IMG/VR virus record: IMGVR_UViG_2778261574_000008 | Coordinates: 1-32,400 of that record | Reading direction: 5' to 3' (one strand) | Length of the DNA stretch: 32,400 nt | From: a virus | Taxonomy: Duplodnaviria; Heunggongvirae; Uroviricota; Caudoviricetes | In this document: positions 1 to 32,400 of the stretch, piece by piece | Layout: every line of letters starts with the position of its first letter | Position numbering within the stretch: position 1 is the stretch's first letter | Notes under the pieces: generated by a model | Seen by the model: only the letters and a program-made list of their open reading frames with translations | Told to the model about the DNA's origin: nothing | The model's database searches: none | Program-made: the position numbers and the translations under genes

Positions 1-1248
1 ATGGCACTGAATATTCCATTCAGAAATGCGTACTATCGTTTTGCATCCAGTTACTCATTTCTCTTTTTTATTTCCTGGTCGCTGTGGTGGTCGTTATACG
101 CTATTTGGCTGAAAGGACATCTAGGGTTGACAGGGACGGAATTAGGTACACTTTATTCGGTCAACCAGTTTACCAGCATTCTATTTATGATGTTCTACGG
201 CATCGTTCAGGATAAACTCGGTCTGAAGAAACCGCTCATCTGGTGTATGAGTTTCATCCTGGTCTTGACCGGACCGTTTATGATTTACGTTTATGAACCG
301 TTACTGCAAAGCAATTTTTCTGTAGGTCTAATTCTGGGGGCGCTATTTTTTGGCTTGGGGTATCTGGCGGGATGCGGTTTGCTTGATAGCTTCACCGAAA
401 AAATGGCGCGAAATTTTCATTTCGAATATGGAACAGCGCGCGCCTGGGGATCTTTTGGCTATGCTATTGGCGCGTTCTTTGCCGGCATATTTTTTAGTAT
501 CAGTCCCCATATCAACTTCTGGTTGGTCTCGCTATTTGGCGCTGTATTTATGATGATCAACATGCGTTTTAAAGATAAGGATCACCAGTGCGTAGCGGCA
601 GATGCGGGAGGGGTAAAAAAAGAGGATTTTATCGCAGTTTTCAAGGATCGAAACTTCTGGGTTTTCGTCATATTTATTGTGGGGACGTGGTCTTTCTATA
701 ACATTTTTGATCAACAACTTTTTCCTGTCTTTTATTCAGGTTTATTCGAATCACACGATGTAGGAACGCGCCTGTATGGTTATCTCAACTCATTCCAGGT
801 GGTACTCGAAGCGCTGTGCATGGCGATTATTCCTTTCTTTGTGAATCGGGTAGGGCCAAAAAATGCATTACTTATCGGAGTTGTGATTATGGCGTTGCGT
901 ATCCTTTCCTGCGCGCTGTTCGTTAACCCCTGGATTATTTCATTAGTGAAGTTGTTACATGCCATTGAGGTTCCACTTTGTGTCATATCCGTCTTCAAAT
1001 ACAGCGTGGCAAACTTTGATAAGCGCCTGTCGTCGACGATCTTTCTGATTGGTTTTCAAATTGCCAGTTCGCTTGGGATTGTGCTGCTTTCAACGCCGAC
1101 TGGGATACTCTTTGACCACGCAGGCTACCAAACAGTTTTCTTCGCAATTTCGGGTATTGTCTGCCTGATGTTGCTATTTGGCATTTTCTTCTTGAGTAAA
1201 AAACGCGAGCAAATAGTTATGGAAACGCCTGTACCTTCAGCAATATAG
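1..1248 (+). CDS. cscB: LacY-family MFS oligosaccharide:H+ symporter, most likely sucrose permease CscB (host gene flanking the prophage)
   Basis: 415-aa ORF, about 12 hydrophobic segments, length and residue pattern match the LacY/CscB/RafB family; the N-terminus MALNIPFRNAYYRF... is recalled as CscB. Family call is firm; the exact orthologue rests on memory. Confidence 0.75.
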   Translation: MALNIPFRNAYYRFASSYSFLFFISWSLWWSLYAIWLKGHLGLTGTELGTLYSVNQFTSILFMMFYGIVQDKLGLKKPLIWCMSFILVLTGPFMIYVYEPLLQSNFSVGLILGALFFGLGYLAGCGLLDSFTEKMARNFHFEYGTARAWGSFGYAIGAFFAGIFFSISPHINFWLVSLFGAVFMMINMRFKDKDHQCVAADAGGVKKEDFIAVFKDRNFWVFVIFIVGTWSFYNIFDQQLFPVFYSGLFESHDVGTRLYGYLNSFQVVLEALCMAIIPFFVNRVGPKNALLIGVVIMALRILSCALFVNPWIISLVKLLHAIEVPLCVISVFKYSVANFDKRLSSTIFLIGFQIASSLGIVLLSTPTGILFDHAGYQTVFFAISGIVCLMLLFGIFFLSKKREQIVMETPVPSAI

Positions 1249-1689
1249 ACGTAAACTTTTTCCGGTTGTTGTCGATAGCTCTATATCCCTCAACCGGAAA
1301 ATAATAATAGTAAAATGCTTAGCCCTGCTAATAATCGCCTAATCCAAACGCCTCATTCATGTTCTGGTACAGTCGCTCAAATGTACTTCAGATGCGCGGT
1401 TCGCTGATTTCCAGGACATTGTCGTCATTCAGTGACCTGTCCCGTGTATCACGGTCCTGCGAATTCATCAAGGAATGCATTGCGGAGTGAAGTATCGAGT
1501 CACGCCATATTTCGCTATCAGGATTCTGTGTGATGGTTACATCGCCCGGCTCAGGGCTGTTTAGTCATCAGCGCTTTCTGACAGTGCTGAGATTTCAACC
1601 TGTTGCAGTAAAAATGAGTAGATATAAGGCAAGTGTGCTGCCAAACCCATCTTTTACGGGGTGAAGGTAGATTTCGTTTGAAGGGTATC

Positions 1690-1704
1690 TGGTGTCCCCT
1701 GCAG
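1690..1704 (-). other. Putative prophage attR core: 15-bp fragment matching the 3' end of tRNA-Arg (argW type), CTGCAGGGGACACCA on the minus strand, with no tRNA 5' half
   Basis: Minus strand reads CTGCAGGGGACACCA, which matches my recollection of the argW 3' acceptor end including CCA. Upstream sequence does not form a tRNA, so this is a core duplicate, not a gene. Orientation puts phage DNA at higher coordinates. Confidence 0.4.
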
Positions 1705-1777
1705 ACATCGACTTGAGGCGGCAGGGGATTGATTGGAATGGTGTTTTTTAGATGTGAGAAATATTTTACCCGCTATT

Positions 1778-1978
1778 TTACCCATTGGCGCGGCTTAAGA
1801 GCTTATTTTTGAATTCACAATGGTCACGATATAACCATCTTGCTCGACCGTGGATAACTTTGGCTTTTGGCAGGTCGCCGGACTTAATCCGGTCGTAGAT
1901 GAAGGTTTTACCGAAGCCAGTATCAGCCATGATGAATTTCAAATCAACCAGTGAATCAGGTTGTAGTTCGTGTTGCAT
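1778..1978 (-). CDS. torI: Excisionase / AlpA-family winged-helix DNA-binding protein (TorI-type prophage Xis)
   Basis: 66 aa with an AlpA/Xis-like helix-turn-helix region (FIMADTGFGKTFIYDRIKSGDLP). It sits directly next to the att core at the prophage end, as in the KplE1 (CPS-53) prophage where torI lies at attR. The symbol rests on recalled size, position and family. Confidence 0.6.
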   Translation of the reverse strand: MQHELQPDSLVDLKFIMADTGFGKTFIYDRIKSGDLPKAKVIHGRARWLYRDHCEFKNKLLSRANG

Positions 1979-2021
1979 GAGTGCTATCTCCGAATAGGGA
2001 ATCGAACCTGCAAATCAGGCA

Positions 2022-2043
2022 ATAAAAAACCGCATTGATGCGG
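2022..2043 (-). terminator. Intrinsic terminator-like hairpin at the distal end of the leftward early operon
   Basis: Minus strand reads CCGCATCAATGCGG followed by TTTTTTATT, about 80 nt downstream of the 2122..2337 ORF. Confidence 0.45.
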
Positions 2044-2121
2044 CGATGGTATGTCTGGATATCTTGAGAAATGAACAGGCCTCATCGAGTGTGAGGCGGT
2101 GTGATTTCTTTATTTCCACTC

Positions 2122-2337
2122 TTAATGCTTGTCAGTGAATGGTTTCTCCATCTCCATTAATGCCTTATTCATATCATTTCGTAACTCTATAGCCATCCTG
2201 ACGGCTTCAACTTGTGCAGGATGTCGGTTAATTGCTGGAGAATATCGTCGGGAGCGAAGGATTGAGAAAACAAAGATAATGCAAGCAACTATCTGAATTG
2301 CATTGCATATTATTGATACAATGTGAATTGCAGCCAT
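2122..2337 (-). CDS. Hypothetical small protein with a hydrophobic N-terminal segment (possible small membrane protein)
   Basis: 71-aa ORF; residues 5-27 (IVSIICNAIQIVACIIFVFSIL) look like one transmembrane helix. Last gene before the terminator. Confidence 0.4.
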   Translation of the reverse strand: MAAIHIVSIICNAIQIVACIIFVFSILRSRRYSPAINRHPAQVEAVRMAIELRNDMNKALMEMEKPFTDKH

Positions 2338-2414
2338 CTACTACCCCAAATAAAAAACCGCCATCAGGCGGCTTGGTGTTCTTTCAGTTCTTCAATTCGA
2401 ATATTGGTTACGCC

Positions 2415-2726
2415 TCATTCGATGCGCACTCCTGGTATTTCGCCTTTTGATATTGCTAAGTCATAAATTTGCGCGGCACTATACCCATCTCGCATCCATG
2501 AATCTAAGGCGCTAACAGCCTCGCTACGCTTTTTATCTTCTCTCTCATTTTTGATATCAACGAGGACATCAACGCAATTAAGGCAAATGTGGATTTTGTC
2601 CTTACATTCGATCATGGCGGCTTTACCATGATTTCCGCCACACAGTGAGCATAAATCTTCAGGGTCTGGCTGGTATTTCTGTAACGTTAGAGGGTTGAAT
2701 GTTGAACAGGTCATAATCATCTCCAT
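2415..2726 (-). CDS. Hypothetical phage protein with a Cys-rich zinc-ribbon-like motif
   Basis: 103-aa ORF with CxxC ... C ... CxxC spacing (CSLCGG ... CLNC); co-oriented in the early-left operon. Confidence 0.5.
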   Translation of the reverse strand: MEMIMTCSTFNPLTLQKYQPDPEDLCSLCGGNHGKAAMIECKDKIHICLNCVDVLVDIKNEREDKKRSEAVSALDSWMRDGYSAAQIYDLAISKGEIPGVRIE

Positions 2727-2813
2727 AAAATAAAACTCGCCGTAGCGAGTTCAGATAAAAGAAATCCCCGCGAATGCGAGGATTGTTATTCACCTTTGAC
2801 GTCAAGTTGCAGG

Positions 2814-3116
2814 TTAGCCATGGTTAACCTCCTGCGGAGTAGCCTTTACAAGCACTGGTGTAAATCCATCTTCATTAAGGTTATGAATATAGACTTCCGT
2901 TCTCCTGCGCTCTTCAGCGTTTAATATGGTTTCTGGATCATAAACCCATACTTTCATTCGACTATTCCATGAAGAAATCGCTTCAGATCTAGTTCGTTTT
3001 TCTGGTCCTTGGGCACCACATTTGCATGACACATAGCGCATTTTCCCTCTGATACTGAATGAGTATCCGATGTTAAGCACAGTGGAACCACAGAATGGGC
3101 AGCGATAGAGATTCAT
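2814..3116 (-). CDS. Lar-family restriction alleviation protein
   Basis: 100 aa with an N-terminal CPFCG zinc motif and CKCG second motif, typical of the Lar family; stop overlaps the upstream gene. Confidence 0.6.
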   Translation of the reverse strand: MNLYRCPFCGSTVLNIGYSFSIRGKMRYVSCKCGAQGPEKRTRSEAISSWNSRMKVWVYDPETILNAEERRRTEVYIHNLNEDGFTPVLVKATPQEVNHG

Positions 3117-3793
3117 AAATCATCCACCTTAGGCGCAGCTGAGACAGCAACATTCCAGAACTCAGAAAACATATTGTATGCACCAGATAGATTGGAAGTG
3201 GCATACCCTCCAAGCTCACTTCTAATCTGAACGGCTCTCATCATTTCCGGCGTTAACTCCTTCGGCACCATAACCCAACCATCCGGAGTTACCGGAGAGT
3301 TGCCATCCAGCGCGTTCAACTTGTAAGCCTGGCTTACAGGTTCGGCACTATGAAGCATGGCAGCGCGGCAGGCGTTCCAGCCTTGAACCTTAGCTATTGC
3401 CACAACTGCATCGGTAAAGAACATTCTCGCGGTATCTGGCTCCGGCATTTCATCCGGCACCGCTTGCTGCGGTAACTGTGGTACAGTCAGTGACTCCAAT
3501 TCAGCGATACGCTTCTCTGCGGCTTCCAGTTCATCAAGCAGCGCCAAGACGGTAGCCGGATTGGCTGCGGCGATGAATTCAGCATTGGCCTGCTGTTCCA
3601 TTTGGAAATCTTCATCGAAACCGCTTTCAGGATGCGCTCCTTCAATTCTGCAAATGGGAAGATATCCAACAACTTCACGATGAATTAGCGCATCACCAGC
3701 ATCAAATCTCTCCTCTCCATATTCGAGCGACCACGCACCACACGTTGCTTTTTCTGCTGCCTCACGCAGTGCCTGATAGTCAATCTTGTTCAT
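3113..3793 (-). CDS. Ead/Ea22-like early-region protein
   Basis: 226 aa; N-terminus MNKIDYQALREAAEKAT plus a coiled-coil segment (LLDELEAAEKRIAELE) resemble the Ead/Ea22 family of lambdoid early-left regions. Confidence 0.6.
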   Translation of the reverse strand: MNKIDYQALREAAEKATCGAWSLEYGEERFDAGDALIHREVVGYLPICRIEGAHPESGFDEDFQMEQQANAEFIAAANPATVLALLDELEAAEKRIAELESLTVPQLPQQAVPDEMPEPDTARMFFTDAVVAIAKVQGWNACRAAMLHSAEPVSQAYKLNALDGNSPVTPDGWVMVPKELTPEMMRAVQIRSELGGYATSNLSGAYNMFSEFWNVAVSAAPKVDDL

Positions 3794-3794
3794 G

Positions 3795-4094
3795 TCACAT
3801 CACCCTGAAGCCGTTGCATTTACGTAAGAAATCGCAGATATAGCCCTTCATTTTTTCATGCCAATCTCGATCATTCCCATTGCACCACCCATCAGGTGGA
3901 GTCCAGTTTTCTATCAGAGCAGCCATTTTCTTTGCTTTCGCCGGAGTAGCTGTTGCGGTATCGCAGTAATGACGAGTGTCAACAAACTTATCCATGCCAT
4001 CGATATCAAGTACGCAAAACCATGTGTGATTCGGAATTCCTACAGGTGGTATTTGTTGCCCACGTCGGCGTTTATCAATGAGATATACACTCAC
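3795..4094 (-). CDS. Hypothetical phage protein
   Basis: 99-aa ORF tightly packed (2-4 nt gaps or overlaps) with neighbours in the leftward operon. Confidence 0.5.
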   Translation of the reverse strand: MSVYLIDKRRRGQQIPPVGIPNHTWFCVLDIDGMDKFVDTRHYCDTATATPAKAKKMAALIENWTPPDGWCNGNDRDWHEKMKGYICDFLRKCNGFRVM

Positions 4095-4495
4095 TGGTTA
4101 CCTCCTTTGCGAAGCTCTGCGGCGAACTCGTTAAGTGATATGTAGCAATCTCCAAATGTTAACGAACCGCTCGACTGCATATGCTCCATAGCCATCTCCA
4201 CACCCTGCGCCCGTACTTCAGCCAGGAAAGCATCGGTGGCTGGGGTTTCCGTGAAGTTGTCCTCCCAACCGTAGTACTCCTGACGACAGAAGTTATTAAA
4301 TTCCTTCTCCGACTGTTTAAGCGCCGCATTATCCGCTGCCAGCGCCGCGCACTTGGCCTCCGCTTCAGCAAATTTACGCACCAGATATTCAGCGTTTGTT
4401 TCGTTAACCTTTAAATCTCGTGGGATGCATTTACCTTTCAGAAAACCATCCATCTCAATTAGTGACATTTGTTTCATTTCTTCCCACTCCGCCAC
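4091..4495 (-). CDS. Hypothetical phage protein
   Basis: 134-aa ORF whose stop overlaps the next gene start; charged, helical composition. Confidence 0.5.
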
Positions 4496-4656
4496 ATCGC
4501 ATTCAGATATTTGTTTTGATTCACTGATGGAAACGAGTTTCGCTTAAGTAATTCCTCTCTCGATGGCATTGGCTTTACGCGTTGGCGAATAATCATTTCT
4601 GCCGGAAGAATGCCGGGATTGTATGCAAGTCCTCTCATGGTAAATTCCTCAGTCAT
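4474..4656 (-). CDS. Hypothetical small protein (60 aa from the internal start; the ORF is open up to 4791)
   Basis: ATG at 4654-4656 overlaps the stop of the 4649..4945 gene, suggesting translational coupling; fills the gap between two flanking genes. Confidence 0.4.
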
Positions 4657-4945
4657 TACTGATAGCGCCATAGCGTGAGCGGTAATTACGCAGGCGCGGG
4701 TCGATATATTCAGGGAAGTGGGTATATGTGGCTTTGCGGAATGGTCGGATTGATGTCTGGTAAATTCGCTCGCGTTCTTCTTTCTCTGCAAGCCATATAC
4801 AATGGCGAAATTCCTTTTCCTCTTTCGTTTCCTGCGGTAGCGACATTATCCGGTCGTAGTTTTTCCTGAATTTATCCAGCACCTCCGATACGGAATTGCC
4901 GGAACAGCGGCGCGGGTCATCCGCACCATACAGAGGCGCTGGCAT
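4649..4945 (-). CDS. Hypothetical 98-aa protein at the Abc (anti-RecBCD) position downstream of the recombination genes; possibly Abc2-like
   Basis: 98-aa ORF immediately downstream of erf/ssb, matching the size and position of P22 Abc2. Sequence identity not verified. Confidence 0.45.
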
Positions 4946-4968
4946 AATGGAATCCTTATTTTGCTAAT

Positions 4969-5352
4969 TTAGAAGGGAATTGAATCGTCGTATTCAGGAT
5001 GATTTTGATGATTGCTACTTTGTTGCTGTTGGCTGTTTCCTGAAGTTGCAAATCCAATCTTTGCATTCAGTAATTCAAGAGTGATTGATTGACCATTTTG
5101 CCCCTGATAAACATCAACCCTGATGTTTTCTCCGGTAATTTCAACAATGCCACCTTCAACAAGAACACTACAGTAGTAATCCACTTGCGCTCCCGGCTTG
5201 GCAAATACAACGGCGCTGTAGTTTGTCCATTCTTTCTTTTTTGTCTGGCGATCGTAATACTGAACGCCAGCACGGATGTTGAATCCGATATTTTCCCCAG
5301 CCTGAAACTCTCTTGCAGGTTTGTTTAGTCTTACAGTAATCGAATGTGCCAT
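4969..5352 (-). CDS. ssb: Single-stranded DNA-binding protein-like (phage SSB)
   Basis: 127 aa with a Gln/Ser-rich linker and an acidic C-terminal tail ending YDDSIPF, the hallmark SSB tail (DDDIPF); directly follows erf. Confidence 0.55.
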   Translation of the reverse strand: MAHSITVRLNKPAREFQAGENIGFNIRAGVQYYDRQTKKKEWTNYSAVVFAKPGAQVDYYCSVLVEGGIVEITGENIRVDVYQGQNGQSITLELLNAKIGFATSGNSQQQQSSNHQNHPEYDDSIPF

Positions 5353-5957
5353 TAAGCAATCGCTCCTTCTAATTCGTCTCGTCTGATGTTGTAAACGTCC
5401 TGCGCTTTGTGCTGCTCAGGTGTGCCTTCGAGCATCTTCCACGCTTTGGCGAACGCCTGTTTAAGCTCTTCTACGGTGTTTTTTTGCATTGCTGCGTCAG
5501 TGAATGCTTTTAGAACCTGTTCAGGTGTAGGTGATGGTTTTGATTGCTTTGCTGCTGCGTTCTGCTGATGTTTATGCTCGTCTGTATCTGCATCTTTCGC
5601 ATCATCAATGCCGAACAAACCATTGAGGCAATACTTGCGTGCATAAGAGCTTGTAGCTCCAGTAACTTGTGCAGAATCCATTCCTTTCTTGCTTTCTTCC
5701 TCTCGTGCAAGGGCAGTTGCCGTATGACTGTTTTCGCCATCGGTAATAGTTGCCGTGGCTTTCACGTAATACCGATCACCAATCAACACAACTTCATCGC
5801 TGATTGATAAAAACAGGCCATTCAGTAACGGCTTAACGCCTTCAAGAATGTCTTCGCAGCTTCTGTATTTATATTTACCGAATGAGTTGTACTGATTCTT
5901 TGGCGCGTTCAGATTCTCCTGAATAGCTGCCAGTCTTGCGTAAAATTCTTTGCTCAT
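5352..5957 (-). CDS. erf: Erf-family single-strand annealing recombinase
   Basis: ORF open 5352..5987; likely start at MSKEFYARLAAIQ (5957). Pattern resembles P22 Erf; sits in the recombination slot of the pL operon. Confidence 0.7.
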   Translation of the reverse strand: MSKEFYARLAAIQENLNAPKNQYNSFGKYKYRSCEDILEGVKPLLNGLFLSISDEVVLIGDRYYVKATATITDGENSHTATALAREEESKKGMDSAQVTGATSSYARKYCLNGLFGIDDAKDADTDEHKHQQNAAAKQSKPSPTPEQVLKAFTDAAMQKNTVEELKQAFAKAWKMLEGTPEQHKAQDVYNIRRDELEGAIA

Positions 5958-6058
5958 ATGATTGTTCTCAGAATGGACACGGCCCAAGGAAATAACGCTG
6001 ATTTAATACTTCGACTCGGGACAAGTTAAGGCATACCCGCATTCCTTCGCGGTCACCA

Positions 6059-6217
6059 TTATGGCGATACCAGAGAGCTTTCTGCGTGTACATGCGTCTC
6101 TGTAACTTGCTCTCCTTCACTGTGGTTGCAAGTGACATGAATATCTCCTTCGTTACCGATTAATTCTTTCATCTGACGAATGAATTCTTCGTCTGACCAG
6201 TTATCTGTAAAACTCAT
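6059..6217 (-). CDS. Hypothetical small protein at the kil position (52 aa from the coupled start)
   Basis: ATG at 6215-6217 overlaps the stop of the cIII-like gene; acidic small protein. Function unknown; the Kil analogy is positional only. Confidence 0.35.
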   Translation of the reverse strand: MSFTDNWSDEEFIRQMKELIGNEGDIHVTCNHSEGEQVTETHVHAESSLVSP

Positions 6218-6384
6218 GGACGGCCTTGTTGTTTCAAAATATCCCAAAGCTTTTCGAGCAAACTTTTCATTCTTGGTTGTTTAAAGTCTGCTCCGGTTAA
6301 AATATTTTTTCGTGAATGCTGTACCGATAAAATCGGGTTGAAAGGGCGAACCGATGCCGCCCCTGCAATAGCGAACTGTTGCAT
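6214..6384 (-). CDS. cIII: CIII-like protein (FtsH inhibitor / lysogeny promoting)
   Basis: 56 aa from the ATG at 6384, preceded by an AAGGAG Shine-Dalgarno 8 nt upstream. MQQFAIAG... and ...LWDILKQQGRP resemble lambda CIII (MQYAIAG... LIDILNQPG). Confidence 0.5.
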   Translation of the reverse strand: MQQFAIAGAASVRPFNPILSVQHSRKNILTGADFKQPRMKSLLEKLWDILKQQGRP

Positions 6385-6446
6385 AGGATGCTCCTTCTGT
6401 TTGATTGCATAACGAAAACGCCTCGAGTGAAGCGTTATTGGTATGC

Positions 6447-6474
6447 ATATAAAAATGCCCTCACATCGGAGGGC
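6447..6474 (-). terminator. tL-like intrinsic terminator between the N-proximal genes and cIII
   Basis: Minus strand reads GCCCTCCGATGTGAGGGC followed by ATTTTTAT. Confidence 0.4.
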
Positions 6475-6569
6475 AAAGAAGATTTCCAATAATCAGAACA
6501 AGTCGGCTCCTGTTTAGTTACGAGCGACATTGCTCCGTGTATTCACTCGTTGGAATGAATACACAGTGC

Positions 6570-6758
6570 TTATTCGTCATGCATTTCAGGTAATTCTTCG
6601 TATTCGACGCCCCATACGAGTTTACACCAACTAACTCGCTCATATCTTTTACAAAAATCAGACCACATGACTTGTGTTCCATCATGGTTTGTTATTACTT
6701 CTGTAATATCACCAACACTAACAAAACTGGTATTAGAAGCAGTTATTTTTACTTTCAT
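6570..6758 (-). CDS. Hypothetical small protein
   Basis: 62-aa ORF; its start overlaps the stop of the upstream 44-aa ORF (TAATG). Confidence 0.4.
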   Translation of the reverse strand: MKVKITASNTSFVSVGDITEVITNHDGTQVMWSDFCKRYERVSWCKLVWGVEYEELPEMHDE

Positions 6759-6892
6759 TACTTATCTCCAAGAGCATTTGCAGCCTCTTTTGCTTTGTGA
6801 ATCCATAGCATAGCCATGTAGTACACAACCTTTTCGTCGGCTCCTGTGATATCTTGCTCTGCCATCCATTTTGTAAATTCAACTGCGTTCAT
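6758..6892 (-). CDS. Hypothetical small protein (44 aa), below the ORF-track cutoff
   Basis: ATG preceded by a GAGGTG Shine-Dalgarno; stop overlaps the downstream start; predicted MNAVEFTKWMAEQDITGADEKVVYYMAMLWIHKAKEAANALGDK. Confidence 0.4.
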   Translation of the reverse strand: MNAVEFTKWMAEQDITGADEKVVYYMAMLWIHKAKEAANALGDK

Positions 6893-6931
6893 ATTCACCT
6901 CTGTTGTTTATGCTAAAAATAAAGGCCACCA

Positions 6932-7183
6932 TCAGGCAGCCTTGTTGTAAATGTTGCAGGTATCAAGTAAGTAATTAGATGGAGCGCCATAAATTATGAA
7001 TTCATCGTTTGTCGGGTCCATCTCCATCTCTTGGCCTATTGCCATTCTTGCGTCAGTGTCATCAGCGGCGAAGCATAAAACAGCCCACGCACCCATTGTT
7101 TTAAAAAGAACTGCAATTGGCTGTGGTTTTACTGAATTTGCGTTAGCGCGAAAATCACAAATCGCACTTTCATGAAATTCCAT
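6932..7183 (-). CDS. Hypothetical early protein immediately downstream of N
   Basis: 83-aa ORF, same strand, 8 nt after the N stop. Confidence 0.45.
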   Translation of the reverse strand: MEFHESAICDFRANANSVKPQPIAVLFKTMGAWAVLCFAADDTDARMAIGQEMEMDPTNDEFIIYGAPSNYLLDTCNIYNKAA

Positions 7184-7191
7184 ATCTCACC

Positions 7192-7491
7192 TCAAATAAG
7201 TGGTTTGCTGCCTAATTTCATTTTCTGGCGACCAACACAAGTCACACCCATTTCACTACGTGGCTTGCTGTAGTAAATACGGTTCTGTTTACTCTCGACT
7301 TCTTCTGCCTTCTTGCAGCGAAGGCTTCCGAGTGATGCTGCTTTGTCTGCTCTGACGCAACCAGAGAGCTTTAGCGCAATTTTTCGCGTCAGTCGCTGCT
7401 CTTGCATTGCCTGTTCACGTTGAGCCTGTCTGCGTGCTCTGCGGCGATTTCTGGCGTTATCGTCAGCCAGATATGTAATGACTACTGTCAT
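7192..7491 (-). CDS. N: N-like transcription antitermination protein (phage 21 / P22 gp24 type)
   Basis: About 100 aa from MTVVITY (GGAGG Shine-Dalgarno 6 nt upstream); N-terminal arginine-rich motif NARNRRRARRQAQREQ; C-terminal two-thirds match my recollection of phage 21 N. The ORF-track N-terminal extension is rejected. Confidence 0.65.
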   Translation of the reverse strand: MTVVITYLADDNARNRRRARRQAQREQAMQEQRLTRKIALKLSGCVRADKAASLGSLRCKKAEEVESKQNRIYYSKPRSEMGVTCVGRQKMKLGSKPLI

Positions 7492-7801
7492 GTTGACCTC
7501 CGATGAAACAACTTTGGAATTGATAGTGATTGCAAAGTGGTTTCTGGCCCCTCGAACTGAGGGGCAGAAAGAGCATCTCGCCACCTAATAGGTCAATGCT
7601 CGGATCGAGAGATTTAATTAACCTCGGTTTTGAAGTTATGCATTCACATAAATCCTCCTGTTGCATGTGCAGCATTGGCTGTGTTTGGCGGCTGCATTTC
7701 GCCTATGGAATTGACTTTGGCGGTGACGCGCCGGGTGCTTATCTTCCGGTTGCCGTCGTGCAGCTGCACTTCACGTCACCCCAAAGCCAACTACTCTTTG
7801 G

Positions 7802-7844
7802 TTCCCGCATTTCGGCGGGACAATCCCATCAATGTTAAAGAGCC
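7802..7844 (-). promoter_or_regulatory. nutL (boxA GCTCTTTAACA plus boxB hairpin UCCCGCCGAAAUGCGGGA)
   Basis: On the minus strand boxA precedes a 6-bp-stem hairpin; the identical boxA and boxB pair recurs at the nutR position after cro. Confidence 0.55.
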
Positions 7845-7884
7845 TGCCAATCTGTTCCGTTTGGCTTCCAGCGTCCTGCTGATG

Positions 7885-7975
7885 GCTTAAATTTAAGATC
7901 TCTTTAATTAATGGTCAAGAGTATTTTTGAAGAAAACTTAAATTTTCTTTCGTAACTTAAGTTTGGCTTTGATTT
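7885..7975 (-). promoter_or_regulatory. pL / OL: leftward early promoter with P22-type operator sites
   Basis: Operator-like inverted repeats of the P22 c2 type (ATTTAAGATCTCTTTAAT at 7891-7908; TAACTTAAGTTT). Candidate minus-strand promoter TTGACC-17 bp-TAAATT overlaps the first operator, about 40 nt upstream of nutL. Confidence 0.45.
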
Positions 7976-7982
7976 TTAAAGG

Positions 7983-8009
7983 AAATAAAAAAAAGGGGCG
8001 AATGCCCCC
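7983..8009 (-). terminator. Intrinsic terminator immediately after c2
   Basis: GC hairpin GGGGC-GAAT-GCCCC followed on the minus strand by an 8-T run, directly after the c2 stop. Confidence 0.5.
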
Positions 8010-8660
8010 TTATGGAAGGTTTGCTAGTTTTGCATCGACAACTACGCCGATGATTTTGCAGTTTCCGTTGATCTCGATCATCGGATATTGTGGGTTAAGT
8101 GGTTTTAGAAACTTCCTGCCTGCATCAATAACTAACTTCTTGAAAGTTGCCTCGTTTTCTCCTTCGAGCTTTGCAACTACCAGTTTCCCGTTACGCGGCT
8201 CTACTTCAGGATCGACGAGTATTATCATTCCTTCAGGGATACTGAGACCGGCCGGAGCCGTCATTGAGTCTCCCTTCACGTCCAACCAAAACGAATCTTC
8301 TGAACAGTCTACGGTTGTATCGTACCAGTTATCTATTGCACGCTTATGATATGGTTCTACAGCTTCCATCCAGCATCCTGCGCTCACCCAGCTAATCAGA
8401 GGGTATGACCCTCTTGGATCATGCCTACTGTGATAGGCAATGTTTGAAAGACTTTCCTCTCCTTTCATCAGATAGTCAGGGGAACACTTCAACGCATTAG
8501 CCAGGGCGAGAAGATTCTCTCCATTTGGCTCTGTCTCAGAGCGTTCCCACTGAGATATGGCAACATTAGACACGCCGACCATCTTTCCAAGTGCGGCCTG
8601 CCTGATCTTGAGTTCTTTTCTCCGAGCGCGAATGCGCTCTCCCATCAATTGAGTTTTCAT
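8010..8660 (-). CDS. c2: Prophage repressor, P22 C2 / lambda CI family (HTH plus S24 LexA-like peptidase domain)
   Basis: 216 aa; near-identical by recollection to P22 C2 (MNTQLMGERIRARRKKLKIRQAALGKMVGVSNVAISQWERSE ...); divergent from cro across an operator region. Confidence 0.9.
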   Translation of the reverse strand: MKTQLMGERIRARRKELKIRQAALGKMVGVSNVAISQWERSETEPNGENLLALANALKCSPDYLMKGEESLSNIAYHSRHDPRGSYPLISWVSAGCWMEAVEPYHKRAIDNWYDTTVDCSEDSFWLDVKGDSMTAPAGLSIPEGMIILVDPEVEPRNGKLVVAKLEGENEATFKKLVIDAGRKFLKPLNPQYPMIEINGNCKIIGVVVDAKLANLP

Positions 8661-8740
8661 AGTTAAGACATCTTAAATAAACTTGACTTAAGATTCCTTT
8701 AGTGGATAATTTAAGTGTTCTTTAATTTCGGAGCGAGTCT
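8661..8740 (+). promoter_or_regulatory. OR / pR (and pRM) region: three P22-type operators and the rightward promoter
   Basis: Three 18-bp A-T-AAG-N4-CTT-A-T type sites (8663-8678, 8685-8702, 8709-8726); pR candidate TTGACT (8683-8688)-17 bp-ATAATT (8706-8711). Confidence 0.6.
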
Positions 8741-8926
8741 ATGTACAAGAAAGATGTTATCGACCACTTCGGAACCCAGCGTGCTGTAGCTAAAGCGTTA
8801 GGCATTAGCGACGCAGCAGTCTCTCAGTGGAAGGAAGTCATCCCAGAGAAAGACGCCTATCGACTGGAAGTCGTTACAGCTGGCGCCCTGAAGTATCAAG
8901 AAAGCGCTTACCGCAAAGCGGCATAA
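8741..8926 (+). CDS. cro: Cro repressor (P22-type)
   Basis: 61-aa HTH protein divergent from c2, directly downstream of pR. Confidence 0.8.
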   Translation: MYKKDVIDHFGTQRAVAKALGISDAAVSQWKEVIPEKDAYRLEVVTAGALKYQESAYRKAA

Positions 8927-8932
8927 GCAAAT

Positions 8933-8977
8933 TGCTCTTTAACAGTCATGGTCCTCATTCCCGCCGAAATGCGGGAA
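8933..8977 (+). promoter_or_regulatory. nutR (boxA TGCTCTTTAACA plus boxB hairpin)
   Basis: boxA at 8933-8944; hairpin TCCCGC-CGAAAT-GCGGGA at 8959-8976, identical to the nutL boxB. Confidence 0.55.
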
Positions 8978-9034
8978 TACAACGCGCATAAGTTGATGCG
9001 CATAACTTCTTATTTGTTAAGGAAATACTTACAT

Positions 9035-9328
9035 ATGGTTCGTGCAAACAAACGCAACGAGGCTCTAAGAATCGAGAGTGCGTTGCTTAACAAAATCGCA
9101 ATGCTTGGAACTGAGAAGACAGCGGAAGCTGTGGGGGTTGATAAGTCGCAGATCAGCAGGTGGAAGAGGGACTGGATTCCAAAGTTCTCAATGCTGCTTG
9201 CTGTTCTTGAATGGGGTGTCGTCGACGACGACATGGCTCGATTGGCACGACAAGTTGCTTCGATTCTCACCAATAAAAAACGCCCGGCGGCAACCGAGCG
9301 TTCTGAACAAATCCAGATGGAATTCTGA
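9035..9328 (+). CDS. c1: CII-like transcriptional activator (P22 C1)
   Basis: 97 aa from [35 protein letters not shown]..., matching my recollection of P22 C1; the ORF-track start at 8948 would run through nutR and is rejected. Confidence 0.8.
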
Positions 9329-9360
9329 GGTCATTACTGGATCAATCCACAGGAGTCATT

Positions 9361-9507
9361 ATGACAAAACAACTCAGTCCTTACCAGGACAAAATTCACA
9401 AACACATACTACGTGATCGCTTCCTGTCCAGCTTCAAGCAGCCTGGTCGATTCCGGGCTGAGTTGGAAAAAGTGAAGCTGATGCAGAAGGAGAAAGGTCA
9501 TGAGTAA
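9361..9507 (+). CDS. Hypothetical small protein (48 aa) between c1 and the replication genes
   Basis: Stop overlaps the ATG of the O-like gene; basic composition. Below the ORF-track cutoff. Confidence 0.35.
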
Positions 9508-10360
9508 TCTTGCAACCGTAACACATTTAAGGCCTTCACAACGGCCTGTGGAGCGTCGTGTGGCAGAAGTTGAAGATGGTTATACCCGTCTTGCAAATGC
9601 CCTGTATGAAGAGCTTATCGGCGCAGATTTAACTAAAAATCAGAGCAAGGTTGCCCACGCCATATGCCGTAAAACATACGGCTACGGTAAAAAGATGGAT
9701 CGCATCTCTGATAGTCAGTTAGCTCAAATTACCAGGCTGCCAAGACAGAAGGTAAACAAGGCCAAGAATGAGCTTATCGCGATGAAGGTTATCCTTCGCG
9801 AAGGCCAGCAAATCGGGCCTAACAAGAACATCGAGGAATGGCAAATCGAAGGGTGTCACTACTCTGGTGATAATGTCACTGCATTGGTGACAAAAAGTGT
9901 CACCAAAACGGTGACAGCGCTGTCACCAAAACAGGGACACACAAAAGAAACTATTACAAAAGAAAAAAGAAATAATAAAAACACTATGTCCGAAAGTGTT
10001 CGGACGGAGTGTGAAAAATCACCTGACCGTCACGAAGAAACCGACAAGGCATTCGAGGAAATATTCTGGTGTGCAGGCATGCGGAAAGCCGGGAAGAAAA
10101 ACGCAGCTTCGGCATTCAGAACACAGTTCAGGGAATGGCGTAAAACTACCAAGGGTACGGCAAGCGAGTTTGCCACGATGCTGGCAGAAGACATCGCATG
10201 CAGGAATGGTAAGCAGTTCGGATTCGACAGGTTGTTACCATCGAGCTACCTGAACGGTCAGCGCTGGAACGACGAAAAGCCAGAAACCATTCAACCACAA
10301 TCCAAACCATCATCCGCAATCACCGTATCGAAAACTGGCTACGTGTTTTTCGACAGGTGA
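9500..10360 (+). CDS. Replication initiation protein, lambda O-like
   Basis: 286 aa at the O position; N-terminal region resembles phage replication protein O; iteron-type origin embedded mid-gene. Confidence 0.65.
9851..10007 (+). repeat. Putative origin of replication inside the O-like gene (iterons plus A/T-rich tract plus palindrome)
   Basis: Repeated GTGTCAC / GGTGACA units at 9851-9933, an A-rich tract at 9934-9985, then inverted repeat GTCCGAA-AGTG-TTCGGAC at 9988-10005. Confidence 0.5.
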
Positions 10361-10363
10361 ACC

Positions 10364-10471
10364 ATGAAATCAAAAATCAAATCGCTACTGGTCGCTGGTT
10401 ATAACCACGGCTGGTTAAGTATTTCGTTTGTCGATTTCTGGTTTAAAAATCTCAATCTGAGGGAATCATGA
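10364..10471 (+). CDS. Hypothetical small protein (35 aa), translationally coupled to the primase-helicase
   Basis: Stop TGA overlaps the downstream ATG (ATGA). Very short; weak support. Confidence 0.3.
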   Translation: MKSKIKSLLVAGYNHGWLSISFVDFWFKNLNLRES

Positions 10472-12348
10472 CGCCAAGTGAACTTAGCGACCTGCTTTGG
10501 GCGCAGGTTGACAGGGTGGCTCCGCACCTGTTGCCAAACGGCAAGAAAGAGGGGCATGAGTGGGTTGCCGGTAACGTCAACGGTGACAAGGGAAACAGCC
10601 TTAAGGTCAACCTTAGCGGCAAGAAAAAATGGGCTGATTTCGCTGAGGGAGACGGCGGTGACATGCTTGATTTGTGGATGGCATGTCGTGGAATTAACCT
10701 GCATCAGGCTATGCAGGAAGCGAAAGCATTTCTCGGTATCAAGGATGACGATCACCATTTCGATGCCAGACGTGAGAAGAAATTCTCCAGACCTGATCGC
10801 AAGAAAATCGCCCGCTACGTTACCAGAACAGAATCCCATCTTGAGTACCTGCAATCGCGTGGCATATCGCCAGAAATCGTAAAGCGCTACGAGGTTGTCA
10901 GCGGCAAGGTGTGGAATGGAGAGCGAGAACTGGATGCTCTGGTGATTCCGTACAAACGCGATGGTGAGTTGTTGCAGGTCAAGCGAATCAGCACTGAGCG
11001 CCCGGACGGGAAGAAAGTCATTATGGCAGAAGGTGATTGCGAACCTTGTCTGTTCGGATGGCAGGCTCTGGACGCTGGCGTGAGGGCGGTTGTACTTTGC
11101 GAAGGCGAAATTGATTGTATGAGCTATGCGCAATACGGCATCTCGGCGTTATCCGTGCCGTTTGGTGGAGGGAAAGGCGCTAAGCAACAGTGGATTGAGT
11201 TTGAGTATCACAACCTCGACAGGTTTGAGGAAATATTCATCTCGATGGACGTTGATGATGTTGGTCGTGAAGCCGCAAGGGAAATCGCAAGCCGACTCGG
11301 TGAACATCGTTGCCGTCTTGTTACTCTGCCGTACAAAGACATCAACGAATGCCTGATGAACGGTGTTACCGAGGATGAAATCTGGCAGTACATCGGCACG
11401 GCATCCTACTTCGATCCTGAAGAACTCTACAGTGCGCGAGAGTTTTACCAGGACACTATCAACGCTTTCTACGGCAAGCAGCAGTATCTGTTTAATCCAC
11501 CGTGGGAATCTCTGGCAGATAAATTCCAGTTCCGTGAGGCAGAGTTGACGCTGGTCAATGGTGTGAACGGTCACGGAAAAACGGAGGTTGTCGGGCATAT
11601 GGCACTTGAGGCAATGCGTCAGGGTGTGAAGACGTGCATCGCGTCACTTGAGCTGAAGCCAGGCATTCTTCTTAAGCGACTTACCCGTCAGGCGACGTGC
11701 TGCAAGATGCCGCCAGTGCTGGAAATTGACTCTGCATTTAAATTTTATGACGAAAGACTTTGGGTGTTTGGCCTGACCGGAACGGCGAAAGCCGACAGGC
11801 TGATCGAAATATTCGACTACGCTCGCCGCCGATACGGCATCCAGTTATTCATCATCGACAGCCTGATGAAATGTGGCATAGGCGACGATGACTATAACGG
11901 GCAGAAGGCGTTTGTTGACTCGATTTGCGACTTCAAAAACAAAACAAACTCCCACGTCATTCTCGTTACTCACTCGCGAAAAGGAGACAGCGAAGAAAAA
12001 CCAACCGGGAAAATGGACGTAAAAGGCTCTGGAGCGATAACAGACCTGACAGACAACCTTTTCATCATATGGCGTAACAAGGCTCGCGAGAGAGCGTTAC
12101 AGAGAGTTCAGAGTGGTGAAAAAATGTCAGAGAAGGACGAACAGCTACTGGCATCTCCGGCATCTGTTTTGATGCTTGAAAAACAACGTAACGGCGAAGG
12201 TTGGGAAGGTGGTGTCCCGTTGTTCCTTGACGAGCAATCGCACCAGTTCCTGCAACTTGAATCAGGATCTCCATATAGCTACATCGCCAATATGCCGAAA
12301 TCGGAATATGACGAGGCGTGGCGACAGGAAAACGTGACGGAGTATTAA
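10468..12348 (+). CDS. Bifunctional DNA primase / replicative helicase (Toprim domain plus RecA-like NTPase domain)
   Basis: 626 aa; Toprim motif VVLCEGEIDCMSYAQ; Walker A GVNGHGKTE; Walker B-like LFIIDSL; occupies the P / DnaB-like gene 12 slot after O. Confidence 0.75.
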   Translation: MTPSELSDLLWAQVDRVAPHLLPNGKKEGHEWVAGNVNGDKGNSLKVNLSGKKKWADFAEGDGGDMLDLWMACRGINLHQAMQEAKAFLGIKDDDHHFDARREKKFSRPDRKKIARYVTRTESHLEYLQSRGISPEIVKRYEVVSGKVWNGERELDALVIPYKRDGELLQVKRISTERPDGKKVIMAEGDCEPCLFGWQALDAGVRAVVLCEGEIDCMSYAQYGISALSVPFGGGKGAKQQWIEFEYHNLDRFEEIFISMDVDDVGREAAREIASRLGEHRCRLVTLPYKDINECLMNGVTEDEIWQYIGTASYFDPEELYSAREFYQDTINAFYGKQQYLFNPPWESLADKFQFREAELTLVNGVNGHGKTEVVGHMALEAMRQGVKTCIASLELKPGILLKRLTRQATCCKMPPVLEIDSAFKFYDERLWVFGLTGTAKADRLIEIFDYARRRYGIQLFIIDSLMKCGIGDDDYNGQKAFVDSICDFKNKTNSHVILVTHSRKGDSEEKPTGKMDVKGSGAITDLTDNLFIIWRNKARERALQRVQSGEKMSEKDEQLLASPASVLMLEKQRNGEGWEGGVPLFLDEQSHQFLQLESGSPYSYIANMPKSEYDEAWRQENVTEY

Positions 12349-12425
12349 ATGACCATCTACATCACTGAGCTAATAACATGCCTGCTGGTAATCGCAGGCC
12401 TTTTTATTTGGGGGAGAGGGAAGTC

Positions 12426-12866
12426 ATGAAAAAACTAACCTTTGAAATTCGATCTCCAGCACATCAGCAAAACGCTATTCACGCAGTACAGCAAATTCTT
12501 CCAGACCCAACCAAACCAATCGTAGTAACCATTCAGGAACGCAACCGCAGCTTAGACCAGAATCGAAAGCTTTGGGCTTGCCTTGGTGACGTCTCTCGTC
12601 AGGTTGAATGGCATGGTCGCTGGCTGGATGCAGAAAGCTGGAAGTGTGTGTTTACCGCAGCATTAAAGCAGCAGGATGTTGTTCCTAACCTTGCCGGGAA
12701 TGGCTTTGTGGTAATAGGTCAGTCAACCAGCAGGATGCGTGTAGGCGAATTTGCGGAGCTATTAGAGCTTATACAGGCATTCGGTACAGAGCGTGGCGTT
12801 AAGTGGTCAGACGAAGCGAGACTGGCTCTGGAGTGGAAAGCGAGATGGGGAGATCGGGCTGCATGA
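12426..12866 (+). CDS. ninB: NinB recombination protein
   Basis: 146 aa from MKKLTFEIRSPAHQQNAIHAVQQILPDPTKPIVVTIQERNRSLDQNRKLWA..., matching lambda NinB by recollection. Confidence 0.85.
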   Translation: MKKLTFEIRSPAHQQNAIHAVQQILPDPTKPIVVTIQERNRSLDQNRKLWACLGDVSRQVEWHGRWLDAESWKCVFTAALKQQDVVPNLAGNGFVVIGQSTSRMRVGEFAELLELIQAFGTERGVKWSDEARLALEWKARWGDRAA

Positions 12867-13390
12867 CTATCAAATCAAATACGCCAGCACACGACAAGGA
12901 CTGCTGGCAAACGCCGCTTTGGCTTTTTGATGCGCTGGATATTGAGTTTGGATTCTGGCTGGATTCAGCTGCGAGCGACAAAAATGCTCTGTGTGCTCAC
13001 TGGCTAACTGAGGCCGACGACGCGCTCAATTCTGAGTGGGTAAGCCACGGTGCAATCTGGAATAACCCACCGTACAGCAATATCAGGCCGTGGGTGGAAA
13101 AAGCCGCTGAGCAGTGCATACAACAGCGACAGACGGTAGTTATGCTTGTGCCAGAGGATATGTCAGTCGGATGGTTCAGCAAGGCTCTGGAGAGTGTCGA
13201 CGAAGTTCGCATTATCACTGATGGACGGATTAATTTTATCGAACCATCGACAGGGCTGGAGAAGAAGGGAAACAGCAAAGGCTCCATGCTGCTGATTTGG
13301 CGACCGTTCATCAGTCCTCGACGGATGTTTACTACCGTATCCAAAGCGGCATTGATGGCGATCGGGCAGGGCGTCAGGAGGGCGGCATGA
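12863..13390 (+). CDS. Phage Dam-like DNA N6-adenine methyltransferase (orphan)
   Basis: 175 aa from MTIKSN (ATGA overlap with ninB); contains the N6-adenine methyltransferase catalytic motif NPPY; replaces ninC/ninD of lambda. Confidence 0.7.
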
Positions 13391-13569
13391 GACGACAGCG
13401 ACGAAGTATCACCGACATAATCTGCGAAAACTGCAAATACCTTCCAACGAAACGCTCCAGAAATAAACGCAAGCCAATCCCAAAAGAATCTGATGTAAAA
13501 ACCTTCAACTACACGGCTCACCTGTGGGATATCCGGTGGCTAAGACATCGTGCGAGGAATACAAGGTGA
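13387..13569 (+). CDS. ninE: NinE
   Basis: 60 aa [23 protein letters not shown]..., matching lambda NinE by recollection. Confidence 0.8.
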
Positions 13570-13736
13570 TTGACCCAAATCGAAGTTACGAACAAGAAAG
13601 CGTCGAGCGGGCTTTAACGTGCGCTAATTGCGGTCAGAAGCTGCATGTGCTGGAAGTTCACGTATGTGAGCACTGCTGCGCAGAACTGATGAGCGATCCG
13701 AATAGCTCAATGTACGAGGAAGAAGACGATGGCTAA
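13566..13736 (+). CDS. ninF: NinF (zinc-finger-like small protein), probable GTG start
   Basis: [38 protein letters not shown]... matches lambda NinF; GTG at 13566 overlaps the ninE stop. An alternative ATG at 13524 would add 14 aa. Confidence 0.7.
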
Positions 13737-14340
13737 ACCAGCGCGAAGACGATGTAAAAACGGTGAATGTCGGGAATGGTTTCACCCTGCATTCGCTAAT
13801 CAGTGGTGGTGCTCTCCAGAGTGTGGAACAAAGATAGCACTCGAACGACGAAGTAAAGAACGCGAAAAAGCGGAAAAAGCAGCAGAGAAGAAACTACGAC
13901 GAGAGGAGCAGAAACAGAAAGATAAACTGAAGATTCGAAAACTCGCCTTAAAGCCCCGCAGTTACTGGATTAAACAAGCCCAACAAGCCGTAAACGCCTT
14001 CATCAGAGAAAGAGACCGCGACTTACCATGTATCTCGTGCGGAACGCTCACGTCTGCTCAGTGGGATGCCGGACATTACCGGACAACTGCTGCGGCACCT
14101 CAACTCCGATTTGATGAACGCAATATTCACAAGCAATGCGTGGTGTGCAACCAGCACAAAAGCGGAAATCTCGTTCCGTATCGCGTCGAACTGATTAACC
14201 GCATCGGGCAGGAAGCAGTAGACGAAATCGAATCAAACCATAGCCGCCATCGCTGGACTATCGAAGAGTGCAAGGCGATCAAGGCAGAGTACCAACAGAA
14301 ACTCAAAGACCTGCGAAATAGCAGAAGTGAGGCCGCATGA
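13729..14340 (+). CDS. ninG: NinG (Rap) recombination-promoting endonuclease
   Basis: 203 aa with Cys clusters, position and sequence as in lambda NinG. Confidence 0.85.
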
Positions 14341-14543
14341 CGTTCTCAGTAAAAACCATTCCAGACATGCTCGTTGAAGCATACGGAAACCAGACAGAAG
14401 TAGCACGCAGACTGAAATGTAGTCGCGGCACGGTAAGAAAATACGTTGATGATAAAGACGGGAAAATGCACGCCATCGTCAACGACGTTCTCATGGTTCA
14501 TCGCGGATGGAGTGAAAGAGATGCGCTATTACGAAAGAATTGA
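14337..14543 (+). CDS. ninH: NinH
   Basis: 68 aa [37 protein letters not shown]..., HTH-like, as in lambda NinH. Confidence 0.85.
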
Positions 14544-15192
14544 TGGCAGCAAATACCGAAATGTTTGGGTAGTTGGCGATCTGCACGGATGCTACACGAA
14601 CCTGATGAAAAAACTGGAGACGATAGGATTCGACACCAAAAAAGACCTGCTTATCTCGGTTGGCGATTTGGTCGATCGCGGTACAGAGAACGTTGAATGC
14701 CTGGAATTAATCACATTCCACTGGTTCAGAGCTGTACGTGGAAACCATGAGCAAATGATGATTGATGGCTTATCAGAGCGCGGAAACGTCAATCACTGGC
14801 TGCTTAATGGCGGTGGCTGGTTCTTTAATCTCGATTACGACAAAGAAATTCTGGCTAAAGCTCTTGCCCATAAAGCAGATGAACTTCCGTTAATCATCGA
14901 ACTGGTGAGTAAAGATAAAAAATATGTCATCTGCCACGCCGATTATCCTTGTGACGAATACGAGTTTGGAAAGCCAGTTGATCATCAGCAGGTAATCTGG
15001 AACCGCGAACGAATCAGCAACTCACAAGACGGGATCGTGAAAGAAATCAAAGGCGCGGACACGTTCATCTTTGGTCATACGCCAGCAGTGAAACCACTCA
15101 AGTTTTCCAACCAGATGTATATCGATACCGGCGCAGTGTTCTGCGGAAACCTCACATTGATTCAGGTACAGGGAGAAGGCGCGTGGGCATAA
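14521..15192 (+). CDS. ninI: Ser/Thr protein phosphatase NinI (lambda PPase, calcineurin-like metallophosphatase)
   Basis: 223 aa from MRYYERIDG; metallophosphatase motifs GDLHG, GDLVDRG, GNHE; overlaps the ninH end as in lambda. Confidence 0.85.
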
Positions 15193-15701
15193 GAGAACTA
15201 AACCTCACCAAAGAGCAGCACGAGTGGCTGAATGGCTGGCTTGAACTGTGGGGCGCATGGGTTTATTCAGGTCGTCTGGAAAAGCGCATGAGCAGCGTAA
15301 TAGCGAAGTTCATGGAGAGCGTAGAGCCGGGAAGAGTTATGACAAGGCCAATGTGCAATGATGATGATGGAATGTTGATTTCTCAGGTCGTCGATTCCGT
15401 CATGTACATTGACAAAAAAGCCTTTGGCATCCTCCTCAGCTACTACGCTCATGGTTCATCTAAGCGAGCAATTGCATCCTACTATCACGCGACTGCAAAG
15501 CCACGCAAGATGTGTGGACGTGGTGGCGAGGGATGGAGAAAACCTTCACTGGCAACCTGTAGAAACGAAATTGACGACATCCTGAAAGCGTCATTATTTG
15601 TTTTGTACCAACCAATGCAAAATGCTTTCAAAATGCGTAAACGTGTTGAGAAAGTTAAGCATGTTGCTGTTAAAAACCTTGACATGCAATTAGCCATTTA
15701 G
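15183..15701 (+). CDS. Q: Late-gene antiterminator Q (non-lambda, phage 82 / 21-like type)
   Basis: 172 aa at the Q position between nin and lysis; motifs WGAW and CNDDDG resemble 82-type Q proteins; unlike lambda Q. Confidence 0.65.
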
Positions 15702-15708
15702 CCATAAT
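15679..15708 (+). promoter_or_regulatory. Candidate late promoter pR' overlapping the 3' end of Q
   Basis: Perfect -35 TTGACA (15679-15684), 18-bp spacer, -10 CATAAT (15703-15708). Confidence 0.45.
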
Positions 15709-15719
15709 TAGAGGGTAAG

Positions 15720-15764
15720 CTGCCGTTAGTGACTCTTAAGTTGCAACGGTGGCTTTTTTGTTTG
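15720..15764 (+). terminator. Possible tR'-like terminator (imperfect hairpin plus T-run) downstream of pR'
   Basis: GCCGTT ... AACGGTGGC followed by TTTTTTGTTTG; stem is weak. Confidence 0.3.
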
Positions 15765-16297
15765 CACAACAGGTAAGAGCATTGAACCCGCAGACCTCGC
15801 GGAATTGGTGAAAGGTGCCGCGCAGTGCTCTTATCGTTGTGGTGAATACGCAGGCTGATGCGTTAATCAGGTGAACGAGACACCCGCCGGTCCGTGATAT
15901 GGCACACCGTGCCGGTCATATCTGCCGCGGTTAGGTTTACGAGGATTTCGTAAAGCTGGTCTAGGGTGAAGCCGTGAAAGCGGAGGAAGTAAAACGAGGC
16001 GTCGGTACACGCCTATCGTCATTAAGTCGGAGTTCAGCACCGACCGCCACAACCCAAACTGGGCCGTAGCCACTGGCTATCCTGAATTCATCAGTGATAG
16101 TTATGCTGCGGCTTTCTACACATGACCTTCGTGAAAGTGGGTGGCAGGAGGTTGCGCTAACAACCTCATGCCGTTTTGCCCGTGCATATCGGTCACGAAC
16201 AAATCTGATTACTAAACACAGTAGCCTGGATTTGTTCTATCAGTAATCGACCTTATTCCTAATTAAATAGAGCAAATCCCCTTATTGGGGGTAAGAC

Positions 16298-16621
16298 ATG
16301 AAGATGCCAGAAAAACATGACCTGTTAGCCGCCATTCTCGCGGCAAAGGAACAAGGCATCGGGGCAATCCTTGCGTTTGCAATGGCGTACCTTCGCGGCA
16401 GATATAATGGCGGTGCGTTTACAAAAACAGTAATCGACGCAACGATGTGCGCCATTATCGCCTGGTTCATTCGTGACCTTCTCGACTTCGCCGGACTAAG
16501 TAGCAATCTCGCTTATATAACGAGCGTGTTCATCGGCTACATCGGTACTGACTCGATTGGTTCGCTTATCAAACGCTTCGCTGCTAAAAAAGCCGGAGTA
16601 GAAGATGGTGGAAATCAATAA
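16298..16621 (+). CDS. S: Holin S (class I; dual-start S107 antiholin / S105 holin)
   Basis: 107 aa, essentially identical by recollection to lambda S, including the Met1-Lys2-Met3 dual start. Confidence 0.9.
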
Positions 16622-17081
16622 TCAACGTAAGGCGTTCCTCGATATGCTGGCGTGGTCAGAGGGAACTGATAACGGACGGCAGAAAACCAGAAATCATGGT
16701 TATGACGTCATTGTTGGCGGAGAGCTATTCACTGATTACTCCGATCACCCTCGCAAACTTGTCACGCTAAACCCCAAACTCAAATCAACAGCCGCCGGAC
16801 GTTACCAGCTTCTTTCACGTTGGTGGGATGCATACCGTAAGCAGCTTGGCCTGAAAGACTTCTCTCCGAAAAGCCAGGACGCTGTGGCATTGCAACAGAT
16901 TAAAGAGCGTGGCGCTTTGCCGATGATTGATCGCGGTGATATCCGTCAGGCAATCGACCGTTGCAGCAATATCTGGGCTTCGTTGCCCGGGGCTGGTTAT
17001 GGCCAGTTCGAGCATAAGGCTGACAGCCTGATTGCAAAATTCAAAGAAGCTGGCGGAACGGTAAGAGAGATTGAGGTATGA
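16605..17081 (+). CDS. R: Endolysin R (lytic transglycosylase)
   Basis: 158 aa, essentially identical by recollection to lambda R ([35 protein letters not shown]...). Confidence 0.9.
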
Positions 17082-17515
17082 GCAGAGTAACCGCGATTAT
17101 CTCCGCTCTGGTTATCTGCATCATCGTCTGCCTGTCATGGGCTGTTAATCATTACCGTGATAACGCAATCGCCTACAAAGAGCAGCGCGATAAAGCCACA
17201 TCCATCATCGCTGATATGCAGAAGCGTCAACGTGATGTAGCAGAACTCGACGCCAGATACACAAAGGAGCTTGCTGATGCTAACGCGACTATCGAAAGCC
17301 TCCGTGCTGATGTTTCTGCTGGTCGTAAGCGCCTGCAAGTCGCCGCCACCTGTGCAAAGCCAACGACCGGAGCCAGCAGCATGGGCGATGGAGAAAGCCC
17401 AAGACTTACAGCAGATGCTGAACTCAATTATTACCGTCTCAGAAGTGGAATCGATAGGATAACCGCGCAGGTTAACTACCTGCAGGAATACATCAGGACT
17501 CAGTGCCTGAAATAA
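17078..17515 (+). CDS. Rz: Rz, inner-membrane spanin
   Basis: 145 aa with an N-terminal TM segment and coiled coil, lambda Rz-like. Confidence 0.85.
17271..17462 (+). CDS. Rz1: Rz1, outer-membrane lipoprotein spanin embedded in the +1 frame of Rz
   Basis: Lipobox LLVVSAC, proline-rich mature region, fully nested inside Rz. Confidence 0.7.
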
Positions 17516-17547
17516 TTTTTTTGCAAATCACAAAGTCCATTTAATGA

Positions 17548-17571
17548 GCCTCGCGATGCGGGGCTTTTTTA
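17548..17571 (+). terminator. Intrinsic terminator after the lysis cassette
   Basis: GCCTCGC-GAT-GCGGGGC hairpin followed by TTTTTTA. Confidence 0.5.
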
Positions 17572-17719
17572 CATCTGAATTTCACAGCGCATCTCACGCG
17601 CATATTACATCACCCGAGCCTTTCAGAAAGTTGAGCCTGAGAACTGCCGTATATGGTGGCGACCATCTCGGGACGGCTTTTCTGTGAGACAGGCTCACTT
17701 TCTAAAAGGTAAAGACGCT

Positions 17720-18238
17720 ATGAATCATCAATTGGCTAATCTCGATTTCCGGGACATGGTGGTTGTTTCTGGTGATCGCGTGATCACAACCTCCCGCAAG
17801 GTAGCAGCTTACTTCGACAAGCAGCATCACCACATCATTCAGAAAATCAAAAAGCTAGACTGTTCGGATGAATTTCTAACCAGCAACTTTTCGCGGGTTA
17901 CCTATGAACACAAGGGTAATCAGTATGTTGAATATGAAATTTCCAAAGACGGTGCGATGTACATCATCATGTCGTTTACCGGCAAAAAAGCTGCCGCCAT
18001 CAAAGAGGCGTTTATCAAAGCATTTAATTGGATGCGTGACAGGCTGATGGAGATGGCTCACTCATACCAAAGAGAGCACAACGAGTTAATGCTGGAGTTC
18101 ATGAAGGAAAAGGATGTTGCCAGTATGTCAGGACGCTTGCTGAACCGCTGGGGCAGGATCAAAAAACCTCAACTCATAGCAAGAATCGAAAGGCTTGAGC
18201 AGCAGGCGCAAATATCGATCCCCGGACTGCCAAAGTGA
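17720..18238 (+). CDS. rha: Rha-family phage regulatory protein (moron between lysis and packaging genes)
   Basis: 172 aa from MNHQLANLDFRDMVVVSGDRVITTSRKVAAYFDKQHHHIIQKIKKL, the conserved Rha N-terminal domain pattern; P22 carries rha at the same position. Confidence 0.7.
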   Translation: MNHQLANLDFRDMVVVSGDRVITTSRKVAAYFDKQHHHIIQKIKKLDCSDEFLTSNFSRVTYEHKGNQYVEYEISKDGAMYIIMSFTGKKAAAIKEAFIKAFNWMRDRLMEMAHSYQREHNELMLEFMKEKDVASMSGRLLNRWGRIKKPQLIARIERLEQQAQISIPGLPK

Positions 18239-18589
18239 CCATTCCAAAGCCCATCTACGGGTGGCTTGATAATGAAACCGTGATTTACATCCCCACAATC
18301 CGGGTATGTAAAAGATAGTTCAGGCGAGAACAGATTTAACTAAGTCTGTGCACCACCAGTTGCGGCAGTACCACGAAACAACCCAAGCCAGTAAGTGGGG
18401 AAATAACACTGGCAGCCACTGAAAGATGAACCTCCTGCCTTATGGCAAAAAAGATTCTTTGTGGTGGCGGACTGATGGAAAGACATCGGTTATTGCAGAG
18501 GCCATTCAATGAGTGGTCTCGACAATGGCTTATACCCTACACGGGATAACTTAACTGATATCCCTTTTAACGGATAAACGGAGCCAACA

Positions 18590-18832
18590 ATGGCAGAGAT
18601 TATTCCCATGACTGAAGAACAGAAATTCCAGTTAGAGATTTACAAACTGGTCATGAACCAGAACGCAGCCGCAGAAGAAGCATTTCAGTTCATTGGCACT
18701 GACGAGCTGAAGCTTGAGCTATTCAAAATTCACTTCCAGTCAGGCGGCGCTAATTCAGATATCACGACGCGCACTATCGAAGCGGTGCGTAAATCGAAGG
18801 AAGCGTTAGACCTGTTCACTACCGGAGTGTAA
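18590..18832 (+). CDS. Hypothetical protein (80 aa)
   Basis: ORF upstream of the terminase genes; P22-like phages carry small unknown ORFs here. Confidence 0.5.
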   Translation: MAEIIPMTEEQKFQLEIYKLVMNQNAAAEEAFQFIGTDELKLELFKIHFQSGGANSDITTRTIEAVRKSKEALDLFTTGV

Positions 18833-18835
18833 GAG

Positions 18836-19123
18836 ATGACTGAACAAGAAATGCCGAGATACCAGTGCCACAAAAAAGTTCGCGCCATGAAGATTGGCTC
18901 TATAGAACATAAGCCAAACCCAGATCAGTCTGGTAAGACTGGCTCTTCTAGTTATGGGGCAATTATTCATCCGGATGATAAGAAATACGCAGCATTTGAT
19001 GTTAGCGCGGAATATATCTGTAAGCACCGACCAATGTCTGGAGGCTATTACGTTGTCTATGAGGATGGATATGAATCATATTCTCCTGCTGAGGTATTTG
19101 AGTCTGGATATTCAAAATTATAG
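18836..19123 (+). CDS. Hypothetical protein (95 aa)
   Basis: ORF starting 4 nt after the previous stop. Confidence 0.5.
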   Translation: MTEQEMPRYQCHKKVRAMKIGSIEHKPNPDQSGKTGSSSYGAIIHPDDKKYAAFDVSAEYICKHRPMSGGYYVVYEDGYESYSPAEVFESGYSKL

Positions 19124-19132
19124 GAATCCTCT

Positions 19133-19312
19133 ATGACAAGCGTCGTTGATCTTGGTAAGGAGAAGAAATTCCCAATTACTCAAGAGCTATACGAGAGGCT
19201 GGAAAGCGTCATCCATGATTACGATGGTGAAATCAGTTTATGCGAGGCGATTGGCACACTCGAATTGCTGAAGCAGTCACTGATTGAAGGCGCGAAAGAG
19301 TCCTCAGCCTGA
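19133..19312 (+). CDS. Hypothetical small protein (59 aa), below the ORF-track cutoff
   Basis: ATG 10 nt after the previous stop; acidic helical composition. Confidence 0.35.
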   Translation: MTSVVDLGKEKKFPITQELYERLESVIHDYDGEISLCEAIGTLELLKQSLIEGAKESSA

Positions 19313-19335
19313 AATGACAATTAAGTGAGATAAAT

Positions 19336-19758
19336 ATGGCGACTGAACCAAAAGCTGGTCGCCCCTCTGATTATATGCCGGAGGTGGCTGACGATATCTG
19401 CTCGTTGCTTTCTTCTGGCGAAAGTTTGCTGAAAGTATGTAAGCGTCCTGGTATGCCGGATAAGTCCACTGTTTTCCGCTGGTTGGCAAAGCATGAGGAT
19501 TTTCGCGACAAGTACGCGAAGGCAACTGAGGCACGAGCTGATTCTATTTTCGAAGAGATATTCGAAATTGCTGACAATGCGATTCCAGATGCTGCTGAAG
19601 TGGCAAAGGCAAGACTTCGCGTTGATACCCGCAAATGGGCGCTGGCCCGAATGAATCCCCGTAAGTATGGCGACAAGGTAACTAACGAGCTTGTCGGTAA
19701 GGACGGCGGCGCAATTCAGATTGAAACATCACCGATGAGCACTCTGTTCGGAAAATGA
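19336..19758 (+). CDS. Terminase small subunit (Sf6 gp1-type)
   Basis: 140 aa starting MATEPKAGRPSDYMPEVADDI, matching my recollection of Sf6 TerS; overlaps TerL by ATGA. Confidence 0.75.
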   Translation: MATEPKAGRPSDYMPEVADDICSLLSSGESLLKVCKRPGMPDKSTVFRWLAKHEDFRDKYAKATEARADSIFEEIFEIADNAIPDAAEVAKARLRVDTRKWALARMNPRKYGDKVTNELVGKDGGAIQIETSPMSTLFGK

Positions 19759-21170
19759 CCTCGATTAATCCTATCTTTGAACCGTTCATTGAGGCGCATC
19801 GCTACAAAGTCGCCAAAGGCGGTCGAGGTAGCGGTAAGTCATGGGCAATTGCGAGGCTGCTTGTTGAAGCGGCGCGTCGGCAGCCTGTGCGCATACTTTG
19901 CGCTCGTGAGCTGCAAAACAGTATCAGCGATTCGGTAATTCGGTTGCTTGAAGACACCATAGAGCGGGAAGGGTATTCGGCTGAGTTTGAAATTCAGCGT
20001 TCAATGATTCGTCATCTCGGAACGAATGCTGAGTTCATGTTCTACGGCATCAAAAACAACCCGACGAAGATTAAATCGCTCGAAGGCATTGATATCTGCT
20101 GGGTGGAGGAAGCGGAAGCGGTAACGAAGGAATCATGGGATATCCTGATACCAACCATCCGCAAGCCATTTTCCGAAATATGGGTGAGCTTCAACCCGAA
20201 AAACATCCTCGACGATACCTATCAGCGATTCGTTGTAAATCCTCCCGATGATATTTGCCTGCTGACAGTGAACTACACCGACAACCCGCACTTTCCTGAA
20301 GTTCTCCGTCTGGAGATGGAAGAGTGCAAACGCAGAAATCCGACACTATATCGTCACATCTGGCTTGGTGAGCCAGTGAGCGCAAGTGATATGGCAATCA
20401 TCAAACGTGAATGGCTTGAAGCCGCAACCGATGCGCACAAGAAACTCGGATGGAAGGCGAAAGGCGCTGTTGTCTCTGCGCATGACCCGTCAGATACAGG
20501 ACCGGATGCTAAAGGTTATGCATCGCGCCACGGTTCGGTAGTTAAGCGCATTGCCGAAGGCCTGCTGATGGACATCAATGAAGGTGCTGACTGGGCAACT
20601 TCGCTGGCGATTGAAGACGGCGCTGACCATTACCTGTGGGATGGTGATGGCGTCGGTGCGGGGCTACGCAGACAGACAACGGAAGCGTTCTCCGGCAAGA
20701 AAATCACCGCCACGATGTTCAAGGGCAGCGAATCGCCATTCGATGAAGATGCACCATATCAGGCCGGAGCATGGGCCGATGAAGTCGTACAGGGCGACAA
20801 CGTTCGCACTATTGGTGATGTGTTCCGCAATAAGCGAGCACAATTCTATTACGCGCTGGCTGACAGACTGTATCTGACATATCGGGCGGTTGTTCACGGT
20901 GAGTATGCAGACCCCGACGACATGCTGAGTTTCGACAAAGAAGCGATAGGCGAGAAGATGCTGGAGAAGCTGTTTGCAGAACTGACGCAGATTCATCGCA
21001 AATTCAATAACAACGGGAAGTTGGAGCTTATGACTAAGGTCGAAATGAAGCAGAAGCTCGGTATTCCATCTCCTAACCTGGCTGATGCATTGATGATGTG
21101 TATGCATTGCCCGGAGTCGGCTGCGCAACCCGACTATTCCAGTTACTCAATTCCTTGTGGTGTAGGTTGA
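19755..21170 (+). CDS. Terminase large subunit (ATPase plus nuclease)
   Basis: 471 aa; Walker A KGGRGSGKS near the N-terminus; Walker B-like DICWVEEAE. Confidence 0.9.
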   Translation: MTSINPIFEPFIEAHRYKVAKGGRGSGKSWAIARLLVEAARRQPVRILCARELQNSISDSVIRLLEDTIEREGYSAEFEIQRSMIRHLGTNAEFMFYGIKNNPTKIKSLEGIDICWVEEAEAVTKESWDILIPTIRKPFSEIWVSFNPKNILDDTYQRFVVNPPDDICLLTVNYTDNPHFPEVLRLEMEECKRRNPTLYRHIWLGEPVSASDMAIIKREWLEAATDAHKKLGWKAKGAVVSAHDPSDTGPDAKGYASRHGSVVKRIAEGLLMDINEGADWATSLAIEDGADHYLWDGDGVGAGLRRQTTEAFSGKKITATMFKGSESPFDEDAPYQAGAWADEVVQGDNVRTIGDVFRNKRAQFYYALADRLYLTYRAVVHGEYADPDDMLSFDKEAIGEKMLEKLFAELTQIHRKFNNNGKLELMTKVEMKQKLGIPSPNLADALMMCMHCPESAAQPDYSSYSIPCGVG

Positions 21171-21171
21171 T

Positions 21172-23370
21172 ATGGCAGAAAAAAAGATGACTGACTGGCA
21201 TCGCAAGGTGCTGTGCAACTTTGATAATGCCTGGTCAGCAACGCAGGATATGCGTGAGCAGATTATTGAGGCTCAACGTTTCGTCCGGGTGTCCGGCGCA
21301 CAGTGGGAAGGCAGTACAAACGCTGGTTACTCATTTGATGAAGGCAGGTTTGAGCATTACCCGCGCTTTGAACTGAATAAGATTGCCCGTGAATGTGATC
21401 GCATCATTGGCGAGTATCGACAGAATCGCATCAGCGTTAAATTCAGGCCGAAGGATGACAAGGCATCGGAAGCTTTAGCCGAAAAAATGAACGGAAAATT
21501 CCGCGCTGACTATCAGGAAACATCCGGTGGCGAAGCGTGTGATAACGCATTTGATGATGCCGTAACGGGTGGATTCGGTTGTTTCCGCATGTGTGCCGAT
21601 TACGAAGATGAAATGGATCCGAGTAACGAGCAGCGACGCATCAGTCTTCTTCCTGTTTACGACCCGGCGACATGCGTTTTCTTCGATCAGGACAGCAAGC
21701 AATATGACCGCTCTGATGCTATGTGGGCTATGGAAATGTTCTCCATGACGCCTAAAGCGTTCGAGGCTGAATACCCTGATTCCATCGCGGCAAGCCTTTC
21801 TCGAGATGGCACTGGTACTCAGTATGACTGGTCAACGCCCGATGCCATCTATGTTGGACGCTACTACGAAGTTCGCATAGAGAAGGTGAAGCTCACGGCG
21901 TGGCGCAACCCTGTTAGCGGAGAAACGGCAATCTATGATGAAGAGCAAATCAAAGATGTTGTTGACGAGCTGACCGATGGCGCATTCGAACTGATTGGCG
22001 AGCGGACAGTGAAGAAACGCCGCGTTTATTGCGGCCTTCTGTCTGGCGCTGAATGGCTGGAAGAACCGAAGCGTATTCCGGGCGAACATATTCCTCTCAT
22101 CCCGGTATATGGGCGTCGCTCATTTGTTGATAATCAGGAGCGAATCGAAGGCCATGCAGCAAAAGCGATGGATGCACAGCGTCTTGAGAACCTGATGGTT
22201 TCCATGATTGCAGATAACGCTACTCAGGCTGGCGGTGATGGCATTCCTATCGTGGATGTTGATTTCATTCCCGGCCCATTAATGAATCACTGGGCAGAGA
22301 GGAATAAGAAAAGACCTGCAGTTCTTCCTATGACCAGCAGGAAGGACAAAAACGGAACAGTCATTTCAGAAGCTCAGGTTGCTGGCTGGACACCTCCGAC
22401 ACAAATGCCTCCTGCTCTTGCCGGGTTATTGCAGTACACCGGAACGGCTATTCAGCAAATTACAGGTGCGTCGCAGCTTGAGAACATGCCGAGCAACGTC
22501 GCTACTGATACCGTTGATAGCATTTTTAACCGGATGGACACGCAGTCCTATATCTACATGGACAACATGGCTAAATCTATGCGTCGCGCTGGCGTTGTGT
22601 GGCTTTCTATGGCGCGTGAAGTCTATGGCAGCGATACGCCGATGCGTATCGTTAATGAGGACGGCAGCGATGACGTGGCGCTGATGACTGGTGAAGTGGT
22701 TGACCGTCAGACAGGGCAGGTTATCGCGCTTAACGACCTTTCGCAGGGTAACTATGAAGTGACTGTCGATGTCGGTCAGTCGTTCGCTACTCGCCGTGAT
22801 GCAACGGTTAAGTCGTTACTTTCCATGCTGGCACTTATCCCACCAGGAACGCCGAAGCACGACCTTGTATCGTCGATGATTCTCGACAATATGGACGGCG
22901 AAGGGATGGACGACCTGAAAGAATACAACCGCAATCAGTTGCTTCTGTCTGGAGTTATCAAGCCGAGAACGCCAGAAGAACAGCAGATGGTTGAGCAGGC
23001 GAAACAACAACAGGCCAGTCAGCCAGATCCGGCTATGGTTGCTGCGCAAGGTCAGCTTCTTGCTGGTCAGGCTGAATTGCAGAAAGCGCAGAACGAGCAG
23101 GCAGCCATTCAGGTTAAAGCATTCCAGGCACAGACTGATGCTCAGGTTGCAGCGGCAAACGTTGTGAAAATCCTCGCATCTGCTGATAGCCAGCAAAAAT
23201 CTGATATCCGTGAGGCGCTGAAACTGCTCGGACAGTTCCAGCAACAGCAAGGAGATAATGCCCGTGCTGATGCAGAGCTTGTCCTGAAAAGTCAGGCACA
23301 GGGCCATGCGCAGCGCATGGACATCAGCAGCATCCTGCAAAAATCAACTCAGCAACAACCACAGCAGTAA
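21172..23370 (+). CDS. Portal protein (P22 gp1-like)
   Basis: 732 aa; segments such as KRRRVY ... GEHIPLIPVYG and a Gln-rich C-terminal barrel region resemble P22 portal. Confidence 0.9.
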   Translation: MAEKKMTDWHRKVLCNFDNAWSATQDMREQIIEAQRFVRVSGAQWEGSTNAGYSFDEGRFEHYPRFELNKIARECDRIIGEYRQNRISVKFRPKDDKASEALAEKMNGKFRADYQETSGGEACDNAFDDAVTGGFGCFRMCADYEDEMDPSNEQRRISLLPVYDPATCVFFDQDSKQYDRSDAMWAMEMFSMTPKAFEAEYPDSIAASLSRDGTGTQYDWSTPDAIYVGRYYEVRIEKVKLTAWRNPVSGETAIYDEEQIKDVVDELTDGAFELIGERTVKKRRVYCGLLSGAEWLEEPKRIPGEHIPLIPVYGRRSFVDNQERIEGHAAKAMDAQRLENLMVSMIADNATQAGGDGIPIVDVDFIPGPLMNHWAERNKKRPAVLPMTSRKDKNGTVISEAQVAGWTPPTQMPPALAGLLQYTGTAIQQITGASQLENMPSNVATDTVDSIFNRMDTQSYIYMDNMAKSMRRAGVVWLSMAREVYGSDTPMRIVNEDGSDDVALMTGEVVDRQTGQVIALNDLSQGNYEVTVDVGQSFATRRDATVKSLLSMLALIPPGTPKHDLVSSMILDNMDGEGMDDLKEYNRNQLLLSGVIKPRTPEEQQMVEQAKQQQASQPDPAMVAAQGQLLAGQAELQKAQNEQAAIQVKAFQAQTDAQVAAANVVKILASADSQQKSDIREALKLLGQFQQQQGDNARADAELVLKSQAQGHAQRMDISSILQKSTQQQPQQ

Positions 23371-23460
23371 TTAACCCATAACGTGCAATGGCTGTCTTTA
23401 TGAGGCCTGGCACCCTATTGCCTTCCGATGGGCTGAACATCGAGTAAACAGGGGTAACAA

Positions 23461-24354
23461 ATGGACCAGATGGCAGAAAACACACCAGAAGTTGAAATCG
23501 AAACCGACGCGTCAGAGCAGATTCCTGATGATGTCGAACTGGCTGAAGAAGTCGAAACAGAAGATGGCAGTGAGTCCTCTGGCAATGATGCAGAGGAAGC
23601 TACTGAAACTGATGACGACGAATCAGAACAGGAATTCTACTTTGGTGACGAAAAGCTGGATTCGCCAACCAGCGAAGATAGCGCAGAGCATGGACTGGTA
23701 AAACACCTGCGCAAGACGATTAAAGAGAAAGACCGTGAGCTGAAAGAGCTGATGCGTCAGTCTCAGAAACCCGTCGAGCAGCAGCCGGTAATCACTCAAC
23801 CACCGCGAATGCCAAAACTGGATGATGAGGACATCGGTTTCGATGAAGAAATCTACCAGCAACGCATGGCTAAGTGGGCAGAGGATAACGGCAAGTACCA
23901 GCAACAGGAGATGGCTCGCAAGCAGAAGGAGCAGGAGCTTCAGGCTGCCTATCAAGAGCGATTATCCAAATATCAGCAACGTGTTAAGGCTCTCAAAGTT
24001 CCTGGCTATCAGGAAGCTGAGCAGGCCGTACTCGAGGAAATCCCCATCGAGACACAAAACGCGATCTTGTTTGAGTCAGAGAAGCCGGAAATCGTTGTTC
24101 TGGCACTCGGTCGCAACGCTGAACTGCGCAAACAACTGGCAGAAGCTACCAACCCCGTAGCAATTGGTCGTCTGCTGGAACGTATCGAATCGAAGGCCAG
24201 AATCATGCCAAAAGCAAAAACCACGGCAGCCACAACCCCGACAGTTAAGGGGAGCAACGGCGCAGTAATCAACAACCTCGACAAACTGAAAGCCAAGGCG
24301 CTGGAAACTGGTGACTGGACGCCATATTTCGCCGCTAAAAAGGCAAAAAAATAA
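23461..24354 (+). CDS. Scaffolding protein (P22 gp8 position)
   Basis: 297 aa, highly acidic N-terminus, helical charged body, basic C-terminus; lies between portal and coat. Confidence 0.6.
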   Translation: MDQMAENTPEVEIETDASEQIPDDVELAEEVETEDGSESSGNDAEEATETDDDESEQEFYFGDEKLDSPTSEDSAEHGLVKHLRKTIKEKDRELKELMRQSQKPVEQQPVITQPPRMPKLDDEDIGFDEEIYQQRMAKWAEDNGKYQQQEMARKQKEQELQAAYQERLSKYQQRVKALKVPGYQEAEQAVLEEIPIETQNAILFESEKPEIVVLALGRNAELRKQLAEATNPVAIGRLLERIESKARIMPKAKTTAATTPTVKGSNGAVINNLDKLKAKALETGDWTPYFAAKKAKK

Positions 24355-24372
24355 CCTATCGGAGCATTAAGC

Positions 24373-25626
24373 ATGGCTAACCAATTAGCAAAAGACCTTG
24401 AAATCATGTTCGAAAACTACGTTGAAGGCTTTGAGGCCGCCTGCGTAGTTTCCCGTAACGCTAAAAAATTCCGTCCCGGTGATACAGCAATGCAGCGAGC
24501 AGGTGATGTTCTGTATCGTCCGCAGCATTACCACATGAACATTGAGGAAGGCCTAGACCTCAGCGGCAAAACGCCAACAGCACTGGTTCAGCGCCTTGTT
24601 CCTTCTGTGTTCAAGGAGCCGAAAAACATTCTGTACACTCTGGATGCGCGTGAAATGCGTGACCCGGAACATAAAACTGAAGCTGGTCGAGCCGCAGGTA
24701 TGCGCCTTGCTGCACAGATTGACTCTGACCTGATTTCCATGGTCACGCAGCGTGCTACTAACGTGATCACGATGGCTGACTCAACCACAGGTTCACAGGG
24801 CCGTGATTTGTGGAACTGTGCGGCAGGTATTGATGCCACCATGACGGCGATTGGTGTACCTCAGGGTATCAACCGTCGCTCTTTCTGGAACCCCTTCAAC
24901 TACAAAGACCTTGCTGGCGAGCTTGGTCACCGTGCCTATGCTCAGGGCGCAACCCTGACAGCATACGAAAAAGCGCAGATCCCTCCGGTTGCGTCCTTCG
25001 ATAGCTACAAGACCGATATTTCTGGTCGTGTTCCGAAGGGTACAGCAACTTCCATTACGCTGGCAGCAGCACCTGCGCACAAGGTTGAAGCGAAAGATGC
25101 TAACGATATGCCAGTTGATAACCGACAGGGGACTATTACGGTATCTGCATCTGGCTTGCAGGTTGGTGATGCGTTCACCATTGCCGGTGTGAATTCCGTA
25201 CACCAGATCACCAAAGATACCACCGGGCAGCCGCAGGTATTCCGCGTTCTGGCAGTTAGCGGAACGACAGTAACTATCTCCCCGAAAATTCTGCCGCCTG
25301 ACAACGCGGATGTCGCCAGCCGTCCATATGCAAACGTTGATGCTAATGCGGCAAGTAGCGCAGCAATCACCATTCTCAACAAAAATGCCGCACCGGCTAA
25401 TCTGTTCTGGGCTGATGGTTCTGTTGAACTGATGTACGGCAAACTGGCATTCCCGACTGGTCAGGGGCCACAGGTAATGACAGCAACCACCGAGCAGGGC
25501 GCTACGCTGATCATGTCTTACGCCTTCGACCACATCAAAGGCGTAACCACTGCACGTTTCACCACTCTGTACGGTTGCTCTGTACTGGTTCCTGAATATA
25601 CGGGCATCGTTATTGCCGGGCAGTAA
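24373..25626 (+). CDS. Major capsid (coat) protein, P22 gp5-like
   Basis: 417 aa; conserved blocks relative to P22 coat (PGDTAMQRAGD vs PPAASMQRSSN; NLFWADGSVELMYG vs NVFWADDAIRIV). Confidence 0.85.
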   Translation: MANQLAKDLEIMFENYVEGFEAACVVSRNAKKFRPGDTAMQRAGDVLYRPQHYHMNIEEGLDLSGKTPTALVQRLVPSVFKEPKNILYTLDAREMRDPEHKTEAGRAAGMRLAAQIDSDLISMVTQRATNVITMADSTTGSQGRDLWNCAAGIDATMTAIGVPQGINRRSFWNPFNYKDLAGELGHRAYAQGATLTAYEKAQIPPVASFDSYKTDISGRVPKGTATSITLAAAPAHKVEAKDANDMPVDNRQGTITVSASGLQVGDAFTIAGVNSVHQITKDTTGQPQVFRVLAVSGTTVTISPKILPPDNADVASRPYANVDANAASSAAITILNKNAAPANLFWADGSVELMYGKLAFPTGQGPQVMTATTEQGATLIMSYAFDHIKGVTTARFTTLYGCSVLVPEYTGIVIAGQ

Positions 25627-25633
25627 TTTTGGT

Positions 25634-25656
25634 GGGGCTTCGGCCCCATTTTTATT
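25634..25656 (+). terminator. Intrinsic terminator immediately after the coat gene
   Basis: GGGGC-TTCG-GCCCC hairpin followed by ATTTTTATT. Confidence 0.55.
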
Positions 25657-25667
25657 GGGAGAAGACA

Positions 25668-25856
25668 ATGGCACGAACAATGCTCTATAAGCCTGGCAAC
25701 ATGATCACCTGTGGTCAGTTTGCTGTCGATTACATCATTGTTGATGACGAAGAAGTTAAATCTCACCTGAAAAAAGGGTGGGTAAAAACTCCTGAAGAAA
25801 CCGCAACGAAGCAAAAAGTGGCTAAGGCGGAAGAAGATGGCGAAAACGAAGGGTGA
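25668..25856 (+). CDS. Hypothetical small protein (62 aa) between coat and gp4
   Basis: ATG at 25668 with a GGAGAA Shine-Dalgarno; overlaps the gp4 start. Confidence 0.4.
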   Translation: MARTMLYKPGNMITCGQFAVDYIIVDDEEVKSHLKKGWVKTPEETATKQKVAKAEEDGENEG

Positions 25857-26298
25857 TCTCGTTCTAAAGGCTTTACGAAAAGCTGGGCTGTATTCCAATG
25901 CCACGTTGACAGATGCTGACCCTCAGGCAATTGAAGATGCCATTAATGACCTCGAAGACATGATGGCAGCATGGCAGGCGAAAGGTATCGAGCTTGGATA
26001 TCAGTTTGCGGATACAGAAAACGGCATCATGCCGTTACCTGACGATGATTCAGGTATCCCTGCATGGGCAAATGATGGCGTGGCTTTGAAGCTCGCAGTG
26101 CAAGTGTGCATGGATAACGTCATTCAGCCGTCAGACGCTCTCCTTACTGCTGCTGACTGTGCATATCAGACAATCTGTATCGCTTTAACCAAAATACCAC
26201 CACTTGAGCGGCGAAATGACATGCCTCGCGGTAGTGGTAACAAAAGCGCGTTTACGTGGAATCGGTTTTACATCGAGAAAGATGATCCGAGTACGTGA
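25837..26298 (+). CDS. Tail accessory factor / head-completion protein, P22 gp4-like
   Basis: 153 aa; KTKGDLV ... ATLTD ... MPRGSGN blocks as in P22 gp4. Confidence 0.8.
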   Translation: MAKTKGDLVLKALRKAGLYSNATLTDADPQAIEDAINDLEDMMAAWQAKGIELGYQFADTENGIMPLPDDDSGIPAWANDGVALKLAVQVCMDNVIQPSDALLTAADCAYQTICIALTKIPPLERRNDMPRGSGNKSAFTWNRFYIEKDDPST

Positions 26299-26307
26299 GG
26301 TGAATAA

Positions 26308-27726
26308 ATGCCGATTCAGCAACTTCCGCTTATGAAAGGTGTCGGCAAAGACTTTCGAAACGCCGACTATATCGACTATCTGCCAGTGAATATGTTGGCT
26401 ACACCCAAAGAAATCCTCAACAGCAGCGGATATCTTCGCTCATTCCCGGGCATTGCCAAACGTTCTGATGTGAACGGTATATCGCGCGGCGTCGAGTACA
26501 ACATGGCGCAGAGTGCTGTTTATCGAGTGTGTGGTAGCAAGTTGTATAAGGGCGAAAGTGAGGTCGGTGATGTTGCCGGAAGTGGTCGCGTATCAATGGC
26601 GCATGGTCGGACATCACAGGCGGTAGGCGTTAATGGTCAACTGGTCGAGTATCGCTATGATGGCACGGTTAAAACCGTCTCAAACTGGCCTGCAGACAGT
26701 GGATTTACTCAGTATGAGTTAGGTTCAGTCCGCGACATTACACGCTTACGTGGGCGTTATGCGTGGTCAAAAGACGGCACTGATTCATGGTTTATCACTG
26801 ACCTTGAAGACGAATCGCATCCTGACCGATACAGCGCACAATATCGTGCTGAGTCTCAGCCTGACGGCATCATTGGCATCGGAACATGGCGAGACTTCAT
26901 CGTCTGCTTTGGTTCATCGACGATTGAATATTTCTCCCTGACTGGTGCAACCACCGTTGGTGCCGCTTTGTATGTTGCACAACCATCGCTGATGGTGCAG
27001 AAAGGTATTGCCGGAACCTATTGCAAAACGCCATTCGCTGATTCCTATGCGTTCATCAGCAATCCGGCAACAGGTGCTCCGTCTGTATACATCATCGCCT
27101 CCGGTCAGGTATCACCAATCGCCAGCGCGAGCATTGAGAAAATACTACGCTCCTACACTGCTGATGAACTGGCTGATGGCGTGATGGAATCGTTGCGGTT
27201 TGATGCTCATGAGTTGCTGATTATTCACCTGCCGCGCCATGTTCTTGTTTACGACGCATCTTCAAGCGCCAATGGTCCGCAATGGTGTGTGTTGAAAACA
27301 GGCCTGTATGACGATGTGTACCGCGCTATCGACTTCATTTACGAAGGCAACCAAATAACGTGCGGCGATAAGCTTGAATCGATGACAGGGAAATTGCAGT
27401 TCGATATCAGCAGCCAGTACGACAAGCAACAGGAACACCTGCTGTTTACTCCGTTGTTCAAAGCAGATAACGCCAGAGTTTTCGACCTTGAAGTTGAGTC
27501 GTCAACTGGCGTTGCGCAGTACGCCGACCGCTTGTTCCTTTCTGCAACCACTGACGGCATCAATTACGGGCGTGAGCAGATGATTGAGCAGAATGAACCG
27601 TTCGTTTACGACAAACGTGTTTTGTGGAAGCGAGTAGGGCGCATCAGGAAAAATGTCGGCTTCAAATTGCGCATTATCACGAAGTCACCTGTCACTCTGT
27701 CTGGCTGCCAGATAAGGATCGAGTAA
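26308..27726 (+). CDS. Tail accessory factor / head-completion protein, P22 gp10-like
   Basis: 472 aa, highly similar throughout to P22 gp10 by recollection ([37 protein letters not shown]...). Confidence 0.85.
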
Positions 27727-28427
27727 TGGCTGATTCGAATCTCAATGTGCCGGTAATCATTCAGGCTACACGGCTCGACACATCAATCCTTCCACGCAAT
27801 ATATTCAGCCAGTCTTACCTGCTGTATGTCATTAATCAGGGGGCTGATGTCGGCGCAATTGCCGGGAAGGCAAATCAGGCTGGTCAGGGCGCTTACGATG
27901 CTCAGGTGAAAAACGATGAACAGGATGTCGAACTGGCTGATCACGACGCAAGAATCACCGCAAACACAAAAGCGATAAATCTCCTTGAGGTCAGGTTAAC
28001 AACTGCCGAAGGGAAGATAGTCGTACTGCGTAGCGATGTTGATTACTTGCTGGATGAGGTTATCGATATTCAGGCGCATCTGGTCACTGTTGACCAAAGA
28101 CTGGATGACGTAGAAAACGATGTCTCTGGCATTAAGAGTGATTACGTATCGAAAACCGTAACCGAATTGCAGTCTCTTGCGTCACCGCTGGATGTAAAAA
28201 CATCATATTCAGTTGATGGAATTCAGGTTGTTGGAGCAAGAAATACCGGATGGACTGCAGCCACAGGTACGCCACTTCTTGGCTCATTCAACGCTAACCA
28301 GTCATACACGGTCGGCACTACGTACACACAATCCGAAGTCGCAGCTCTCGCTACAGGTTTGCAGCAGGCGCGGCAGCGTACTCTGGCGCTTGAAACAGCA
28401 CTTAGATTACATGGGCTGATTGACTGA
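27726..28427 (+). CDS. Tail needle protein, P22 gp26-like
   Basis: 233 aa from [18 protein letters not shown] (TAATG overlap with gp10); trimeric coiled-coil heptads; conserved N- and C-termini relative to P22 gp26. Confidence 0.85.
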
Positions 28428-28882
28428 TGATTACATTCAAACCAACGCGAAACATCGACCTGATCGAAGCAGTAGGAAATCACCCTGACATCATCGCCGG
28501 GAGCAACAACGGTGATGGATACGACTACAAGCCTGAATGCCGTTACTTTGAGGTGAACGTGCACGGGCAGTTCGGCGGCATTGTTTACTATCAGGAGATT
28601 CAGCCGCTTACATTCGATTGCCACGCCATGTACCTGCCAGAGATTCGCGGATTCAGCAAGGAAATCGGGCTGGCGTTCTGGCGATACATTCTGACTAACA
28701 CCACCGTTCAGTGCGTCACATCGTTCGCTGCACGCAAATTCCGCCACGGGCAGATGTACTGCGCAATGATTGGCCTTAAGCGTGTAGGAACCATCAAGAA
28801 ATACTTCAAAGGCGTGGATGACGTGACGTTTTACAGCGCCACACGCGAAGAACTAATCGACTTCCTGAATCACGGGAGATAG
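28427..28882 (+). CDS. P22 gp14-position protein (function unclear)
   Basis: 151 aa between the needle and ejection-protein genes, as gene 14 in P22. Confidence 0.55.
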   Translation: MITFKPTRNIDLIEAVGNHPDIIAGSNNGDGYDYKPECRYFEVNVHGQFGGIVYYQEIQPLTFDCHAMYLPEIRGFSKEIGLAFWRYILTNTTVQCVTSFAARKFRHGQMYCAMIGLKRVGTIKKYFKGVDDVTFYSATREELIDFLNHGR

Positions 28883-28884
28883 CC

Positions 28885-29577
28885 ATGTTATATGCATTTA
28901 AGCTGGGCAGAAAACTGCGCGGCGAGGAACCTTATTGCCCTGAAAAGGGTGGGAAAGGTGGCAGTTCTGATAAAAGCGCAAAGTATGCCGCAGAAGCTCA
29001 GAAGTATGCAGCAGACCTGCAAAATCAGCAGTTCAACACCATCATGAACAACCTGAAGCCGTTTACTCCTCTGGCTGATAAGTATGTCGGAAGCCTCGAA
29101 AACTTATCGTCTCTGGAGGGGCAAGGTCAGGCGCTTAACCAGTATTACAACTCTCAGCAGTACAAAGATCTTGCTGGTCAGGCTCGCTATCAGAGTCTGG
29201 CGGCAGCGGAAGCAACAGGTGGATTGGGTTCCACCGCAACCAGTAATCAGTTAGCAACAATCGCACCAACGCTTGGTCAGCAATGGCTATCTGGTCAGAT
29301 GAACAACTACCAGAATCTGGCAAATATTGGTCTTGGCGCACTGCAAGGTCAGGCAAACGCCGGGCAGACATATGCCAACAACATGAGTCAGATTTCGCAG
29401 CAAAGTGCGGCTCTTGCAGCGGCAAATGCCAACAGACCATCAGCAATGCAATCTGCTATTGGCGGAGGTGCGTCTGGTGCTATTGCTGGGGCCGGACTTG
29501 CGAAATTAATTGGTTCATCAACTCCGTGGGGGGCTGCGATCGGCGGCGGTCTTGGTCTGCTTGGCTCGTTGTTTTAA
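28885..29577 (+). CDS. Ejection (internal virion) protein, P22 gp7-like
   Basis: 230 aa, Gln/Ala/Gly-rich with a Gly-rich hydrophobic C-terminus; position after gene 14. Confidence 0.7.
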   Translation: MLYAFKLGRKLRGEEPYCPEKGGKGGSSDKSAKYAAEAQKYAADLQNQQFNTIMNNLKPFTPLADKYVGSLENLSSLEGQGQALNQYYNSQQYKDLAGQARYQSLAAAEATGGLGSTATSNQLATIAPTLGQQWLSGQMNNYQNLANIGLGALQGQANAGQTYANNMSQISQQSAALAAANANRPSAMQSAIGGGASGAIAGAGLAKLIGSSTPWGAAIGGGLGLLGSLF

Positions 29578-29587
29578 GGAGTAATCA

Positions 29588-31003
29588 ATGGCTACGTGGC
29601 AACAGGGTATTAATTCTGGTGGTTTTCTGGCTGGCATCGGTACGCAAAATGAGAATGCGCCAAAGGCAAGCGACATTAACGCAACGCTTGGTCTGATCCG
29701 CGAAAACAATGAACTGGCTCGCTCAGGTGCAAATAACGTTGGTCTGACCGCGTTACGTGGTCTGGCTGGAGTTGCTGATATTTACAATCAGGAACAGCAA
29801 CAGAAAGCGATTAGTGCGTTCAATAAGGTTCACGCTGATGCATGGGCTTCTGGTGATCCATCGGGACTATTTAAGTTTGCCCAGGAAAATCCAGCGTTTG
29901 TTGCACAGGCACAACAGGCGTTTTCCGGTCTTAATGATCAGCAACGCAACGATATGGGCGATTTAGCCATGAGGGCTAACGTCGCTCTTTCTCAGGGACC
30001 GGAAGCCTACAGTAAATTCATTACTGACAACAAGGACAGGTTAAATCGCGTGGGGGCGAATGCTGACTGGATGATTCAGACAGGTATCCAGAATCCAGAG
30101 CAGCTATCACACATGTTGACTACTATGTCTCTCGGTGCGCTTGGACCAGAAAAGGCGTTTGCTGTTCAGGACAAGATGGCTGGTCGTGAAATTGACCGAG
30201 GCAAACTTGCAGAGACAATCCGCAGCAATCAGGCTGGAGAAGCACTTCAGGCGAGAGGGCAAAACCTTTCCTATCAGTCAGCAATGACTGGACACAATAT
30301 CGCAGCACAACGCTTGGCTCTGGATCAGCAAGAGTTCGGGTTTAAGATGCAGCAAGCACAGGAAAAGGCTCAGCAGTTGATTAGCGAAGCACCTAAGCTG
30401 TCAGTAAACATGGAAAAAGGCATCGAGACGGCTGTAAACAATGCTACAGCATCATCAAACTCAGCCAATTCCATGAGTGCGCTTGCTCAACAGTTCAGAG
30501 CAGAAAAACCAACGACAGGTTTGTTCGGTAACGCACAGAACATGTTCGCAAAACTTACCGGAAGCGATACAACATTGCGTGATTTGCGCATCCGCCAAAA
30601 TGCCCTTGTTAACAGTCAGGTTCTTAAATTCCTACCTCCCGGCCCCGCAACGGATAAAGACGTTGAGATCGTTCGGCAGGGTGCACCAACTGACATGGAT
30701 AACCCTGAGACGGTCGCAAGATGGCTTGATGCGATGGCAAACCTTGAGCGACGAAACGCGCAGTTTAATGAGTTTAAAGCCGAGTGGATGAGCGCGAATG
30801 GCAATCCAGGACAATCGCGTAATGGCGGTCAGATATTGGGGTTGGATGTTAAAAAAGGTGAATCATTGGGGAGTGCCGTTAAGCGGTATATGTCAATGAA
30901 TACTGACGCAGCGCCAGCACAAGATTCGACACCTTCAGGAGAACCACGGAATCAGGTTGGGTCATATACCTCAAAATCAGGCATTCAATTTACGGTGGAA
31001 TGA
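29588..31003 (+). CDS. Ejection (internal virion) protein, P22 gp20-like
   Basis: 471 aa, Gln/Ala-rich, position and size as P22 gp20. Confidence 0.7.
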
Positions 31004-32400
31004 TGAAAGTAACTGCAAACGGTAAGACATTTACCTTTCCTGATGGTACGAGCACCGAAGATATTGGCACCGCCATTGATGAGTATTTTGCTGGTCAGGC
31101 TGTTCAGCAACAAACAGTTAATCAGGCCAATAATGCACCAACACGGGAAGAACCATCATTGATGCAACAAGCTGGTGATTGGCTCACAGGTGGTAAAAGT
31201 GCAGGGCAAATTGCAGAACAGGCTGGTCGTGGTCTGGTAAACATACCATTTGACGTATTGCAGGGTGGCGCAAGTCTGATTAATGCAATCAGCCAGGGGC
31301 TTGGCGGCCCCAAGGTTTTGGATGATGTTTATCGCCCTGTCGAGCGACCGACAGACCCTTATGCGCAAGCTGGAGAAACAATTGGCGGGTATTTAGTTCC
31401 AGGAGTTGGAACGGCAGGAAGCATGGCTATTGGATCACTGGCAGAGGCCGCAAATCAGAAAGGCGATTTCGCACAAAATGCAGCTAAAAATGCCGGAGTT
31501 AACCTTGCCGCTCAGGGTGTTCTTTCCGCAGCAGCAAAGGGAATAGGGCGTGGAATAACGGCTATAAAAGGTGATATTGCGCCAGAAGTGGCGAAGAAAA
31601 TTGCCACATCAGAATCGATGGGCGTGACACCAATGACATCTGATGTTATCCCGCCGAAAAATGCTTTCACTCGCGGACTTACTCAGGATGCTGAGGGGGC
31701 TTTGCTCGGGACAGGCTCAAAGCGAGCTGAGCAATATGCAACGCGTAGTAAGCTGGTAAGCAATTATTTTGACCGTTTTGGTGAGTACAACCCTGATGAT
31801 GTGGTGAAATCTCTTACCACCACGTTAAGGGGGCGGAAGGATGCCGCTGGCGCTGTTATCAATGACGTCACCAATAAAATGGGTAATGCCGCAGTTGATA
31901 CCACAAATACCATGAATGCTCTGAATACAGCGATCGCAAGACAGGAACGGCTTGGGACGTCTGCCAATCAAAGCCTGCTTACATCCTTGCGTAACCTACG
32001 TGAAGAATTAGCAAACCCTGCAACTGATTTGGATGTTACGTTTGATCTCTTGCGTCAGCACAGAACAGCATTTAGATCTAATGTTCAGGGAGATGCTATG
32101 GTCTTCCCCAACCAGGCAAAAGCAGCTACCAATATGGTAGAGAATGCAATGTCAAAAGACCTTCGTAACGCAGTTGCTAAAAACCTCGGTGCATCAGACG
32201 CAGCAAAATACCTTAAAGCAAATTCCGATTATGCAAACGTTTATAATAAGGTGCTTAATAAAAACATTGCCAACAAGCTCAACAAGGCAAGCAGTGAAGC
32301 CAGTCCTGAACTTATAAATACCGTTGTATTAAGCAGAAAACCATCTGACGTGAAACGAATCTGGAGCGCACTGGATGATAAGGGGAAAGATGCTATGTGA
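31000..32400 (+). CDS. Ejection (internal virion / DNA transfer) protein, P22 gp16-position
   Basis: 466-aa ORF overlapping the gp20 stop; the stop codon coincides with the last 3 bases of the window. Shorter than P22 gp16 as I recall it (about 600 aa). Confidence 0.65.

Follow-up and report, generated by a model that had tools for sequence, protein, structure and literature searches.

An argW attR core with torI on the cscB side of a P22-like prophage whose ejection-protein gene is interrupted by an IS3-family element

Introduction

The tRNA-Arg gene argW is a known prophage hotspot (PMC8309913, PMC8787464). In E. coli K-12 the site carries KplE1 (CPS-53), a 10.2-kb remnant without a repressor (PMC2951348), which borders dsdC and is arranged as argW-attL-intS ... 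torI-attR (the latter annotated as pawZ). The promoter of intS lies inside attL and is repressed by both IntS and TorI, the transcription of int and that of the RDF gene are uncoupled, excision is controlled mainly via the RDF gene, and the module is conserved in HK620, Sf6 and CUS-3 (PMC2951348). TorI, which is 100% identical to HkaC of HK620 and P18 of Sf6, binds cooperatively to five sites on attL and, with IntS and IHF, drives attL x attR recombination in vitro; it also inhibits the host response regulator TorR (PMC3509656). HK620 and Sf6 (Lederbergvirus) are argW integrators as well, in which attP lies between int and the gene encoding TorI (hkaC and gene 18, respectively), and they carry P22-type virion genes. 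Lambda likewise pairs a tyrosine integrase with a small winged-helix RDF, and its xis ends an N-antiterminated leftward operon; however, in lambda xis is the immediate neighbour of int and shares its transcript, attP is situated on the far side of int, and the two genes remain together at one prophage end, whereas in the argW module attP lies between int and RDF, so that the two genes are found at opposite ends and are separately transcribed (PMC2951348).

Here we analyse a stretch of 32,400 nt (hereafter the window; positions 1 to 32,400 of the IMG/VR record IMGVR_UViG_2778261574_000008, Caudoviricetes), for which an earlier note, made from the sequence alone, had proposed a KplE1-type split int/xis module at a tRNA-Arg attR. 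The features of the window are collected in Table 1.

Table 1. Coordinates of host, attachment-site and prophage features in the window
Feature	Position	Strand	Basis or remark
cscB, sucrose permease of the csc regulon, host gene, 415 aa	1-1248	+	LacY_symp, E=1.7e-193 (Pfam)
Host DNA from cscB to the att core, 441 nt, non-coding	1249-1689	.	100% identical to the flank of the unoccupied argW site
DUF4942 pseudogene remnant	~1391-1480	-	annotation transferred from PK13 (L001 5901-5990)
attR core, 15 nt	1690-1704	-	copy of argW nt 61-75 (CTGCAGGGGACACCA); homology breaks at its edges
attR phage arm	1705-1804	-	near-identical to K-12 attR, 3 differences
torI, 66 aa	1778-1978	-	identity to PDB 1Z4H; PHROG 66; RefSeq torI annotation in relatives
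Region like the 'phage integration' promoter of HK620	1985-2023	-	coordinates transferred from HK620 1664-1702
Exact 16-nt copy of argW nt 46-61 (TTGCAGGTTCGATTCC)	1998-2013	-	just upstream of torI
cII site, TTGC-N5-TTGC	2010-2022	-	transferred from HK620 1689-1701
Terminator-like hairpin (2044->2029), then T-run	2023-2044	-	just upstream of the conserved torI module
Leftward early operon, torI being the last gene	2122-7584	-	Pfam/PHROG; colinear with annotated PK13
Lar	2814-3116	-	Pfam/PHROG
Ead/Ea22, 226 aa	3113-3793	-	Pfam/PHROG
SSB-like	4969-5352	-	Pfam/PHROG
Erf	5352-5987	-	Pfam/PHROG
N-like antiterminator	7192-7584	-	Pfam/PHROG
CI-type repressor (HTH and peptidase S24)	8010-8660	-	
CII	8948-9328		Pfam/PHROG
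Primase/helicase	10468-12348		Pfam/PHROG
Packaging, head and ejection genes, P22-like	19336-31003	+	Pfam on the identical contig L010; PK13 annotation
gp16-like DNA-transfer (ejection) protein gene, truncated	31000-32400	+	466 of ~612 codons

Results

Host flank and att core

On its host side the junction is marked by the sucrose permease gene cscB; RefSeq names its relatives either cscB or 'oligosaccharide MFS transporter'. Located 10 nt past the cscB stop codon, an inverted repeat with perfect 11-bp arms (TTTTCCGGTTG ... CAACCGGAAAA, 1258-1301) is likely the transcription terminator of this gene. The non-coding flank farther on contains a fragment of a DUF4942 gene that may be a leftover of an older element at the argW hotspot; at the corresponding place in O55:H7 and JCH767 a DUF4942-domain protein is annotated that is not flagged as partial. 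The first bases of the window are the ATG of cscB and its last (at 32400) are a stop codon, so the window was apparently cut at gene-call boundaries.

The left boundary of the prophage is set by the attR core, which reads tggtgtcccctgcag on the plus strand and CTGCAGGGGACACCA on the minus strand. The earlier note had taken these 15 nt for the 3' end of argW, and the match proved to be exact: they equal nt 61-75 of the 75-nt argW of K-12 MG1655 (locus L011 2370-2384) and of argW in strain PK13 (locus L001 46879-46893), and in the K-12 annotation the identical 15 nt form the pseudogene pawZ, directly after torI at the end of the cryptic prophage CPS-53. The 15-mer is present in a single copy in the window, even with two mismatches permitted. 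The published core of KplE1 has 16 nt (CTGCAGGGGACACCAT; PMC2951348). In the alignment K-12 carries a T after CACCA on both sides whereas the csc-side host flank in the window carries a G, and the identity block is therefore 15 nt here and 16 nt in K-12, a difference that is not expected to matter. No tRNA was found in the window by ARAGORN, as expected because the argW piece is a 15-nt fragment, and the Rfam scan of the window gave no match at gathering thresholds. A TCGAT just left of the core (5/7 T-loop-like) was dropped, since K-12, PK13 and HK620 read TAGAT and the motif is not conserved.

torI and the attR arm

Between the 15-mer and the torI ORF lie 73 nt (1705-1777). The torI product is identical in 66 of 66 residues to the 'Tor inhibition protein' of E. 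coli K-12 (PDB 1Z4H, E=6.6e-43) and matches PHROG 66, 'excisionase and transcriptional regulator'. It had been introduced as a 66-aa TorI/AlpA-type excisionase; the TorI half of this name stands, whereas the AlpA half was given up, as Phage_AlpA (PF05930) had no match at E<=0.01, HTH_17 alone appeared in Pfam and remained below threshold (16.9 bits vs a cut-off of 27), and no NCBIfam model matched, i.e., neither database gives a family-level name.

Two direct repeats of TATTTTACCC (1762-1771 and 1774-1783) are found in the attR arm, where they overlap the torI stop codon. They fall at the position of the annotated attP repeat of HK620 (1441-1463) and hold a TAAA motif on the complementary strand, as described for the P' sites of attL (PMC2951348); we regard them as probable candidates for arm-type sites of IntS. 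The 135-bp attR that was active in vitro is bounded by the primer attR-IHF2 (PMC3509656), which matches the window at ~1784-1803.

On the other side torI is adjoined by an ORF of 71 aa (2122-2337, minus strand) with a hydrophobic N-terminus, which matches PHROG 15342 (unknown function) and no model of Pfam or NCBIfam. Terminator-like hairpins flank this ORF (2374->2355 before it, 2097->2079 and 2044->2029 after it), which looks like a moron arrangement, i.e., an accessory gene with its own terminators.

Empty and occupied forms of the site

Three independent sequence comparisons agree that 1690-1704 is the true phage/host junction. First, the window and the torI-attR segment of K-12 are near-identical from the T-run upstream of torI (the point at which conservation with both K-12 and PK13 starts) through the core, and are unrelated directly after CACCA, where dsdC-side DNA follows in K-12 and cscB-side DNA in the window. 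Second, an attB of 800 nt, rebuilt from window 1305-1704 and the remaining argW and yfdC of PK13, was recovered unbroken and with 100% identity from many E. coli genomes, and 1414 of the 5426 complete E. coli genomes contain at least 80% of it at a single place. Third, an attP of 615 nt, rebuilt from the PK13 flank on the intS side, the core itself and window 1705-2004, is unbroken at ~98% in HK620, Sf6, N7, IME10, HK633 and others; the HK620 annotation places an 'attP core' at exactly the position of the rebuilt core, with int and hkaC on either side. Other strains and phages do possess the empty attB and the free attP form. When the junction itself was searched (window 1430-1980), the whole cscB/attR/torI junction was held by 372 of the 5426 complete E. 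coli genomes (~7%), K-12-type genomes matched only from window 1690 rightwards, and unoccupied genomes matched only up to ~1711.

In PK13 the layout predicted by the earlier note is realised to the letter: the order is cscB-attR-torI ... P22-like prophage ... tailspike-intS-tRNA-Arg (argW)-yfdC, with torI and intS at opposite ends. In relatives intS thus comes to adjoin the regenerated argW at the far prophage end. The phage attP is hereby placed between torI and intS, and because the crossover falls within the 15-16-nt core, torI comes to lie at the cscB end. What the earlier note had said of such phages, an attP between int and xis that sends the two genes to opposite prophage ends, is what the unbroken attP of HK620 and Sf6 and the separated ends of PK13 display, and its reading as a KplE1-type split module at a tRNA-Arg attR is borne out by breakpoints at the core edges and by the existence of both attB and attP in nature.

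The best match to the junction (99.5% over window 1430-1980) came from E. coli KSC207 (NZ_CP019558.1). In this genome (L014 1-48000) two tandem copies of a P22-like prophage occupy cscB/argW, with a torI-intS (attP-type) junction between them, which reflects either a tandem double lysogen or a misassembly of replicating phage DNA.

Gene content of the prophage

An integrase gene had been reported missing between the host permease gene and the phage early genes, and it is in fact missing from the whole window: IntS of K-12 and of PK13 gave nothing better than E=1.2 by tblastn, no integrase is annotated in the stretch of the PK13 prophage that is colinear with the window, and wherever the window is not colinear with PK13, Pfam or PHROG identifies the ORFs as something else. 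In addition to the early genes of Table 1, NinG, Q and Rha were detected among the ORFs of the window (Pfam/PHROG). The presence of a CI-type repressor with a peptidase S24 domain indicates an SOS-inducible immunity region.

The late genes comprise those for terminase, portal, scaffold, coat, gp4, gp10, needle and gp14-, gp7- and gp20-like proteins. Pfam on contig L010 (see below) yielded P22_portal, P22_CoatProtein, P22_Tail-4, Phage_stabilise, P22_gp7, Inj_translocase and Phage_P22_gp16, and the P22-like (Lederbergvirus) structural genes for portal, coat, gp4, gp10, gp7, gp20 and gp16 keep their conserved order.

The 226-aa Ead/Ea22 protein was also encountered in prophages with other integration modules, namely in L018 (5470-6736), which has a lambda-type Exc+Int pair, and in L019 (5633-6811), where Int adjoins an exonuclease I gene. 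The occurrence of this protein together with other modules shows the torI/intS module to be an exchangeable mosaic unit. Look-ups of the gp20-like and Ead/Ea22 proteins returned related, non-identical prophages only.

An IS3-family element in the gp16-like gene

All homologues of the gp16-like protein (~612 aa) continue ...GCTATGCGTGCA, whereas the window reads ...GCTATGTGA and then stops; its product matches PHROG 770 over profile positions 1-504 of 668 only. An exact-protein look-up of the 466-aa product had a sole match, the 13.9-kb Logan contig SRR3987950_272 (L010). The last 11,401 nt of the window recur in this contig without a difference, and it ends 22 nt past the window end. Beyond the break in the gp16-like gene it reads TGAACCGCCCCGGGAATCCTGGAGA (L010 11399-11423) and stops within an inverted repeat of the IS3 family; bases 32398-32400 of the window (TGA) are the initial 3 nt of this repeat. 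The 25-mer TGAACCGCCCCGGGAATCCTGGAGA has thousands of occurrences in E. coli genomes, and in CFT073 it precedes an 'IS3 family transposase, programmed frameshift' by ~30 nt; we take it to be the inverted repeat of the IS629/IS1203 type. A 40-mer across the last bases of the window had no exact match among GTDB representative genomes, and no complete E. coli genome has the junction according to a 124-nt query across it.

Judged from these alignments, an IS3-family element interrupts the gp16-like ejection-protein gene. A complete, uninterrupted set of P22-like essential genes is thus not what the window holds, the gp16-like gene being cut at codon 466 of ~612; the tailspike gene and the immI region fall outside the window. 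The DNA-ejection (DNA transfer) protein is required for infectivity in P22, and because the IS sits in the gene for this protein, the prophage is probably defective and not infectious, while it may still be able to excise. The hope that the locus might describe, for the first time, a relative of the defective K-12 element in its full length has to be given up: HK620 and Sf6 already are such relatives, and the present copy is disrupted by the IS.

argW fragments on both sides of torI

In a comparison of argW with the window, two exact matches stand out by their length, nt 46-61 (1998-2013) and nt 61-75 (the core); the next-best are 11-mers only. The two fragments lie on one strand, keep the order that they have in the tRNA gene and tile its last 30 nt, and torI and the attR arm (293 bp) are found between them. 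None of 100 shuffles gave a chance match to the 16-mer, which is kept at the same place in KplE1 of K-12, PK13 and HK620. Integrases that target tRNA genes typically have, adjacent to int, an attP identity block of 30 nt or more. It is conceivable, and in our view rather unlikely, that the ancestral attP had such a long block and that an RDF cassette was later inserted or recombined into it, which would have reduced the core to 15-16 nt and given rise to the split int/xis arrangement.

In HK620 the 16-mer lies within the annotated cII-dependent promoter, and the TTGC at its end makes up half of the cII site annotated there; function may help to preserve the 16-mer, because it is situated within this 'phage integration' promoter. 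No mention of the 16-nt fragment was found in the KplE1 papers PMC2951348 and PMC3509656. A degenerate second core beside the 16-mer was looked for by eye and rejected (only 4/15 positions match).

Discussion

Proposed working of the module

We are confident that the locus as a whole is best explained as the known argW attR with TorI, an IntS partner at the far end, excision as established in the literature, and an IS-broken gp16-like gene. By comparison with the relatives, intS and argW very likely follow downstream in the source strain. If the module works as in KplE1, IntS would be produced at a constant low level, repressing itself, from a promoter of its own within attL, and (also according to the gene order) excision would be set off when torI is transcribed. 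The gene order suggests that torI would be expressed upon inactivation of the repressor, most likely because an N-antiterminated, derepressed leftward transcript reads through the hairpin at 2044-2023. TorI would then occupy its attL sites and, with IntS and IHF as partners, direct attL x attR recombination, and might in addition inhibit the TorR protein of the host, as described for KplE1.

Other readings of the locus

The window ends exactly at the IS insertion in the gp16-like gene, and as deletions and inversions can arise through IS elements, the prophage might have lost its far end or carry it elsewhere. In this case a deletion or inversion caused by the IS3-family element would have left the other end without intS and attL and locked the prophage in place, with torI persisting as a leftover or as a host regulator, for which its documented role as an inhibitor of TorR (PMC3509656) could be invoked. 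We regard this as improbable: a break at a multicopy IS is usual in any short-read assembly and is uninformative on deletion, the examined relatives with the same left junction (PK13, KSC207) retain intS, and the remaining prophage in the window is colinear and full-length.

The torI-attR segment is almost identical to that of K-12, which could suggest a short defective remnant like KplE1/CPS-53. This is refuted by the gene content, as the window holds ~30.7 kb of a P22-like prophage (repressor, cII, N, Q, replication, lysis, packaging, head and ejection genes); the element is a P22-like, HK620/Sf6-type prophage and not a KplE1-like stump, and only the recombination module is common to both. 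That the 15-mer is a chance match with the prophage boundary elsewhere is likewise refuted, for although 6/100 shuffles gave one match with up to two mismatches permitted (0.06 matches expected), the 15-mer is exact, the breakpoints against K-12-type and unoccupied genomes lie at its two edges, and the rebuilt attB and attP are both found in nature.

Comparison with known systems

For annotation, the value of the analysis is that the left boundary is fixed at 1690-1704, torI is named, and an IS-interrupted, probably non-viable copy is flagged. The split layout explains why an integrase is missing near the cscB end. The argW fragments split around torI raise the sole question that is new, and it is a small one.

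The PK13 prophage (NZ_CP074028.1) is among the closest known systems; its host context and both junctions are alike, and it is colinear over most of the window at 93-99% identity. Its host side reads dsdA-(dsdX')-cscR-cscA-cscK-cscB and then torI; the early part continues from torI ... to Erf, Kil, N, repressor, Cro, CII, replication, nin genes, Q and lysis; and the late part comprises terminase, portal, scaffold, P22-type coat, gp4, gp10, needle and ejection proteins ... immI, tailspike and intS. The two differ by replacement of a number of early genes, of the immunity region and of part of the nin genes, and the gp16-like gene of PK13 is intact (612 aa) whereas that of the window is truncated. 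Compared with HK620 and Sf6, which are free infectious phage genomes, the copy in the window is integrated and IS-interrupted, and the genes of the early and nin regions are mosaic and different.

KplE1 has an identical TorI, a core that is alike except for the 16th base, a near-identical attR phage arm with the TATTTTACCC repeats in both, and a torI likewise oriented towards the core; however, the prophage in the window belongs to the ~40-kb class of P22-like elements, has a full immunity region, borders cscB instead of dsdC, and carries an IS in its gp16-like gene. The lambda-type arrangement is met in L018, where it is linked to the same Ead/Ea22 early gene as in the window. The feature described here is the already known argW recombination module of KplE1, HK620 and Sf6, the genetics, biochemistry and structure of which have been studied: experiments with these three elements have already established the argW hotspot, the neighbouring csc genes, the split int/RDF, the uncoupled regulation and the double role of TorI.

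Follow-up and report, generated by a model that had tools for sequence, protein, structure and literature searches.

The intS-attP-torI module and the locus analyzed here

The closest described system is the recombination module of KplE1, HK620 and Sf6, in which intS, attP and torI are arranged at the argW tRNA gene (PMC2951348). The published maps of this module place five TorI sites (I1-I5), composed of the pentamers GTTCG, GATCG and GTCCG, on attL together with the arm-type integrase sites of the P' arm, which carry a TAAA motif, and they include a 135-bp attR that ends inside torI (PMC2951348, PMC3509656). It has also been reported that TorI represses PintS, the promoter of intS, and that excision control must act on the gene for the recombination directionality factor (RDF), with the mechanism left open by Panis et al. 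(PMC2951348). KplE1, HK620 and Sf6 are the reference system for an arrangement in which attP lies between int and xis and the two genes are transcribed separately. The module was reportedly described by Panis, Mejean and Ansaldi in 2007, and Menouni et al. are said to have later, in 2013, implicated Rho in the control of torI.

The window, by which we mean the whole stretch of 32,400 nucleotides analyzed here, carries the torI end of this module. Its first gene (1-1248) codes for a LacY-family permease; beyond it lies a P22-like prophage, entered from the torI end, with genes for a CI-type repressor, a lambda-type CII, a terminase and a P22 portal. The torI-type excisionase (RDF) gene occupies 1776-1978 on the minus strand (66 amino acids plus stop codon; ATG at 1978-1976), and its Shine-Dalgarno (SD) sequence GGAG lies at 1988-1991 on the same strand, within a conserved GGAGATA. 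The encoded protein shows 100% identity with the products of HK620 hkaC and Sf6 gene 18, and the window has the same P-arm repeats, 15-bp core and leader as the reference module. The P-arm repeats are two arm-type integrase repeats, GGGTAAAAT-agc-GGGTAAAAT (1763-1783, minus strand), which overlap the torI stop codon and carry the 'attP' annotation in HK620; between them and the host DNA, the minus strand reads GATGTCTGCAGGGGACACCA. On the other side of torI, the upstream gene block ends in an intrinsic terminator consisting of GCCGCATCAATGCGGT and a T-run (2021-2044, minus strand; hairpin part 2044-2029), which is common to HK022 and lambda. The terminator-to-torI sequence on the minus strand is ATTGCCTGATTTGCAGGTTCGATTCCCTATTCGGAGATAGCACTC, and it carries the 16-mer described below.

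Several neighboring features were also observed. The host gene that adjoins attR encodes a LacY-family sugar permease of 415 amino acids, whereas K-12 has dsdC at that place. The permease-side flank GATACCCTTC recurs in many IMG/VR loci, and this therefore appears to be a common alternative arrangement of the argW region in E. coli. Furthermore, two intrinsic terminators lie 330 bp apart on the minus strand (2355-2374 and 2029-2044), whereas in HK620 a single terminator, of the first type, immediately precedes the leader. The extra lambda/HK022-like block between the two terminators of the window, which contains a 71-amino-acid ORF (2337-2122), is a mosaic insertion at the terminator. Within this region, CTGTTCATTT (2069-2078, minus strand) adjoins the hairpin GCCTCACACTCGATGAGGC and resembles, at nine of 10 positions, the decamer CTGTTCATAT, which we take to be the 'tor box' of TorR. 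This likeness is curious given that TorI inhibits TorR, yet it may be a coincidence.

A tRNA-like 16-mer upstream of torI

The leader of torI contains the 16-mer TTGCAGGTTCGATTCC at 1998-2013 on the minus strand. It occurs once in the window with no mismatches, where the chance expectation is about 0.01 matches even with two mismatches allowed. When compared with the annotated argW gene of E. coli K-12 (positions 310-384 of our locus L277), the 16-mer is identical to argW nt 46-61, that is, to the 5' strand of the T-stem, the T-loop and the first 2 nt of the 3' strand of the T-stem. The att core CTGCAGGGGACACCA (1704-1690, minus strand) is a 15-bp block identical to argW nt 61-75; it represents the att duplication and is annotated in K-12 as the pseudogene pawZ. 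The 16-mer and the att core are co-oriented and contiguous in argW numbering, with a 1-nt overlap, and they are separated by 290 bp in which the torI ORF lies (1978-1776, including the stop codon). The original prediction of a T-arm fragment upstream of the excisionase, contiguous in tRNA coordinates with the att core, is thus confirmed against the annotated argW. The interval that it gave, 1997-2015, is correct within 2 nt; the additional bases, A-T on the 5' side and C on the 3' side, differ from argW.

We also compared the 16-mer with 588 distinct tRNAs predicted in all fetched loci. A full match (16/16) was found only in tRNA-Arg(CCU), that is, argW, while 13 other tRNAs matched at 15 of 16 positions; the T-loop 10-mer alone is common to 111 of the 588. 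In addition, the motif was found upstream of torI, hkaC and gene 18 in KplE1 (K-12), HK620 and Sf6, respectively, and far beyond these prophages. A chance match, which had been considered as one possible origin, is therefore ruled out by the expectation of about 0.01 and by the tRNA comparison. The objection that the fragment might match many unrelated tRNAs equally well and be missing from related prophages does not hold either, because only argW matches fully and the motif is kept in those prophages.

A real or degraded tRNA gene is likewise ruled out: ARAGORN detected no tRNA gene in the window, and no tRNA-like Rfam family matched within 1500-2500. The 16-mer does not form a T-arm hairpin, since its 3' side is CCCTA where the T-stem needs CCTGC, and no stem around the element is conserved across lineages in the 68 leaders described below.

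The 16-mer and the attachment site

The attR core at 1691-1709 (minus strand) forms a dyad, GATGTC / TGCAGGG / GACACC, in which we infer a C half-site, a 7-bp overlap and a C' half-site. The dyad, in the form G-R-T-G-T-C / TGCAGGG / G-A-C-A-C-C, is conserved in 123 distinct attP/attR cores, and we predict for the whole IntS family that its flanks are integrase core-type half-sites C and C' around the overlap TGCAGGG. Immediately 5' of the core, attP and attR carry a conserved, diverged homologue of the T-loop, with the consensus A-T-T-n-G-A-T-G-T-C / TGCAGGG (aagTCGATGTC in the window). Judged from these alignments, the phage att site is a diverged T-loop copy that is joined directly to the core. 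Divergent att cores were found in Edwardsiella (TGCAGGGAACGCCA) and Rouxiella (TGTAGGGGACACCA). All 123 cores were argW-type, and no torI-family module aimed at another tRNA was found in a protein search that reached only about 62% identity or more.

This arrangement has a direct bearing on the relationship between the two tRNA-like fragments. It had been suggested that the 3' region of the tRNA was split around torI. However, the attP/attR sequence has its own T-loop-like C site, GATGTC, beside the core in the 123 cores, and a split of the tRNA by insertion of torI is ruled out. In other words, nothing is missing to the left of the core, and the upstream fragment is therefore a second, extra copy.

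From the dyad of attP/attR it follows that the attB equivalent of the left half-site would be GATTCC (extended form GGTTCGATTCC), which corresponds to argW nt 51-61, just 5' of the putative overlap TGCAGGG. The tRNA identity of the leader element ends exactly at this predicted boundary between the B half-site and the overlap of attB. The 7 bp that follow the element (CTATTCG in the window and CAAACCG elsewhere) show no homology to the overlap, and the would-be inverted partner GAGATA matches GACACC at only three of six positions. Without homology to the overlap, the element cannot recombine, and it is therefore at most a candidate binding site.

The element also differs from the tRNA 3'-end duplications known at prophage borders, such as pawZ in K-12. 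It resembles them in that it derives from the same tRNA, lies on the same strand and is near the duplicated core; in contrast, it lies 290 bp inside the prophage, outside the block of identity between attP and attB, and is present in free phages. Duplication of the att site is ruled out by this position, since argW nt 46-61 is outside the identity block. Given that the element occurs in the free genomes of HK620, Sf6 and Midgardsormr38, it was not created by integration. Moreover, the 135-bp attR substrate with which excision proceeds in vitro reaches only as far as the 3' end of torI (PMC3509656). The element is outside this sufficient attR, and any role that it has would therefore be regulatory and not in recombination itself.

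Two further observations concern the att region. The sequence CCCCTGC (1721-1727, minus strand), 18 nt upstream of the core, is an inverted repeat of the core sequence GCAGGGG (1696-1702, minus strand). The two sequences flank the C half-site, are conserved across genera and may represent a hairpin or a protein site in the P arm. In four loci (L008, L010, L018 and L110), the tRNA-end CCA after TGCAGGGGACA is replaced by ATCC, TATC, ATAC or ATTA, which suggests tandem or secondary-site integrations with strand exchange confined to TGCAGGGGACA.

Conservation of the leader element

We surveyed the leaders of torI-family genes using TorI and its homologues from Edwardsiella, g341c and phiEt88 as queries. 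The loci comprised TorI relatives from one genome per species (21 loci) and from IMG/VR, and they yielded 111 distinct 60-nt leaders. The 10-mer GTTCGATTCC was present with at most one substitution in 68 of these 111 leaders, in which it was invariant but for the one substitution allowed by the search. The base that follows it is C in 61 of the 68 leaders, where the tRNA has T. The family-wide element is GTTCGATTCCC (1997-2007 in the window, minus strand), the last six tRNA-matching bases of which, GATTCC, correspond to the putative B half-site of attB. Upstream of the element, the consensus TTnCAG of the 68 leaders matches TTGCAG of argW. The spacer between the element and the SD sequence is 5-6 nt long and varies by lineage (AAACC, AATCC, TATTC, TGTCC, GGCAC, AGTCC or ACC), and the ATG follows the element at 18 nt in most of the 68 leaders and at 15, 17, 19 or 24 nt in the remainder. 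Some lineages keep extra tRNA-like bases, namely TTGCAGG in E. coli and a 3' CCTG in Serratia and Pantoea.

The element-bearing hosts include Escherichia (E. coli), Citrobacter, Salmonella, Serratia, Pantoea, Erwinia and Edwardsiella. The element also precedes the xis genes of Salmonella phage g341c and Erwinia phage phiEt88, the products of which show 51% and 39% protein identity to TorI, respectively. The leaders of HK620 and Sf6, both free phage genomes, are identical to that of the window, and the 16-mer is also found in KplE1 of K-12. Among 5426 complete E. coli genomes, 1405 (about a quarter) match a 101-bp leader query, although part of this query is the HK022/lambda terminator, so that some of them may lack the motif. 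We also conducted a blind pattern scan of viral contigs for GTTCGATTCC followed by an SD sequence and an ATG. The scan showed 45 matches before TorI-like genes and 75 inside true tRNA genes, and the combination was found before no other gene in these contigs.

The element has been both duplicated and lost. Tandem exact copies, CAGGTTCGATTCCC, with a 16-bp period occur in Erwinia phage Midgardsormr38 and its relatives (2497-2526 in L003; also L135, L136 and L139), and in another locus, L132, the two copies repeat every 13 bp; the leader element was duplicated independently in the two cases. The element is absent from Klebsiella Chronis, in which xis overlaps the upstream gene, from Erwinia EhrS_49 and from several Pantoea loci. 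It is also absent from a Salmonella-type group whose leaders read terminator-TTGCCT-GGAGATAATGAT-ATG (L264, L269 and L271-L276, as compared with L249 and L244). The difference looks like a clean 25-nt indel (GGCTTCCAGGTTCGATTCCCAAACC) that removed the element between GG microhomologies. Since several lineages without the element retain xis, the element is dispensable in some backgrounds.

Taken from these sequence comparisons, the element is a conserved cis part of the xis leader that is under selection. We consider that it is probably a so far undescribed control site for the excision gene, and not a leftover or a chance similarity.

A possible integrase docking site

If the element is a control site, then it introduces the question of which factor reads it. 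The element travels with xis among phages that have different immunity, replication and morphogenesis modules, including P22-like podoviruses, Midgardsormrvirus and a phiEt88-type phage, and the reader must therefore be Xis, Int or a host factor. None of the IHF, Fis and LexA consensus sequences, compared by eye, fits the element. Because the same bases form the putative B half-site of attB, the integrase is the only protein of the module that is expected to recognize the element. We therefore put forward, as a possible but tentative reading, that the element is a low-affinity mimic of the attB B arm that docks integrase to control torI. The two arm-type sites at the 3' end of torI lie about 215 bp from the leader element; IntS could reach the element from there and dock on it via its core-binding and catalytic domains. 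The docked integrase might then loop or block the torI gene, so that abundant integrase would result in little excisionase, for example during the establishment of lysogeny. In the E. coli lineage, where the element is located between a cII-box-like TTGC-N5-TTGC and a -10-like TATTCG, it might double as the spacer of the promoter pI. A broader and more doubtful speculation is that argW-integrating phages of the Enterobacterales have a feedback from Int to Xis by target mimicry, in which the integrase senses its own abundance and shuts off or times the excisionase.

E. coli, Erwinia, Pantoea, Serratia, Citrobacter and Hafnia share an identical argW T-arm, as judged from the genes fetched beside integrase homologues. 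A mimic of this invariant T-arm would stay fixed while the arm-type sites (GGGTAAAAT versus GGGCATAAAT) and the RDF sites drift. For the same reason, a test of covariation between the motif and the host tRNA has no power in the sampled hosts. The known repression of PintS at attL by IntS and TorI provides a parallel in the same module, in which the sites of recombination proteins are reused as operators (PMC2951348). However, the putative target in our case is the RDF gene and not int, and the site resembles a core-type (attB) site and not an arm-type or RDF site.

Several points count against integrase docking. The assignment of the attB half-site follows from dyad symmetry, and integrase would be expected to bind weakly to a B-type half-site that stands alone. 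The tandem copies, as direct repeats with periods of 16 and 13 bp, are unlike the arrangement of core-type sites. The fixed distance to the SD sequence and the ATG is more natural for an element that acts at the RNA or translation level than for a roadblock on the DNA, and Klebsiella Chronis, Erwinia EhrS_49 and the L264-type loci lack the element altogether. An arm-type integrase site, which the original prediction had named among its alternatives, is ruled out, because the 16-mer has no TAAA and is not like GGGTAAAAT; the arm-type repeats are located at 1783-1763 and on the P' arm.

Possible binding by TorI

Another candidate reader is TorI itself, a winged-helix protein of the AlpA family, which may bind GTTCG in its own leader and repress or tune torI, as it does at the intS promoter (PMC2951348). 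A TorI-binding site had also been listed in the original prediction, and the pentamer GTTCG is indeed present within the element (2007-2003, minus strand). Several lineages read CAGTTCG, like the TorI sites I1 and I3, and tandem direct copies, the usual arrangement of RDF sites, occur in two lineages. However, the base after the pentamer disagrees. In 47 P'-arm sites from 16 distinct arms, it is C in 33 and T in 14 and never A, whereas it is A in 67 of the 68 leaders. The conserved ATTCC(C) tail of the element has no counterpart in the TorI sites of attL. In addition, the identical argW T-arm sequence in attL falls outside the coordinates of the five mapped TorI sites; this T-arm was included in the attL fragments used in the reporter and in vitro assays. 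The phiEt88 phage keeps the element even though its P'-arm repeats are CCGATGTAACC-like and not GTTCG, with the proviso that a recent recombinant leader is possible in this phage. Finally, the copies in tandem recur every 16 or 13 bp, which is not a helical period. Based on these comparisons, binding by TorI is possible but disfavored, and we regard autoregulation through the element as unlikely.

With regard to RDF sites in general, P'-arm repeats of the GTTAC / GATGTAAC type replace GTTCG in two loci (L143 and L109), in which the recognition region of Xis has diverged too. Within the family, the RDF seems to have switched its DNA specificity.

A putative element acting at the RNA level

Menouni et al. 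(PNAS, 2013) are said to have found that torI is expressed from read-through transcripts that are normally terminated by Rho. On such transcripts, the motif in the 5' UTR (GGUU..AUUCC) could pair with the SD sequence and the bases before the AUG (GGAGAU..AACC) and keep translation low, and the likeness to a tRNA would then be ancestral or incidental. The fixed distance from the motif to the SD sequence and the ATG agrees with such a model, and for several lineages minimum-free-energy folding predicts the same two-part hairpin. In the structure drawn by hand, 88.9% of cells are pairable, as compared with 34-59% when the partners are slid. On the other hand, RNAalifold found no consensus structure for the torI leader, no pair in the hand-built anti-SD hairpin changed on both sides, and the fold energies of the leaders were no better than those of shuffled sequences (z from -1.6 to +0.85). 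The E. coli lineage, including the window, does not have the AACC partner. Given that T-stem complementarity is absent, the element is not a mimic of the T-arm in structure, and the model leaves unexplained why the anti-SD strand is the T-arm of the target tRNA and ends at the crossover boundary of attB. We therefore think that an RNA-level element has a low probability.

A putative lambda-type promoter pI

The E. coli lineage offers a further explanation. TTGC-N5-TTGC (2010-2022, minus strand) is annotated in HK620 as the cII site of a predicted integration promoter, pI, and the 16-mer starts with the second of these TTGCs. If cII binds these repeats (2022-2010), then the 13 tRNA-like nucleotides would be the spacer to a weak -10 hexamer, TATTCG (1996-1991). 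Transcription would start after the SD sequence and read through across attP into int, and it would yield Int without Xis. At the leader, the HK620 record lists a 'phage integration' promoter as well as a cII site, and the Sf6 record lists pI. Lambda pRE and pI have the same 13-nt gap to a -10-like hexamer.

The comparison with lambda-type phages explains where this annotation comes from. HK022, 434 and Stx phages are homologous to the window over the upstream block and the terminator, up to a point shortly before the element. After the shared terminator, HK022 continues with the true cII box TTGCGTGTAATTGC (TTGC-N6-TTGC) of HK022 and lambda and then xis, whereas the window continues with TTGC-CTGAT-TTGC-AGGTTCGATTCCC. 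The leader repeats thus occupy the position of the HK022/lambda box, and this positional likeness accounts for the cII site and pI annotated there in the HK620 and Sf6 records. What the region has in common with lambda pI is its place between the shared terminator and the start of xis, immediately adjoining both, together with the TTGC repeat. The window also encodes a Phage_CII protein (8948-9328), and an exact lambda pRE cII box, TTGCGTTTGTTTGC (9057-9044, minus strand), lies at the 5' end of its ORF; the prophage therefore has a lambda-type establishment circuit.

However, the leader spacing is N5, whereas it is N6 in all three lambda cII sites and in the phage's own pRE. The first repeat is polymorphic, with TTAC in place of TTGC in K-12 and in 18 of 80 E. 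coli-type loci (22%), and the promoter would lie upstream of xis and not inside it as in lambda. A scan of 1600-2500 for consensus sigma-70 promoters found nothing, and the pI annotation is based on similarity only and explains at most the first 4 nt of the 16-mer. The conserved GTTCGATTCCC does not correspond to a cII box, and beyond the E. coli lineage it is kept in phages that have neither the TTGC repeats nor the -10-like hexamer. Although the geometry is suggestive of pI as a lineage-specific overlay, it seems quite improbable that a cII promoter accounts for the element.

The hypothesis of a relic of an earlier integration

A functionless relic, that is, the left half of an old attB/attL junction that an integrase-mediated or illegitimate event fused to the xis leader and that has not yet decayed, would fit the exact end of identity at the crossover boundary (as in a junction made by integrase), the different extra tRNA-like bases retained in different lineages and the loss of the element but not xis in several lineages, yet it is highly improbable, because the 10-11-nt core is invariant across xis proteins of 39-74% identity while the 5-nt spacer and the upstream flank changed repeatedly, a neutral 11-mer would not survive such divergence, and two independent lineages have duplicated the element. 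The earlier suggestion of a relic of an older integration may thus describe how the element originated, but not its present state.

Significance for the control of excision

The KplE1/HK620/Sf6 module, the pawZ copy of the core in K-12 and the pI annotation in HK620 and Sf6 are already known. In the literature searched, which lacked the two KplE1 mapping papers and the Rho paper, we found no account of a tRNA-like element in this leader, of how widely it occurs or of its match to the attB arm, and AGGTTCGATTCCC appeared in no paper of that literature. In those published site maps of the KplE1 module that are accessible, the torI leader is not covered and the element is not among the reported sites. 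What we propose as new is a recombination-site-like operator at an RDF gene, which would resemble a core-type site.

The element also suggests that short tRNA-like matches inside prophages should not automatically be read as att scars or tRNA pseudogenes. In the reference system for separately transcribed int and xis genes, a conserved element that is located 18 nt before the ATG of torI and is identical to the predicted chromosomal target of the integrase would provide a concrete and easily mutated handle on the excision decision.

Follow-up and report, generated by a model that had tools for sequence, protein, structure and literature searches.

A predicted, highly diverged SSB with an acidic tip lies between erf and abc2 in the recombination module of a lambdoid phage

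To act, a phage annealase has to gain access to SSB-covered ssDNA, and how well recombineering systems transfer between hosts is limited by the SSB tip. In vivo, the lambda annealase Red-beta depends on the last ~9 residues of host SSB, to which it binds through its small C-terminal domain (review PMC11611040); lambda itself encodes no SSB. Phage HK620 has an SSB of its own (HkaK, DUF669, ‘SSB-2’), which stimulates annealing and recombineering by Sak4 and for which the last six residues, NDYPPF, are required (PMC5928155). Another SSB was described in a 2025 survey of 325 lambdoid phages (PMC12315714, Genome Research), where the predicted structure of HK97 gp40 was found to be like that of bacterial SSBs and the protein was named SSB-1b. 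There, gp40 is at most 15% identical to the SSB of ES18, which amounts to almost no sequence similarity, and its conserved tip is absent from the main-text discussion. Most records annotate this protein as ‘hypothetical’. The protein analysed here is 97-98% identical to the HK022, HK544 and HK97 gp40 proteins, and its SSB-like nature is already known, having been published as a structural prediction.

The window, by which we mean the whole 32,400-nucleotide stretch of IMG/VR record IMGVR_UViG_2778261574_000008 that was analysed, contains the recombination module from the leftward operon of a temperate phage of lambdoid/P22-like type, with the gene order small ORF, erf, ssb, abc2 (Table 1). It also encodes a CI-like repressor, an O-like initiator, a primase/helicase and a portal protein. 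An Rfam scan of the window returned no RNA family. A 1.6-kb region is 96-98% identical to Sf101, HK97, HK022, HK106, the mEp phages and several Stx-converting phages. The module resembles erf-abc1-abc2 of P22 in operon layout, in the homology of its P22-type Abc2 and in the Erf core, and differs in that P22 has the unrelated abc1 in the slot of the SSB gene. In the P22-like module of HK620, the SSB gene likewise sits between sak4 and abc2, and the HK022 and HK97 homologues share both the erf-ssb-abc2 context and the length of the window protein. Unlike lambda, the window phage has an SSB gene, and its module is without an exonuclease partner, a role filled by Abc2 and RecBCD. The erf stop and the SSB start overlap as TAATG, which makes translational coupling likely; the same 1-nt overlap of annealase and SSB genes occurs in the HK97, Yersinia phage and Serratia prophage loci. 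Upstream of erf, the 56-aa ORF sits where P22 has arf and ends in ...GPCPF, and its sequence is unrelated to P22 Arf. At the other end of the window, a 415-aa ORF (1-1248, plus strand) starts at the first base, on the strand opposite to the early-left genes; its sole match is PHROG 17800, which bears a function-less label (E=7e-182).

Table 1 Coordinates of the recombination module, its predicted protein parts and further features in the window
Feature	Position	Strand	Basis or remark
56-aa ORF directly upstream of erf	5968-6138	-	PHROG 1723, E=9e-36, labelled ‘recombinase’; HK97 gp42 homologue
erf, 201-aa Erf-family single-strand annealing protein	5352-5957	-	ATG at 5957; stop codon 5352-5354; start MSKEFYARLA
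Erf annealing core, aa 1-119	5601-5957	-	AF2 model, pLDDT about 80-89 over most of core
Erf flexible linker, aa 120-141, DEHKHQQNAAAKQSKPS...	5535-5600	-	pLDDT <50; low-complexity sequence
Erf C-terminal three-helix domain, aa 142-201	5355-5534	-	AF2, pLDDT about 80
TAATG stop/start overlap, erf/SSB gene	5350-5354	-	read from sequence; one shared base
SSB gene, predicted 127-aa divergent SSB (HK97 gp40/‘SSB-1b’ family)	4969-5352	-	stop 4969-4971
Predicted OB-fold domain, aa 1-103	5044-5352	-	high-confidence prediction, pLDDT about 94 for residues 1-100
Q/S/N-rich short disordered linker, aa 104-118	4999-5043	-	pLDDT <50 for residues 108-121
Acidic tip PEYDDSIPF, aa 119-127	4972-4998	-	counterpart of E. 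coli SSB tip MDFDDDIPF
abc2, anti-RecBCD protein, third gene of module, next downstream of SSB gene	4649-4945	-	Pfam PF11043, E=4e-62; PHROG 656
O-like initiator and primase/helicase	9500-12348

The initial annotation had placed Erf and a 127-aa protein at 4969-5957; these coordinates are exact, and both ORFs were confirmed. Its assignment of Erf is solid by profile match and homology to P22 Erf. The protein matches Pfam PF04404 (ERF) over aa 5-143 with E=2.1e-44, at 151.6 bits against a cut-off of 25, and the Erf-like PHROG 155 with E=8e-58, and it is 75% identical to P22 Erf over residues 1-197, with 93% identity in the core (residues 1-125). In the AF2 model, the core consists of helices, a three-stranded sheet (49-85) and a long helix (95-115), and the C-terminal domain consists of helices 145-158, 162-175 and 181-200. 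Red-beta is arranged in the same way, its N-terminal annealing core being joined by a flexible linker to a small helical C-terminal domain. The C-terminal domain of Erf is discussed below as a candidate module for docking a partner or the SSB tip.

The second protein starts MAHSITVRLNK and ends ...NHQNHPEYDDSIPF in the translated ORF, and its similarity to canonical SSB lies below every curated threshold (Pfam, NCBIfam). No Pfam match was obtained at E<=1, PF00436 included, the single SSB match in NCBIfam has E=0.11, and no significant match was found among PDB sequences. In BLASTP against E. coli SSB (a query identical to the sequence of PDB 1eqq/4mz9), the tail alone aligns, residues 101-127 with 148-178 (E=0.002), in agreement with the initial annotation, which had described the N-terminal part as unlike canonical E. 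coli SSB. The same annotation had taken the tail to be the only clear family signature, and here it has to be corrected, because residues 2-127 also match PHROG 44 (‘single strand DNA binding protein’), with E=1.8e-27. Profile comparison by hhalign with E. coli SSB, at a probability of only 68%, places EWTNYSAVVFAK...LVEGGIVEITGE on EWH--RVVLFGK...LRKGSQVYIEGQ in the b3-helix-b4 region, so that the family-invariant W42 and F50 fall on E. coli W54 and F60, with W40 and W88 unaligned. The aromatic side chains of W40, W54, F60 and W88 stack on ssDNA in E. coli SSB. The family profile also touches yeast Rim1 and Streptomyces SSB (E about 0.3), and 5/36 family members reach PF00436 below threshold, the best with E=0.0038. 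Matches to Subtilase cytotoxin B-like proteins (E=0.01-0.26) were set aside as weak OB-fold noise. Taken at the level of sequence, the links of the family to SSBs appear weak but consistently placed.

A structure was predicted from an alignment of 36 family members (A1). Three strands are followed by a short helix (55-63) and further strands, which is OB topology, and the model is disordered from about residue 105 onwards. The arrangement b1-b3, helix, b4-b5 is that of the SSB/PriB-type OB fold; an assignment to T7 gp2.5-like SSB/annealases, which would call for the long extra alpha-helix of gp2.5 and for gp2.5 as closest structural neighbour, did not hold. Among the best 50 Foldseek matches in the PDB, almost all are bacterial-type SSB or PriB chains (E=3.5e-5 to 1e-3), and in the viral structure library every match bearing a functional name is an SSB. 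Scores of the structural alignments are moderate, with TM 0.4-0.55 and 13-18% identity, and point to a distant relative of SSB. Judged by the model, the 127-aa protein belongs to the fold class of bacterial-type SSBs, from which it has diverged strongly. It is like E. coli SSB in its predicted SSB/PriB-type OB fold, its disordered, Q/P/G-rich linker and its acidic tip ending in IPF, and differs from it in a linker of about 15 aa versus about 60 aa, as it does from the bacterial SSBs of PF00436 in the lack of a significant sequence match. With a pI of 7.8, the OB domain has no marked basic character, a point against the explanation preferred below.

The family to which the protein belongs is small and self-contained, with only 215 hits at E<=1e-3 in an HMM search of 1.84 billion cluster representatives. 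In 5.8 billion proteins we found 315 homologues, none of which (0/315) carries a precomputed Pfam SSB domain. Their layout is an OB domain of about 100 aa, a Q/P/G/N-rich linker that is hypervariable in composition and in length (about 15 to about 100 aa), and a tip of the form [FYW]-D-[DE]-x-[IP]-P-F. In 67 of 115 diverse full-length representatives, the very last two residues are P and then F, Y, L or W, and the others mostly have one extra residue or seem truncated. In IMG/VR, where the close relatives are exclusively 97-98% identical loci that inform on the stability of the module and not on diversity, the tip is intact in 80/80, the upstream gene is erf in 78/80, and abc2 follows the SSB gene in 80/80. 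With the tip intact in all of these and the motif kept family-wide, the tail is not a chance feature. The initial annotation had proposed an SSB with a docking tail and named an OB-fold prediction and conservation of the tail among homologues as checks; the fold is predicted over residues 1-103, the tail is kept by homologues, and both outcomes favour the SSB reading, which PHROG 44 also supports. The tip of the HK620 SSB family ends similarly in PPF or IPF, on a DUF669 protein that is not homologous to bacterial SSB.

Individual tips vary around this pattern. HK97 gp40 as deposited ends in YDDSNPILI where the window protein has YDDSIPF, with essentially no difference elsewhere, and its gene (L002:2862-3251) has several small indels in the last codons. 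In one sub-group (Vibrio phage 1.149.O, L093:2501-3031; proteins P0127, P0155 and P0159), the tip is internal, being followed by a conserved extension (...DIPFAP[IV]GL... and some 12 further residues), and this extension would bury the terminal carboxylate normally recognised by SSB-tip readers. Some other members carry an extended host-like tip, EPPMDFDDDIPF, with the pattern EPPMDF(D/S)DDIPF, and in some the tip equals that of the enterobacterial host SSB over 11-13 residues (EEPPMDFDDDIPF; L003:3001-3465 and L095:2501-2983). Judged from these sequences, the host-identical tips suggest that the linker/tip segment has been exchanged with canonical ssb genes.

A tip so close to that of the host (YDDSIPF versus DFDDDIPF) raises the question of which partner it addresses. 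One possible reading is that the protein is a decoy or hijacker, whose SSB-like tip titrates or redirects host SSB clients (ExoI/SbcB, RecQ, RecO, PriA, the chi subunit of Pol III) and so protects phage recombination intermediates or redirects host enzymes, rather than assisting Erf directly. The identity with host tips in some relatives and the very short linker, which makes for a compact protein, would suit such a role, and the same role has been proposed for the phage SSB-like protein Bas52_0087, whose tip is FDDDIPF and which is linked to SbcB (bioRxiv 10.64898/2026.04.29.721553). We consider it unlikely as the primary function, as the two OB aromatics that the hhalign comparison places on ssDNA-stacking residues of E. 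coli SSB are invariant in the family, which would argue for genuine ssDNA binding, and the tight, repeated linkage to annealase genes of three families points to a phage partner. The decoy reading is compatible with the explanation that we prefer, a diverged SSB that coats ssDNA and works with Erf, and competition of the phage tip for host SSB clients, an idea already raised in the initial annotation, is plausible within it; the linkage to annealases is what a decoy leaves unexplained.

This linkage is also seen in other lineages. Directly upstream of the SSB gene lies a gene for Erf in the siphovirus Vibrio phage 14E30.2 and in a Serratia prophage (with the same 1-nt overlap and an SSB tip WDDEPPF), and a gene for a Rad52/22-type annealase in Yersinia phage 06.16-1. 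In Klebsiella KLB22, Rtp and PsgS01F, a RecE-like nuclease is followed by Erf and then by the SSB gene, Erf being confirmed by Pfam in KLB22 and Rtp and taken from the record annotation only in PsgS01F; Rtp belongs to the Drexlerviridae, and KLB22 and PsgS01F are unclassified. In Vibrio phage K394, the upstream genes encode a PD-(D/E)XK nuclease and then a Sak4-like AAA_24 protein. Vibrio phage 1.149.O and Aeromonas phage Avpd1 have no recognisable annealase directly upstream of the SSB gene. An annealing-protein gene thus directly precedes the SSB relatives in most sampled phage lineages, and these neighbourhoods make the SSB-1b family a recurrent partner of annealing proteins of at least three classes.

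The same neighbourhoods bear on two further explanations. First, the protein could be a replication SSB that serves the O-like initiator and primase/helicase of the phage, with its place next to erf a mere matter of module layout. The window does encode an initiator and primase/helicase of its own, and the acidic tails of the T7 and T4 SSBs dock replication proteins. Such a role is nevertheless improbable because of operon position and annealase linkage: the gene is in the leftward recombination operon, outside the replication module, with a one-base overlap with erf, and it follows an annealase across lineages with very different replication genes. Most lambdoid phages moreover replicate without an SSB of their own, 177 of 246 Rec modules having none (PMC12315714). 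Second, the protein might not act as an SSB at all and be an OB-fold adaptor that acts on RecBCD together with Abc2, taking the functional place of P22 Abc1, whose gene occupies the same slot between erf and abc2 with the same start/stop overlap. We regard this as very improbable, because the family also occurs in modules without abc2 (Rtp-like, Vibrio and Yersinia phages); the sequence of the protein is unrelated to that of P22 Abc1, and a stand-in for Abc1 would leave the full SSB layout with its conserved tip unexplained. P22 Abc1 was also considered as a truncated relative of the SSB, given the shared slot and the equal length of 285 nt of the ‘ssb’ gene of phage HF4s, and was rejected, the sequences being unrelated and the HF4s gene frameshifted. 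The HF4s ‘ssb protein’ (L001:2965-3249) is a frameshifted 94-aa remnant.

The explanation that we prefer, with a probability of roughly 70%, is a recombination module in which a diverged SSB coats ssDNA and its tip recruits Erf or engages host proteins. By analogy, its most likely task would be to coat ssDNA in the Erf/Abc2 pathway, the tip recruiting Erf and/or host SSB clients. Tip-mediated recruitment of Erf is proposed from the precedents of HK620 SSB with Sak4 and of Red-beta with host SSB, together with the layout of Erf; Sak4, a RecA-like ATPase, is unlike Erf. In this pathway, RecBCD modified by Abc2, or replication, would expose ssDNA, which would be coated by phage SSB produced in step with Erf through translational coupling. 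The exposed tip of the SSB would then recruit Erf or hand the DNA to it, most plausibly via the three-helix C-terminal domain, and could also engage the usual host readers of the SSB tip, after which Erf would anneal the strand to its complement. For the 127-aa SSB itself, ssDNA binding, oligomeric state and the contact between tip and Erf are properties that we infer; what the analysis shows is the identity of the genes, the predicted fold, the conserved tail and the linkage of the genes.

The C-terminal domain of Erf, to which this model assigns the contact, has a distribution of its own. With tblastn of the phage collection, relatives were found at the C-termini of other annealases: the domain shares 52% identity with the C-terminus of a Sak4/AAA_24 protein of Erwinia phage Eho59, 49% with that of RecT of Enterobacter phage Tyrion and 35% with that of the Rad52-type annealase of the Yersinia phage, compared with 41% for the C-terminal domain of P22 Erf (annealase loci L007:1805-2668, L010:1730-2671, L003:2297-3001 and L008:2501-3118). 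When the 64-aa domain itself was the query of a database search, all matches were short pieces of this one protein, uninformative about other architectures. Going by these alignments, the three-helix domain of Erf is a shuffled module that is also found on RecT, Sak4 and Rad52-type annealases. The difference between a core that is 93% identical to P22 Erf and a C-terminal domain at 41% places a mosaic joint inside erf; the gene downstream of this joint in P22 is the unrelated abc1, not an SSB gene. In Tyrion, phiV10 and Eho59, which also have the Erf-type C-terminal domain, no SSB gene is annotated among the genes flanking the recombination module. Its occurrence in such modules means that the domain is not specific to SSB-1b, and the distribution fits, without proving it, a partner that all of these hosts share, for which the host SSB tip is a candidate. 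Similarity to the C-terminal domain of Red-beta is not detectable (hhalign probability 0.5%; BLASTP E=0.088), so no homology is claimed, only a similar layout.

A more far-reaching hypothesis can be built on this domain. The YDDSIPF tip may be read by the C-terminal domain of Erf as a portable ‘SSB-tip reader’ that has been shuffled among four unrelated annealase cores (Erf, RecT, Sak4 and Rad52-type), in which case SSB-1b would be both a private loading platform for the annealase and a competitor for host SSB clients (ExoI, RecQ) on phage recombination intermediates. We put this forward as a tentative idea, with the odds against it as a whole. The shuffling of partner interaction domains was explicitly left unanalysed in the survey of lambdoid phages (PMC12315714).

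For the preferred reading, a diverged SSB acting with Erf, the locus offers a practical opening: Erf and its compact cognate SSB form a ready-made pair that could be assayed like Sak4 and SSB of HK620. Phage SSBs are, moreover, increasingly recognised as triggers of bacterial defence. Biochemistry on the SSB-1b family would fill a gap and not overturn current views, and further work on the Erf/SSB-1b pair and on the portable C-terminal domain would be reasonable.

Two observations concern the C-termini of other Erf proteins. A profile of the annealase C-terminal domains (A2) matches residues 133-179 of ‘Gp77’, a recently solved 227-aa protein present in 48 chains (PDB 9y6u/9y9c), with E=9e-6. 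The window’s Erf alone gives no match with Gp77; the part of Gp77 that A2 matches is similar to the C-terminal domains of Erf from Rtp and KLB22, both of which are in A2. The Erf proteins of Rtp, KLB22 and PsgS01F (L006:2205-2855, which is Rtp48, L005:2257-2955 and L094:1706-2356) have short aromatic tails of their own (...QQIDTF, ...GEFRDF), which may be docking motifs for the adjacent RecE-like nuclease.

Follow-up and report, generated by a model that had tools for sequence, protein, structure and literature searches.

A lambdoid phage makes its first regulatory decision by expressing gene N, and the leader RNA controlling this step, comprising nutL, an RNase III stem and the sequences for N autoregulation, is a textbook system. 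Cleavage of the leader by RNase III controls expression of lambda N. Note that the functional lambda boxA element deviates from the consensus sequence. In phages HK022 and HK639, a different device, called put, occupies the early leftward leader. Here, two adjacent stem-loops make RNA polymerase resistant to termination. Outside the lambdoid phages, 5' stabilisers of the Shine-Dalgarno type, ribosomes and hairpins can be obstacles to RNase E. Examples are the STAB-SD of cryIIIA, the stalled ribosome of ermC, and the 5' hairpin of ompA. Very short leader open reading frames (ORFs), as for cat-86, cmlA and erm, instead act as sensors; signal-dependent stalling of ribosomes, at motifs such as K-T-D or N-A-D in cat-86 and cmlA, remodels the downstream RNA. 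Finally, BoxA has the consensus GYTCTTTAANA and, when located near a Shine-Dalgarno sequence, can repress translation, as described for suhB (PMC5725501).

We analysed a window of 32,400 nucleotides, from a Caudoviricetes virus, that contains an N gene and its leader. The original prediction was that the leader has an extra boxA/boxB-like hairpin, in addition to canonical nutL, just upstream of N. Three roles were suggested: a second site for N or Nus factors, an RNase III processing site, or a structure controlling N translation.

Results

An additional element in the leader of gene N

Gene N encodes 99 amino acids and is located on the minus strand (7192..7491) with a Shine-Dalgarno sequence, GGAGG, at 7501..7497. 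At the DNA level, it shares 98-99% identity with the N genes annotated in HK140 and HK620. A pL promoter-like site (7890..7918, minus strand), consisting of TTGACC, a 17 nt spacer and TAAATT, corresponds by homology to the pL annotated in HK620 and phage 21. Canonical nutL is at 7803..7843 of the minus strand, and is annotated by HK620 at the homologous position. The boxA sequence, GCTCTTTAACA, occupies 7843..7833 and boxB, UCCCGC-CGAAAU-GCGGGA, occupies 7820..7803. On the plus strand, nutR (8934..8977) has boxA GCTCTTTAACA at 8934..8944 and a boxB hairpin at 8958..8977. As originally stated, the two sites have the same boxA and the same boxB, the latter within TCCCGCCGAAATGCGGGAA (7820..7802, minus strand, and 8959..8977, plus strand). 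Closer to N, a long imperfect leader stem, GGCUUUGGGGUGACG.../...CGCGUCACCGCCAAAGUC, is predicted at 7713..7788 of the minus strand and is kept in HK620, phage 21 and CUS-3. From what is known of lambda, we take this stem, of ~75 nt, to be the positional counterpart of the N-leader RNase III stem. The predicted fold has the roughly two turns (about 20 bp) of double-stranded RNA expected for RNase III.

The additional element was found where it had been described, on the N-sense strand ~55 nt before the N start. Read directly from the minus strand, a boxA-like string, TGCTCTTTC, is at 7575..7567. A single T (7566) separates the string from a palindrome at 7565..7547, formed by GCCCCUC (7565..7559), loop AGUUC (7558..7554) and GAGGGGC (7553..7547). 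From the 3' end of this hairpin to the ATG of N (7491..7489) is 55 nt. The perfect 7-bp stem was correctly identified, but the helix is longer than described. The reported hairpin is the upper stem of a helix, H4, at 7570..7541, in which a lower stem of UUUCU (7570..7566) and AGAAA (7545..7541) is joined to the upper stem via a bulged C (C7546). The full H4 helix has about 12 bp (12-13), plus the bulge, and a minimum free energy of -17.8 kcal/mol (z = -4.26).

The window contains four perfect GC-rich 7-bp hairpins, compared to about 1.9 expected, and nine copies of GCTCTTT, compared to 6.1 expected. Judged from this sequence alone, the hairpin and string do not exceed chance. The significance of the element derives from comparison, because the helix is kept by compensatory changes in many independent alleles, and because H4 and an abutting helix, H3, fold together with a z-score of -4.2.

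The hairpin is within a segment that can be present or absent

Comparison of near-identical N leaders revealed a present/absent segment of 204 nt (7506..7709, minus strand), between the lambda-like long stem and the N ribosome-binding site. This comprises a hairpin, H1, a cassette and a second hairpin, H5. The cassette core, as delimited by a covariance model, is 120 nt long (7540..7659, minus strand). At its 5' end, a Shine-Dalgarno sequence, AGGAGG (7659..7654), precedes an ATG-TGA start-stop (7649..7644). Both are within the block AGGAGGATTTATGTRAAT (signals at 7644..7659, minus strand), which is the most conserved of the cassette and does not vary among alleles A, B, D, E, F, P and G1. In P, F and G1, TGA has become TAA through a G-to-A change, with retention of the stop. 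Immediately after the start-stop is a mini-ORF of 9 codons (7614..7643, minus strand; ATG CAT AAC TTC AAA ACC GAG GTT AAT TAA) encoding MHNFKTEVN. Next, starting 12-18 nt past the mini-ORF stop, is helix H3 (7571..7601, minus strand). Its outer stem, GAGCAUU (7601..7595) with GAUGCUC (7577..7571), encloses a small inner hairpin (CC/GG), and it abuts H4 with a linker of 0 nt.

The flanking hairpins are less uniform. H1 (7668..7696, minus strand) pairs UGCAGC (7696..7691) with GCUGCA (7673..7668) and has a variable loop; by reading, alleles F and P have structural counterparts of different sequence. H5 (7505..7544, minus strand; GAAAC.ACUUUG.AAU / AUU.CAAAGU.GUUUC) is limited to alleles A, B, E and H, and ends 3 nt before the N Shine-Dalgarno sequence. 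Since the first 4 nt of H5 overlap the lower stem of H4, these two structures are mutually exclusive. Other candidate features were rejected. The predicted partners of a helix near the start codon, H2 (GAUUUA/UAAAUC), vary among alleles. Pairing of AUCUCUCGAU, just past the mini-ORF stop, with AUCGGAGGU, in an anti-Shine-Dalgarno arrangement, is conserved only in alleles A and E, and fails in B, D and F. Overlapping ORFs of 70 aa (7463..7675, minus strand), 41 aa (7644..7769, minus strand, annotated in HK140) and 102 aa (plus strand) were dismissed as coding sequences, given the three 2-nt indels and the block substitutions that distinguish allele A from allele B. A promoter scan found none in the 204-nt insert.

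The mini-ORF might encode a leader peptide, so that ribosomes stall on MHNFK[T/S]E.. in response to a signal and remodel the downstream RNA, as for cat-86, cmlA and erm. The Shine-Dalgarno sequence and start are kept in all alleles. The position of the mini-ORF is conserved, as is its length (8-11 codons across alleles). Furthermore, peptides are related in seven alleles despite very different nucleotide contexts. Relatives are MHNFKTEIN, MHNFKSEEK, MHKFKSESK, MRTRNFKSESM and MPTFNFEIN, with synonymous differences at TTC/TTT, ACC/ACT, TCA/TCT/TCC and GAG/GAA. The K-[T/S]-E sequence also resembles the K-T-D and N-A-D stall motifs. Conversely, the mini-ORF is dead in the frequent allele B, where ATG is replaced by ATA and an in-frame TGA is present. 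Even there, the Shine-Dalgarno sequence and start-stop are kept. Variable columns number 3, 5 and 5 at codon positions 1, 2 and 3, with no clear excess at the third position. Moreover, H3 starts too far past the stop to be reached by a ribosome stalled within the mini-ORF. The N Shine-Dalgarno sequence is not sequestered by any conserved helix, and a terminator scan found nothing at this position. We consider a sensor of this type improbable.

The cassette is found in N leaders and on conjugative plasmids

Among named phage records, only HK140 and CUS-3 have the cassette and, with it, the 204-nt segment. Lambda, phage 21, HK620 and mEp235 lack it, and a search of the named phages with the P22-type allele found no cassette in any P22-like record. 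Conservation in related phages had been put forward as a check on the prediction, and the outcome is mixed. While the element is missing from phage 21, HK620, mEp235 and every other named phage record apart from HK140 and CUS-3, it is strongly conserved wherever the 204-nt segment is present. Of 5426 complete E. coli genomes, 163 carry the segment, and allele B is the commonest. The cassette accompanies four different N arginine-rich motifs and four boxB sequences.

Two families of MOBH plasmids also have the cassette. It is located 6-10 kb downstream of mobI, among small genes arrayed in the same orientation. No N gene was seen near these copies in the regions examined, and there is no ORF close downstream. 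Some plasmids have tandem copies (G1 and G2) in their own unit, ending with an intrinsic terminator. In the G1 copy, H4 is only 7 bp. A Pfam scan of the neighbours of the plasmid copies was uninformative. When one genome per species was scanned for the pattern, the only matches were due to chance, in unrelated phyla. Literature searches on N-leader mini-ORFs, plasmid leading-region RNAs and the peptide motif turned up no earlier account.

This distribution raises the question of a selfish or relic insertion, such as a miniature mobile element or moron remnant, with no role at N. The helices would then be kept for the spread of the insertion itself, or for an RNA or peptide product acting in trans, for example an anti-defence decoy. 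Consistent with this, the segment is polymorphic for presence and absence, and the cassette occurs in early-expressed regions of unrelated mobile elements. A parallel insertion of 206 nt, in L155 compared to phage ENT47670, lies between perfect direct repeats of 14 bp. In the window, most of the segment is bounded by a 9-bp repeat, TCAATTCCA, and plasmids have tandem copies. Against this, terminal inverted repeats were not found and the segment is not dispersed; genomes have a median of one copy, and all ~70 loci examined are N leaders. An allele A empty site with one copy of TCAATTCCA, as predicted by this explanation, was not found. As a decoy, mimicry of a CRISPR repeat was also rejected. 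In alignments to the K-12 I-E repeat, read from the genome, the scores were 7 for allele A, 8 for B, 9 for P and 10 for F. Random GC-rich hairpins reach similar scores, with a 95th percentile of 9 and a 99th percentile of 10. The comparison was confined to the K-12 I-E repeat. Furthermore, the flanks are paired, unlike the free handles of RNA anti-CRISPRs. We think an insertion without a role at N unlikely.

H3 and H4 are maintained by compensatory changes

In an alignment of the alleles, 94.8% of H3 and H4 cells are paired, compared to 42-54% in slid controls. Seven pairs have changed on both sides, compared to 1-2 in the same controls, and none of 500 shuffles matched the observed values. 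For H3, three of the seven outer pairs have changes on both sides. GAGCAUC/GAUGCUC is replaced by GAACAUC/GAUGUUC in one case and, in allele F, by GCCCUAU/AUAGGaGGGC. The upper stem of H4 (alignment columns 104-110/116-122) is kept, including through exchanges of G-C for C-G and C-G for G-C. The lower stem also covaries, with U-A changed to C-G in allele B and to A-U in a plasmid allele, so that UUUCU/AGAAA has the alternatives UUCC/GGAA and UUCA/UGAA. Because the alignment has eight G.U cells and only one A.C cell, the strand that folds is the N-sense RNA.

A covariance model, R1, detects the cassette in the window with a score of 134.8 bits (E = 1.9e-31). The window has no second copy, whether in the pR operon or elsewhere. 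The model also recovers a plasmid copy from outside the training set (43 bits, E = 4e-8). This copy is without the sequence anchor, yet has its own AAGGAGG-N6-ATG mini-ORF. We conclude that a real, conserved RNA structure is located just 5' of N, on the N-sense pL leader, as the covariation of H3 and H4 bears out. The identity of this structure, as a portable RNA cassette that includes the H4 hairpin, is well supported.

The same comparison bears on the proposal of a second nut-like site. According to this, TGCTCTTTC recruits NusB/NusE and the hairpin is a boxB for N, or another factor, resulting in extra antitermination or in Nus-dependent repression of N. There is precedent for the latter in that a BoxA positioned tens of nucleotides from a Shine-Dalgarno sequence, as at suhB, can repress translation (PMC5725501). 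In the window, GCTCTTT fits the first seven positions of the BoxA consensus, and GYTCTTT is retained in alleles A, D, E, H and P. However, GCTCTTTCTGC matches positions 1-7 only (7 of 10 specified bases), with A8, A9 and A11 missing, although lambda boxA also deviates. More importantly, TGCTCTTTC is composed of the H3 3' strand (..UGCUC) and the 5' strand of the H4 lower stem (UUUC..). All nine bases are thus inside covarying helices, with brief co-transcriptional exposure possible. The string is replaced by GCTCTTCC in allele B and by GGGCTTTCTT in allele F, and nothing comparable is present in G1 or G2.

The hairpin does not behave as a boxB either. On the same stem, at least eight loops occur among the alleles (AGUUC, AAUUC, AUGUC, UAAUU, UUAU, UAUAU, ACAUA, CAAU and GACAG) and these do not track N type. 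The spacer between string and hairpin is 1 nt, rather than the 12-14 nt of the phage's own nut sites. The cognate boxB occurs twice (7805-7818 and 8961-8974), but the H4 hairpin and cassette only once, with no copy in the pR operon. Furthermore, the cassette occurs on plasmids whose examined regions lack an N gene. The suggestion of a second site for N or Nus factors is therefore not supported, since the string is paired, and lost in alleles B, F, G1 and G2, the loop is free to vary, and the element is single-copy. We consider such a site very unlikely. That the apparent boxA is a by-product of two side-by-side helix strands is well supported.

A processing site, for RNase III or another endonuclease, would part N from its leader by cleavage within H4 or within coaxially stacked H3 and H4. 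The 12-13 bp of H4, with one bulge, abut H3, such that the stacked pair nears two helical turns, and in lambda N is controlled in just this manner, by RNase III cleavage of the leader. However, H4 itself is short compared to the about 20 bp needed, and in the plasmid G1 copy is reduced to 7 bp. A much better candidate is upstream; the lambda-like imperfect stem at 7788..7713 is a separate structure, and is kept in leaders whether or not they have the cassette. Hence, the second role proposed originally, RNase III processing at H4, seems unlikely.

Two abutting stem-loops, in the leader of an early operon, also recall put. A cis-acting antiterminator of this kind would make RNA polymerase resistant to termination over long early operons of both phages and plasmids. 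HK022 and HK639 provide the precedent and, on plasmids, the cassette heads long co-oriented gene arrays with no N gene seen nearby. Even so, with filters off, the best score of model R1 on the pL-nun and pR regions of HK022 was 8.4 bits, and there is no sequence likeness to putL. The phages with the cassette retain full N/nut systems, the single copy has no partner in the pR operon, and the conserved Shine-Dalgarno sequence and start codon have no place in the put mechanism. We regard a put-like function as highly improbable. Scans for other RNA classes were negative. No intrinsic terminator was found at the hairpin, and the sequence after H4 is not U-rich in any allele (CAGAAACC, AAGGAAAC, UAGAGAUG, AUGAAUUG). 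An Rfam 15 scan of 6500-10000, allowing E-values up to 10, had no match in 7500-7710, and a tRNA/tmRNA scan was negative. Prophage anti-sRNAs (AgvB/AsxR) and Pas sRNAs were discounted, being located near Q and late genes rather than the N leader.

Discussion

A proposed role for the cassette in setting N output

On balance, we favour the explanation that the hairpin, as helix H4, belongs to a portable RNA cassette of ~120 nt, comprising AGGAGG, AUG-UGA, the mini-ORF and H3/H4, which acts in cis, independently of N and nut, as a series of obstacles setting N output. Judging by the architecture, and by established examples, the most likely role is that of a leader module that binds ribosomes and resists nucleases. 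In such a scheme, the leader would perhaps be cut first at the upstream long stem. A ribosome would be captured at the conserved Shine-Dalgarno sequence and start-stop, and the stable helices that accompany it (H1, H3, H4 and H5) would complete the obstacle series. These obstacles could shield the leader from 5'-end-dependent attack by RNase E and from Rho loading. The cassette would so set the amount of the first early gene product, here N. A possible link to N translation exists in alleles A, B, E and H, where the lower stem of H4 would compete with H5, which abuts the N Shine-Dalgarno sequence.

Some cis effect on N expression is the most plausible outcome, and its direction could be negative. 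The predicted probability that the N Shine-Dalgarno sequence is unpaired is 0.14-0.27 with the cassette, compared to 0.39-0.50 in HK620. Given this lower predicted accessibility, the effect of the cassette could be repressive. Nor is a role for a downstream gene universal, since plasmid cassettes have no close ORF and, in tandem loci, form their own terminated unit. The peptide (MHNFK[ST]E) is partly conserved, a hint that it may be important in its own right, which is not required by the stabiliser model.

More broadly, it is possible, and we suggest this tentatively, that the cassette represents a new family of horizontally exchanged RNA modules for the first transcripts produced by a mobile element on entering a new cell. 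These would be the pL leaders of lambdoid phages and the mobI-proximal, presumably leading, arrays of MOBH plasmids. The modules might be boosters or insulators of early expression or, more speculatively, decoys for a host RNA-binding defence or decay factor. In any case, an appreciable minority of N leaders in nature have an additional, structurally conserved and predicted ribosome-binding module that was previously unannotated and undescribed. The homologous modules in early-entry regions of large conjugative plasmids point to a shared post-transcriptional device for early expression of mobile elements. The leaders of HK140 and HK620, which differ essentially by the insert, are a clean natural experiment. 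Our analysis also urges caution, because a boxA-like string beside a hairpin can arise merely from two abutting helices.

Comparison with known systems

The lambdoid nut sites of lambda, phage 21 and P22 resemble the element in being on the pL transcript, 5' of N, with GCUCUUU followed by a GC-rich hairpin that has a 5-nt loop. Unlike these sites, the cassette has a base-paired string, a 1-nt spacer, one copy, and a loop that is variable and differs from that of its own boxB (CGAAAU). The lambda N-leader stem, linked to RNase III and N autoregulation, is likewise a structured RNA located 3' of nutL and 5' of the N ribosome-binding site, and the cassette could similarly set N translation. However, the counterpart of that stem is 7788..7713, whereas the cassette is an extra module between this stem and the N Shine-Dalgarno sequence. 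Also on the pL transcript are the lambda bar minigenes. While bar is AUG-AUA-stop, in the cassette AUG is directly followed by a stop and then by a second AUG. The put sites of HK022 and HK639 share the arrangement of two adjacent stem-loops in an early leftward lambdoid leader. They differ in having no covariance-model similarity (HK022), and the cassette coexists with N and nut, is present in one copy, and contains a translation start.

Beyond the lambdoid leaders, the BoxA of suhB, which mediates Nus-dependent repression (PMC5725501), is matched by a boxA-like sequence some 65-75 nt before a Shine-Dalgarno sequence. In the cassette, this string has no AA.A half, varies among alleles, and is sequestered in helices. 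The attenuators of cat-86, cmlA and ermC also have a very short leader ORF with its own strong Shine-Dalgarno sequence, of 9 codons in cat-86 and cmlA as here. Yet, the cassette has no stem that sequesters the downstream ribosome-binding site, and its ORF is dead in one common allele. Finally, as in Shine-Dalgarno-type stabilisers, the strong Shine-Dalgarno sequence of the cassette does not serve the main gene, is far upstream in the 5' leader, and has stable hairpins around it. To this design the cassette adds a conserved start-stop and mini-ORF, in a form that is portable between phages and plasmids.

Organization of the early region

The window comprises the early region of a lambdoid prophage resembling P22 and HK620. 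It contains a c2-like repressor gene (8660..8010, - strand), cro (8741..8926, + strand), pL (7918..7890, - strand; TTGACC-17-TAAATT) and a 99-aa gene N (- strand, ATG at 7491 to stop at 7192). The annotated N genes of HK140 and HK620 match the N region at 98-99% identity; overall identity to CUS-3 is 91%. Directly 3' of the repressor gene is a strong intrinsic terminator (AAGGGGGCATTCGCCCCTTT then a T run; 7992-8011, - strand), the equivalent of tIMM annotated in HK620. As originally predicted, nutL (boxA 7843..7833, boxB 7820..7803, - strand) and nutR (boxA 8934..8944, boxB 8958..8977, + strand) share boxA and boxB; GCTCTTTAACA and TCCCGCCGAAATGCGGGAA are common to both.

A boxA-like string and a perfect 7-bp hairpin had also been described about 55 nt upstream of N. 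Reading the - strand confirmed both (...GAGAUGCUCUUUCU GCCCCUC AGUUC GAGGGGC CAGAAACC...). The string, TGCTCTTTC, is at 7575..7567 and the hairpin at 7565..7547, 55 nt before the N start. Note that neither is remarkable on its own, since the window has four perfect, GC-rich, 7-bp hairpins (about 1.9 expected) and nine copies of GCTCTTT (6.1 expected). A further hairpin of this kind (TGCCCTC, 6-nt loop) is at 6456-6475, downstream of the N operon genes.

A structured RNA cassette precedes gene N

What occupies the site is an unannotated, conserved cassette of about 120 nt (7659..7540, - strand), comprising a mini-ORF and RNA helices. It begins with AGGAGG (7659..7654), followed by an AUG-UGA start-stop (7649..7644) and a second AUG, opening the mini-ORF MHNFKTEVN (7643..7614). 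Helix H3 (GAGCAUU/GAUGCUC; 7601..7595 and 7577..7571) is joined, with no linker, to H4 (7570..7541). Allele-by-allele folding made H4 longer than first described; UUUCU (7570..7566) pairs with AGAAA (7545..7541) beneath the 7-bp stem, with one bulged C. Hairpin H5 (GAAAC.ACUUUG.AAU/AUU.CAAAGU.GUUUC; 7505-7544, - strand) stops 3 nt short of the N Shine-Dalgarno. H5 and the H4 lower stem share GAAA, so the two pairings are mutually exclusive.

The cassette occurs as two highly divergent sequence versions, allele A (window and HK140) and allele B (CUS-3), and as A/B recombinants. Between A and B, invariant islands are interspersed with nearly randomized blocks, and H5 has invariant arms and a variable loop. 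Further alleles came from pattern searches in viral and metagenome contigs and from BLAST searches of plasmids. Allele D precedes a P22 gp24-type N, with the P22 boxB GCGCUGACAAAGCGC (H4 loop UUAU), E a 933W/H-19B-type N (loop UAUAU), F a fourth N type (MNRNQRRMAAYNA...; loop CAAU, stem CCCCACC/GGUGGGG), and H an HK620-like N (loop ACAUA). Allele P (loop GACAG) adjoins hok on MOBH conjugative plasmids of Klebsiella, Citrobacter, Serratia and E. coli. The arginine-rich motifs of the four N proteins are clearly distinct. In one allele E locus (L157), the Shine-Dalgarno and ATG that begin N in the window open just a 28-codon ORF, and the 933W-like N begins about 40 nt later with its own Shine-Dalgarno. 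In another prophage (L058, 3100-3510, - strand), an additional ORF of 66 codons (MSSRISNEQKDRL...) separates the cassette and H5 from the start of N.

Pairing was counted in an alignment of 12 alleles. Paired cells made up 94.8%, versus 42-54% with partners slid by 1-3 columns. Seven pairs changed on both sides, versus one or two in the slid controls, and none of 500 shuffles attained the observed values. Wobble cells (eight G.U versus one A.C) favour the N-sense strand. From this alignment we built a covariance model, which scored 134.8 bits for its sole copy in the window and recovered an untrained second plasmid copy that lacks the sequence anchor (43 bits, E = 4e-8). Rfam had no matching family, and we found no prior description in the literature.

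The most conserved part is the SD/start-stop block, AGGAGGAUUUAUGURAAU, in which a UGA to UAA change still leaves a stop codon. The second ORF is 8-11 codons long; related peptides in seven alleles differ by synonymous codons (TTC/TTT, ACC/ACT, TCA/TCT/TCC, GAG/GAA). The mini-ORF is dead in allele B, and its codon-position bias is not significant. Hence, given the conservation of the block, putative ribosome binding at the SD/start-stop is the best-supported feature. We conclude that allele comparison shows a conserved, structured, N-sense RNA module with a predicted ribosome-binding site.

The boxA-like string is part of two helices

The original prediction raised a second nut site. Alleles that keep GYTCTTT might make weak or transient NusB/NusE contact, but we consider a nut-like role very improbable, and the nut interpretation is not supported. 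The string fits just positions 1-7 of the boxA consensus GYTCTTTAANA (PMC5725501) and is gone in alleles B, F, G1 and G2. It consists of the last five bases of the H3 3' strand and the first four of the H4 lower stem, and both parts change together with their helix partners. For H3, GAGCAUC/GAUGCUC is replaced by GAACAUC/GAUGUUC in alleles E, H and P, and by GCCCUAU/AUAGGaGGGC in F; for the H4 lower stem, UUUCU/AGAAA is replaced by UUCC/GGAA in B and by UUCA/UGAA in P. Furthermore, the hairpin loop varies freely and bears no relation to the boxB loop of this phage. The element does not depend on N specificity and turns up on plasmids whose examined regions contain no N gene, and the pR operon holds no second copy of it.

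Other identities were also rejected. A U run, as in an intrinsic terminator, follows H4 in no allele. There is no resemblance to HK022 putL, and likeness to the K-12 CRISPR I-E repeat is no better than that of random GC-rich hairpins.

The cassette is portable between phages and plasmids

We aligned the window leader with those of HK140, HK620, CUS-3 and phage 21. An extra 204 nt (7709..7506, - strand), carrying hairpin H1 (7668..7696), the cassette and H5, is present in the window, HK140 and CUS-3. In HK620 and phage 21, which lack it, a long stem (window 7788..7713) runs straight to the N Shine-Dalgarno. Of 50,697 phage records, just two contain the segment, HK140 (99%) and CUS-3 (72%), and it is present in 163 of 5426 complete E. 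coli genomes; N-leader junctions of this type occur in 509 genomes. Seven E. coli prophages carry the same cassette behind a wholly different upstream leader (…CCGGAGTTCAGCACCGGCCATCCAATCGCCAAAGTCAAT…). Hence, the left junction, at CCAAAG, is a recombination boundary.

Prophage L155 (4300-5100, - strand) and Cronobacter phage ENT47670 (L192) represent filled and empty sites. The 206-nt insertion is bordered by a perfect 14-bp direct repeat, CAAAGCCATTTCAC, with flanks otherwise about 98% identical. In the window, a 9-bp repeat, TCAATTCCA, borders most of the segment; the predicted single-copy TCAATTCCA site was not found. The segment has neither inverted ends nor dispersal. In our reading of these patterns, the module is not an active transposon; illegitimate and homologous recombination probably moved it between leaders.

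Tandem, diverged copies, G1 and G2, are found on about 100 large plasmids from Citrobacter, Klebsiella and Enterobacter. At five loci, the pair lies within a self-contained intergenic unit (about 600 nt) that ends in a strong, true intrinsic terminator and is located 6.3 kb downstream of mobI(A/C). In both plasmid families, mobI(A/C) is followed 6-10 kb downstream by the cassette, which is embedded in an extended array of co-oriented small genes, hok and an orphan methyltransferase among them. From this layout, the setting looks like a leading or establishment region. Three MOBH plasmid loci (L149 1500-1640, L150 and L196) have one copy; a convergent toxin locus of the hok/flmC type has its 3' end about 220 nt away. 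There, ATG AAT TGA comes immediately after the H4 3' strand (AGGAGGGGC), also a minigene-like layout. The cassette is portable among the early regions of phages and plasmids.

Possible function and comparison with the lambda leader

We suggest that capture of a ribosome at the SD/start-stop would combine with H1, H3, H4 and H5 to place obstacles on the early transcript. Such obstacles might protect or insulate it against RNase E and Rho, thereby setting N yield. The H4 lower stem and H5 would compete for GAAA in alleles A, B, E and H; H5 adjoins the N Shine-Dalgarno, a possible link to N translation. That Shine-Dalgarno is predicted to be less accessible with the cassette than in HK620, so the effect may be either positive or negative.

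A long imperfect leader stem (GGCUUUGGGGUGACG.../...CGCGUCACCGCCAAAGUC; 7713-7788, - strand) separates nutL from the cassette. It is kept in HK620, phage 21 and CUS-3, and occurs with or without the cassette. Within the long N-leader stem of one prophage (L194, 5970-6110) is a sequence bearing a tRNA T-arm-like motif (GGTTCGACTCCAG), and this stem ends in ..CACCACACCACCA; ARAGORN detected no tRNA or tmRNA there. The window stem is the positional counterpart of the RNase III stem in the lambda N leader. By this analogy, the separate long stem, 7788..7713, is the likely candidate RNase III substrate.

Follow-up and report, generated by a model that had tools for sequence, protein, structure and literature searches.

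The locus considered here raises the question of how phage replication would be initiated where a lambda O-like initiator gene, with an origin inside it, is followed by a primase-helicase gene, and of how far such an arrangement is already known. The stretch of viral DNA analysed (hereafter the window; Caudoviricetes, IMG/VR record IMGVR_UViG_2778261574_000008) is 32,400 nucleotides long and the module, with its upstream ORF included, spans positions 9361-12348, comprising a DUF2740 ORF, an O-like gene with ori, a 35-aa gene and the primase-helicase gene.

Identity and Distribution of the Module

From the identity of its parts and its overall design, this is very probably a replication module of the ES18 type, carried by a P22-like lambdoid phage. 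The order typical of that module (small ORF, O-like gene with internal ori, 35-aa ORF, 626-aa primase-helicase) was found, and identity to ES18 is 95% for the O C-terminal domain, 97% (33/34) for the 35-aa protein and 94% for the primase-helicase. In GenBank AY736146, ES18 gp59 is annotated as 'similar to lambda gpO', the origin as 'similar to lambda ori' and gp61 as 'putative primase/helicase; similar to T7 gene 4', and the ES18-type module is described in PMC2629481 and PMC10307801. An O-type initiator with the origin within its own gene, followed by a phage-encoded T7-like primase-helicase, is a cassette already described, and nothing in the architecture is new, as ES18 gp59/gp60/gp61 are annotated alike and two papers describe it. 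The literature already counts it by name among the standard modules for replication in P22-like and lambdoid phages. The analysis adds two observations: the 35-aa gene and the primase-helicase are inherited jointly with the O C-terminal domain, the exchanged parts being the O N-terminal domain and the iterons, and the 35-aa ORF is under purifying selection. No experimental work on the ES18-type module was found in the literature searched, so every functional step given below is drawn from homology.

The exact version of the module in the window is present over its whole 3.1 kb, at 98.5-99.4% identity, in mEp043, Sf101, vB_EcoP-720R6 and many E. coli prophages; 168 complete E. coli genomes each have a single match that spans at least 80% of the 3.1-kb module. 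These copies have the same iteron type as the window and show no difference of substance. The discovery value is small, the module being annotated, named in the literature and nearly unchanged in many E. coli genomes. In the mEp043, Sf101, vB_EcoP-720R6 and prophage copies the 35-aa ORF is often unannotated, and the DUF2740 ORF is called 'tail protein' in RefSeq copies. Labelling has some practical weight in several widespread Stx2 phages (phi24B, Min27, Stx2a_F403 and F451), which carry the same primase-helicase under the name 'P' and to which conclusions on lambda O/P, such as the sequestration of DnaB by P, should not be carried over.

A satellite (PICI-like) origin of the primase gene was considered and rejected, as the window matches P22-like phages through its immunity, nin and virion genes. 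The Eru1-3 replication types of Stx phages were likewise set aside; they are described, in the accessible parts of PMC8044961 and PMC8951638, as different modules (an SF2 helicase with a separate 323-aa Toprim protein, or an O-like protein with DnaB).

The Primase-Helicase and the Question of Priming

The gene at 10468-12348 (plus strand) encodes a 626-aa homologue of ES18 gp61 that matches PHROG 239 ('DNA primase/helicase', E 1.4e-171) and is, as judged from sequence, a DnaG-type primase fused to an SF4 helicase, of the T7 gp4/Twinkle type. A search of the PDB with the single sequence returned T7 gp4 (E 2.7e-23), and a family profile returned T7 gp4 (6e-55) and Twinkle (3e-44) with primase and helicase covered in the same order; Twinkle and gp4 were also the top Foldseek matches. 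The full-length AF2 model has an overall pLDDT of 65, with only moderate confidence in the helicase part. The original prediction of a Toprim plus RecA-like NTPase fusion was borne out by the domain search, which found a primase and an SF4 helicase rather than a helicase-only architecture, with Toprim_2 matching residues 209-296 (E 3e-12) and AAA_25 residues 357-507 (28.0 bits, cut-off 27).

The RNA polymerase domain of the primase (residues ~105-296; 10780-11355, plus strand) consists of an N-terminal subdomain and the Toprim domain at 209-296, and its catalytic acidic residues and NTP-binding lysine are in place. Among 61 sequences of 26-60% identity, R131, K172, E212, G213, E214, D261 and D291 do not vary and D263 hardly does. 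The primase residues align with R84, K122, E157, D207, D209 and D237 of T7 gp4 (K172=K122, E212=E157, D261=D207, D263=D209, D291=D237), and T7 E157, D207, D209, D237 and K122 are reported to be essential for catalysis (PMC2910064). On the same polypeptide, the RecA-like helicase domain of the SF4 (DnaB/gp4) family (residues 355-594; 11530-12249, plus strand) is supported by AAA_25 and by a DnaB_C match over residues 355-594 that, at 23.8 bits, lies just under the Pfam cut-off of 27. It has Walker A and Walker B motifs and an arginine finger; conservation among the 61 sequences is 90% or more at G370-K371 of Walker A, E395, D464 of Walker B, H502 and R574, and the family profile matches the gp4 helicase, DnaB, G40P and KaiC. 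By homology, the 626-aa protein would be expected to form a hexameric ring, to unwind DNA 5'->3' and to synthesise primers.

It had been proposed that the gene after O encodes neither a lambda P-type loader nor a DnaB-only helicase like P22 gp12, and this held, given PHROG 239 and no match to the P family or PF00772. No P-family Pfam match was obtained among cII, the DUF2740 ORF, O, the 35-aa ORF, the 626-aa protein, NinB and Dam (8948-13390), nor a P-family match in PHROGs or NCBIfam for the four replication-module proteins, and none of these proteins qualifies as a lambda P-type helicase loader. A DnaB-type phage helicase (P22 gp12, SPP1 G40P) was rejected because the DnaB N-terminal domain PF00772 is absent and the N-terminal half is a primase, and a P4 alpha-type protein (AEP primase with SF3 helicase) because the primase is of the Toprim/DnaG type and the helicase of SF4. 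Two minus-strand ORFs opposite the well-supported gene, at 10399-11133 (244 aa) and 11149-11598 (149 aa), have no PHROG match and were taken as chance ORFs. Just 3' of the primase-helicase stop, a consensus scan gave a candidate intrinsic terminator at 12380-12399 (plus strand), a G+C-rich hairpin followed by a T-run, which we take to occupy the position of lambda tR2. A search of the whole window against Rfam gave no family at threshold.

The region of about 200 aa upstream of Toprim had been described as having no zinc-finger motif. That part stood, but the region is not featureless: it begins with a DnaG-type zinc-binding-domain (ZBD) fold without zinc ligands, after which comes the N-terminal subdomain of the RNA polymerase domain. 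The zinc-less domain, predicted by fold, covers residues 1-95 (10468-10752, plus strand), for which Pfam at E values up to 10 gave nothing useful. Its only Cys or His residues are H20, H30, C73 and H79, none of which is conserved across 95 family representatives, and a Cys4 or CHC2 ligand set is thus lacking. Precedent makes this loss relevant, as the 56-kDa T7 gp4 without its ZBD does not carry out template-directed primer synthesis (PMC2910064) and metazoan Twinkle, which lacks the four cysteines, has no primase activity (PMC3610141). With the ligands missing and these precedents at hand, the phage might still need host DnaG, and the 626-aa protein could be a helicase only, like human Twinkle, priming having been lost with the zinc ligands. 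We consider this unlikely, since metazoan Twinkle has lost other primase motifs as well (PMC3610141), whereas the present family keeps R131, K172, E212, E214, D261 and D291 without exception and D263 almost so. Conservation is also strong in the zinc-less domain (no variation at S44 and D57; G35, G39, G42, W55, F58, G64 and D65 at least 90% conserved), which is predicted to fold confidently; this speaks for a function that has been kept and against decay. The preferred reading is a primase-helicase with an active primase, in which the zinc-ribbon-like domain most likely still serves template handling.

The 35-Residue Protein

Between O and the primase-helicase lies a 35-aa ORF (10364-10471, plus strand), a homologue of ES18 gp60 that matches PHROG 21848 (E 4e-26). 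The translational coupling predicted for it is visible in the sequence, as its TGA overlaps the primase-helicase ATG (10468) as ATGA. In all loci compared its stop codon either overlaps the ATG of the next gene or lies directly against it, and this, together with its shortness and the lack of any Pfam match (including at E values up to 10), would suit a translated leader that only delivers ribosomes to the primase-helicase start and has no function as a protein. Vibrio phage 1.239.O fits the same picture: its 60%-identical primase-helicase stands behind a DnaD-like gene without the 35-aa ORF, and that upstream gene is itself ATGA-coupled to the primase-helicase. The small protein is accordingly not universally required. 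However, a pure leader would leave the peptide unconstrained, and the peptide sequence is conserved (consensus MK.xIK..L..GY..G.LS..FV..WF..L.LR). Pairwise comparison of seven loci gave pN/pS values of 0.25-0.43 in divergent pairs, with synonymous sites near saturation (pS up to 0.87), and the length stays at exactly 35 codons across 8 loci that represent 6 genera. Purifying selection acts on the 35-aa ORF, and a leader-only role is improbable; a conserved small protein is the reading retained here.

The O-Like Initiator and the Origin within Its Gene

The O gene is preceded by a 48-aa DUF2740 ORF (9361-9507, plus strand; Pfam DUF2740 E 9e-29) whose stop overlaps the O start (ATGAGTAA). ES18 gp58 holds the same position, and an ORF of 47-58 aa overlapping the O start is also found in Proteus, Xenorhabdus and Pantoea relatives; within the operon the DUF2740 ORF is conserved at this upstream position.

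The O-like replication initiator was confirmed as a 286-aa protein at 9500-10360 (plus strand; Phage_rep_O E 1.1e-37, TIGR01610 E 1.7e-30). It has an N-terminal origin-binding domain of the Phage_rep_O family (residues ~1-116; PF04492 match at residues 20-114), an origin-encoding linker (117-160) and a C-terminal domain (161-286). Residues 1-157 are 49% identical to lambda O, and BLASTP found no similarity to lambda O beyond residue 157. A global alignment of the C-terminal part with lambda O gave an identity of 22%, which is noise, and homology of this domain to the P-binding domain of lambda O is not supported. A sequence search of the PDB with O gave no match.

A block of iterons, A/T-rich sequence and palindrome, earlier placed at 9851-10007, was located within the O gene at 9854-10012. 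Four 19-bp iterons with the dyad TGTCAC-N7-GTGACA were found by motif scan at 9854-9872, 9874-9892, 9898-9916 and 9921-9939. When up to one mismatch is tolerated, the whole window contains 4 matches, all of them here, versus 0.07 expected, and none of 100 shuffles reached 4. The start-to-start spacing of 20/24/23 bp is exactly that of lambda, and the lambda ori arrangement that had been suggested is confirmed iteron for iteron, each aligned in register with its lambda counterpart (39034/39054/39078/39101). The iterons are followed by an A/T-rich segment (9940-9980), presumably the DNA unwinding element, which is nearly identical to that of lambda ori and has a GC content of 17.5% (9940-9979) versus about 45-55% in its flanks. 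To its right lies an imperfect palindrome (9981-10012) with 14-nt arms (9981-9994 and 9999-10012), a 4-nt loop and 86% complementarity, which is conserved in ES18 and differs in sequence in lambda. Mosaic junctions with other phages fall inside the ori at 9927 and 9976.

By analogy with lambda, the N-terminal domain of O would bind the iterons and the segment would act as an origin. Relatives have the same number and spacing of iterons with other sequences that co-vary with the O N-terminal domain, as is characteristic of a protein and a DNA site that function as a pair. That the block is instead vestigial, or a site where O binds for regulation, with replication starting elsewhere through the primase-helicase or transcription as at the T7 primary origin, would suit the lack of any origin-mapping experiment in this phage group and the capacity of gp4-type helicases to load without an initiator (self-loading of Twinkle, in the accessible part of PMC9723800), but is highly improbable given the alignment with the experimentally defined lambda ori including its unwinding element, the four fixed-spacing iterons of every relative and the O gene, which in the relatives examined (Proteus, Xenorhabdus, Pantoea) always adjoins the primase-helicase.

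Co-inheritance of the O C-Terminal Domain with the Downstream Genes

The C-terminal domain of O (residues 161-286; 9980-10357, plus strand) is co-inherited with the two downstream genes and is presumed to recruit the replication partner. It matches PHROG 33384/270 and has no Pfam match (E up to 10) and no PDB sequence match. In ES18 and phi24B it is 95% identical, though the N-terminal domains are 53% and 21% identical, respectively, and in phage Fraca it is 54% identical behind a fourth type of N-terminal domain. Behind four unrelated N-terminal domain types (lambda type, TGTCAC type, HTH_36 type and Fraca type), the C-terminal domain remains linked to the 35-aa gene and the primase-helicase: the origin-binding domain is swapped with its iterons, and the remainder travels as a unit. 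A strict specificity of the C-terminal domain for the primase-helicase is nevertheless weakened by the Vibrio phages PVA1 and D59, in which a homologue of 40-46% identity precedes a P-like loader candidate (PHROG 109, a weak match with E about 3e-4) and no primase-helicase is present; the domain is thus not strictly specific for this partner.

Proposed Mechanism and Possible Independence from Host Factors

In lambda, the C-terminal domain of O recruits P bound to host DnaB. In the proposed mechanism, the N-terminal domain of O would bind the four iterons and the adjoining A/T-rich segment would open, as at lambda ori, after which the C-terminal domain, unrelated to that of lambda, would bring in the phage primase-helicase, possibly aided by the 35-aa protein. 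As there is no P loader in the module, recruitment of host DnaB by P is not expected. The primase-helicase would load itself as a ring, like gp4 and Twinkle (self-loading of Twinkle is reported in the accessible part of PMC9723800), unwind 5'->3' and lay RNA primers with its Toprim active site. Host DNA polymerase III would extend these primers, because the replication module (O through primase-helicase) contains no phage polymerase gene. The primase-helicase has a conserved acidic tail at its C-terminus, ending in NVTEY, which is a candidate for contacting the tau or beta subunit of Pol III, or SSB.

With its own self-loading primase-helicase, initiation would not need host DnaB, DnaC or DnaG, and independence from DnaB and DnaG is, on balance, judged somewhat more likely than not. 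A further proposal is tentative and rather doubtful as a whole: the O C-terminal domain, the 35-aa protein and the zinc-less primase-helicase might form a self-contained initiation device, in which the 35-aa protein would be a minimal adaptor or loader and the zinc-free ribbon would direct sequence-specific priming, with replication independent of DnaB, DnaC and DnaG. No experimental study of such a device was found in the literature searched.

Comparison with Known Systems

The closest described system is that of ES18, whose genes 58-61 (AY736146) share gene order, A/T-rich segment and palindrome with the window; modules of this type also occur in epsilon34, g341c and vB_SosS_Oslo. ES18 has an O N-terminal domain and iterons of the lambda type (ATCCCTCAAAACGAGGGA), whereas those of the window are of the TGTCAC-N7-GTGACA type, with an N-terminal domain 53% identical to that of ES18. 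Homologues in epsilon34 and Scho1 are 96-97% identical to ES18 gp59, with an N-terminal region 94% identical to lambda O (PMC2629481).

Lambda itself shares a homologous O N-terminal domain (49%), four 19-bp dyad iterons spaced 20/24/23 and a near-identical A/T-rich segment, and the 3' end of cII and the upstream oop-like terminator are also nearly identical to the window. In contrast, the O C-terminal domain is unrelated and the P loader is replaced in the window by the 35-aa gene and the primase-helicase.

T7 gp4 and mitochondrial or plant Twinkle have the same order of ZBD fold, RNA polymerase domain with Toprim, linker and SF4 helicase, and their catalytic residues are conserved in the window protein, although identity is only about 25%. 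The zinc ligands are absent from metazoan Twinkle as from the window protein, and only in the latter is the primase active site intact. The ZBD-like domain of the window is of the longer DnaG type (95 residues), unlike that of gp4 and Twinkle. Also unlike these, the window primase-helicase stands beside an O-type initiator in a temperate phage, with no polymerase gene in the replication module.

P22 genes 18 and 12 provide, as in the window, an O-like origin binder followed by a phage SF4 helicase instead of a loader. According to its title in the reference list of PMC8022706, Wickner 1984 has P22 gp12 acting with the E. coli DnaG primase. P22 gp12 is a helicase of the DnaB type, whereas the helicase of the window is gp4-like and comes with its own primase.

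Genomic context of the replication module

The module is located in the early-right operon of a P22-like lambdoid phage, and the first 25 kb of the window resemble the P22-like coliphages vB_EcoP-720R6, CUS-3 and Sf101 in immunity, nin and virion genes. A P22-c2-like repressor gene (8010-8660, minus strand) is followed by cro (8741-8926), cII (Pfam Phage_CII, E 4e-48), a 48-aa DUF2740 ORF (9361-9507), the O-like gene (9500-10360), an ORF of 35 codons (10364-10471) and the gene for a 626-aa protein (10468-12348), downstream of which NinB and then a Dam methylase are encoded. Both PHROG 1913 and the RefSeq copies in mEp043, Sf101 and SEN22 name the DUF2740 ORF 'tail protein', a label that is very unlikely to be right since the ORF overlaps the start of O within the early-right operon; its start codon context (CAGGAGTCATTATGACAAA) is that of the lambda O gene. 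A strong minus-strand intrinsic-terminator hairpin (12-bp stem and T-run, 9277-9304) lies at the 3' end of cII, and the 120 bp around it differ very little from the end of cII and the cII-O junction in lambda. Because the antisense oop RNA of lambda terminates at the equivalent position, this hairpin is probably an oop homologue; it had no match in Rfam. The mechanically called NinB ORF (12378-12866) has its start in a terminator-like hairpin (12380-12399), and the Pfam match to NinB begins at its residue 19. The ATG at 12426 (MKKLTFEIR...) is more likely the true start, giving a 77-bp intergenic gap that contains the hairpin.

Origin within the O-like gene

An O-like initiator with an internal iteron origin in the lambda arrangement had been proposed, and both elements were recovered. 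The protein carries a Phage_rep_O domain (residues 20-114, E 1.1e-37) and its gene contains four 19-bp iterons starting at 9854, 9874, 9898 and 9921, each an internal dyad of the form TGTCAC-N7-GTGACA. When up to one mismatch was allowed, this pattern occurred four times in 32.4 kb, always within the O-like gene (0.07 expected), and none of 100 shuffles gave four matches. Directly to the right of the iterons lies an A/T-rich segment (9940-9979, 17.5% GC), followed by a palindrome with 14-nt arms (9981-10012) that is like that of ES18 and unlike that of lambda. Aligned to the annotated lambda iterons (39034, 39054, 39078 and 39101), those of the window are in register, with a spacing of 20/24/23 bp in both, and the A/T-rich segments (CACAAAAGAAACTATTACAAAAGAAAAAAGAAA in the window) are almost the same in the two phages. 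As in lambda, the origin sits in the stretch encoding the linker between the O domains. The N-terminal part of O is 49% identical to lambda O, and no similarity to lambda O was found for the C-terminal part. At the level of sequence, the O N-domain and the origin are homologous to those of lambda, beyond a shared layout.

Domains and active site of the primase-helicase

The predicted fusion of a Toprim domain and a RecA-like NTPase was borne out by domain search of the 626-aa protein (Toprim_2 at 209-296, AAA_25/DnaB_C at 355-594), which belongs to PHROG 239 'DNA primase/helicase' (E 1.4e-171). Its top solved relative is T7 gp4, matched at E 2.7e-23 by the single sequence and at 6e-55 by a profile of 61 family members, with Twinkle also among the best (3e-44); both alignments cover primase and then helicase, in the order of the 626-aa protein. 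The next matches were DnaB, G40P and KaiC to the helicase part and Aquifex DnaG to the primase part. A Foldseek search gave the same ranking, using an AlphaFold2 (AF2) model with an overall pLDDT of 65, whose primase half is good and whose helicase half is weak. The protein is a primase-helicase of the T7 gp4/Twinkle type. Across 61 family members of 26-60% identity, S44, D57, R131, K172, G197, E212, G213, E214, G233, D261 and D291 are invariant and D263, K371, E395, D464, H502 and R574 are at least 90% conserved. In HMMER alignments, E212, D261, D263, D291, K172 and R131 correspond to E157, D207, D209, D237, K122 and R84 of gp4, respectively. Homology and intact motifs are both evident from the sequence. 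The four acidic residues serve as metal ligands in the Toprim site of gp4.

The 35-codon ORF

The translational coupling that had been noted for the small upstream ORF is seen as an ATGA overlap between its TGA and the ATG of the 626-aa gene. Its 35-aa product matches PHROG 21848 (E 4e-26), is identical to ES18 gp60 at 33 of 34 positions and has no Pfam match. An ORF of exactly 35 codons lies between the initiator and primase-helicase genes in the window and in phages ES18, SEN22 and phi24B, and in the same place in Proteus, Xenorhabdus and Pantoea prophages and phage Fraca; in all these loci its stop overlaps or abuts the downstream ATG (ATGA, TAATG or TGATG). Uncorrected pN/pS is 0.25-0.43 for divergent pairs among seven loci, with synonymous differences of up to 0.87 per site. 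The ORF is a real gene and, as judged from these comparisons, selection acts on the peptide as well as on the coupling. Vibrio phage 1.239.O has no 35-codon ORF; there the gene coupled directly to the primase-helicase gene, whose product is 60% identical, is DnaD-like. At a guess, the 35-aa protein may be an adaptor or assembly factor.

Modular exchange among relatives

Identity to the window was calculated separately for the O N-domain (1-116), the iteron/linker region (117-160), the O C-domain (161-286) and the primase-helicase, giving, in that order, 53, 32, 95 and 94% for ES18; 21, 14, 95 and 99% for phi24B; 71, 73, 56 and 69% for the Proteus prophage; and 46, 27, 70 and 76% for the Pantoea prophage. 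In phi24B, HTH_36 replaces Phage_rep_O in the N-domain, and in Fraca a further type of N-domain is joined to a C-domain of 54% identity, with both the 35-aa ORF and the primase-helicase present. The iteron sequence varies together with the N-domain type: TGTCACCAAAACGGTGAC in Proteus, TTTACCGAATCAGTAAA in Xenorhabdus, TTACCCGAATCAGGTA in Pantoea and GGGGTGGGGCAGGAGCTGCCC, in three copies, in phi24B. Those of these loci with an O-family N-domain keep four iterons spaced 20/24/23 bp (Pantoea 19/24/23). Matches to other phages in the phage database start inside the origin, at 9976 for Stx2 phages and 9927 for the ES18 group. The N-domain and iterons form one exchangeable unit and the C-domain and its downstream partner another, which is the classical lambdoid picture, and co-inheritance of the C-domain, small ORF and primase-helicase is apparent in these loci. 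This exchange pattern supports, but does not prove, a physical contact between the O C-domain and the primase-helicase. In Vibrio phages PVA1 (L010:3096-4395) and D59 (L011:3129-4365; both locus pieces), initiators with a 40-46% identical O C-domain are followed not by a primase-helicase but by a small protein weakly similar to P-like helicase loaders (PHROG 109, E ~3e-4); the partner of this C-domain family is therefore not always the same kind of protein.

In several Stx2 phages, among them phi24B (locus piece L004:2496-5402, HM208303 13435-16341), Min27 and Stx2a_F403/F451, the orthologue has 968 aa and is 99% identical to the window protein outside an intein-like insert of ~340 aa (Pfam Hom_end_hint and LAGLIDADG_3), which begins a few residues past the Walker A lysine (Hint match from 379; K371, window numbering). 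The Stx2 phage gene is annotated 'P', and in Min27, where the annotation divides the matched stretch, one feature is called 'putative replication protein P' and the other 'putative DNA primase'. Some E. coli prophages (NZ_CP083512, NZ_CP062855) have an interrupted module, 99% identical apart from the interruption, so that the match falls into two pieces; the matched region of strain elppa4 contains a gene for an HNH endonuclease with a NUMOD4 motif, which suggests homing-endonuclease traffic in the module. In 1.239.O, two 'CRISPR spacer' ncRNA features (locus piece L012:849-914, MG592605 28708-28773) are annotated within coding gene 47, ~1.6 kb upstream of the primase-helicase. As the repeats are short, regular and in a replication-region gene, they look more like origin iterons miscalled as an array.

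Prior annotation and distribution

The module is ordinary and already described. In ES18 (GenBank AY736146), the label of gp59 reads 'similar to phage lambda gpO', that of a rep_origin 'similar to lambda ori', that of gp60 'function unknown' and that of gp61 'putative primase/helicase; similar to phage T7 gene 4'. The O homologues of epsilon34 and Scho1 are reported to be 96-97% identical to the ES18 protein and their N-terminal regions 94% identical to lambda O (PMC2629481). Phages vB_EcoP-720R6, mEp043 and Sf101 carry the window's variant at 98.5% identity, and E. coli chromosomes carry it at up to 99.4%; some match was present in 1522 of 5426 complete genomes, 168 of which had a single match covering at least 80% of the query. 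The primase-helicase family has thousands of members in Enterobacterales prophages, under names such as 'toprim domain-containing protein', 'bifunctional DNA primase/helicase' and 'twinkle protein'. The literature searched yielded no experimental work on the module. What remains of interest is the primase domain lacking a zinc motif, along with the conserved 35-aa protein, both of them family-wide features and not specific to the window.

Proposed mechanism and comparison with T7 gp4 and Twinkle

The observations behind the original prediction were confirmed and its interpretation is supported. O would assemble on the iterons and open the A/T-rich segment, and its C-domain would recruit the phage primase-helicase in place of P-DnaB. 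The primase-helicase ring would self-load, as reported for Twinkle (PMC9723800), and would prime with its own Toprim site, the primers being elongated by host Pol III. Given such recruitment, self-loading and priming, it is reasonable to infer that replication would be independent of DnaB, DnaC and DnaG.

The C-terminus of the 626-aa protein (12295-12348) is an acidic tail that ends in an aromatic residue (...PKSEYDEAWRQENVTEY). Relatives that are 69% identical or more all share Y614 and V623 in this tail, and W618 and N622 are conserved in 90% of them or more. The tail recalls the acidic one at the C-terminus of T7 gp4, which contacts polymerase, and could be a docking site for a host replisome protein.

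The absence of a zinc motif upstream of Toprim, as originally noted, held, but the region is not an unknown one: the NCBIfam dnaG model matches residues 26-143 (E 2e-9), and an AF2 model of residues 1-105 alone was confident (pLDDT 88). Residues 1-95 contain only H20, H30, C73 and H79 as Cys or His, and no conserved Cys/His column was found at positions 18-80 in 95 family representatives; instead, the invariant D57 lies in the motif G-x-S-L-K-V-x-L-x-G-x-K-x-W-x-D-F-A. The whole family therefore has a zinc-ribbon fold from which the metal site has been lost, for which metazoan Twinkle is a precedent. Metazoan Twinkle has also lost further primase motifs and primase activity (PMC3610141), a fate that would make the 626-aa protein a helicase only; this is unlikely, and the primase is probably active because, in contrast to metazoan Twinkle, the active site of the window family is fully conserved.

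Follow-up and report, generated by a model that had tools for sequence, protein, structure and literature searches.

A probable orphan GATC adenine methyltransferase of family PF05869 stands in place of ninC and ninD in a mosaic prophage

The gene between ninB and ninE in the prophage described here encodes a phage N6-adenine DNA methyltransferase of the family PF05869/TIGR01712. We consider it likely that the protein is a functional orphan enzyme that depends on SAM, and that it is the same as M.EcoVT2Dam, a reported GATC methylase. The window, that is, the whole stretch of DNA that was analysed, is 32,400 nucleotides long. The features that bear on the gene are collected in Table 1.

Table 1. 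Features of the window related to the methyltransferase gene.
Feature	Position	Strand	Remarks
Phage N6-adenine DNA methyltransferase CDS, 175 aa	12863..13390	+	PF05869 / TIGR01712; identical to VT2-Sakai orf32
W15-Q-T-P18, N-terminal 'xTP' motif, read as motif X-like (gamma-class)	12905..12916	+	putative assignment
L33-D-S-A-A-S38, 'LDxAA', read as motif I / AdoMet-binding loop	12959..12976	+	putative assignment
N68-P-P-Y71, catalytic motif IV	13064..13075	+	read from sequence
PR-like sigma-70 promoter, TTGACT-16-GATAAT, beside CI-like repressor gene	8683..8710	+	candidate from consensus match only
Intrinsic-terminator-like hairpin and T-run, at the lambda tR2 position	12380..12409	+	putative function
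ninB/orf, recombination mediator	12426..12866	+	TGA overlaps methyltransferase ATG (ATGA 12863-12866)
ninE	13387..13569	+	ATG overlaps methyltransferase TGA (ATGA 13387-13390)
Mosaic cassette lacking similarity to lambda	12867..13393	+	replaces lambda 41085-42096 (ninC+ninD)

Family assignment and catalytic motifs

The reading frame is intact. It starts with the ATG at 12863, ends with the TGA at 13388-13390 and encodes 175 amino acids. A longer version from a GTG at 12803 (195 amino acids) was rejected, since homologues begin with MTIKSNTP and the stop codon of ninB overlaps the ATG at 12863. The protein matches Pfam PF05869, "DNA N-6-adenine-methyltransferase (Dam)", with 218.4 bits (cutoff 28.1; E = 6.4e-65; profile positions 1-167 of 169). 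The equivalog model TIGR01712 of NCBIfam, "phage N-6-adenine-methyltransferase", is likewise matched, with 265.9 bits (cutoff 97.05; E = 9.7e-80; model positions 1-165 of 165). Both matches are far beyond chance. PHROG 111, "DNA methyltransferase", is also matched, and at E≤0.01 the protein shows no Pfam family besides PF05869. An earlier note on this DNA had proposed an N6-adenine methyltransferase with an NPPY motif in the nin region. The two family matches and the NPPY at residues 68-71 bear this out.

The same note called the enzyme Dam-like. The name is right for the function and wrong for the family. The classical Dam family (E. coli Dam, T4 Dam and DpnM; PF02086, alpha-class) is recognised by a family match and by the order motif I (FxGxG), recognition domain and motif IV (DPPY). 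The window protein has no PF02086 match, and it falls outside the family of E. coli Dam. It has no Pfam match either to PF01555, the beta-class family of M.EcoGII type, in which DPPY is N-terminal and FxGxG C-terminal. The MT-A70 methyltransferases of prophages (M.EcoGV / M.EcoPA8orf6770P) are marked by DPPW and a partner subunit, PNB-2; the 175-residue protein has NPPY and matches PF05869 only.

The conserved segments of the protein follow the order W-x-T-P (15-18), L-D-x-A-A (33-37), D-A-L-x-x-x-W (53-59), N-P-P-Y (68-71), V-M-L-x-P (93-97) and G-R-x-x-F (121-125). From the sequence, we read them as putative motifs X, I, III, IV and following, in a gamma-type order. Among 75 distant relatives, T17 is conserved in 99% and P18 in 95%, and both are invariant in the family alignment. 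D34 is conserved in 97% of these relatives, A37 in 92%, and the residues of NPPY in 93-99%. All positions with at least 80% conservation in this set, those of xTP, LDxAA, NPPY and GRxxF included, are kept in the window protein. The inactivating changes in catalytic motifs, which the earlier note had named as a possible objection, are thus absent from these residues.

Beyond the catalytic core there is only a short C-terminal helix. The structure model is of moderate confidence (pLDDT 74, and 52-66 over residues 31-70). When the PDB was searched by sequence, neither the single protein nor a profile of 20 sequences gave a significant match, and no solved structure for the family was found. The target adenine would be flipped into the NPPY pocket, as in other amino-methyltransferases. 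Since the enzyme lacks a separate target-recognition domain, GATC would have to be recognised by loops of the catalytic core, possibly with the enzyme as a dimer.

Identity with VT2-Sakai orf32

The window protein is identical at 175 of 175 residues to orf32 of the Shiga-toxin phage VT2-Sakai ("similar to DNA methylase", BAA84315.1). In that phage, orf32 sits between nin146 (ninB) and nin60 (ninE). In 2001, Radlinska and Bujnicki reportedly cloned M.EcoVT2Dam from VT2 phage and described its GATC methylation. We scanned VT2-Sakai in six frames (60,942 bp; ORFs of at least 80 amino acids) for the pattern [DNS]PP[YFWH], and orf32 was the only ORF that carried it. Other VT2-Sakai ORFs that had been suspected as the methyltransferase proved to be DUF551, Ea22, AntA or BOF proteins.

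In PMC6602927, M.EcoVT2Dam is "the orphan MTase of E. coli prophage VT2-Sa", "known to target 5'-GATC-3'", with a citation of Radlinska & Bujnicki 2001. VT-2 is also among the phages listed with Dam-like enzymes (PMC7556043). Because orf32 is the only ORF of VT2-Sakai with an amino-methyltransferase motif, elimination and these citations together strongly suggest that M.EcoVT2Dam is orf32. The gene is one already known, and GATC would be the target motif reported for a protein that is identical to the one studied here. The value of the result is mainly a correct annotation; the identical protein was reported as cloned and assigned to GATC more than 20 years ago.

Place in the nin operon

The upstream neighbour is NinB (PF05772, 2e-54). 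Downstream come NinE (PF05322, 2e-43), NinF and NinG, and further on NinH, a NinI-like phosphatase and a Q-like antiterminator. In lambda the order is NinB-NinC-NinD-NinE-NinF-NinG-NinH-NinI-Q. By blastn, window positions 12349-12866, which take in the tR2 region and ninB as far as the stop codon, correspond to lambda 40567-41084 with 97.3% identity. Positions 13394-14400, from ninE onwards, correspond to lambda 42097-43103 with 97.9% identity. The 527 bases between these flanks have no lambda counterpart in the same comparison. The methyltransferase cassette is a clean gene-for-gene mosaic swap. The replacement of ninC/ninD between ninB and ninE, which had been proposed earlier, is confirmed by flanks that are 97-98% identical to lambda.

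The public clusters P0002, P0005, P0011, P0013 and P0121 contain longer "fusion" versions of the protein, in which NinE, CII, NinB or other domains are attached to it. P0002 has 233 amino acids and combines PF05869 with PF05322; P0121 has 370. These fusions may be frameshifts or gene-calling read-throughs at the ATGA junctions.

Distribution of the gene

Near-identical DNA was found in 426 phage records, with 95-99% identity in most of them. They include phages 434, Sf6, SfI, Sf101, HK140 and mEp043 and many Stx-converting phages. In the phage records, the gene is usually annotated already as a DNA (adenine) methyltransferase beside NinB and NinE. It is carried by 1566 of the 5426 complete E. 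coli genomes (about 29%), in up to 5 copies per genome, where the annotation is "phage N-6-adenine-methyltransferase". More widely, tblastn found relatives in 1850 phage records, and an exhaustive HMMER search retrieved 8784 cluster representatives at E≤1e-3. As an accessory cassette, the gene is common among lambdoid phages.

Specificity and substrate

Some relatives of the protein have been characterised. The T1 gene ST20 (T1 Dam, 237 amino acids) belongs to PF05869 and has 33% identity to the window protein (2e-26). Its product, M.EcoT1Dam, has been called "GATC-modifying" (PMC4996451). M.Btr190III, a prophage enzyme 35% identical to M.EcoT1Dam, methylated GATC when cloned, with "significant off-target activity", and it seemed inactive in its native lysogen (PMC4996451). 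The HP1 gene orf13 has been cloned as a Dam gene. It is also in PF05869, with 38% identity (1e-32). Finally, the DNA of the T1-like phage TLS, like T1 DNA, has been reported to be adenine-methylated at GATC sites.

Full methylation of GATC would protect DNA against MboI/DpnII-type enzymes and against nicking by MutH, and it would sensitise DNA to DpnI-type enzymes. The window enzyme would complete the GATC methylation of fast-replicating phage DNA that host Dam leaves undermethylated. The virion DNA of lambda and P22 is undermethylated by host Dam, possibly as a result of replication outrunning methylation (PMC8022706). In the next host, progeny DNA could be shielded in this way from restriction enzymes that cut GATC and are sensitive to methylation. 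Recombinant DNA could be shielded from MutH nicking at unmethylated GATC.

The specificities of such enzymes come from over-expression, which can mislead or give off-target results; a caution on Dam-like enzymes is quoted in PMC10810198. In vivo, the window enzyme, lacking a recognition domain, might methylate adenine in many contexts, with relaxed specificity or almost none, and so give broad anti-restriction protection like Hia5 or M.EcoGII. A core-only protein of 175 residues would be compatible with this, as would the significant off-target methylation by cloned M.Btr190III, a relative of T1 Dam. Non-specific orphan methyltransferases are, moreover, common in prophages. However, the known non-specific enzymes are in other families (Hia5 in the alpha-class; M.EcoGII and PhiOS31_p25 in the beta-class family PF01555). 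The specificity reports found for PF05869 members (VT2, T1 and M.Btr190III) all give GATC as the main target. Relaxed specificity seems unlikely to us on this balance.

A real function other than GATC methylation, taken generally, is rather improbable. It could consist of relaxed adenine methylation, or of action on single-stranded DNA, recombination intermediates or RNA, perhaps with a partner from the nin region such as NinB. If true, it would parallel the "Dam homolog" of Stx phages that is a partner-dependent 16S rRNA methyltransferase.

The case of a physiological substrate other than double-stranded DNA (RNA or single-stranded recombination intermediates, possibly with a partner protein) takes that enzyme as its model, a reminder that GATC activity on over-expression may differ from the physiological one. 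M.EcoPA8orf6770P/M.EcoGV, the other "Dam homolog" of Stx phages, methylates 16S rRNA together with its partner PNB-2. However, M.EcoPA8orf6770P belongs to a different family (MT-A70, with DPPW) and is a different Stx-phage gene, gp5. The score of PCIF1 is only marginally above those of DNA methyltransferases, and the sequence identity is 14%. Besides, T1-type phages with a member of the family have been reported to contain fully GATC-methylated virion DNA, and nothing in the analysis indicates a specific partner. We give such a substrate very little credence, and GATC in double-stranded DNA is kept as the preferred target.

Depletion of GATC sites

In the prophage part of the window (1300-32400), GATC occurs 65 times, whereas base composition predicts 121 sites and a Markov estimate 162. 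Among 4-bp palindromes it ranks second in depletion, after CTAG. In contrast, T1, which has a member of the family, is not depleted like the prophage; it has 235 GATC sites against 187 and 300 expected. The persistence of the depletion would mean that the enzyme has not relieved the selection against GATC, or that it is a recent mosaic arrival. Alternatively, the cassette could be too mobile among mosaic genomes to shape their composition. The benefit of the cassette to a GATC-depleted phage bears on the question of why so many of the complete E. coli genomes (about 29%) carry the gene.

Expression and role in lysogens

Directly upstream of the methyltransferase gene, no convincing promoter was found. 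Transcripts that reach the gene presumably start at the PR-like promoter. The tR2-like hairpin lies upstream of ninB, within the block of 97% identity to lambda, and consists of GCCTGC-N8-GCAGGC followed by CTTTTTATTT. The minus strand carries a gene for an N-like antiterminator (7192-7584), and transcription past the tR2-like terminator would require antitermination by N. The gene would be transcribed from PR as part of a delayed-early nin operon, with N-mediated read-through of this terminator. Its translation might be coupled to that of ninB via the ATGA overlap.

Given the PR operon and the tR2-like terminator upstream, lytic growth, rather than lysogeny, is the probable phase of expression of the gene. 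The enzyme would act in lytic growth or on induction, and not in the repressed prophage. Orphan methyltransferases of prophages have been reported to be silent or very weakly transcribed in lysogens (PMC4996451 among the sources). In a dam+ host, about 98-99% of the host GATC sites are methylated already.

These observations bear on the proposal of the earlier note that the enzyme could alter host gene expression in lysogens, as an epigenetic regulator. There is a general precedent; an Stx phage encodes M.EcoGIII, for which effects on the expression of many genes are reported, as cited in PMC6602927. Nevertheless, the gene belongs to the PR operon, downstream of the tR2-like terminator, and has no convincing promoter of its own. 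The other prophage methyltransferases are reported as silent or poorly transcribed in lysogens. Furthermore, a GATC methylase adds nothing where host Dam has methylated nearly all sites. We regard a regulatory role in the lysogen as most improbable, and the preferred reading remains a GATC methylase of the lytic phase. With the gene likely off and GATC already methylated by host Dam, the methylome of a lysogen in a dam+ host would probably be uninformative. The absence of a lysogen-specific methylation motif is compatible with a fully active enzyme.

Orphan status

No restriction endonuclease was found when the larger ORFs of the window were scanned with Pfam and PADLOC. These ORFs encode the LacY-family permease, Ea22, Erf, an SSB-like protein, the N-like protein, the CI-like repressor, CII, O, the Toprim/DnaB-like primase-helicase, lysis genes, Rha and terminase. 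The best PADLOC models for the 175-residue protein are named "orphan methyltransferase" (3.6e-19 and 3.5e-17). The earlier statement that the gene has no restriction partner agrees with both results. That the methyltransferase is half of a Type II restriction-modification system with an unrecognised endonuclease, as weak secondary PADLOC matches (4e-7 and 1e-5) to models of Type II methyltransferases might suggest, is extremely improbable: both neighbours, NinB and NinE, are tightly coupled nin genes, no endonuclease family appears among the larger ORFs, the arrangement ninB-methyltransferase-ninE recurs in hundreds of phages, and the best PADLOC match is to an orphan enzyme.

Another ORF of the prophage is related to restriction. 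It is an ORF of 100 amino acids in the early left operon (2814-3116, minus strand), and its Lar restriction-alleviation domain scores above the cutoff (PF14354, 1.4e-8). Besides the methyltransferase, the prophage thus carries another, independent function connected with evasion of restriction.

Other parts of the prophage

The first 1248 positions of the window hold a host gene for a LacY-family sugar permease (PF01306, 1.7e-193). A small excisionase-like ORF follows at 1778-1978 on the minus strand, about 530 bp from the permease; in the matching genomes RefSeq names it TorI. Between these two there is neither an integrase ORF nor a tRNA gene, so the integrase appears to be missing at the permease end of the prophage. 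The junction of permease and excisionase-like ORF is also present in at least 15 complete E. coli genomes.

The replication module consists of a lambda O-like initiator (9500-10360) and a primase-helicase of 626 amino acids with Toprim and DnaB-like parts (10468-12348). The primase-helicase stands in place of lambda P, and lambda-identical sequence resumes at 12349. An NPPW at residue 350 of its frame (633 amino acids from stop to stop) was set aside; in a Toprim/DnaB-like protein the motif is a chance occurrence. Positions 17684-18238 (plus strand), which lie after the lysis genes and before the gene for the small terminase subunit, encode a Rha-family regulatory protein that has an ORF11CD3 domain.

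Comparison with known systems

Several other enzymes were considered as possible counterparts of the window gene and rejected. Hia5/Hin1523, which are non-specific, are alpha-class relatives of Dam. M.EcoGII and PhiOS31_p25 of a Serratia prophage ("many Escherichia phages") are both in PF01555 and have 342-349 amino acids; PhiOS31_p25 is further set apart by its position after Q. M.EcoMIV of ST131 is in PF02086. M.EcoGV is highly similar to M.EcoPA8orf6770P, the MT-A70 rRNA methyltransferase.

The closest system is M.EcoVT2Dam (VT2-Sakai orf32), with an identical protein, the same position between ninB and ninE and the same Pfam family. The genomes around the gene differ from each other. The prophage of the window is a P22/Sf6/CUS-3-like mosaic that has a primase-helicase in its replication module and lacks stx genes.

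T1 Dam and HP1 Dam share with the window enzyme the family PF05869, NPPY and the order of motifs, and they are orphan phage enzymes as well. However, T1 Dam is larger (237 amino acids), being extended at the N terminus and having an insertion. The genomic context is also different, T1 being a virulent phage and HP1 a P2-like one.

In lambda, NinC and NinD fill the slot that the methyltransferase has here, between ninB and ninE, and the gene junctions are likewise of the ATGA type. Their proteins are unrelated to the methyltransferase (NinC is annotated as PAPS-reductase-like), and the DNA of the cassettes is dissimilar.

E. coli Dam and T4 Dam (PF02086, alpha-class) resemble the window enzyme in the reported product, N6-methyladenine at GATC, and in having no restriction partner. 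Finally, Hia5/Hin1523 (alpha-class) and M.EcoGI/II and PhiOS31_p25 (PF01555, beta-class) are orphan m6A methyltransferases borne by phages. They are silent in lysogens and have a presumed anti-restriction role, as proposed for the window enzyme. They differ from it in their families, in being non-specific and in their larger size (about 340-350 amino acids in the beta-class).

Follow-up and report, generated by a model that had tools for sequence, protein, structure and literature searches.

The window, by which we mean the whole stretch of 32,400 nucleotides analysed here, comes from a P22-like phage (Lederbergvirus, HK620/Sf6-type), and its positions 17516-19335 constitute a variable accessory segment of the late operon, flanked by the lysis cassette on one side and the packaging genes on the other. 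Upstream of this segment lie the Q gene (15183-15701, Pfam Phage_antitermQ), a promoter-like site at about 15679-15708 (sigma-70-type consensus scan), taken here as the late promoter, a holin gene starting at 16298, and the lysis gene Rz (17078-17515). On the other side, the segment is bounded by a TerS gene of the Sf6 type (19336-19758, + strand; Pfam Sf6_terminase PF20901, 151.8 bits). Rz is followed by a terminator-like hairpin on the + strand (17546-17576; 9-bp stem with 6 G-C pairs and a TTTTTT run), which marks the place where a conserved non-coding leader (17547-17719) starts; the homology blocks of many phages begin at exactly this point, position 17547. Depending on the phage, the next gene is either rha or a KilA-N gene; in HK620, it is hkbK (KilA-N) that comes after the same leader.

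In the window this place is taken by rha (17720-18238, + strand), which encodes a 172-aa, antirepressor-like regulator of the Rha family. Its ATG start at 17720 agrees with the annotation in relatives, and an in-frame GTG is present upstream, at 17684. The protein matches Phage_pRha (PF09669) with 83.5 bits at a cut-off of 29.9 and TIGR02681 with 76.6 bits at a cut-off of 45.95, and is also recognized by ORF11CD3 (PF10549) and PHROG 518 (E = 8e-80). The gene occurs in only 46 of 126 related loci. Between rha and TerS, a sequence-only reading of the window had placed a gap devoid of ORFs of at least 60 aa and three small ORFs of 80, 95 and 59 aa, and all of these elements are present where it had put them. 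The largest ORFs touching the gap (18239-18589) are of 57, 56 and 48 aa on the - strand and of 35 aa on the + strand, and each of the three small ORFs, all on the + strand, matches a phage protein family. The 80-aa ORF (18590-18832), corresponding to hkbM of HK620 and orf80 of P22, belongs to DUF2560 (PF10834/PHROG 571), with a full-length match above the cut-off (147.7 bits, profile positions 1-72 of 72). Its 5' untranslated leader (18521-18589, + strand) carries a GGAG ribosome-binding site at 18580-18583, and the sub-block 18492-18578 is retained in Stx phages too. The 95-aa ORF (18836-19123, PHROG 11049) is a rare insertion between the DUF2560 gene and the 59-aa gene, found in 5 of the 126 related loci and missing from HK620, while the 59-aa ORF (19133-19312, PHROG 3546) corresponds in size and position to HK620 hkbN and P22 orf59c. 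A comparison of the four proteins with defence systems and solved structures gave no relatives of significance.

Expression of rha and of the small ORFs

The sequence-only reading had regarded Rha as a moron located after its own terminator and had proposed that cargo in this place is expressed late or independently. The terminator-like hairpin at 17546-17576 indeed exists, but it belongs after Rz and lies upstream of rha, whereas the hairpin which follows rha, hairpin A (18246-18268), has no T-run. No + strand sigma-70-like site was found in the region 17516-18589, neither between the Rz terminator and rha nor in the gap, by a simple consensus scan which may miss weak promoters. As for expression in the lysogen, we turned to the published transcriptome of a related prophage, BTP1 (PMC7067206 supplement). 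There, rha, orf80 and orf59 are classed as lytic or unknown, with rha among the lytic genes at a TPM of 2-36, similar to R and Rz, and with orf80 and orf59 tracking the lysis genes; the true moron pid, a neighbour of rha, reaches 40-1100 TPM. Judged indirectly, from this prophage, rha is probably not expressed in the lysogen independently of the late genes. The view of these genes as late cargo is thus retained, whereas independent expression and the moron status of Rha find no support. We regard rha, the DUF2560 gene and the two ORFs of 95 and 59 aa as ordinary accessory genes of the late operon and not as self-contained morons.

The features of a true moron in this very segment are illustrated by pid of P22, which lies on the opposite strand, has its own promoter (TSS 40880) and terminator, and is expressed in the lysogen and carrier state (PMC3573128; PMC8835761). 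In P22 and BTP1 it has been inserted right next to the conserved core described below, on its 3' side. However, the window has no pid, and the conserved core of P22 (40181-40368) lies outside the pid transcript.

A conserved and strand-specific fold in the gap

An ORF-free stretch of 351 bp is, by itself, statistically unremarkable. What goes beyond chance in the gap is its conservation, its strand-specific folding and its match to a known motif. Approximately 200 phage records carry the gap element at 80-99% identity (mostly 90-98%), P22, HK97, HK022, HK620, Sf6 and L among them; in most of these records it is unannotated, and in none is it annotated as RNA. The element is also present in 1121 of 5426 complete E. 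coli genomes (about 21%), where none of the 12 matches listed overlaps an annotated feature. In the enterobacterial loci it is co-oriented with the late operon and located downstream of Rz; in 81 of 82 loci Rz precedes it on the same strand, and the opposite orientation was never seen. The gene immediately upstream of the core, on the other hand, varies, and may be rha, hkbL, HK97 gp73 or Rz itself. In the same set of sequences, third codon positions of the neighbouring gene had a diversity of 0.056 and the core one of 0.021-0.022, which is 2.6-fold lower. In many phages, identity of the flanking modules likewise reaches 95-99%, and high identity among mosaic phages results partly from recent exchange and not from selection.

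The conserved core, a non-coding RNA module delimited by conservation, folding and low diversity, spans positions 18355-18525 of the + strand. It is preceded by hairpin A (AAAGCCCAUC-UAC-GGGUGGCUU, inverted repeat I1), which comes directly after the stop codon of whichever gene is upstream and is similar to the hairpin of the Rz terminator as well as to hairpin C, and by a 67-nt segment (18288-18354) with its own hairpin at about 18284-18313, which is confined to the subgroup of the window and HK620 and absent from most carriers. At the heart of the core lies a hairpin-pseudoknot motif (18376-18419) in common with the Rfam family Proteo-phage-1. Its hairpin stem is formed by CCC (18382-18384) and GGG (18398-18400), and GCCAG in the loop (18387-18391) is complementary to CUGGC in the tail (18409-18413), giving a pseudoknot. 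Around this motif, energy calculations predict a closing helix (18365-18369/18492-18496), a long hairpin (18415-18468) that leaves CCUCC (18431-18435) exposed, and a hairpin with a GAAAGA loop (18470-18491); the module is closed by hairpin C (18498-18520; GAGGCCAUUC-AAU-GAGUGGUCUC), which likewise has no T-run.

Folding of the region 18363-18525 was strand-specific, with z = -4.30 for the + strand (0 of 200 shuffles) and z = -1.77 for the - strand. Changes in hairpin C were mostly one-sided and compatible with pairing, such as G-U to A-U in about 40 sequences, and the 104 distinct sequences of the enterobacterial family, with a covariation term of -0.17, are too similar to be informative. Since this family is almost invariant, energy prediction is the sole basis for helices outside the 44-nt core. 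The bracket formed by hairpins A and C is not universal, as P22-type members have no hairpin A, and in Stx phages we found an A/C hairpin recombinant in which a deletion between the two hairpins has removed the core. The proposal that the gap holds a promoter or a small RNA is partly supported, in that the gap contains a conserved, strand-specific hairpin-pseudoknot of RNA type; the sigma-70 scan detected no promoter in it.

Relationship to Proteo-phage-1

Proteo-phage-1 (RF03044) is an orphan motif (Weinberg et al. 2017, PMC5737381) so far met mainly in prophages of Pseudomonas and in contigs from metagenomes. It is listed among the sRNA genes by Rfam, which names no function for it, and a full-text literature search returned no paper naming it. 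At the Rfam gathering thresholds, no known family was detected anywhere in the window, and the RF03044 model gave 17.4 bits at 18354-18417 on the + strand, below its gathering cut-off of 42 bits. The score is this low because the 5' hairpin is missing; in the same alignment, AAGCC.G..AGUG and AACAC.GGCAGCC are in common. Other matches at relaxed thresholds (mir-10, snoU25, CRISPR-DR15 and others) were short chance matches. The conserved loop of the family, AAGCCGGNNAGUG, is found here as CCC-AAGCCAGUAAGU-GGG (18382-18400), on a stem of just 3 bp, and its tail, AAAACACCGGCAGCC, as AAUAACACUGGCAGCC (18402-18417). A pattern search for the motif gave one match in the window and none in 100 shuffles, and 15 of the 16 loci fetched by the shared pattern scored 71-86 bits on RF03044. 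We also built a covariance model, R1, from non-enterobacterial members only, that is, without the present family. This model matched 18376-18419 with 33 bits (E about 4e-7), while the next match in the window reached 12 bits.

Both helices of the motif are supported by covariation. In the hairpin and pseudoknot taken together, 97.7% of cells were paired, as compared to 85.6% in shuffles, and two-sided changes were found in 44 cells versus 12.5 in shuffles, with none of 500 shuffles reaching 44; slid controls were paired in 12-54%. The pseudoknot considered alone reads GCCAG/CUGGC here and GCCGG/CCGGC in canonical members, with 10 double-change cells and 99.5% paired. At the covarying pair of this helix, 26 sequences have G-C, 10 have A-U and 1 has G-U, the wobbles being valid on this strand only, and no pyrimidine-purine variants of the pair were found in IMG/VR. 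Rfam's printed consensus leaves the tail unpaired, so the pseudoknot is a proposal of the present analysis.

The two groups thus have in common a hairpin with a near-invariant loop, AAGCC(G/A)GNNAGUG, followed by the tail AACAC(C/U)GGCAGCC, and a loop-tail pairing which covaries between them. Both reside in phages or prophages of Proteobacteria (a P22-like phage here, Pseudomonas prophages in the case of canonical members), inside operons without an evident promoter. Unlike the canonical members, however, the window element has no 5' stem-loop (GCCAGG...CCUGG with an inner hairpin, placed one nucleotide from the second hairpin), a helix which cmscan deletes; the sole candidate stem in the 20 nt upstream (CGG 18363-18365/CCG 18371-18373) is broken by common variants at 18372 and 18373. 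The stem of its second hairpin is reduced to 3 bp, and its 3' domain differs as well. A homology of this 3' half to the Pseudomonas RNAs (GGCGGAC, the GAAAGA-loop hairpin, UAUU.CAG.GGCC) looked convincing by eye, but was dropped, as model R2, built from 20 Pseudomonas sequences, gave a non-significant 5.3 bits and scored higher elsewhere. The core 18376-18419 is homologous to the 3' half of Proteo-phage-1, and we regard it as a divergent relative of this family.

The genomic contexts differ too, with the window element located after the lysis genes and its relatives elsewhere. Pseudomonas copies of type i, of about 245 nt, are found between a Q-like gene and the holin gene, often after a terminator, and end in a terminator; type-ii copies belong to the early-left operon, with a cI-like repressor on one side and recT/exo/ssb on the other. 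Some canonical relatives adjoin tRNA genes, 10 nt away in locus L180 and about 120 nt in locus L130, and locus L212 has a context like that of a conjugative element, after a relaxase and before a ParB-methylase gene. The core also occurs in phages of Pseudomonas, Acidithiobacillus and other distant hosts which have no other nucleotide similarity, and across this wider motif family we found no consistent neighbour gene.

Interpretation of the conserved element

We put the probability at about 0.5 that the gap contains an accessory non-coding RNA module transcribed together with the Q-antiterminated late operon. The reading is supported by the homology of the core, the covariation of hairpin and pseudoknot, the strand specificity, the fixed position and orientation after Rz, and the reduced diversity. 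The hairpin loop, AAGCCAGUAAGU, would pair with the downstream tail, AACACUGGCAGCC, into an H-type pseudoknot, presumably the ancient core of the module. Having no promoter of its own, the module would be transcribed by Q-modified RNA polymerase which starts at the late promoter and reads through the post-Rz terminator, and would for this reason be an RNA of the lytic phase and not of the lysogen. It may be made or kept as a discrete, stable RNA, given the hairpins that bracket it in most carriers (A and C here, true terminators in the Pseudomonas relatives) and the phage tRNA genes adjoining some relatives, which are likewise released from operon transcripts. Phage tRNA clusters are similar in that they, too, are RNA genes without their own promoters inside operon transcripts; the fold of the window element, however, is not tRNA-like, and ARAGORN detected no tRNA or tmRNA in the window. 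The invariant unpaired nucleotides would then act on a partner. The module is probably accessory rather than essential. A P22 strain carrying a cassette in place of orf25, pid and orf80 grows, lysogenises normally and makes normal virions; as this cassette certainly removes hairpin C and everything after it but may leave the pseudoknot core, the result bears on the flank rather than on the core.

A lysogen-expressed transcript from the gap, as anticipated by the sequence-only reading, is not supported by the BTP1 data, where the list of ncRNAs is empty for the interval from rha to pid; the ncRNAs nearest to the homologous core (about 388964-389150) are at 386640-386959 and 397372-397660. The relevant transcript is expected in lytic and not in lysogen RNA, and its absence from the lysogen would probably "refute" the wrong idea yet miss the real element. 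Tentatively, at well under even odds, the hairpin-pseudoknot may be the functional heart of a widespread class of phage non-coding RNAs, made late in infection and binding one particular factor of the host or the phage; it might, for instance, be a decoy against a protein of defence or RNA processing, or modulate the machinery of transcription or translation. If so, its hitherto unnoticed occurrence in P22, HK97, HK022, Sf6 and one in five complete E. coli genomes would open the function to genetics for the first time. For Proteo-phage-1, the present finding provides tractable models that lend themselves to routine deletion, compensatory mutation and RNA mapping. The minimal conserved unit defined here, the 44-nt hairpin-pseudoknot, should guide searches for binding partners.

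The structured RNA could alternatively be a long 5' UTR of the DUF2560 gene that controls its translation or mRNA stability, possibly with CCUCC at 18431-18435 or the hairpins masking and exposing the GGAG at 18580-18583, perhaps in response to a ligand or protein on the pseudoknot. We consider this unlikely, although it would fit the linkage equally well, since a DUF2560-family gene is the usual downstream partner of the element, co-oriented with it in 96 of 126 loci, with its start codon region a median 117 nt beyond the anchor. Diversity of the UTR (18521-18589) is as low as 0.015, the element of phage L is about 95% identical despite a DUF2560 allele that is only 43% identical, and the distant loci L193, L212 and L217 each have a ribosome-binding site and an ORF within about 100-150 nt. 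However, in HK97 the core is followed by gp74, DUF2560 being reduced to a gene fragment, in P22 the pid moron intervenes between core and DUF2560, loci L196 and L199 have a different downstream gene, and Pseudomonas members precede a terminator and hicAB or holin. There is no downstream gene family common to the wider motif family, and the complementarity of CCUCC to the ribosome-binding site, read off the sequence, extends over 4 nt only. A role in cis on the transcribing RNA polymerase, either as an antiterminator like put of HK022 or as a recruitment site resembling lambda nut, which would aid read-through of the late operon, is improbable as well. In its favour, enterobacterial elements are always in operon orientation, the window's late operon contains an internal + strand terminator (25631-25650), type-i copies of Pseudomonas, placed between a Q-like gene and holin, immediately precede an intrinsic terminator which transcription has to pass, and type-ii copies lie in the early-left operon. 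Moreover, the two hairpins of the Rfam model, one nucleotide apart, are superficially put-like (PMC9378689). The window phage, however, already has Q and a late promoter about 2.7 kb upstream, many Pseudomonas copies come directly after a strong terminator, where polymerase must already be termination-resistant on arrival, and virions of the P22 cassette strain are normal. The nut sites of the phage itself, at about 7843 (- strand) and 8933 (+ strand), are unlike the gap hairpins, with boxA GCUCUUUAACA and boxB CCCGCCGAAAUGCGGG as against UUCUUUG and the GAAAGA loop in the gap, and we therefore rejected a nut-like role of the GAAAGA hairpin. Put and the element are both cis-encoded structured RNAs in long phage operons, but put lies just downstream of the early promoters and has no reported pseudoknot (PMC9378689). 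RNAs of the put type are characterized by binding to the beta' zinc-binding domain of RNA polymerase and by suppression of termination. In HK022, R1 matches the late region only (39761-39804 of NC_002166) and nothing in the early region with putL and putR (locus L187); we rejected the put-like reading on this ground, although the test is a weak one, R1 being no model of put.

It is also conceivable, at low odds, that the element has no RNA function and is a relic or "linker" at a mosaic junction, kept identical by frequent homologous recombination, the similar hairpins at 17547, 18246 and 18498 being mere recombination or junction sequences. Homology breakpoints do cluster at block edges (18287, 18345-18365, 18541/18548, 18578 and 18598), insertions (Sf6 gene 66, the P22 pid moron) and the A-C deletions of Stx phages fall within the region, the flanking modules are about as identical, and the region is dispensable in P22. 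Against it stand the 44-nt core in phages of distant hosts with compensatory changes in both helices, the 2.6-fold reduction in diversity and the strand-specific fold. The covariation would be the same for RNA and for DNA of one strand, and the + DNA strand might form the hairpin-pseudoknot in rolling-circle replication or on entry of the DNA and so provide a site for priming or for protein loading, a role to which the conjugative-element-like context of L212 would be suited. This we deem very unlikely, as the helices use G-U wobbles, which are much weaker as G-T in DNA, enterobacterial elements are co-oriented with transcription, some members adjoin tRNA genes, and Pseudomonas members have terminator-type ends. 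Hardly credible at all is a small protein encoded by the 35-aa + strand ORF (18442-18549) or by the - strand ORFs of 48 and 57 aa. These ORFs exist, and the region is partly annotated as coding in P22 (orf25), phage L and ST64T (orf118) and epsilon34. However, 6 members have lost the ATG at 18442 and 4 carry a frameshift in the A-run, orf25 of P22 has a different start and frame, there is neither a third-position substitution bias on either strand nor a Pfam match, and orf118 is a homologue of DUF2560 whose N-terminus is extended by 38 residues translated from the element. We consider P22 orf25, whose start lies in hairpin C, and the N-terminus of the phage L/ST64T orf118, also in hairpin C, to be annotation artefacts, and the annotation of both should be corrected.

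Among other phage RNAs, the EHEC anti-sRNAs AgvB and AsxR are Hfq-binding, 51-60 nt long and arranged in convergent pairs at a moron site just downstream of pR' (PMC4104026). They, too, are small non-coding RNAs at conserved positions of lambdoid prophages, but a link to the gap element was rejected, since their locus is a different one, not between Rz and the terminase genes, and no sequence relation was seen. The 6S RNA of lambda and StxS of Stx phages are short leader transcripts running from pR' to tR'. The window element has no sequence relation to the lambda leader (the Rfam scan returns no known family) and, at 18355, it neither starts at the Q-dependent promoter nor ends in a terminator before holin, being located about 2.7 kb past the late promoter and beyond S, R, Rz and rha, without a T-run terminator. 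The position of these leader RNAs is instead that of the Pseudomonas relatives, which come after a Q-like gene and end in an intrinsic terminator just before holin.

Gene order around the gap

The window comes from a podovirus of the P22-like group (Lederbergvirus), HK620/Sf6 type, and its closest records are the Escherichia phages Gally, APC_JM3.2, JEP4 and HK620. The Q antiterminator gene (15183-15701; Pfam Phage_antitermQ) is accompanied by a strong promoter-like site, the late promoter, at 15679-15708 (11/12 consensus matches in a simple scan). The holin (16298-16621), lysozyme (16605-17081) and Rz (17078-17515) genes come next, and Rz is followed by an accessory segment that reaches the Sf6-type small terminase gene (TerS, 19336-19758), with the large terminase and portal genes behind it. 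For the late leader, a simple scan of the Q-holin interval (15702-16297, 596 bp) found no + strand terminator of the tR' type. A strong + strand intrinsic-terminator-like site (GGUGGGGCUUCGGCCCCAUU followed by a T-run) was seen at 25631-25650 within the late structural operon, and probable nutL and nutR sites, with boxA (GCUCUUUAACA) and then a boxB hairpin (CCCGCCGAAAUGCGGG), at approximately 7843 (- strand) and 8933 (+ strand).

Profile matches confirmed that rha (17720-18238) is a genuine Rha-family gene. The hairpin with a T-run which the sequence-only reading had assigned to rha does exist, at 17546-17576, but it lies upstream of the gene and is thus the terminator after Rz, not that of rha. 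The gap at 18239-18589 is indeed devoid of any ORF of at least 60 aa, and the three small ORFs before TerS are all genuine phage genes with family matches. The 80-aa ORF encodes a DUF2560 protein and corresponds to HK620 hkbM and P22 orf80, the 95-aa ORF (18836-19123) matches PHROG 11049 and has no Pfam match, and the 59-aa ORF matches PHROG 3546, its size and position being those of hkbN and orf59c. No solved-structure or defence-system relatives of these three proteins were found. Of 126 related loci, 46 have rha, 27 the 59-aa gene and just 5 the 95-aa gene, so the stretch between Rz and TerS is a variable accessory segment. The 95-aa ORF, missing from HK620 and P22, represents an infrequent insertion that separates DUF2560 from the 59-aa gene.

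A conserved, folded element related to Proteo-phage-1

The gap holds an RNA-type element on the + strand. The folding z-score of the whole gap was -4.68 on the + strand versus -1.55 on the - strand, and that of its conserved core (18363-18525) was -4.30 (0/200 shuffles) versus -1.77. Nucleotide diversity, computed over 69 sequences having the complete stretch, was 0.021 in the 44-nt hairpin-pseudoknot motif (18376-18419), 0.022 in the middle hairpin (18415-18468) and 0.015 in the leader of DUF2560, and at the first, second and third codon positions of DUF2560 it was 0.007, 0.001 and 0.056, respectively. The values of 0.015-0.022, set against 0.056 at third codon positions, indicate that the non-coding sequence is under moderate purifying selection. 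In the internal loop of the middle hairpin, an anti-Shine-Dalgarno-like CCUCC (18431-18435) is predicted to be unpaired; it varies in just a few of 104 distinct family members.

In a relaxed Rfam scan, 18354-18417 matched RF03044 (Proteo-phage-1) at 17.4 bits, below the cut-off of 42. The alignment contains two stretches of near-identity (AAGCC.G..AGUG and GAAA.AACAC.GGCAGCC), and GCCAG...CUGGC in the window against GCCGG...CCGGC in RF03044 forms a compensatory pair. Relatives were gathered by the AAGCC/AACAC pattern from 59 IMG/VR loci and 30 species genomes; 15 of the 16 pattern loci tested, mostly Pseudomonas prophages, proved to be bona fide RF03044 members (71-86 bits). A covariance model (R1) made from 20 pattern-fetched sequences, with enterobacterial ones excluded, gave a single match in the window, at 18376-18419 on the + strand (33 bits, E ~4e-7; runner-up 12 bits). 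The window has one match to the degenerate pattern, and 0/100 shuffles have any.

Covariation was assessed for the hairpin and its loop-tail pseudoknot in an alignment of 101 hits, 38 of them distinct. Standard pairs made up 97.7% versus 85.6% in shuffles, and the number of cells changed on both sides, 44 versus 12.5, was reached by none of 500 shuffles. When the partner was slid by 1-3 columns, 12-54% remained paired. Both-sided changes occur in four of the five hairpin pairs. At the variable pseudoknot pair, 26 sequences have G-C, one has G-U and 10 have A-U; A-U occurs in the enterobacterial family (the copies of the gap type), in Acidithiobacillus and in a Crocinitomicaceae MAG. The Pseudomonas locus L189 has a second, degenerate copy, which retains the helix through two wobble pairs. 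The wobble pairs fit folding of the + (motif) strand only.

Unlike the RF03044 family, the window element has no 5' stem-loop. By eye, the 3' half of the core resembled the sequence by which the Pseudomonas RNAs are extended at their 3' end; R2, a model from 20 Pseudomonas sequences, does not support this likeness, with 5.3 bits there and higher scores elsewhere. For the other predicted helices, variation within the enterobacterial family is too small for a covariation test; hairpin C (18498-18520), which closes the core, shows mostly one-sided, pairing-compatible changes in this family. Because of the absent 5' stem-loop, the unsupportive R2 and the low family variation, what is established is a 44-nt hairpin-pseudoknot core in a conserved, stably folding block of ~170 nt, and not the full secondary structure. 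The element is a trimmed, new variant of Proteo-phage-1, an established RNA family that is still an orphan as to function. It has lain hidden in the model phages P22, HK97, HK022, HK620 and L.

Spread and mosaic anatomy

With just the gap as query, 200 phage records were found at 80-99% identity, the majority unannotated beneath the match. The block is carried by P22-like phages (P22, L, ST64T-like, epsilon34, Sf6, HK620, CUS-3) and by lambdoid siphoviruses whose packaging systems differ widely from theirs (HK97, HK022, mEp phages). In the siphoviruses it is situated close to the right end of the genome, flanked by the lysis genes and cos. The motif is found at 40194-40239 in P22, 38743-38786 in HK97, 39761-39804 in HK022, 19020-19063 in HK620 and 39441-39484 in phage L. 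Of 5426 complete E. coli genomes, 1121 contain the 176-nt core; in the 12 E. coli matches listed, no annotated feature lies beneath it. The enterobacterial form also occurs, at near identity, in MAGs labelled Nanosynbacter, Bacillota and Collinsella (L199, L200, L207, L209, L211), which probably contain wrongly binned contigs of enterobacterial phages.

When 121 distinct copies were compared locally, the mosaic anatomy of the region became apparent. Hairpin A (18246-18268) stands directly 3' of a stop codon, whichever gene precedes; an optional 67-nt segment (18288-18354) is confined to the window/HK620 subgroup; and the core starts at 18355 or 18363 and ends at 18541, 18548, 18578 or 18598, usually with DUF2560 next. 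Some copies have an upstream rha allele of just ~79% identity; in these, identity climbs to 96-99% once the core is reached. Of 82 loci with sufficient flank, 81 have a co-oriented Rz 0.5-1.8 kb upstream. Sf6 and IME10 have ~415 additional bases (gene 66) inserted in the region, in P22 and BTP1 the pid moron stands immediately 3' of the core on the opposite strand, and in Stx phages the core is lost and an A/C hybrid hairpin remains.

Three related hairpins border rha and the RNA core: 17547-17567 (AGCCUCGC..GCGGGGCU), 18246-18268 (AAGCCCAUC..GGGUGGCUU) and 18498-18520 (GAGGCCAUUC..GAGUGGUCUC). GA(U/C)AAUG follows each of the latter two. The loss in Stx phages looks as though hairpins A and C, being similar, had recombined, and this hybrid without a core suggests that recombination among the three hairpins reshuffles the segment.

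A second conserved non-coding stretch (17547-17719) consists of the terminator-like hairpin after Rz and ~140 nt. It precedes rha in the window but the unrelated KilA-N gene hkbK in HK620, homology blocks start exactly at 17547 in many phages, and the JEP4 annotation places a 55-aa - strand ORF within it. The leader upstream of rha (17643-17659) has a 17-nt complementarity (82%) to the 5' edge of the core (18353-18369) which, if real, would loop out rha; it may be due to chance, since this edge differs in most other carriers.

Context of relatives, expression and possible function

In the Pseudomonas prophages which we call type i, an RNA of ~245 nt has the genes for NinG and a Q-like protein on one side and the holin gene on the other. 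Its start is often a few bases past a strong terminator, an ORF stop or a tRNA, and its 3' end is an intrinsic terminator of its own. Copies of type ii are found in the early-left operon, with a cI-like repressor on one side and recT/exo/ssb on the other, and more distant copies occupy other early or conjugative-element contexts. Across the loci compared, Proteo-phage-1-type relatives share neither a conserved promoter before them nor a common neighbour gene; tRNA genes adjoin the element in two loci (L180 and L130). L189 (Pseudomonas sp. JDS08PS003) carries two copies 1.2 kb apart: a degenerate one (5995-6110), a 1.1-kb insert and then an intact one (7250-7500) immediately before the holin; the insert resembles a moron that has entered the RNA locus. 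In two other Pseudomonas prophages (L145, 5462-5893; L150, 7961-8876; motif on the + strand), what by eye is a hicA/hicB-like toxin-antitoxin pair lies on the opposite strand between RNA and holin, and the RNA 3' end overlaps the end of the hicB-like gene.

In lambdoid phages, Q-modified polymerase from the late promoter passes terminators over the entire late operon. The gap had been suggested as a possible place for a promoter, but a simple consensus scan found none for the element; among related loci no flanking homologues lie on the strand opposite to it. Being without a promoter and always in operon orientation, the element should be transcribed late, presumably by Q-modified polymerase reading through the terminator at 17546-17576. 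Data from a BTP1 lysogen (PMC7067206) agree with this: the rha-pid interval has no called ncRNA, and transcript levels of rha, orf80 and orf59 are those of lytic genes. Together with the terminator upstream of rha, they lend no support to Rha being a moron expressed on its own, nor to a lysogen-expressed small RNA in the gap. The idea of a small RNA in this gap proved right in a way not foreseen, through the conserved element related to Proteo-phage-1.

The hairpin bracket (A and C in the window, true terminators in Pseudomonas), the neighbouring tRNA genes in relatives and the independence of any particular downstream gene suggest that the product would be a discrete, stable non-coding RNA, which may act on some partner through its invariant unpaired nucleotides. 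DUF2560 is found 3' of the element in 96 of 126 loci, a strong linkage that would fit a cis-acting leader of this gene; the core occurs without DUF2560 too, and we regard this explanation as unlikely. An antitermination-type signal would suit the suggestive positions of some relatives. However, the phage already has Q, many relatives are located behind terminators and the element does not resemble the phage's own nut sites or HK022 put. Moreover, a P22 derivative with orf25, pid and orf80 swapped for a cassette grows, lysogenises and makes normal virions, so the region is accessory (the cassette surely removes hairpin C and may spare the pseudoknot core, P22 40194-40239). Such a signal is therefore improbable, and a functionless recombination linker is similarly doubtful in view of the cross-phylum covariation and reduced diversity. 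That the element serves as a single-stranded DNA site is very improbable.

A hidden small protein is hardly credible. The 35-aa + strand ORF (18442-18549) has lost its ATG in six members and is frameshifted in four, the variable sites of the - strand ORF are spread over all three codon positions, and neither ORF has a Pfam match. P22 orf25 (1649-1726 of the P22 locus L005) starts inside the hairpin C loop in another frame. In ST64T / phage L orf118 (1648-2004 of the phage L locus L006), residues 39-118 are a DUF2560 homologue (43% identity) and the N-terminal 38 residues are translated out of the RNA element. Both orf25 and this N-terminus look like annotation artefacts.
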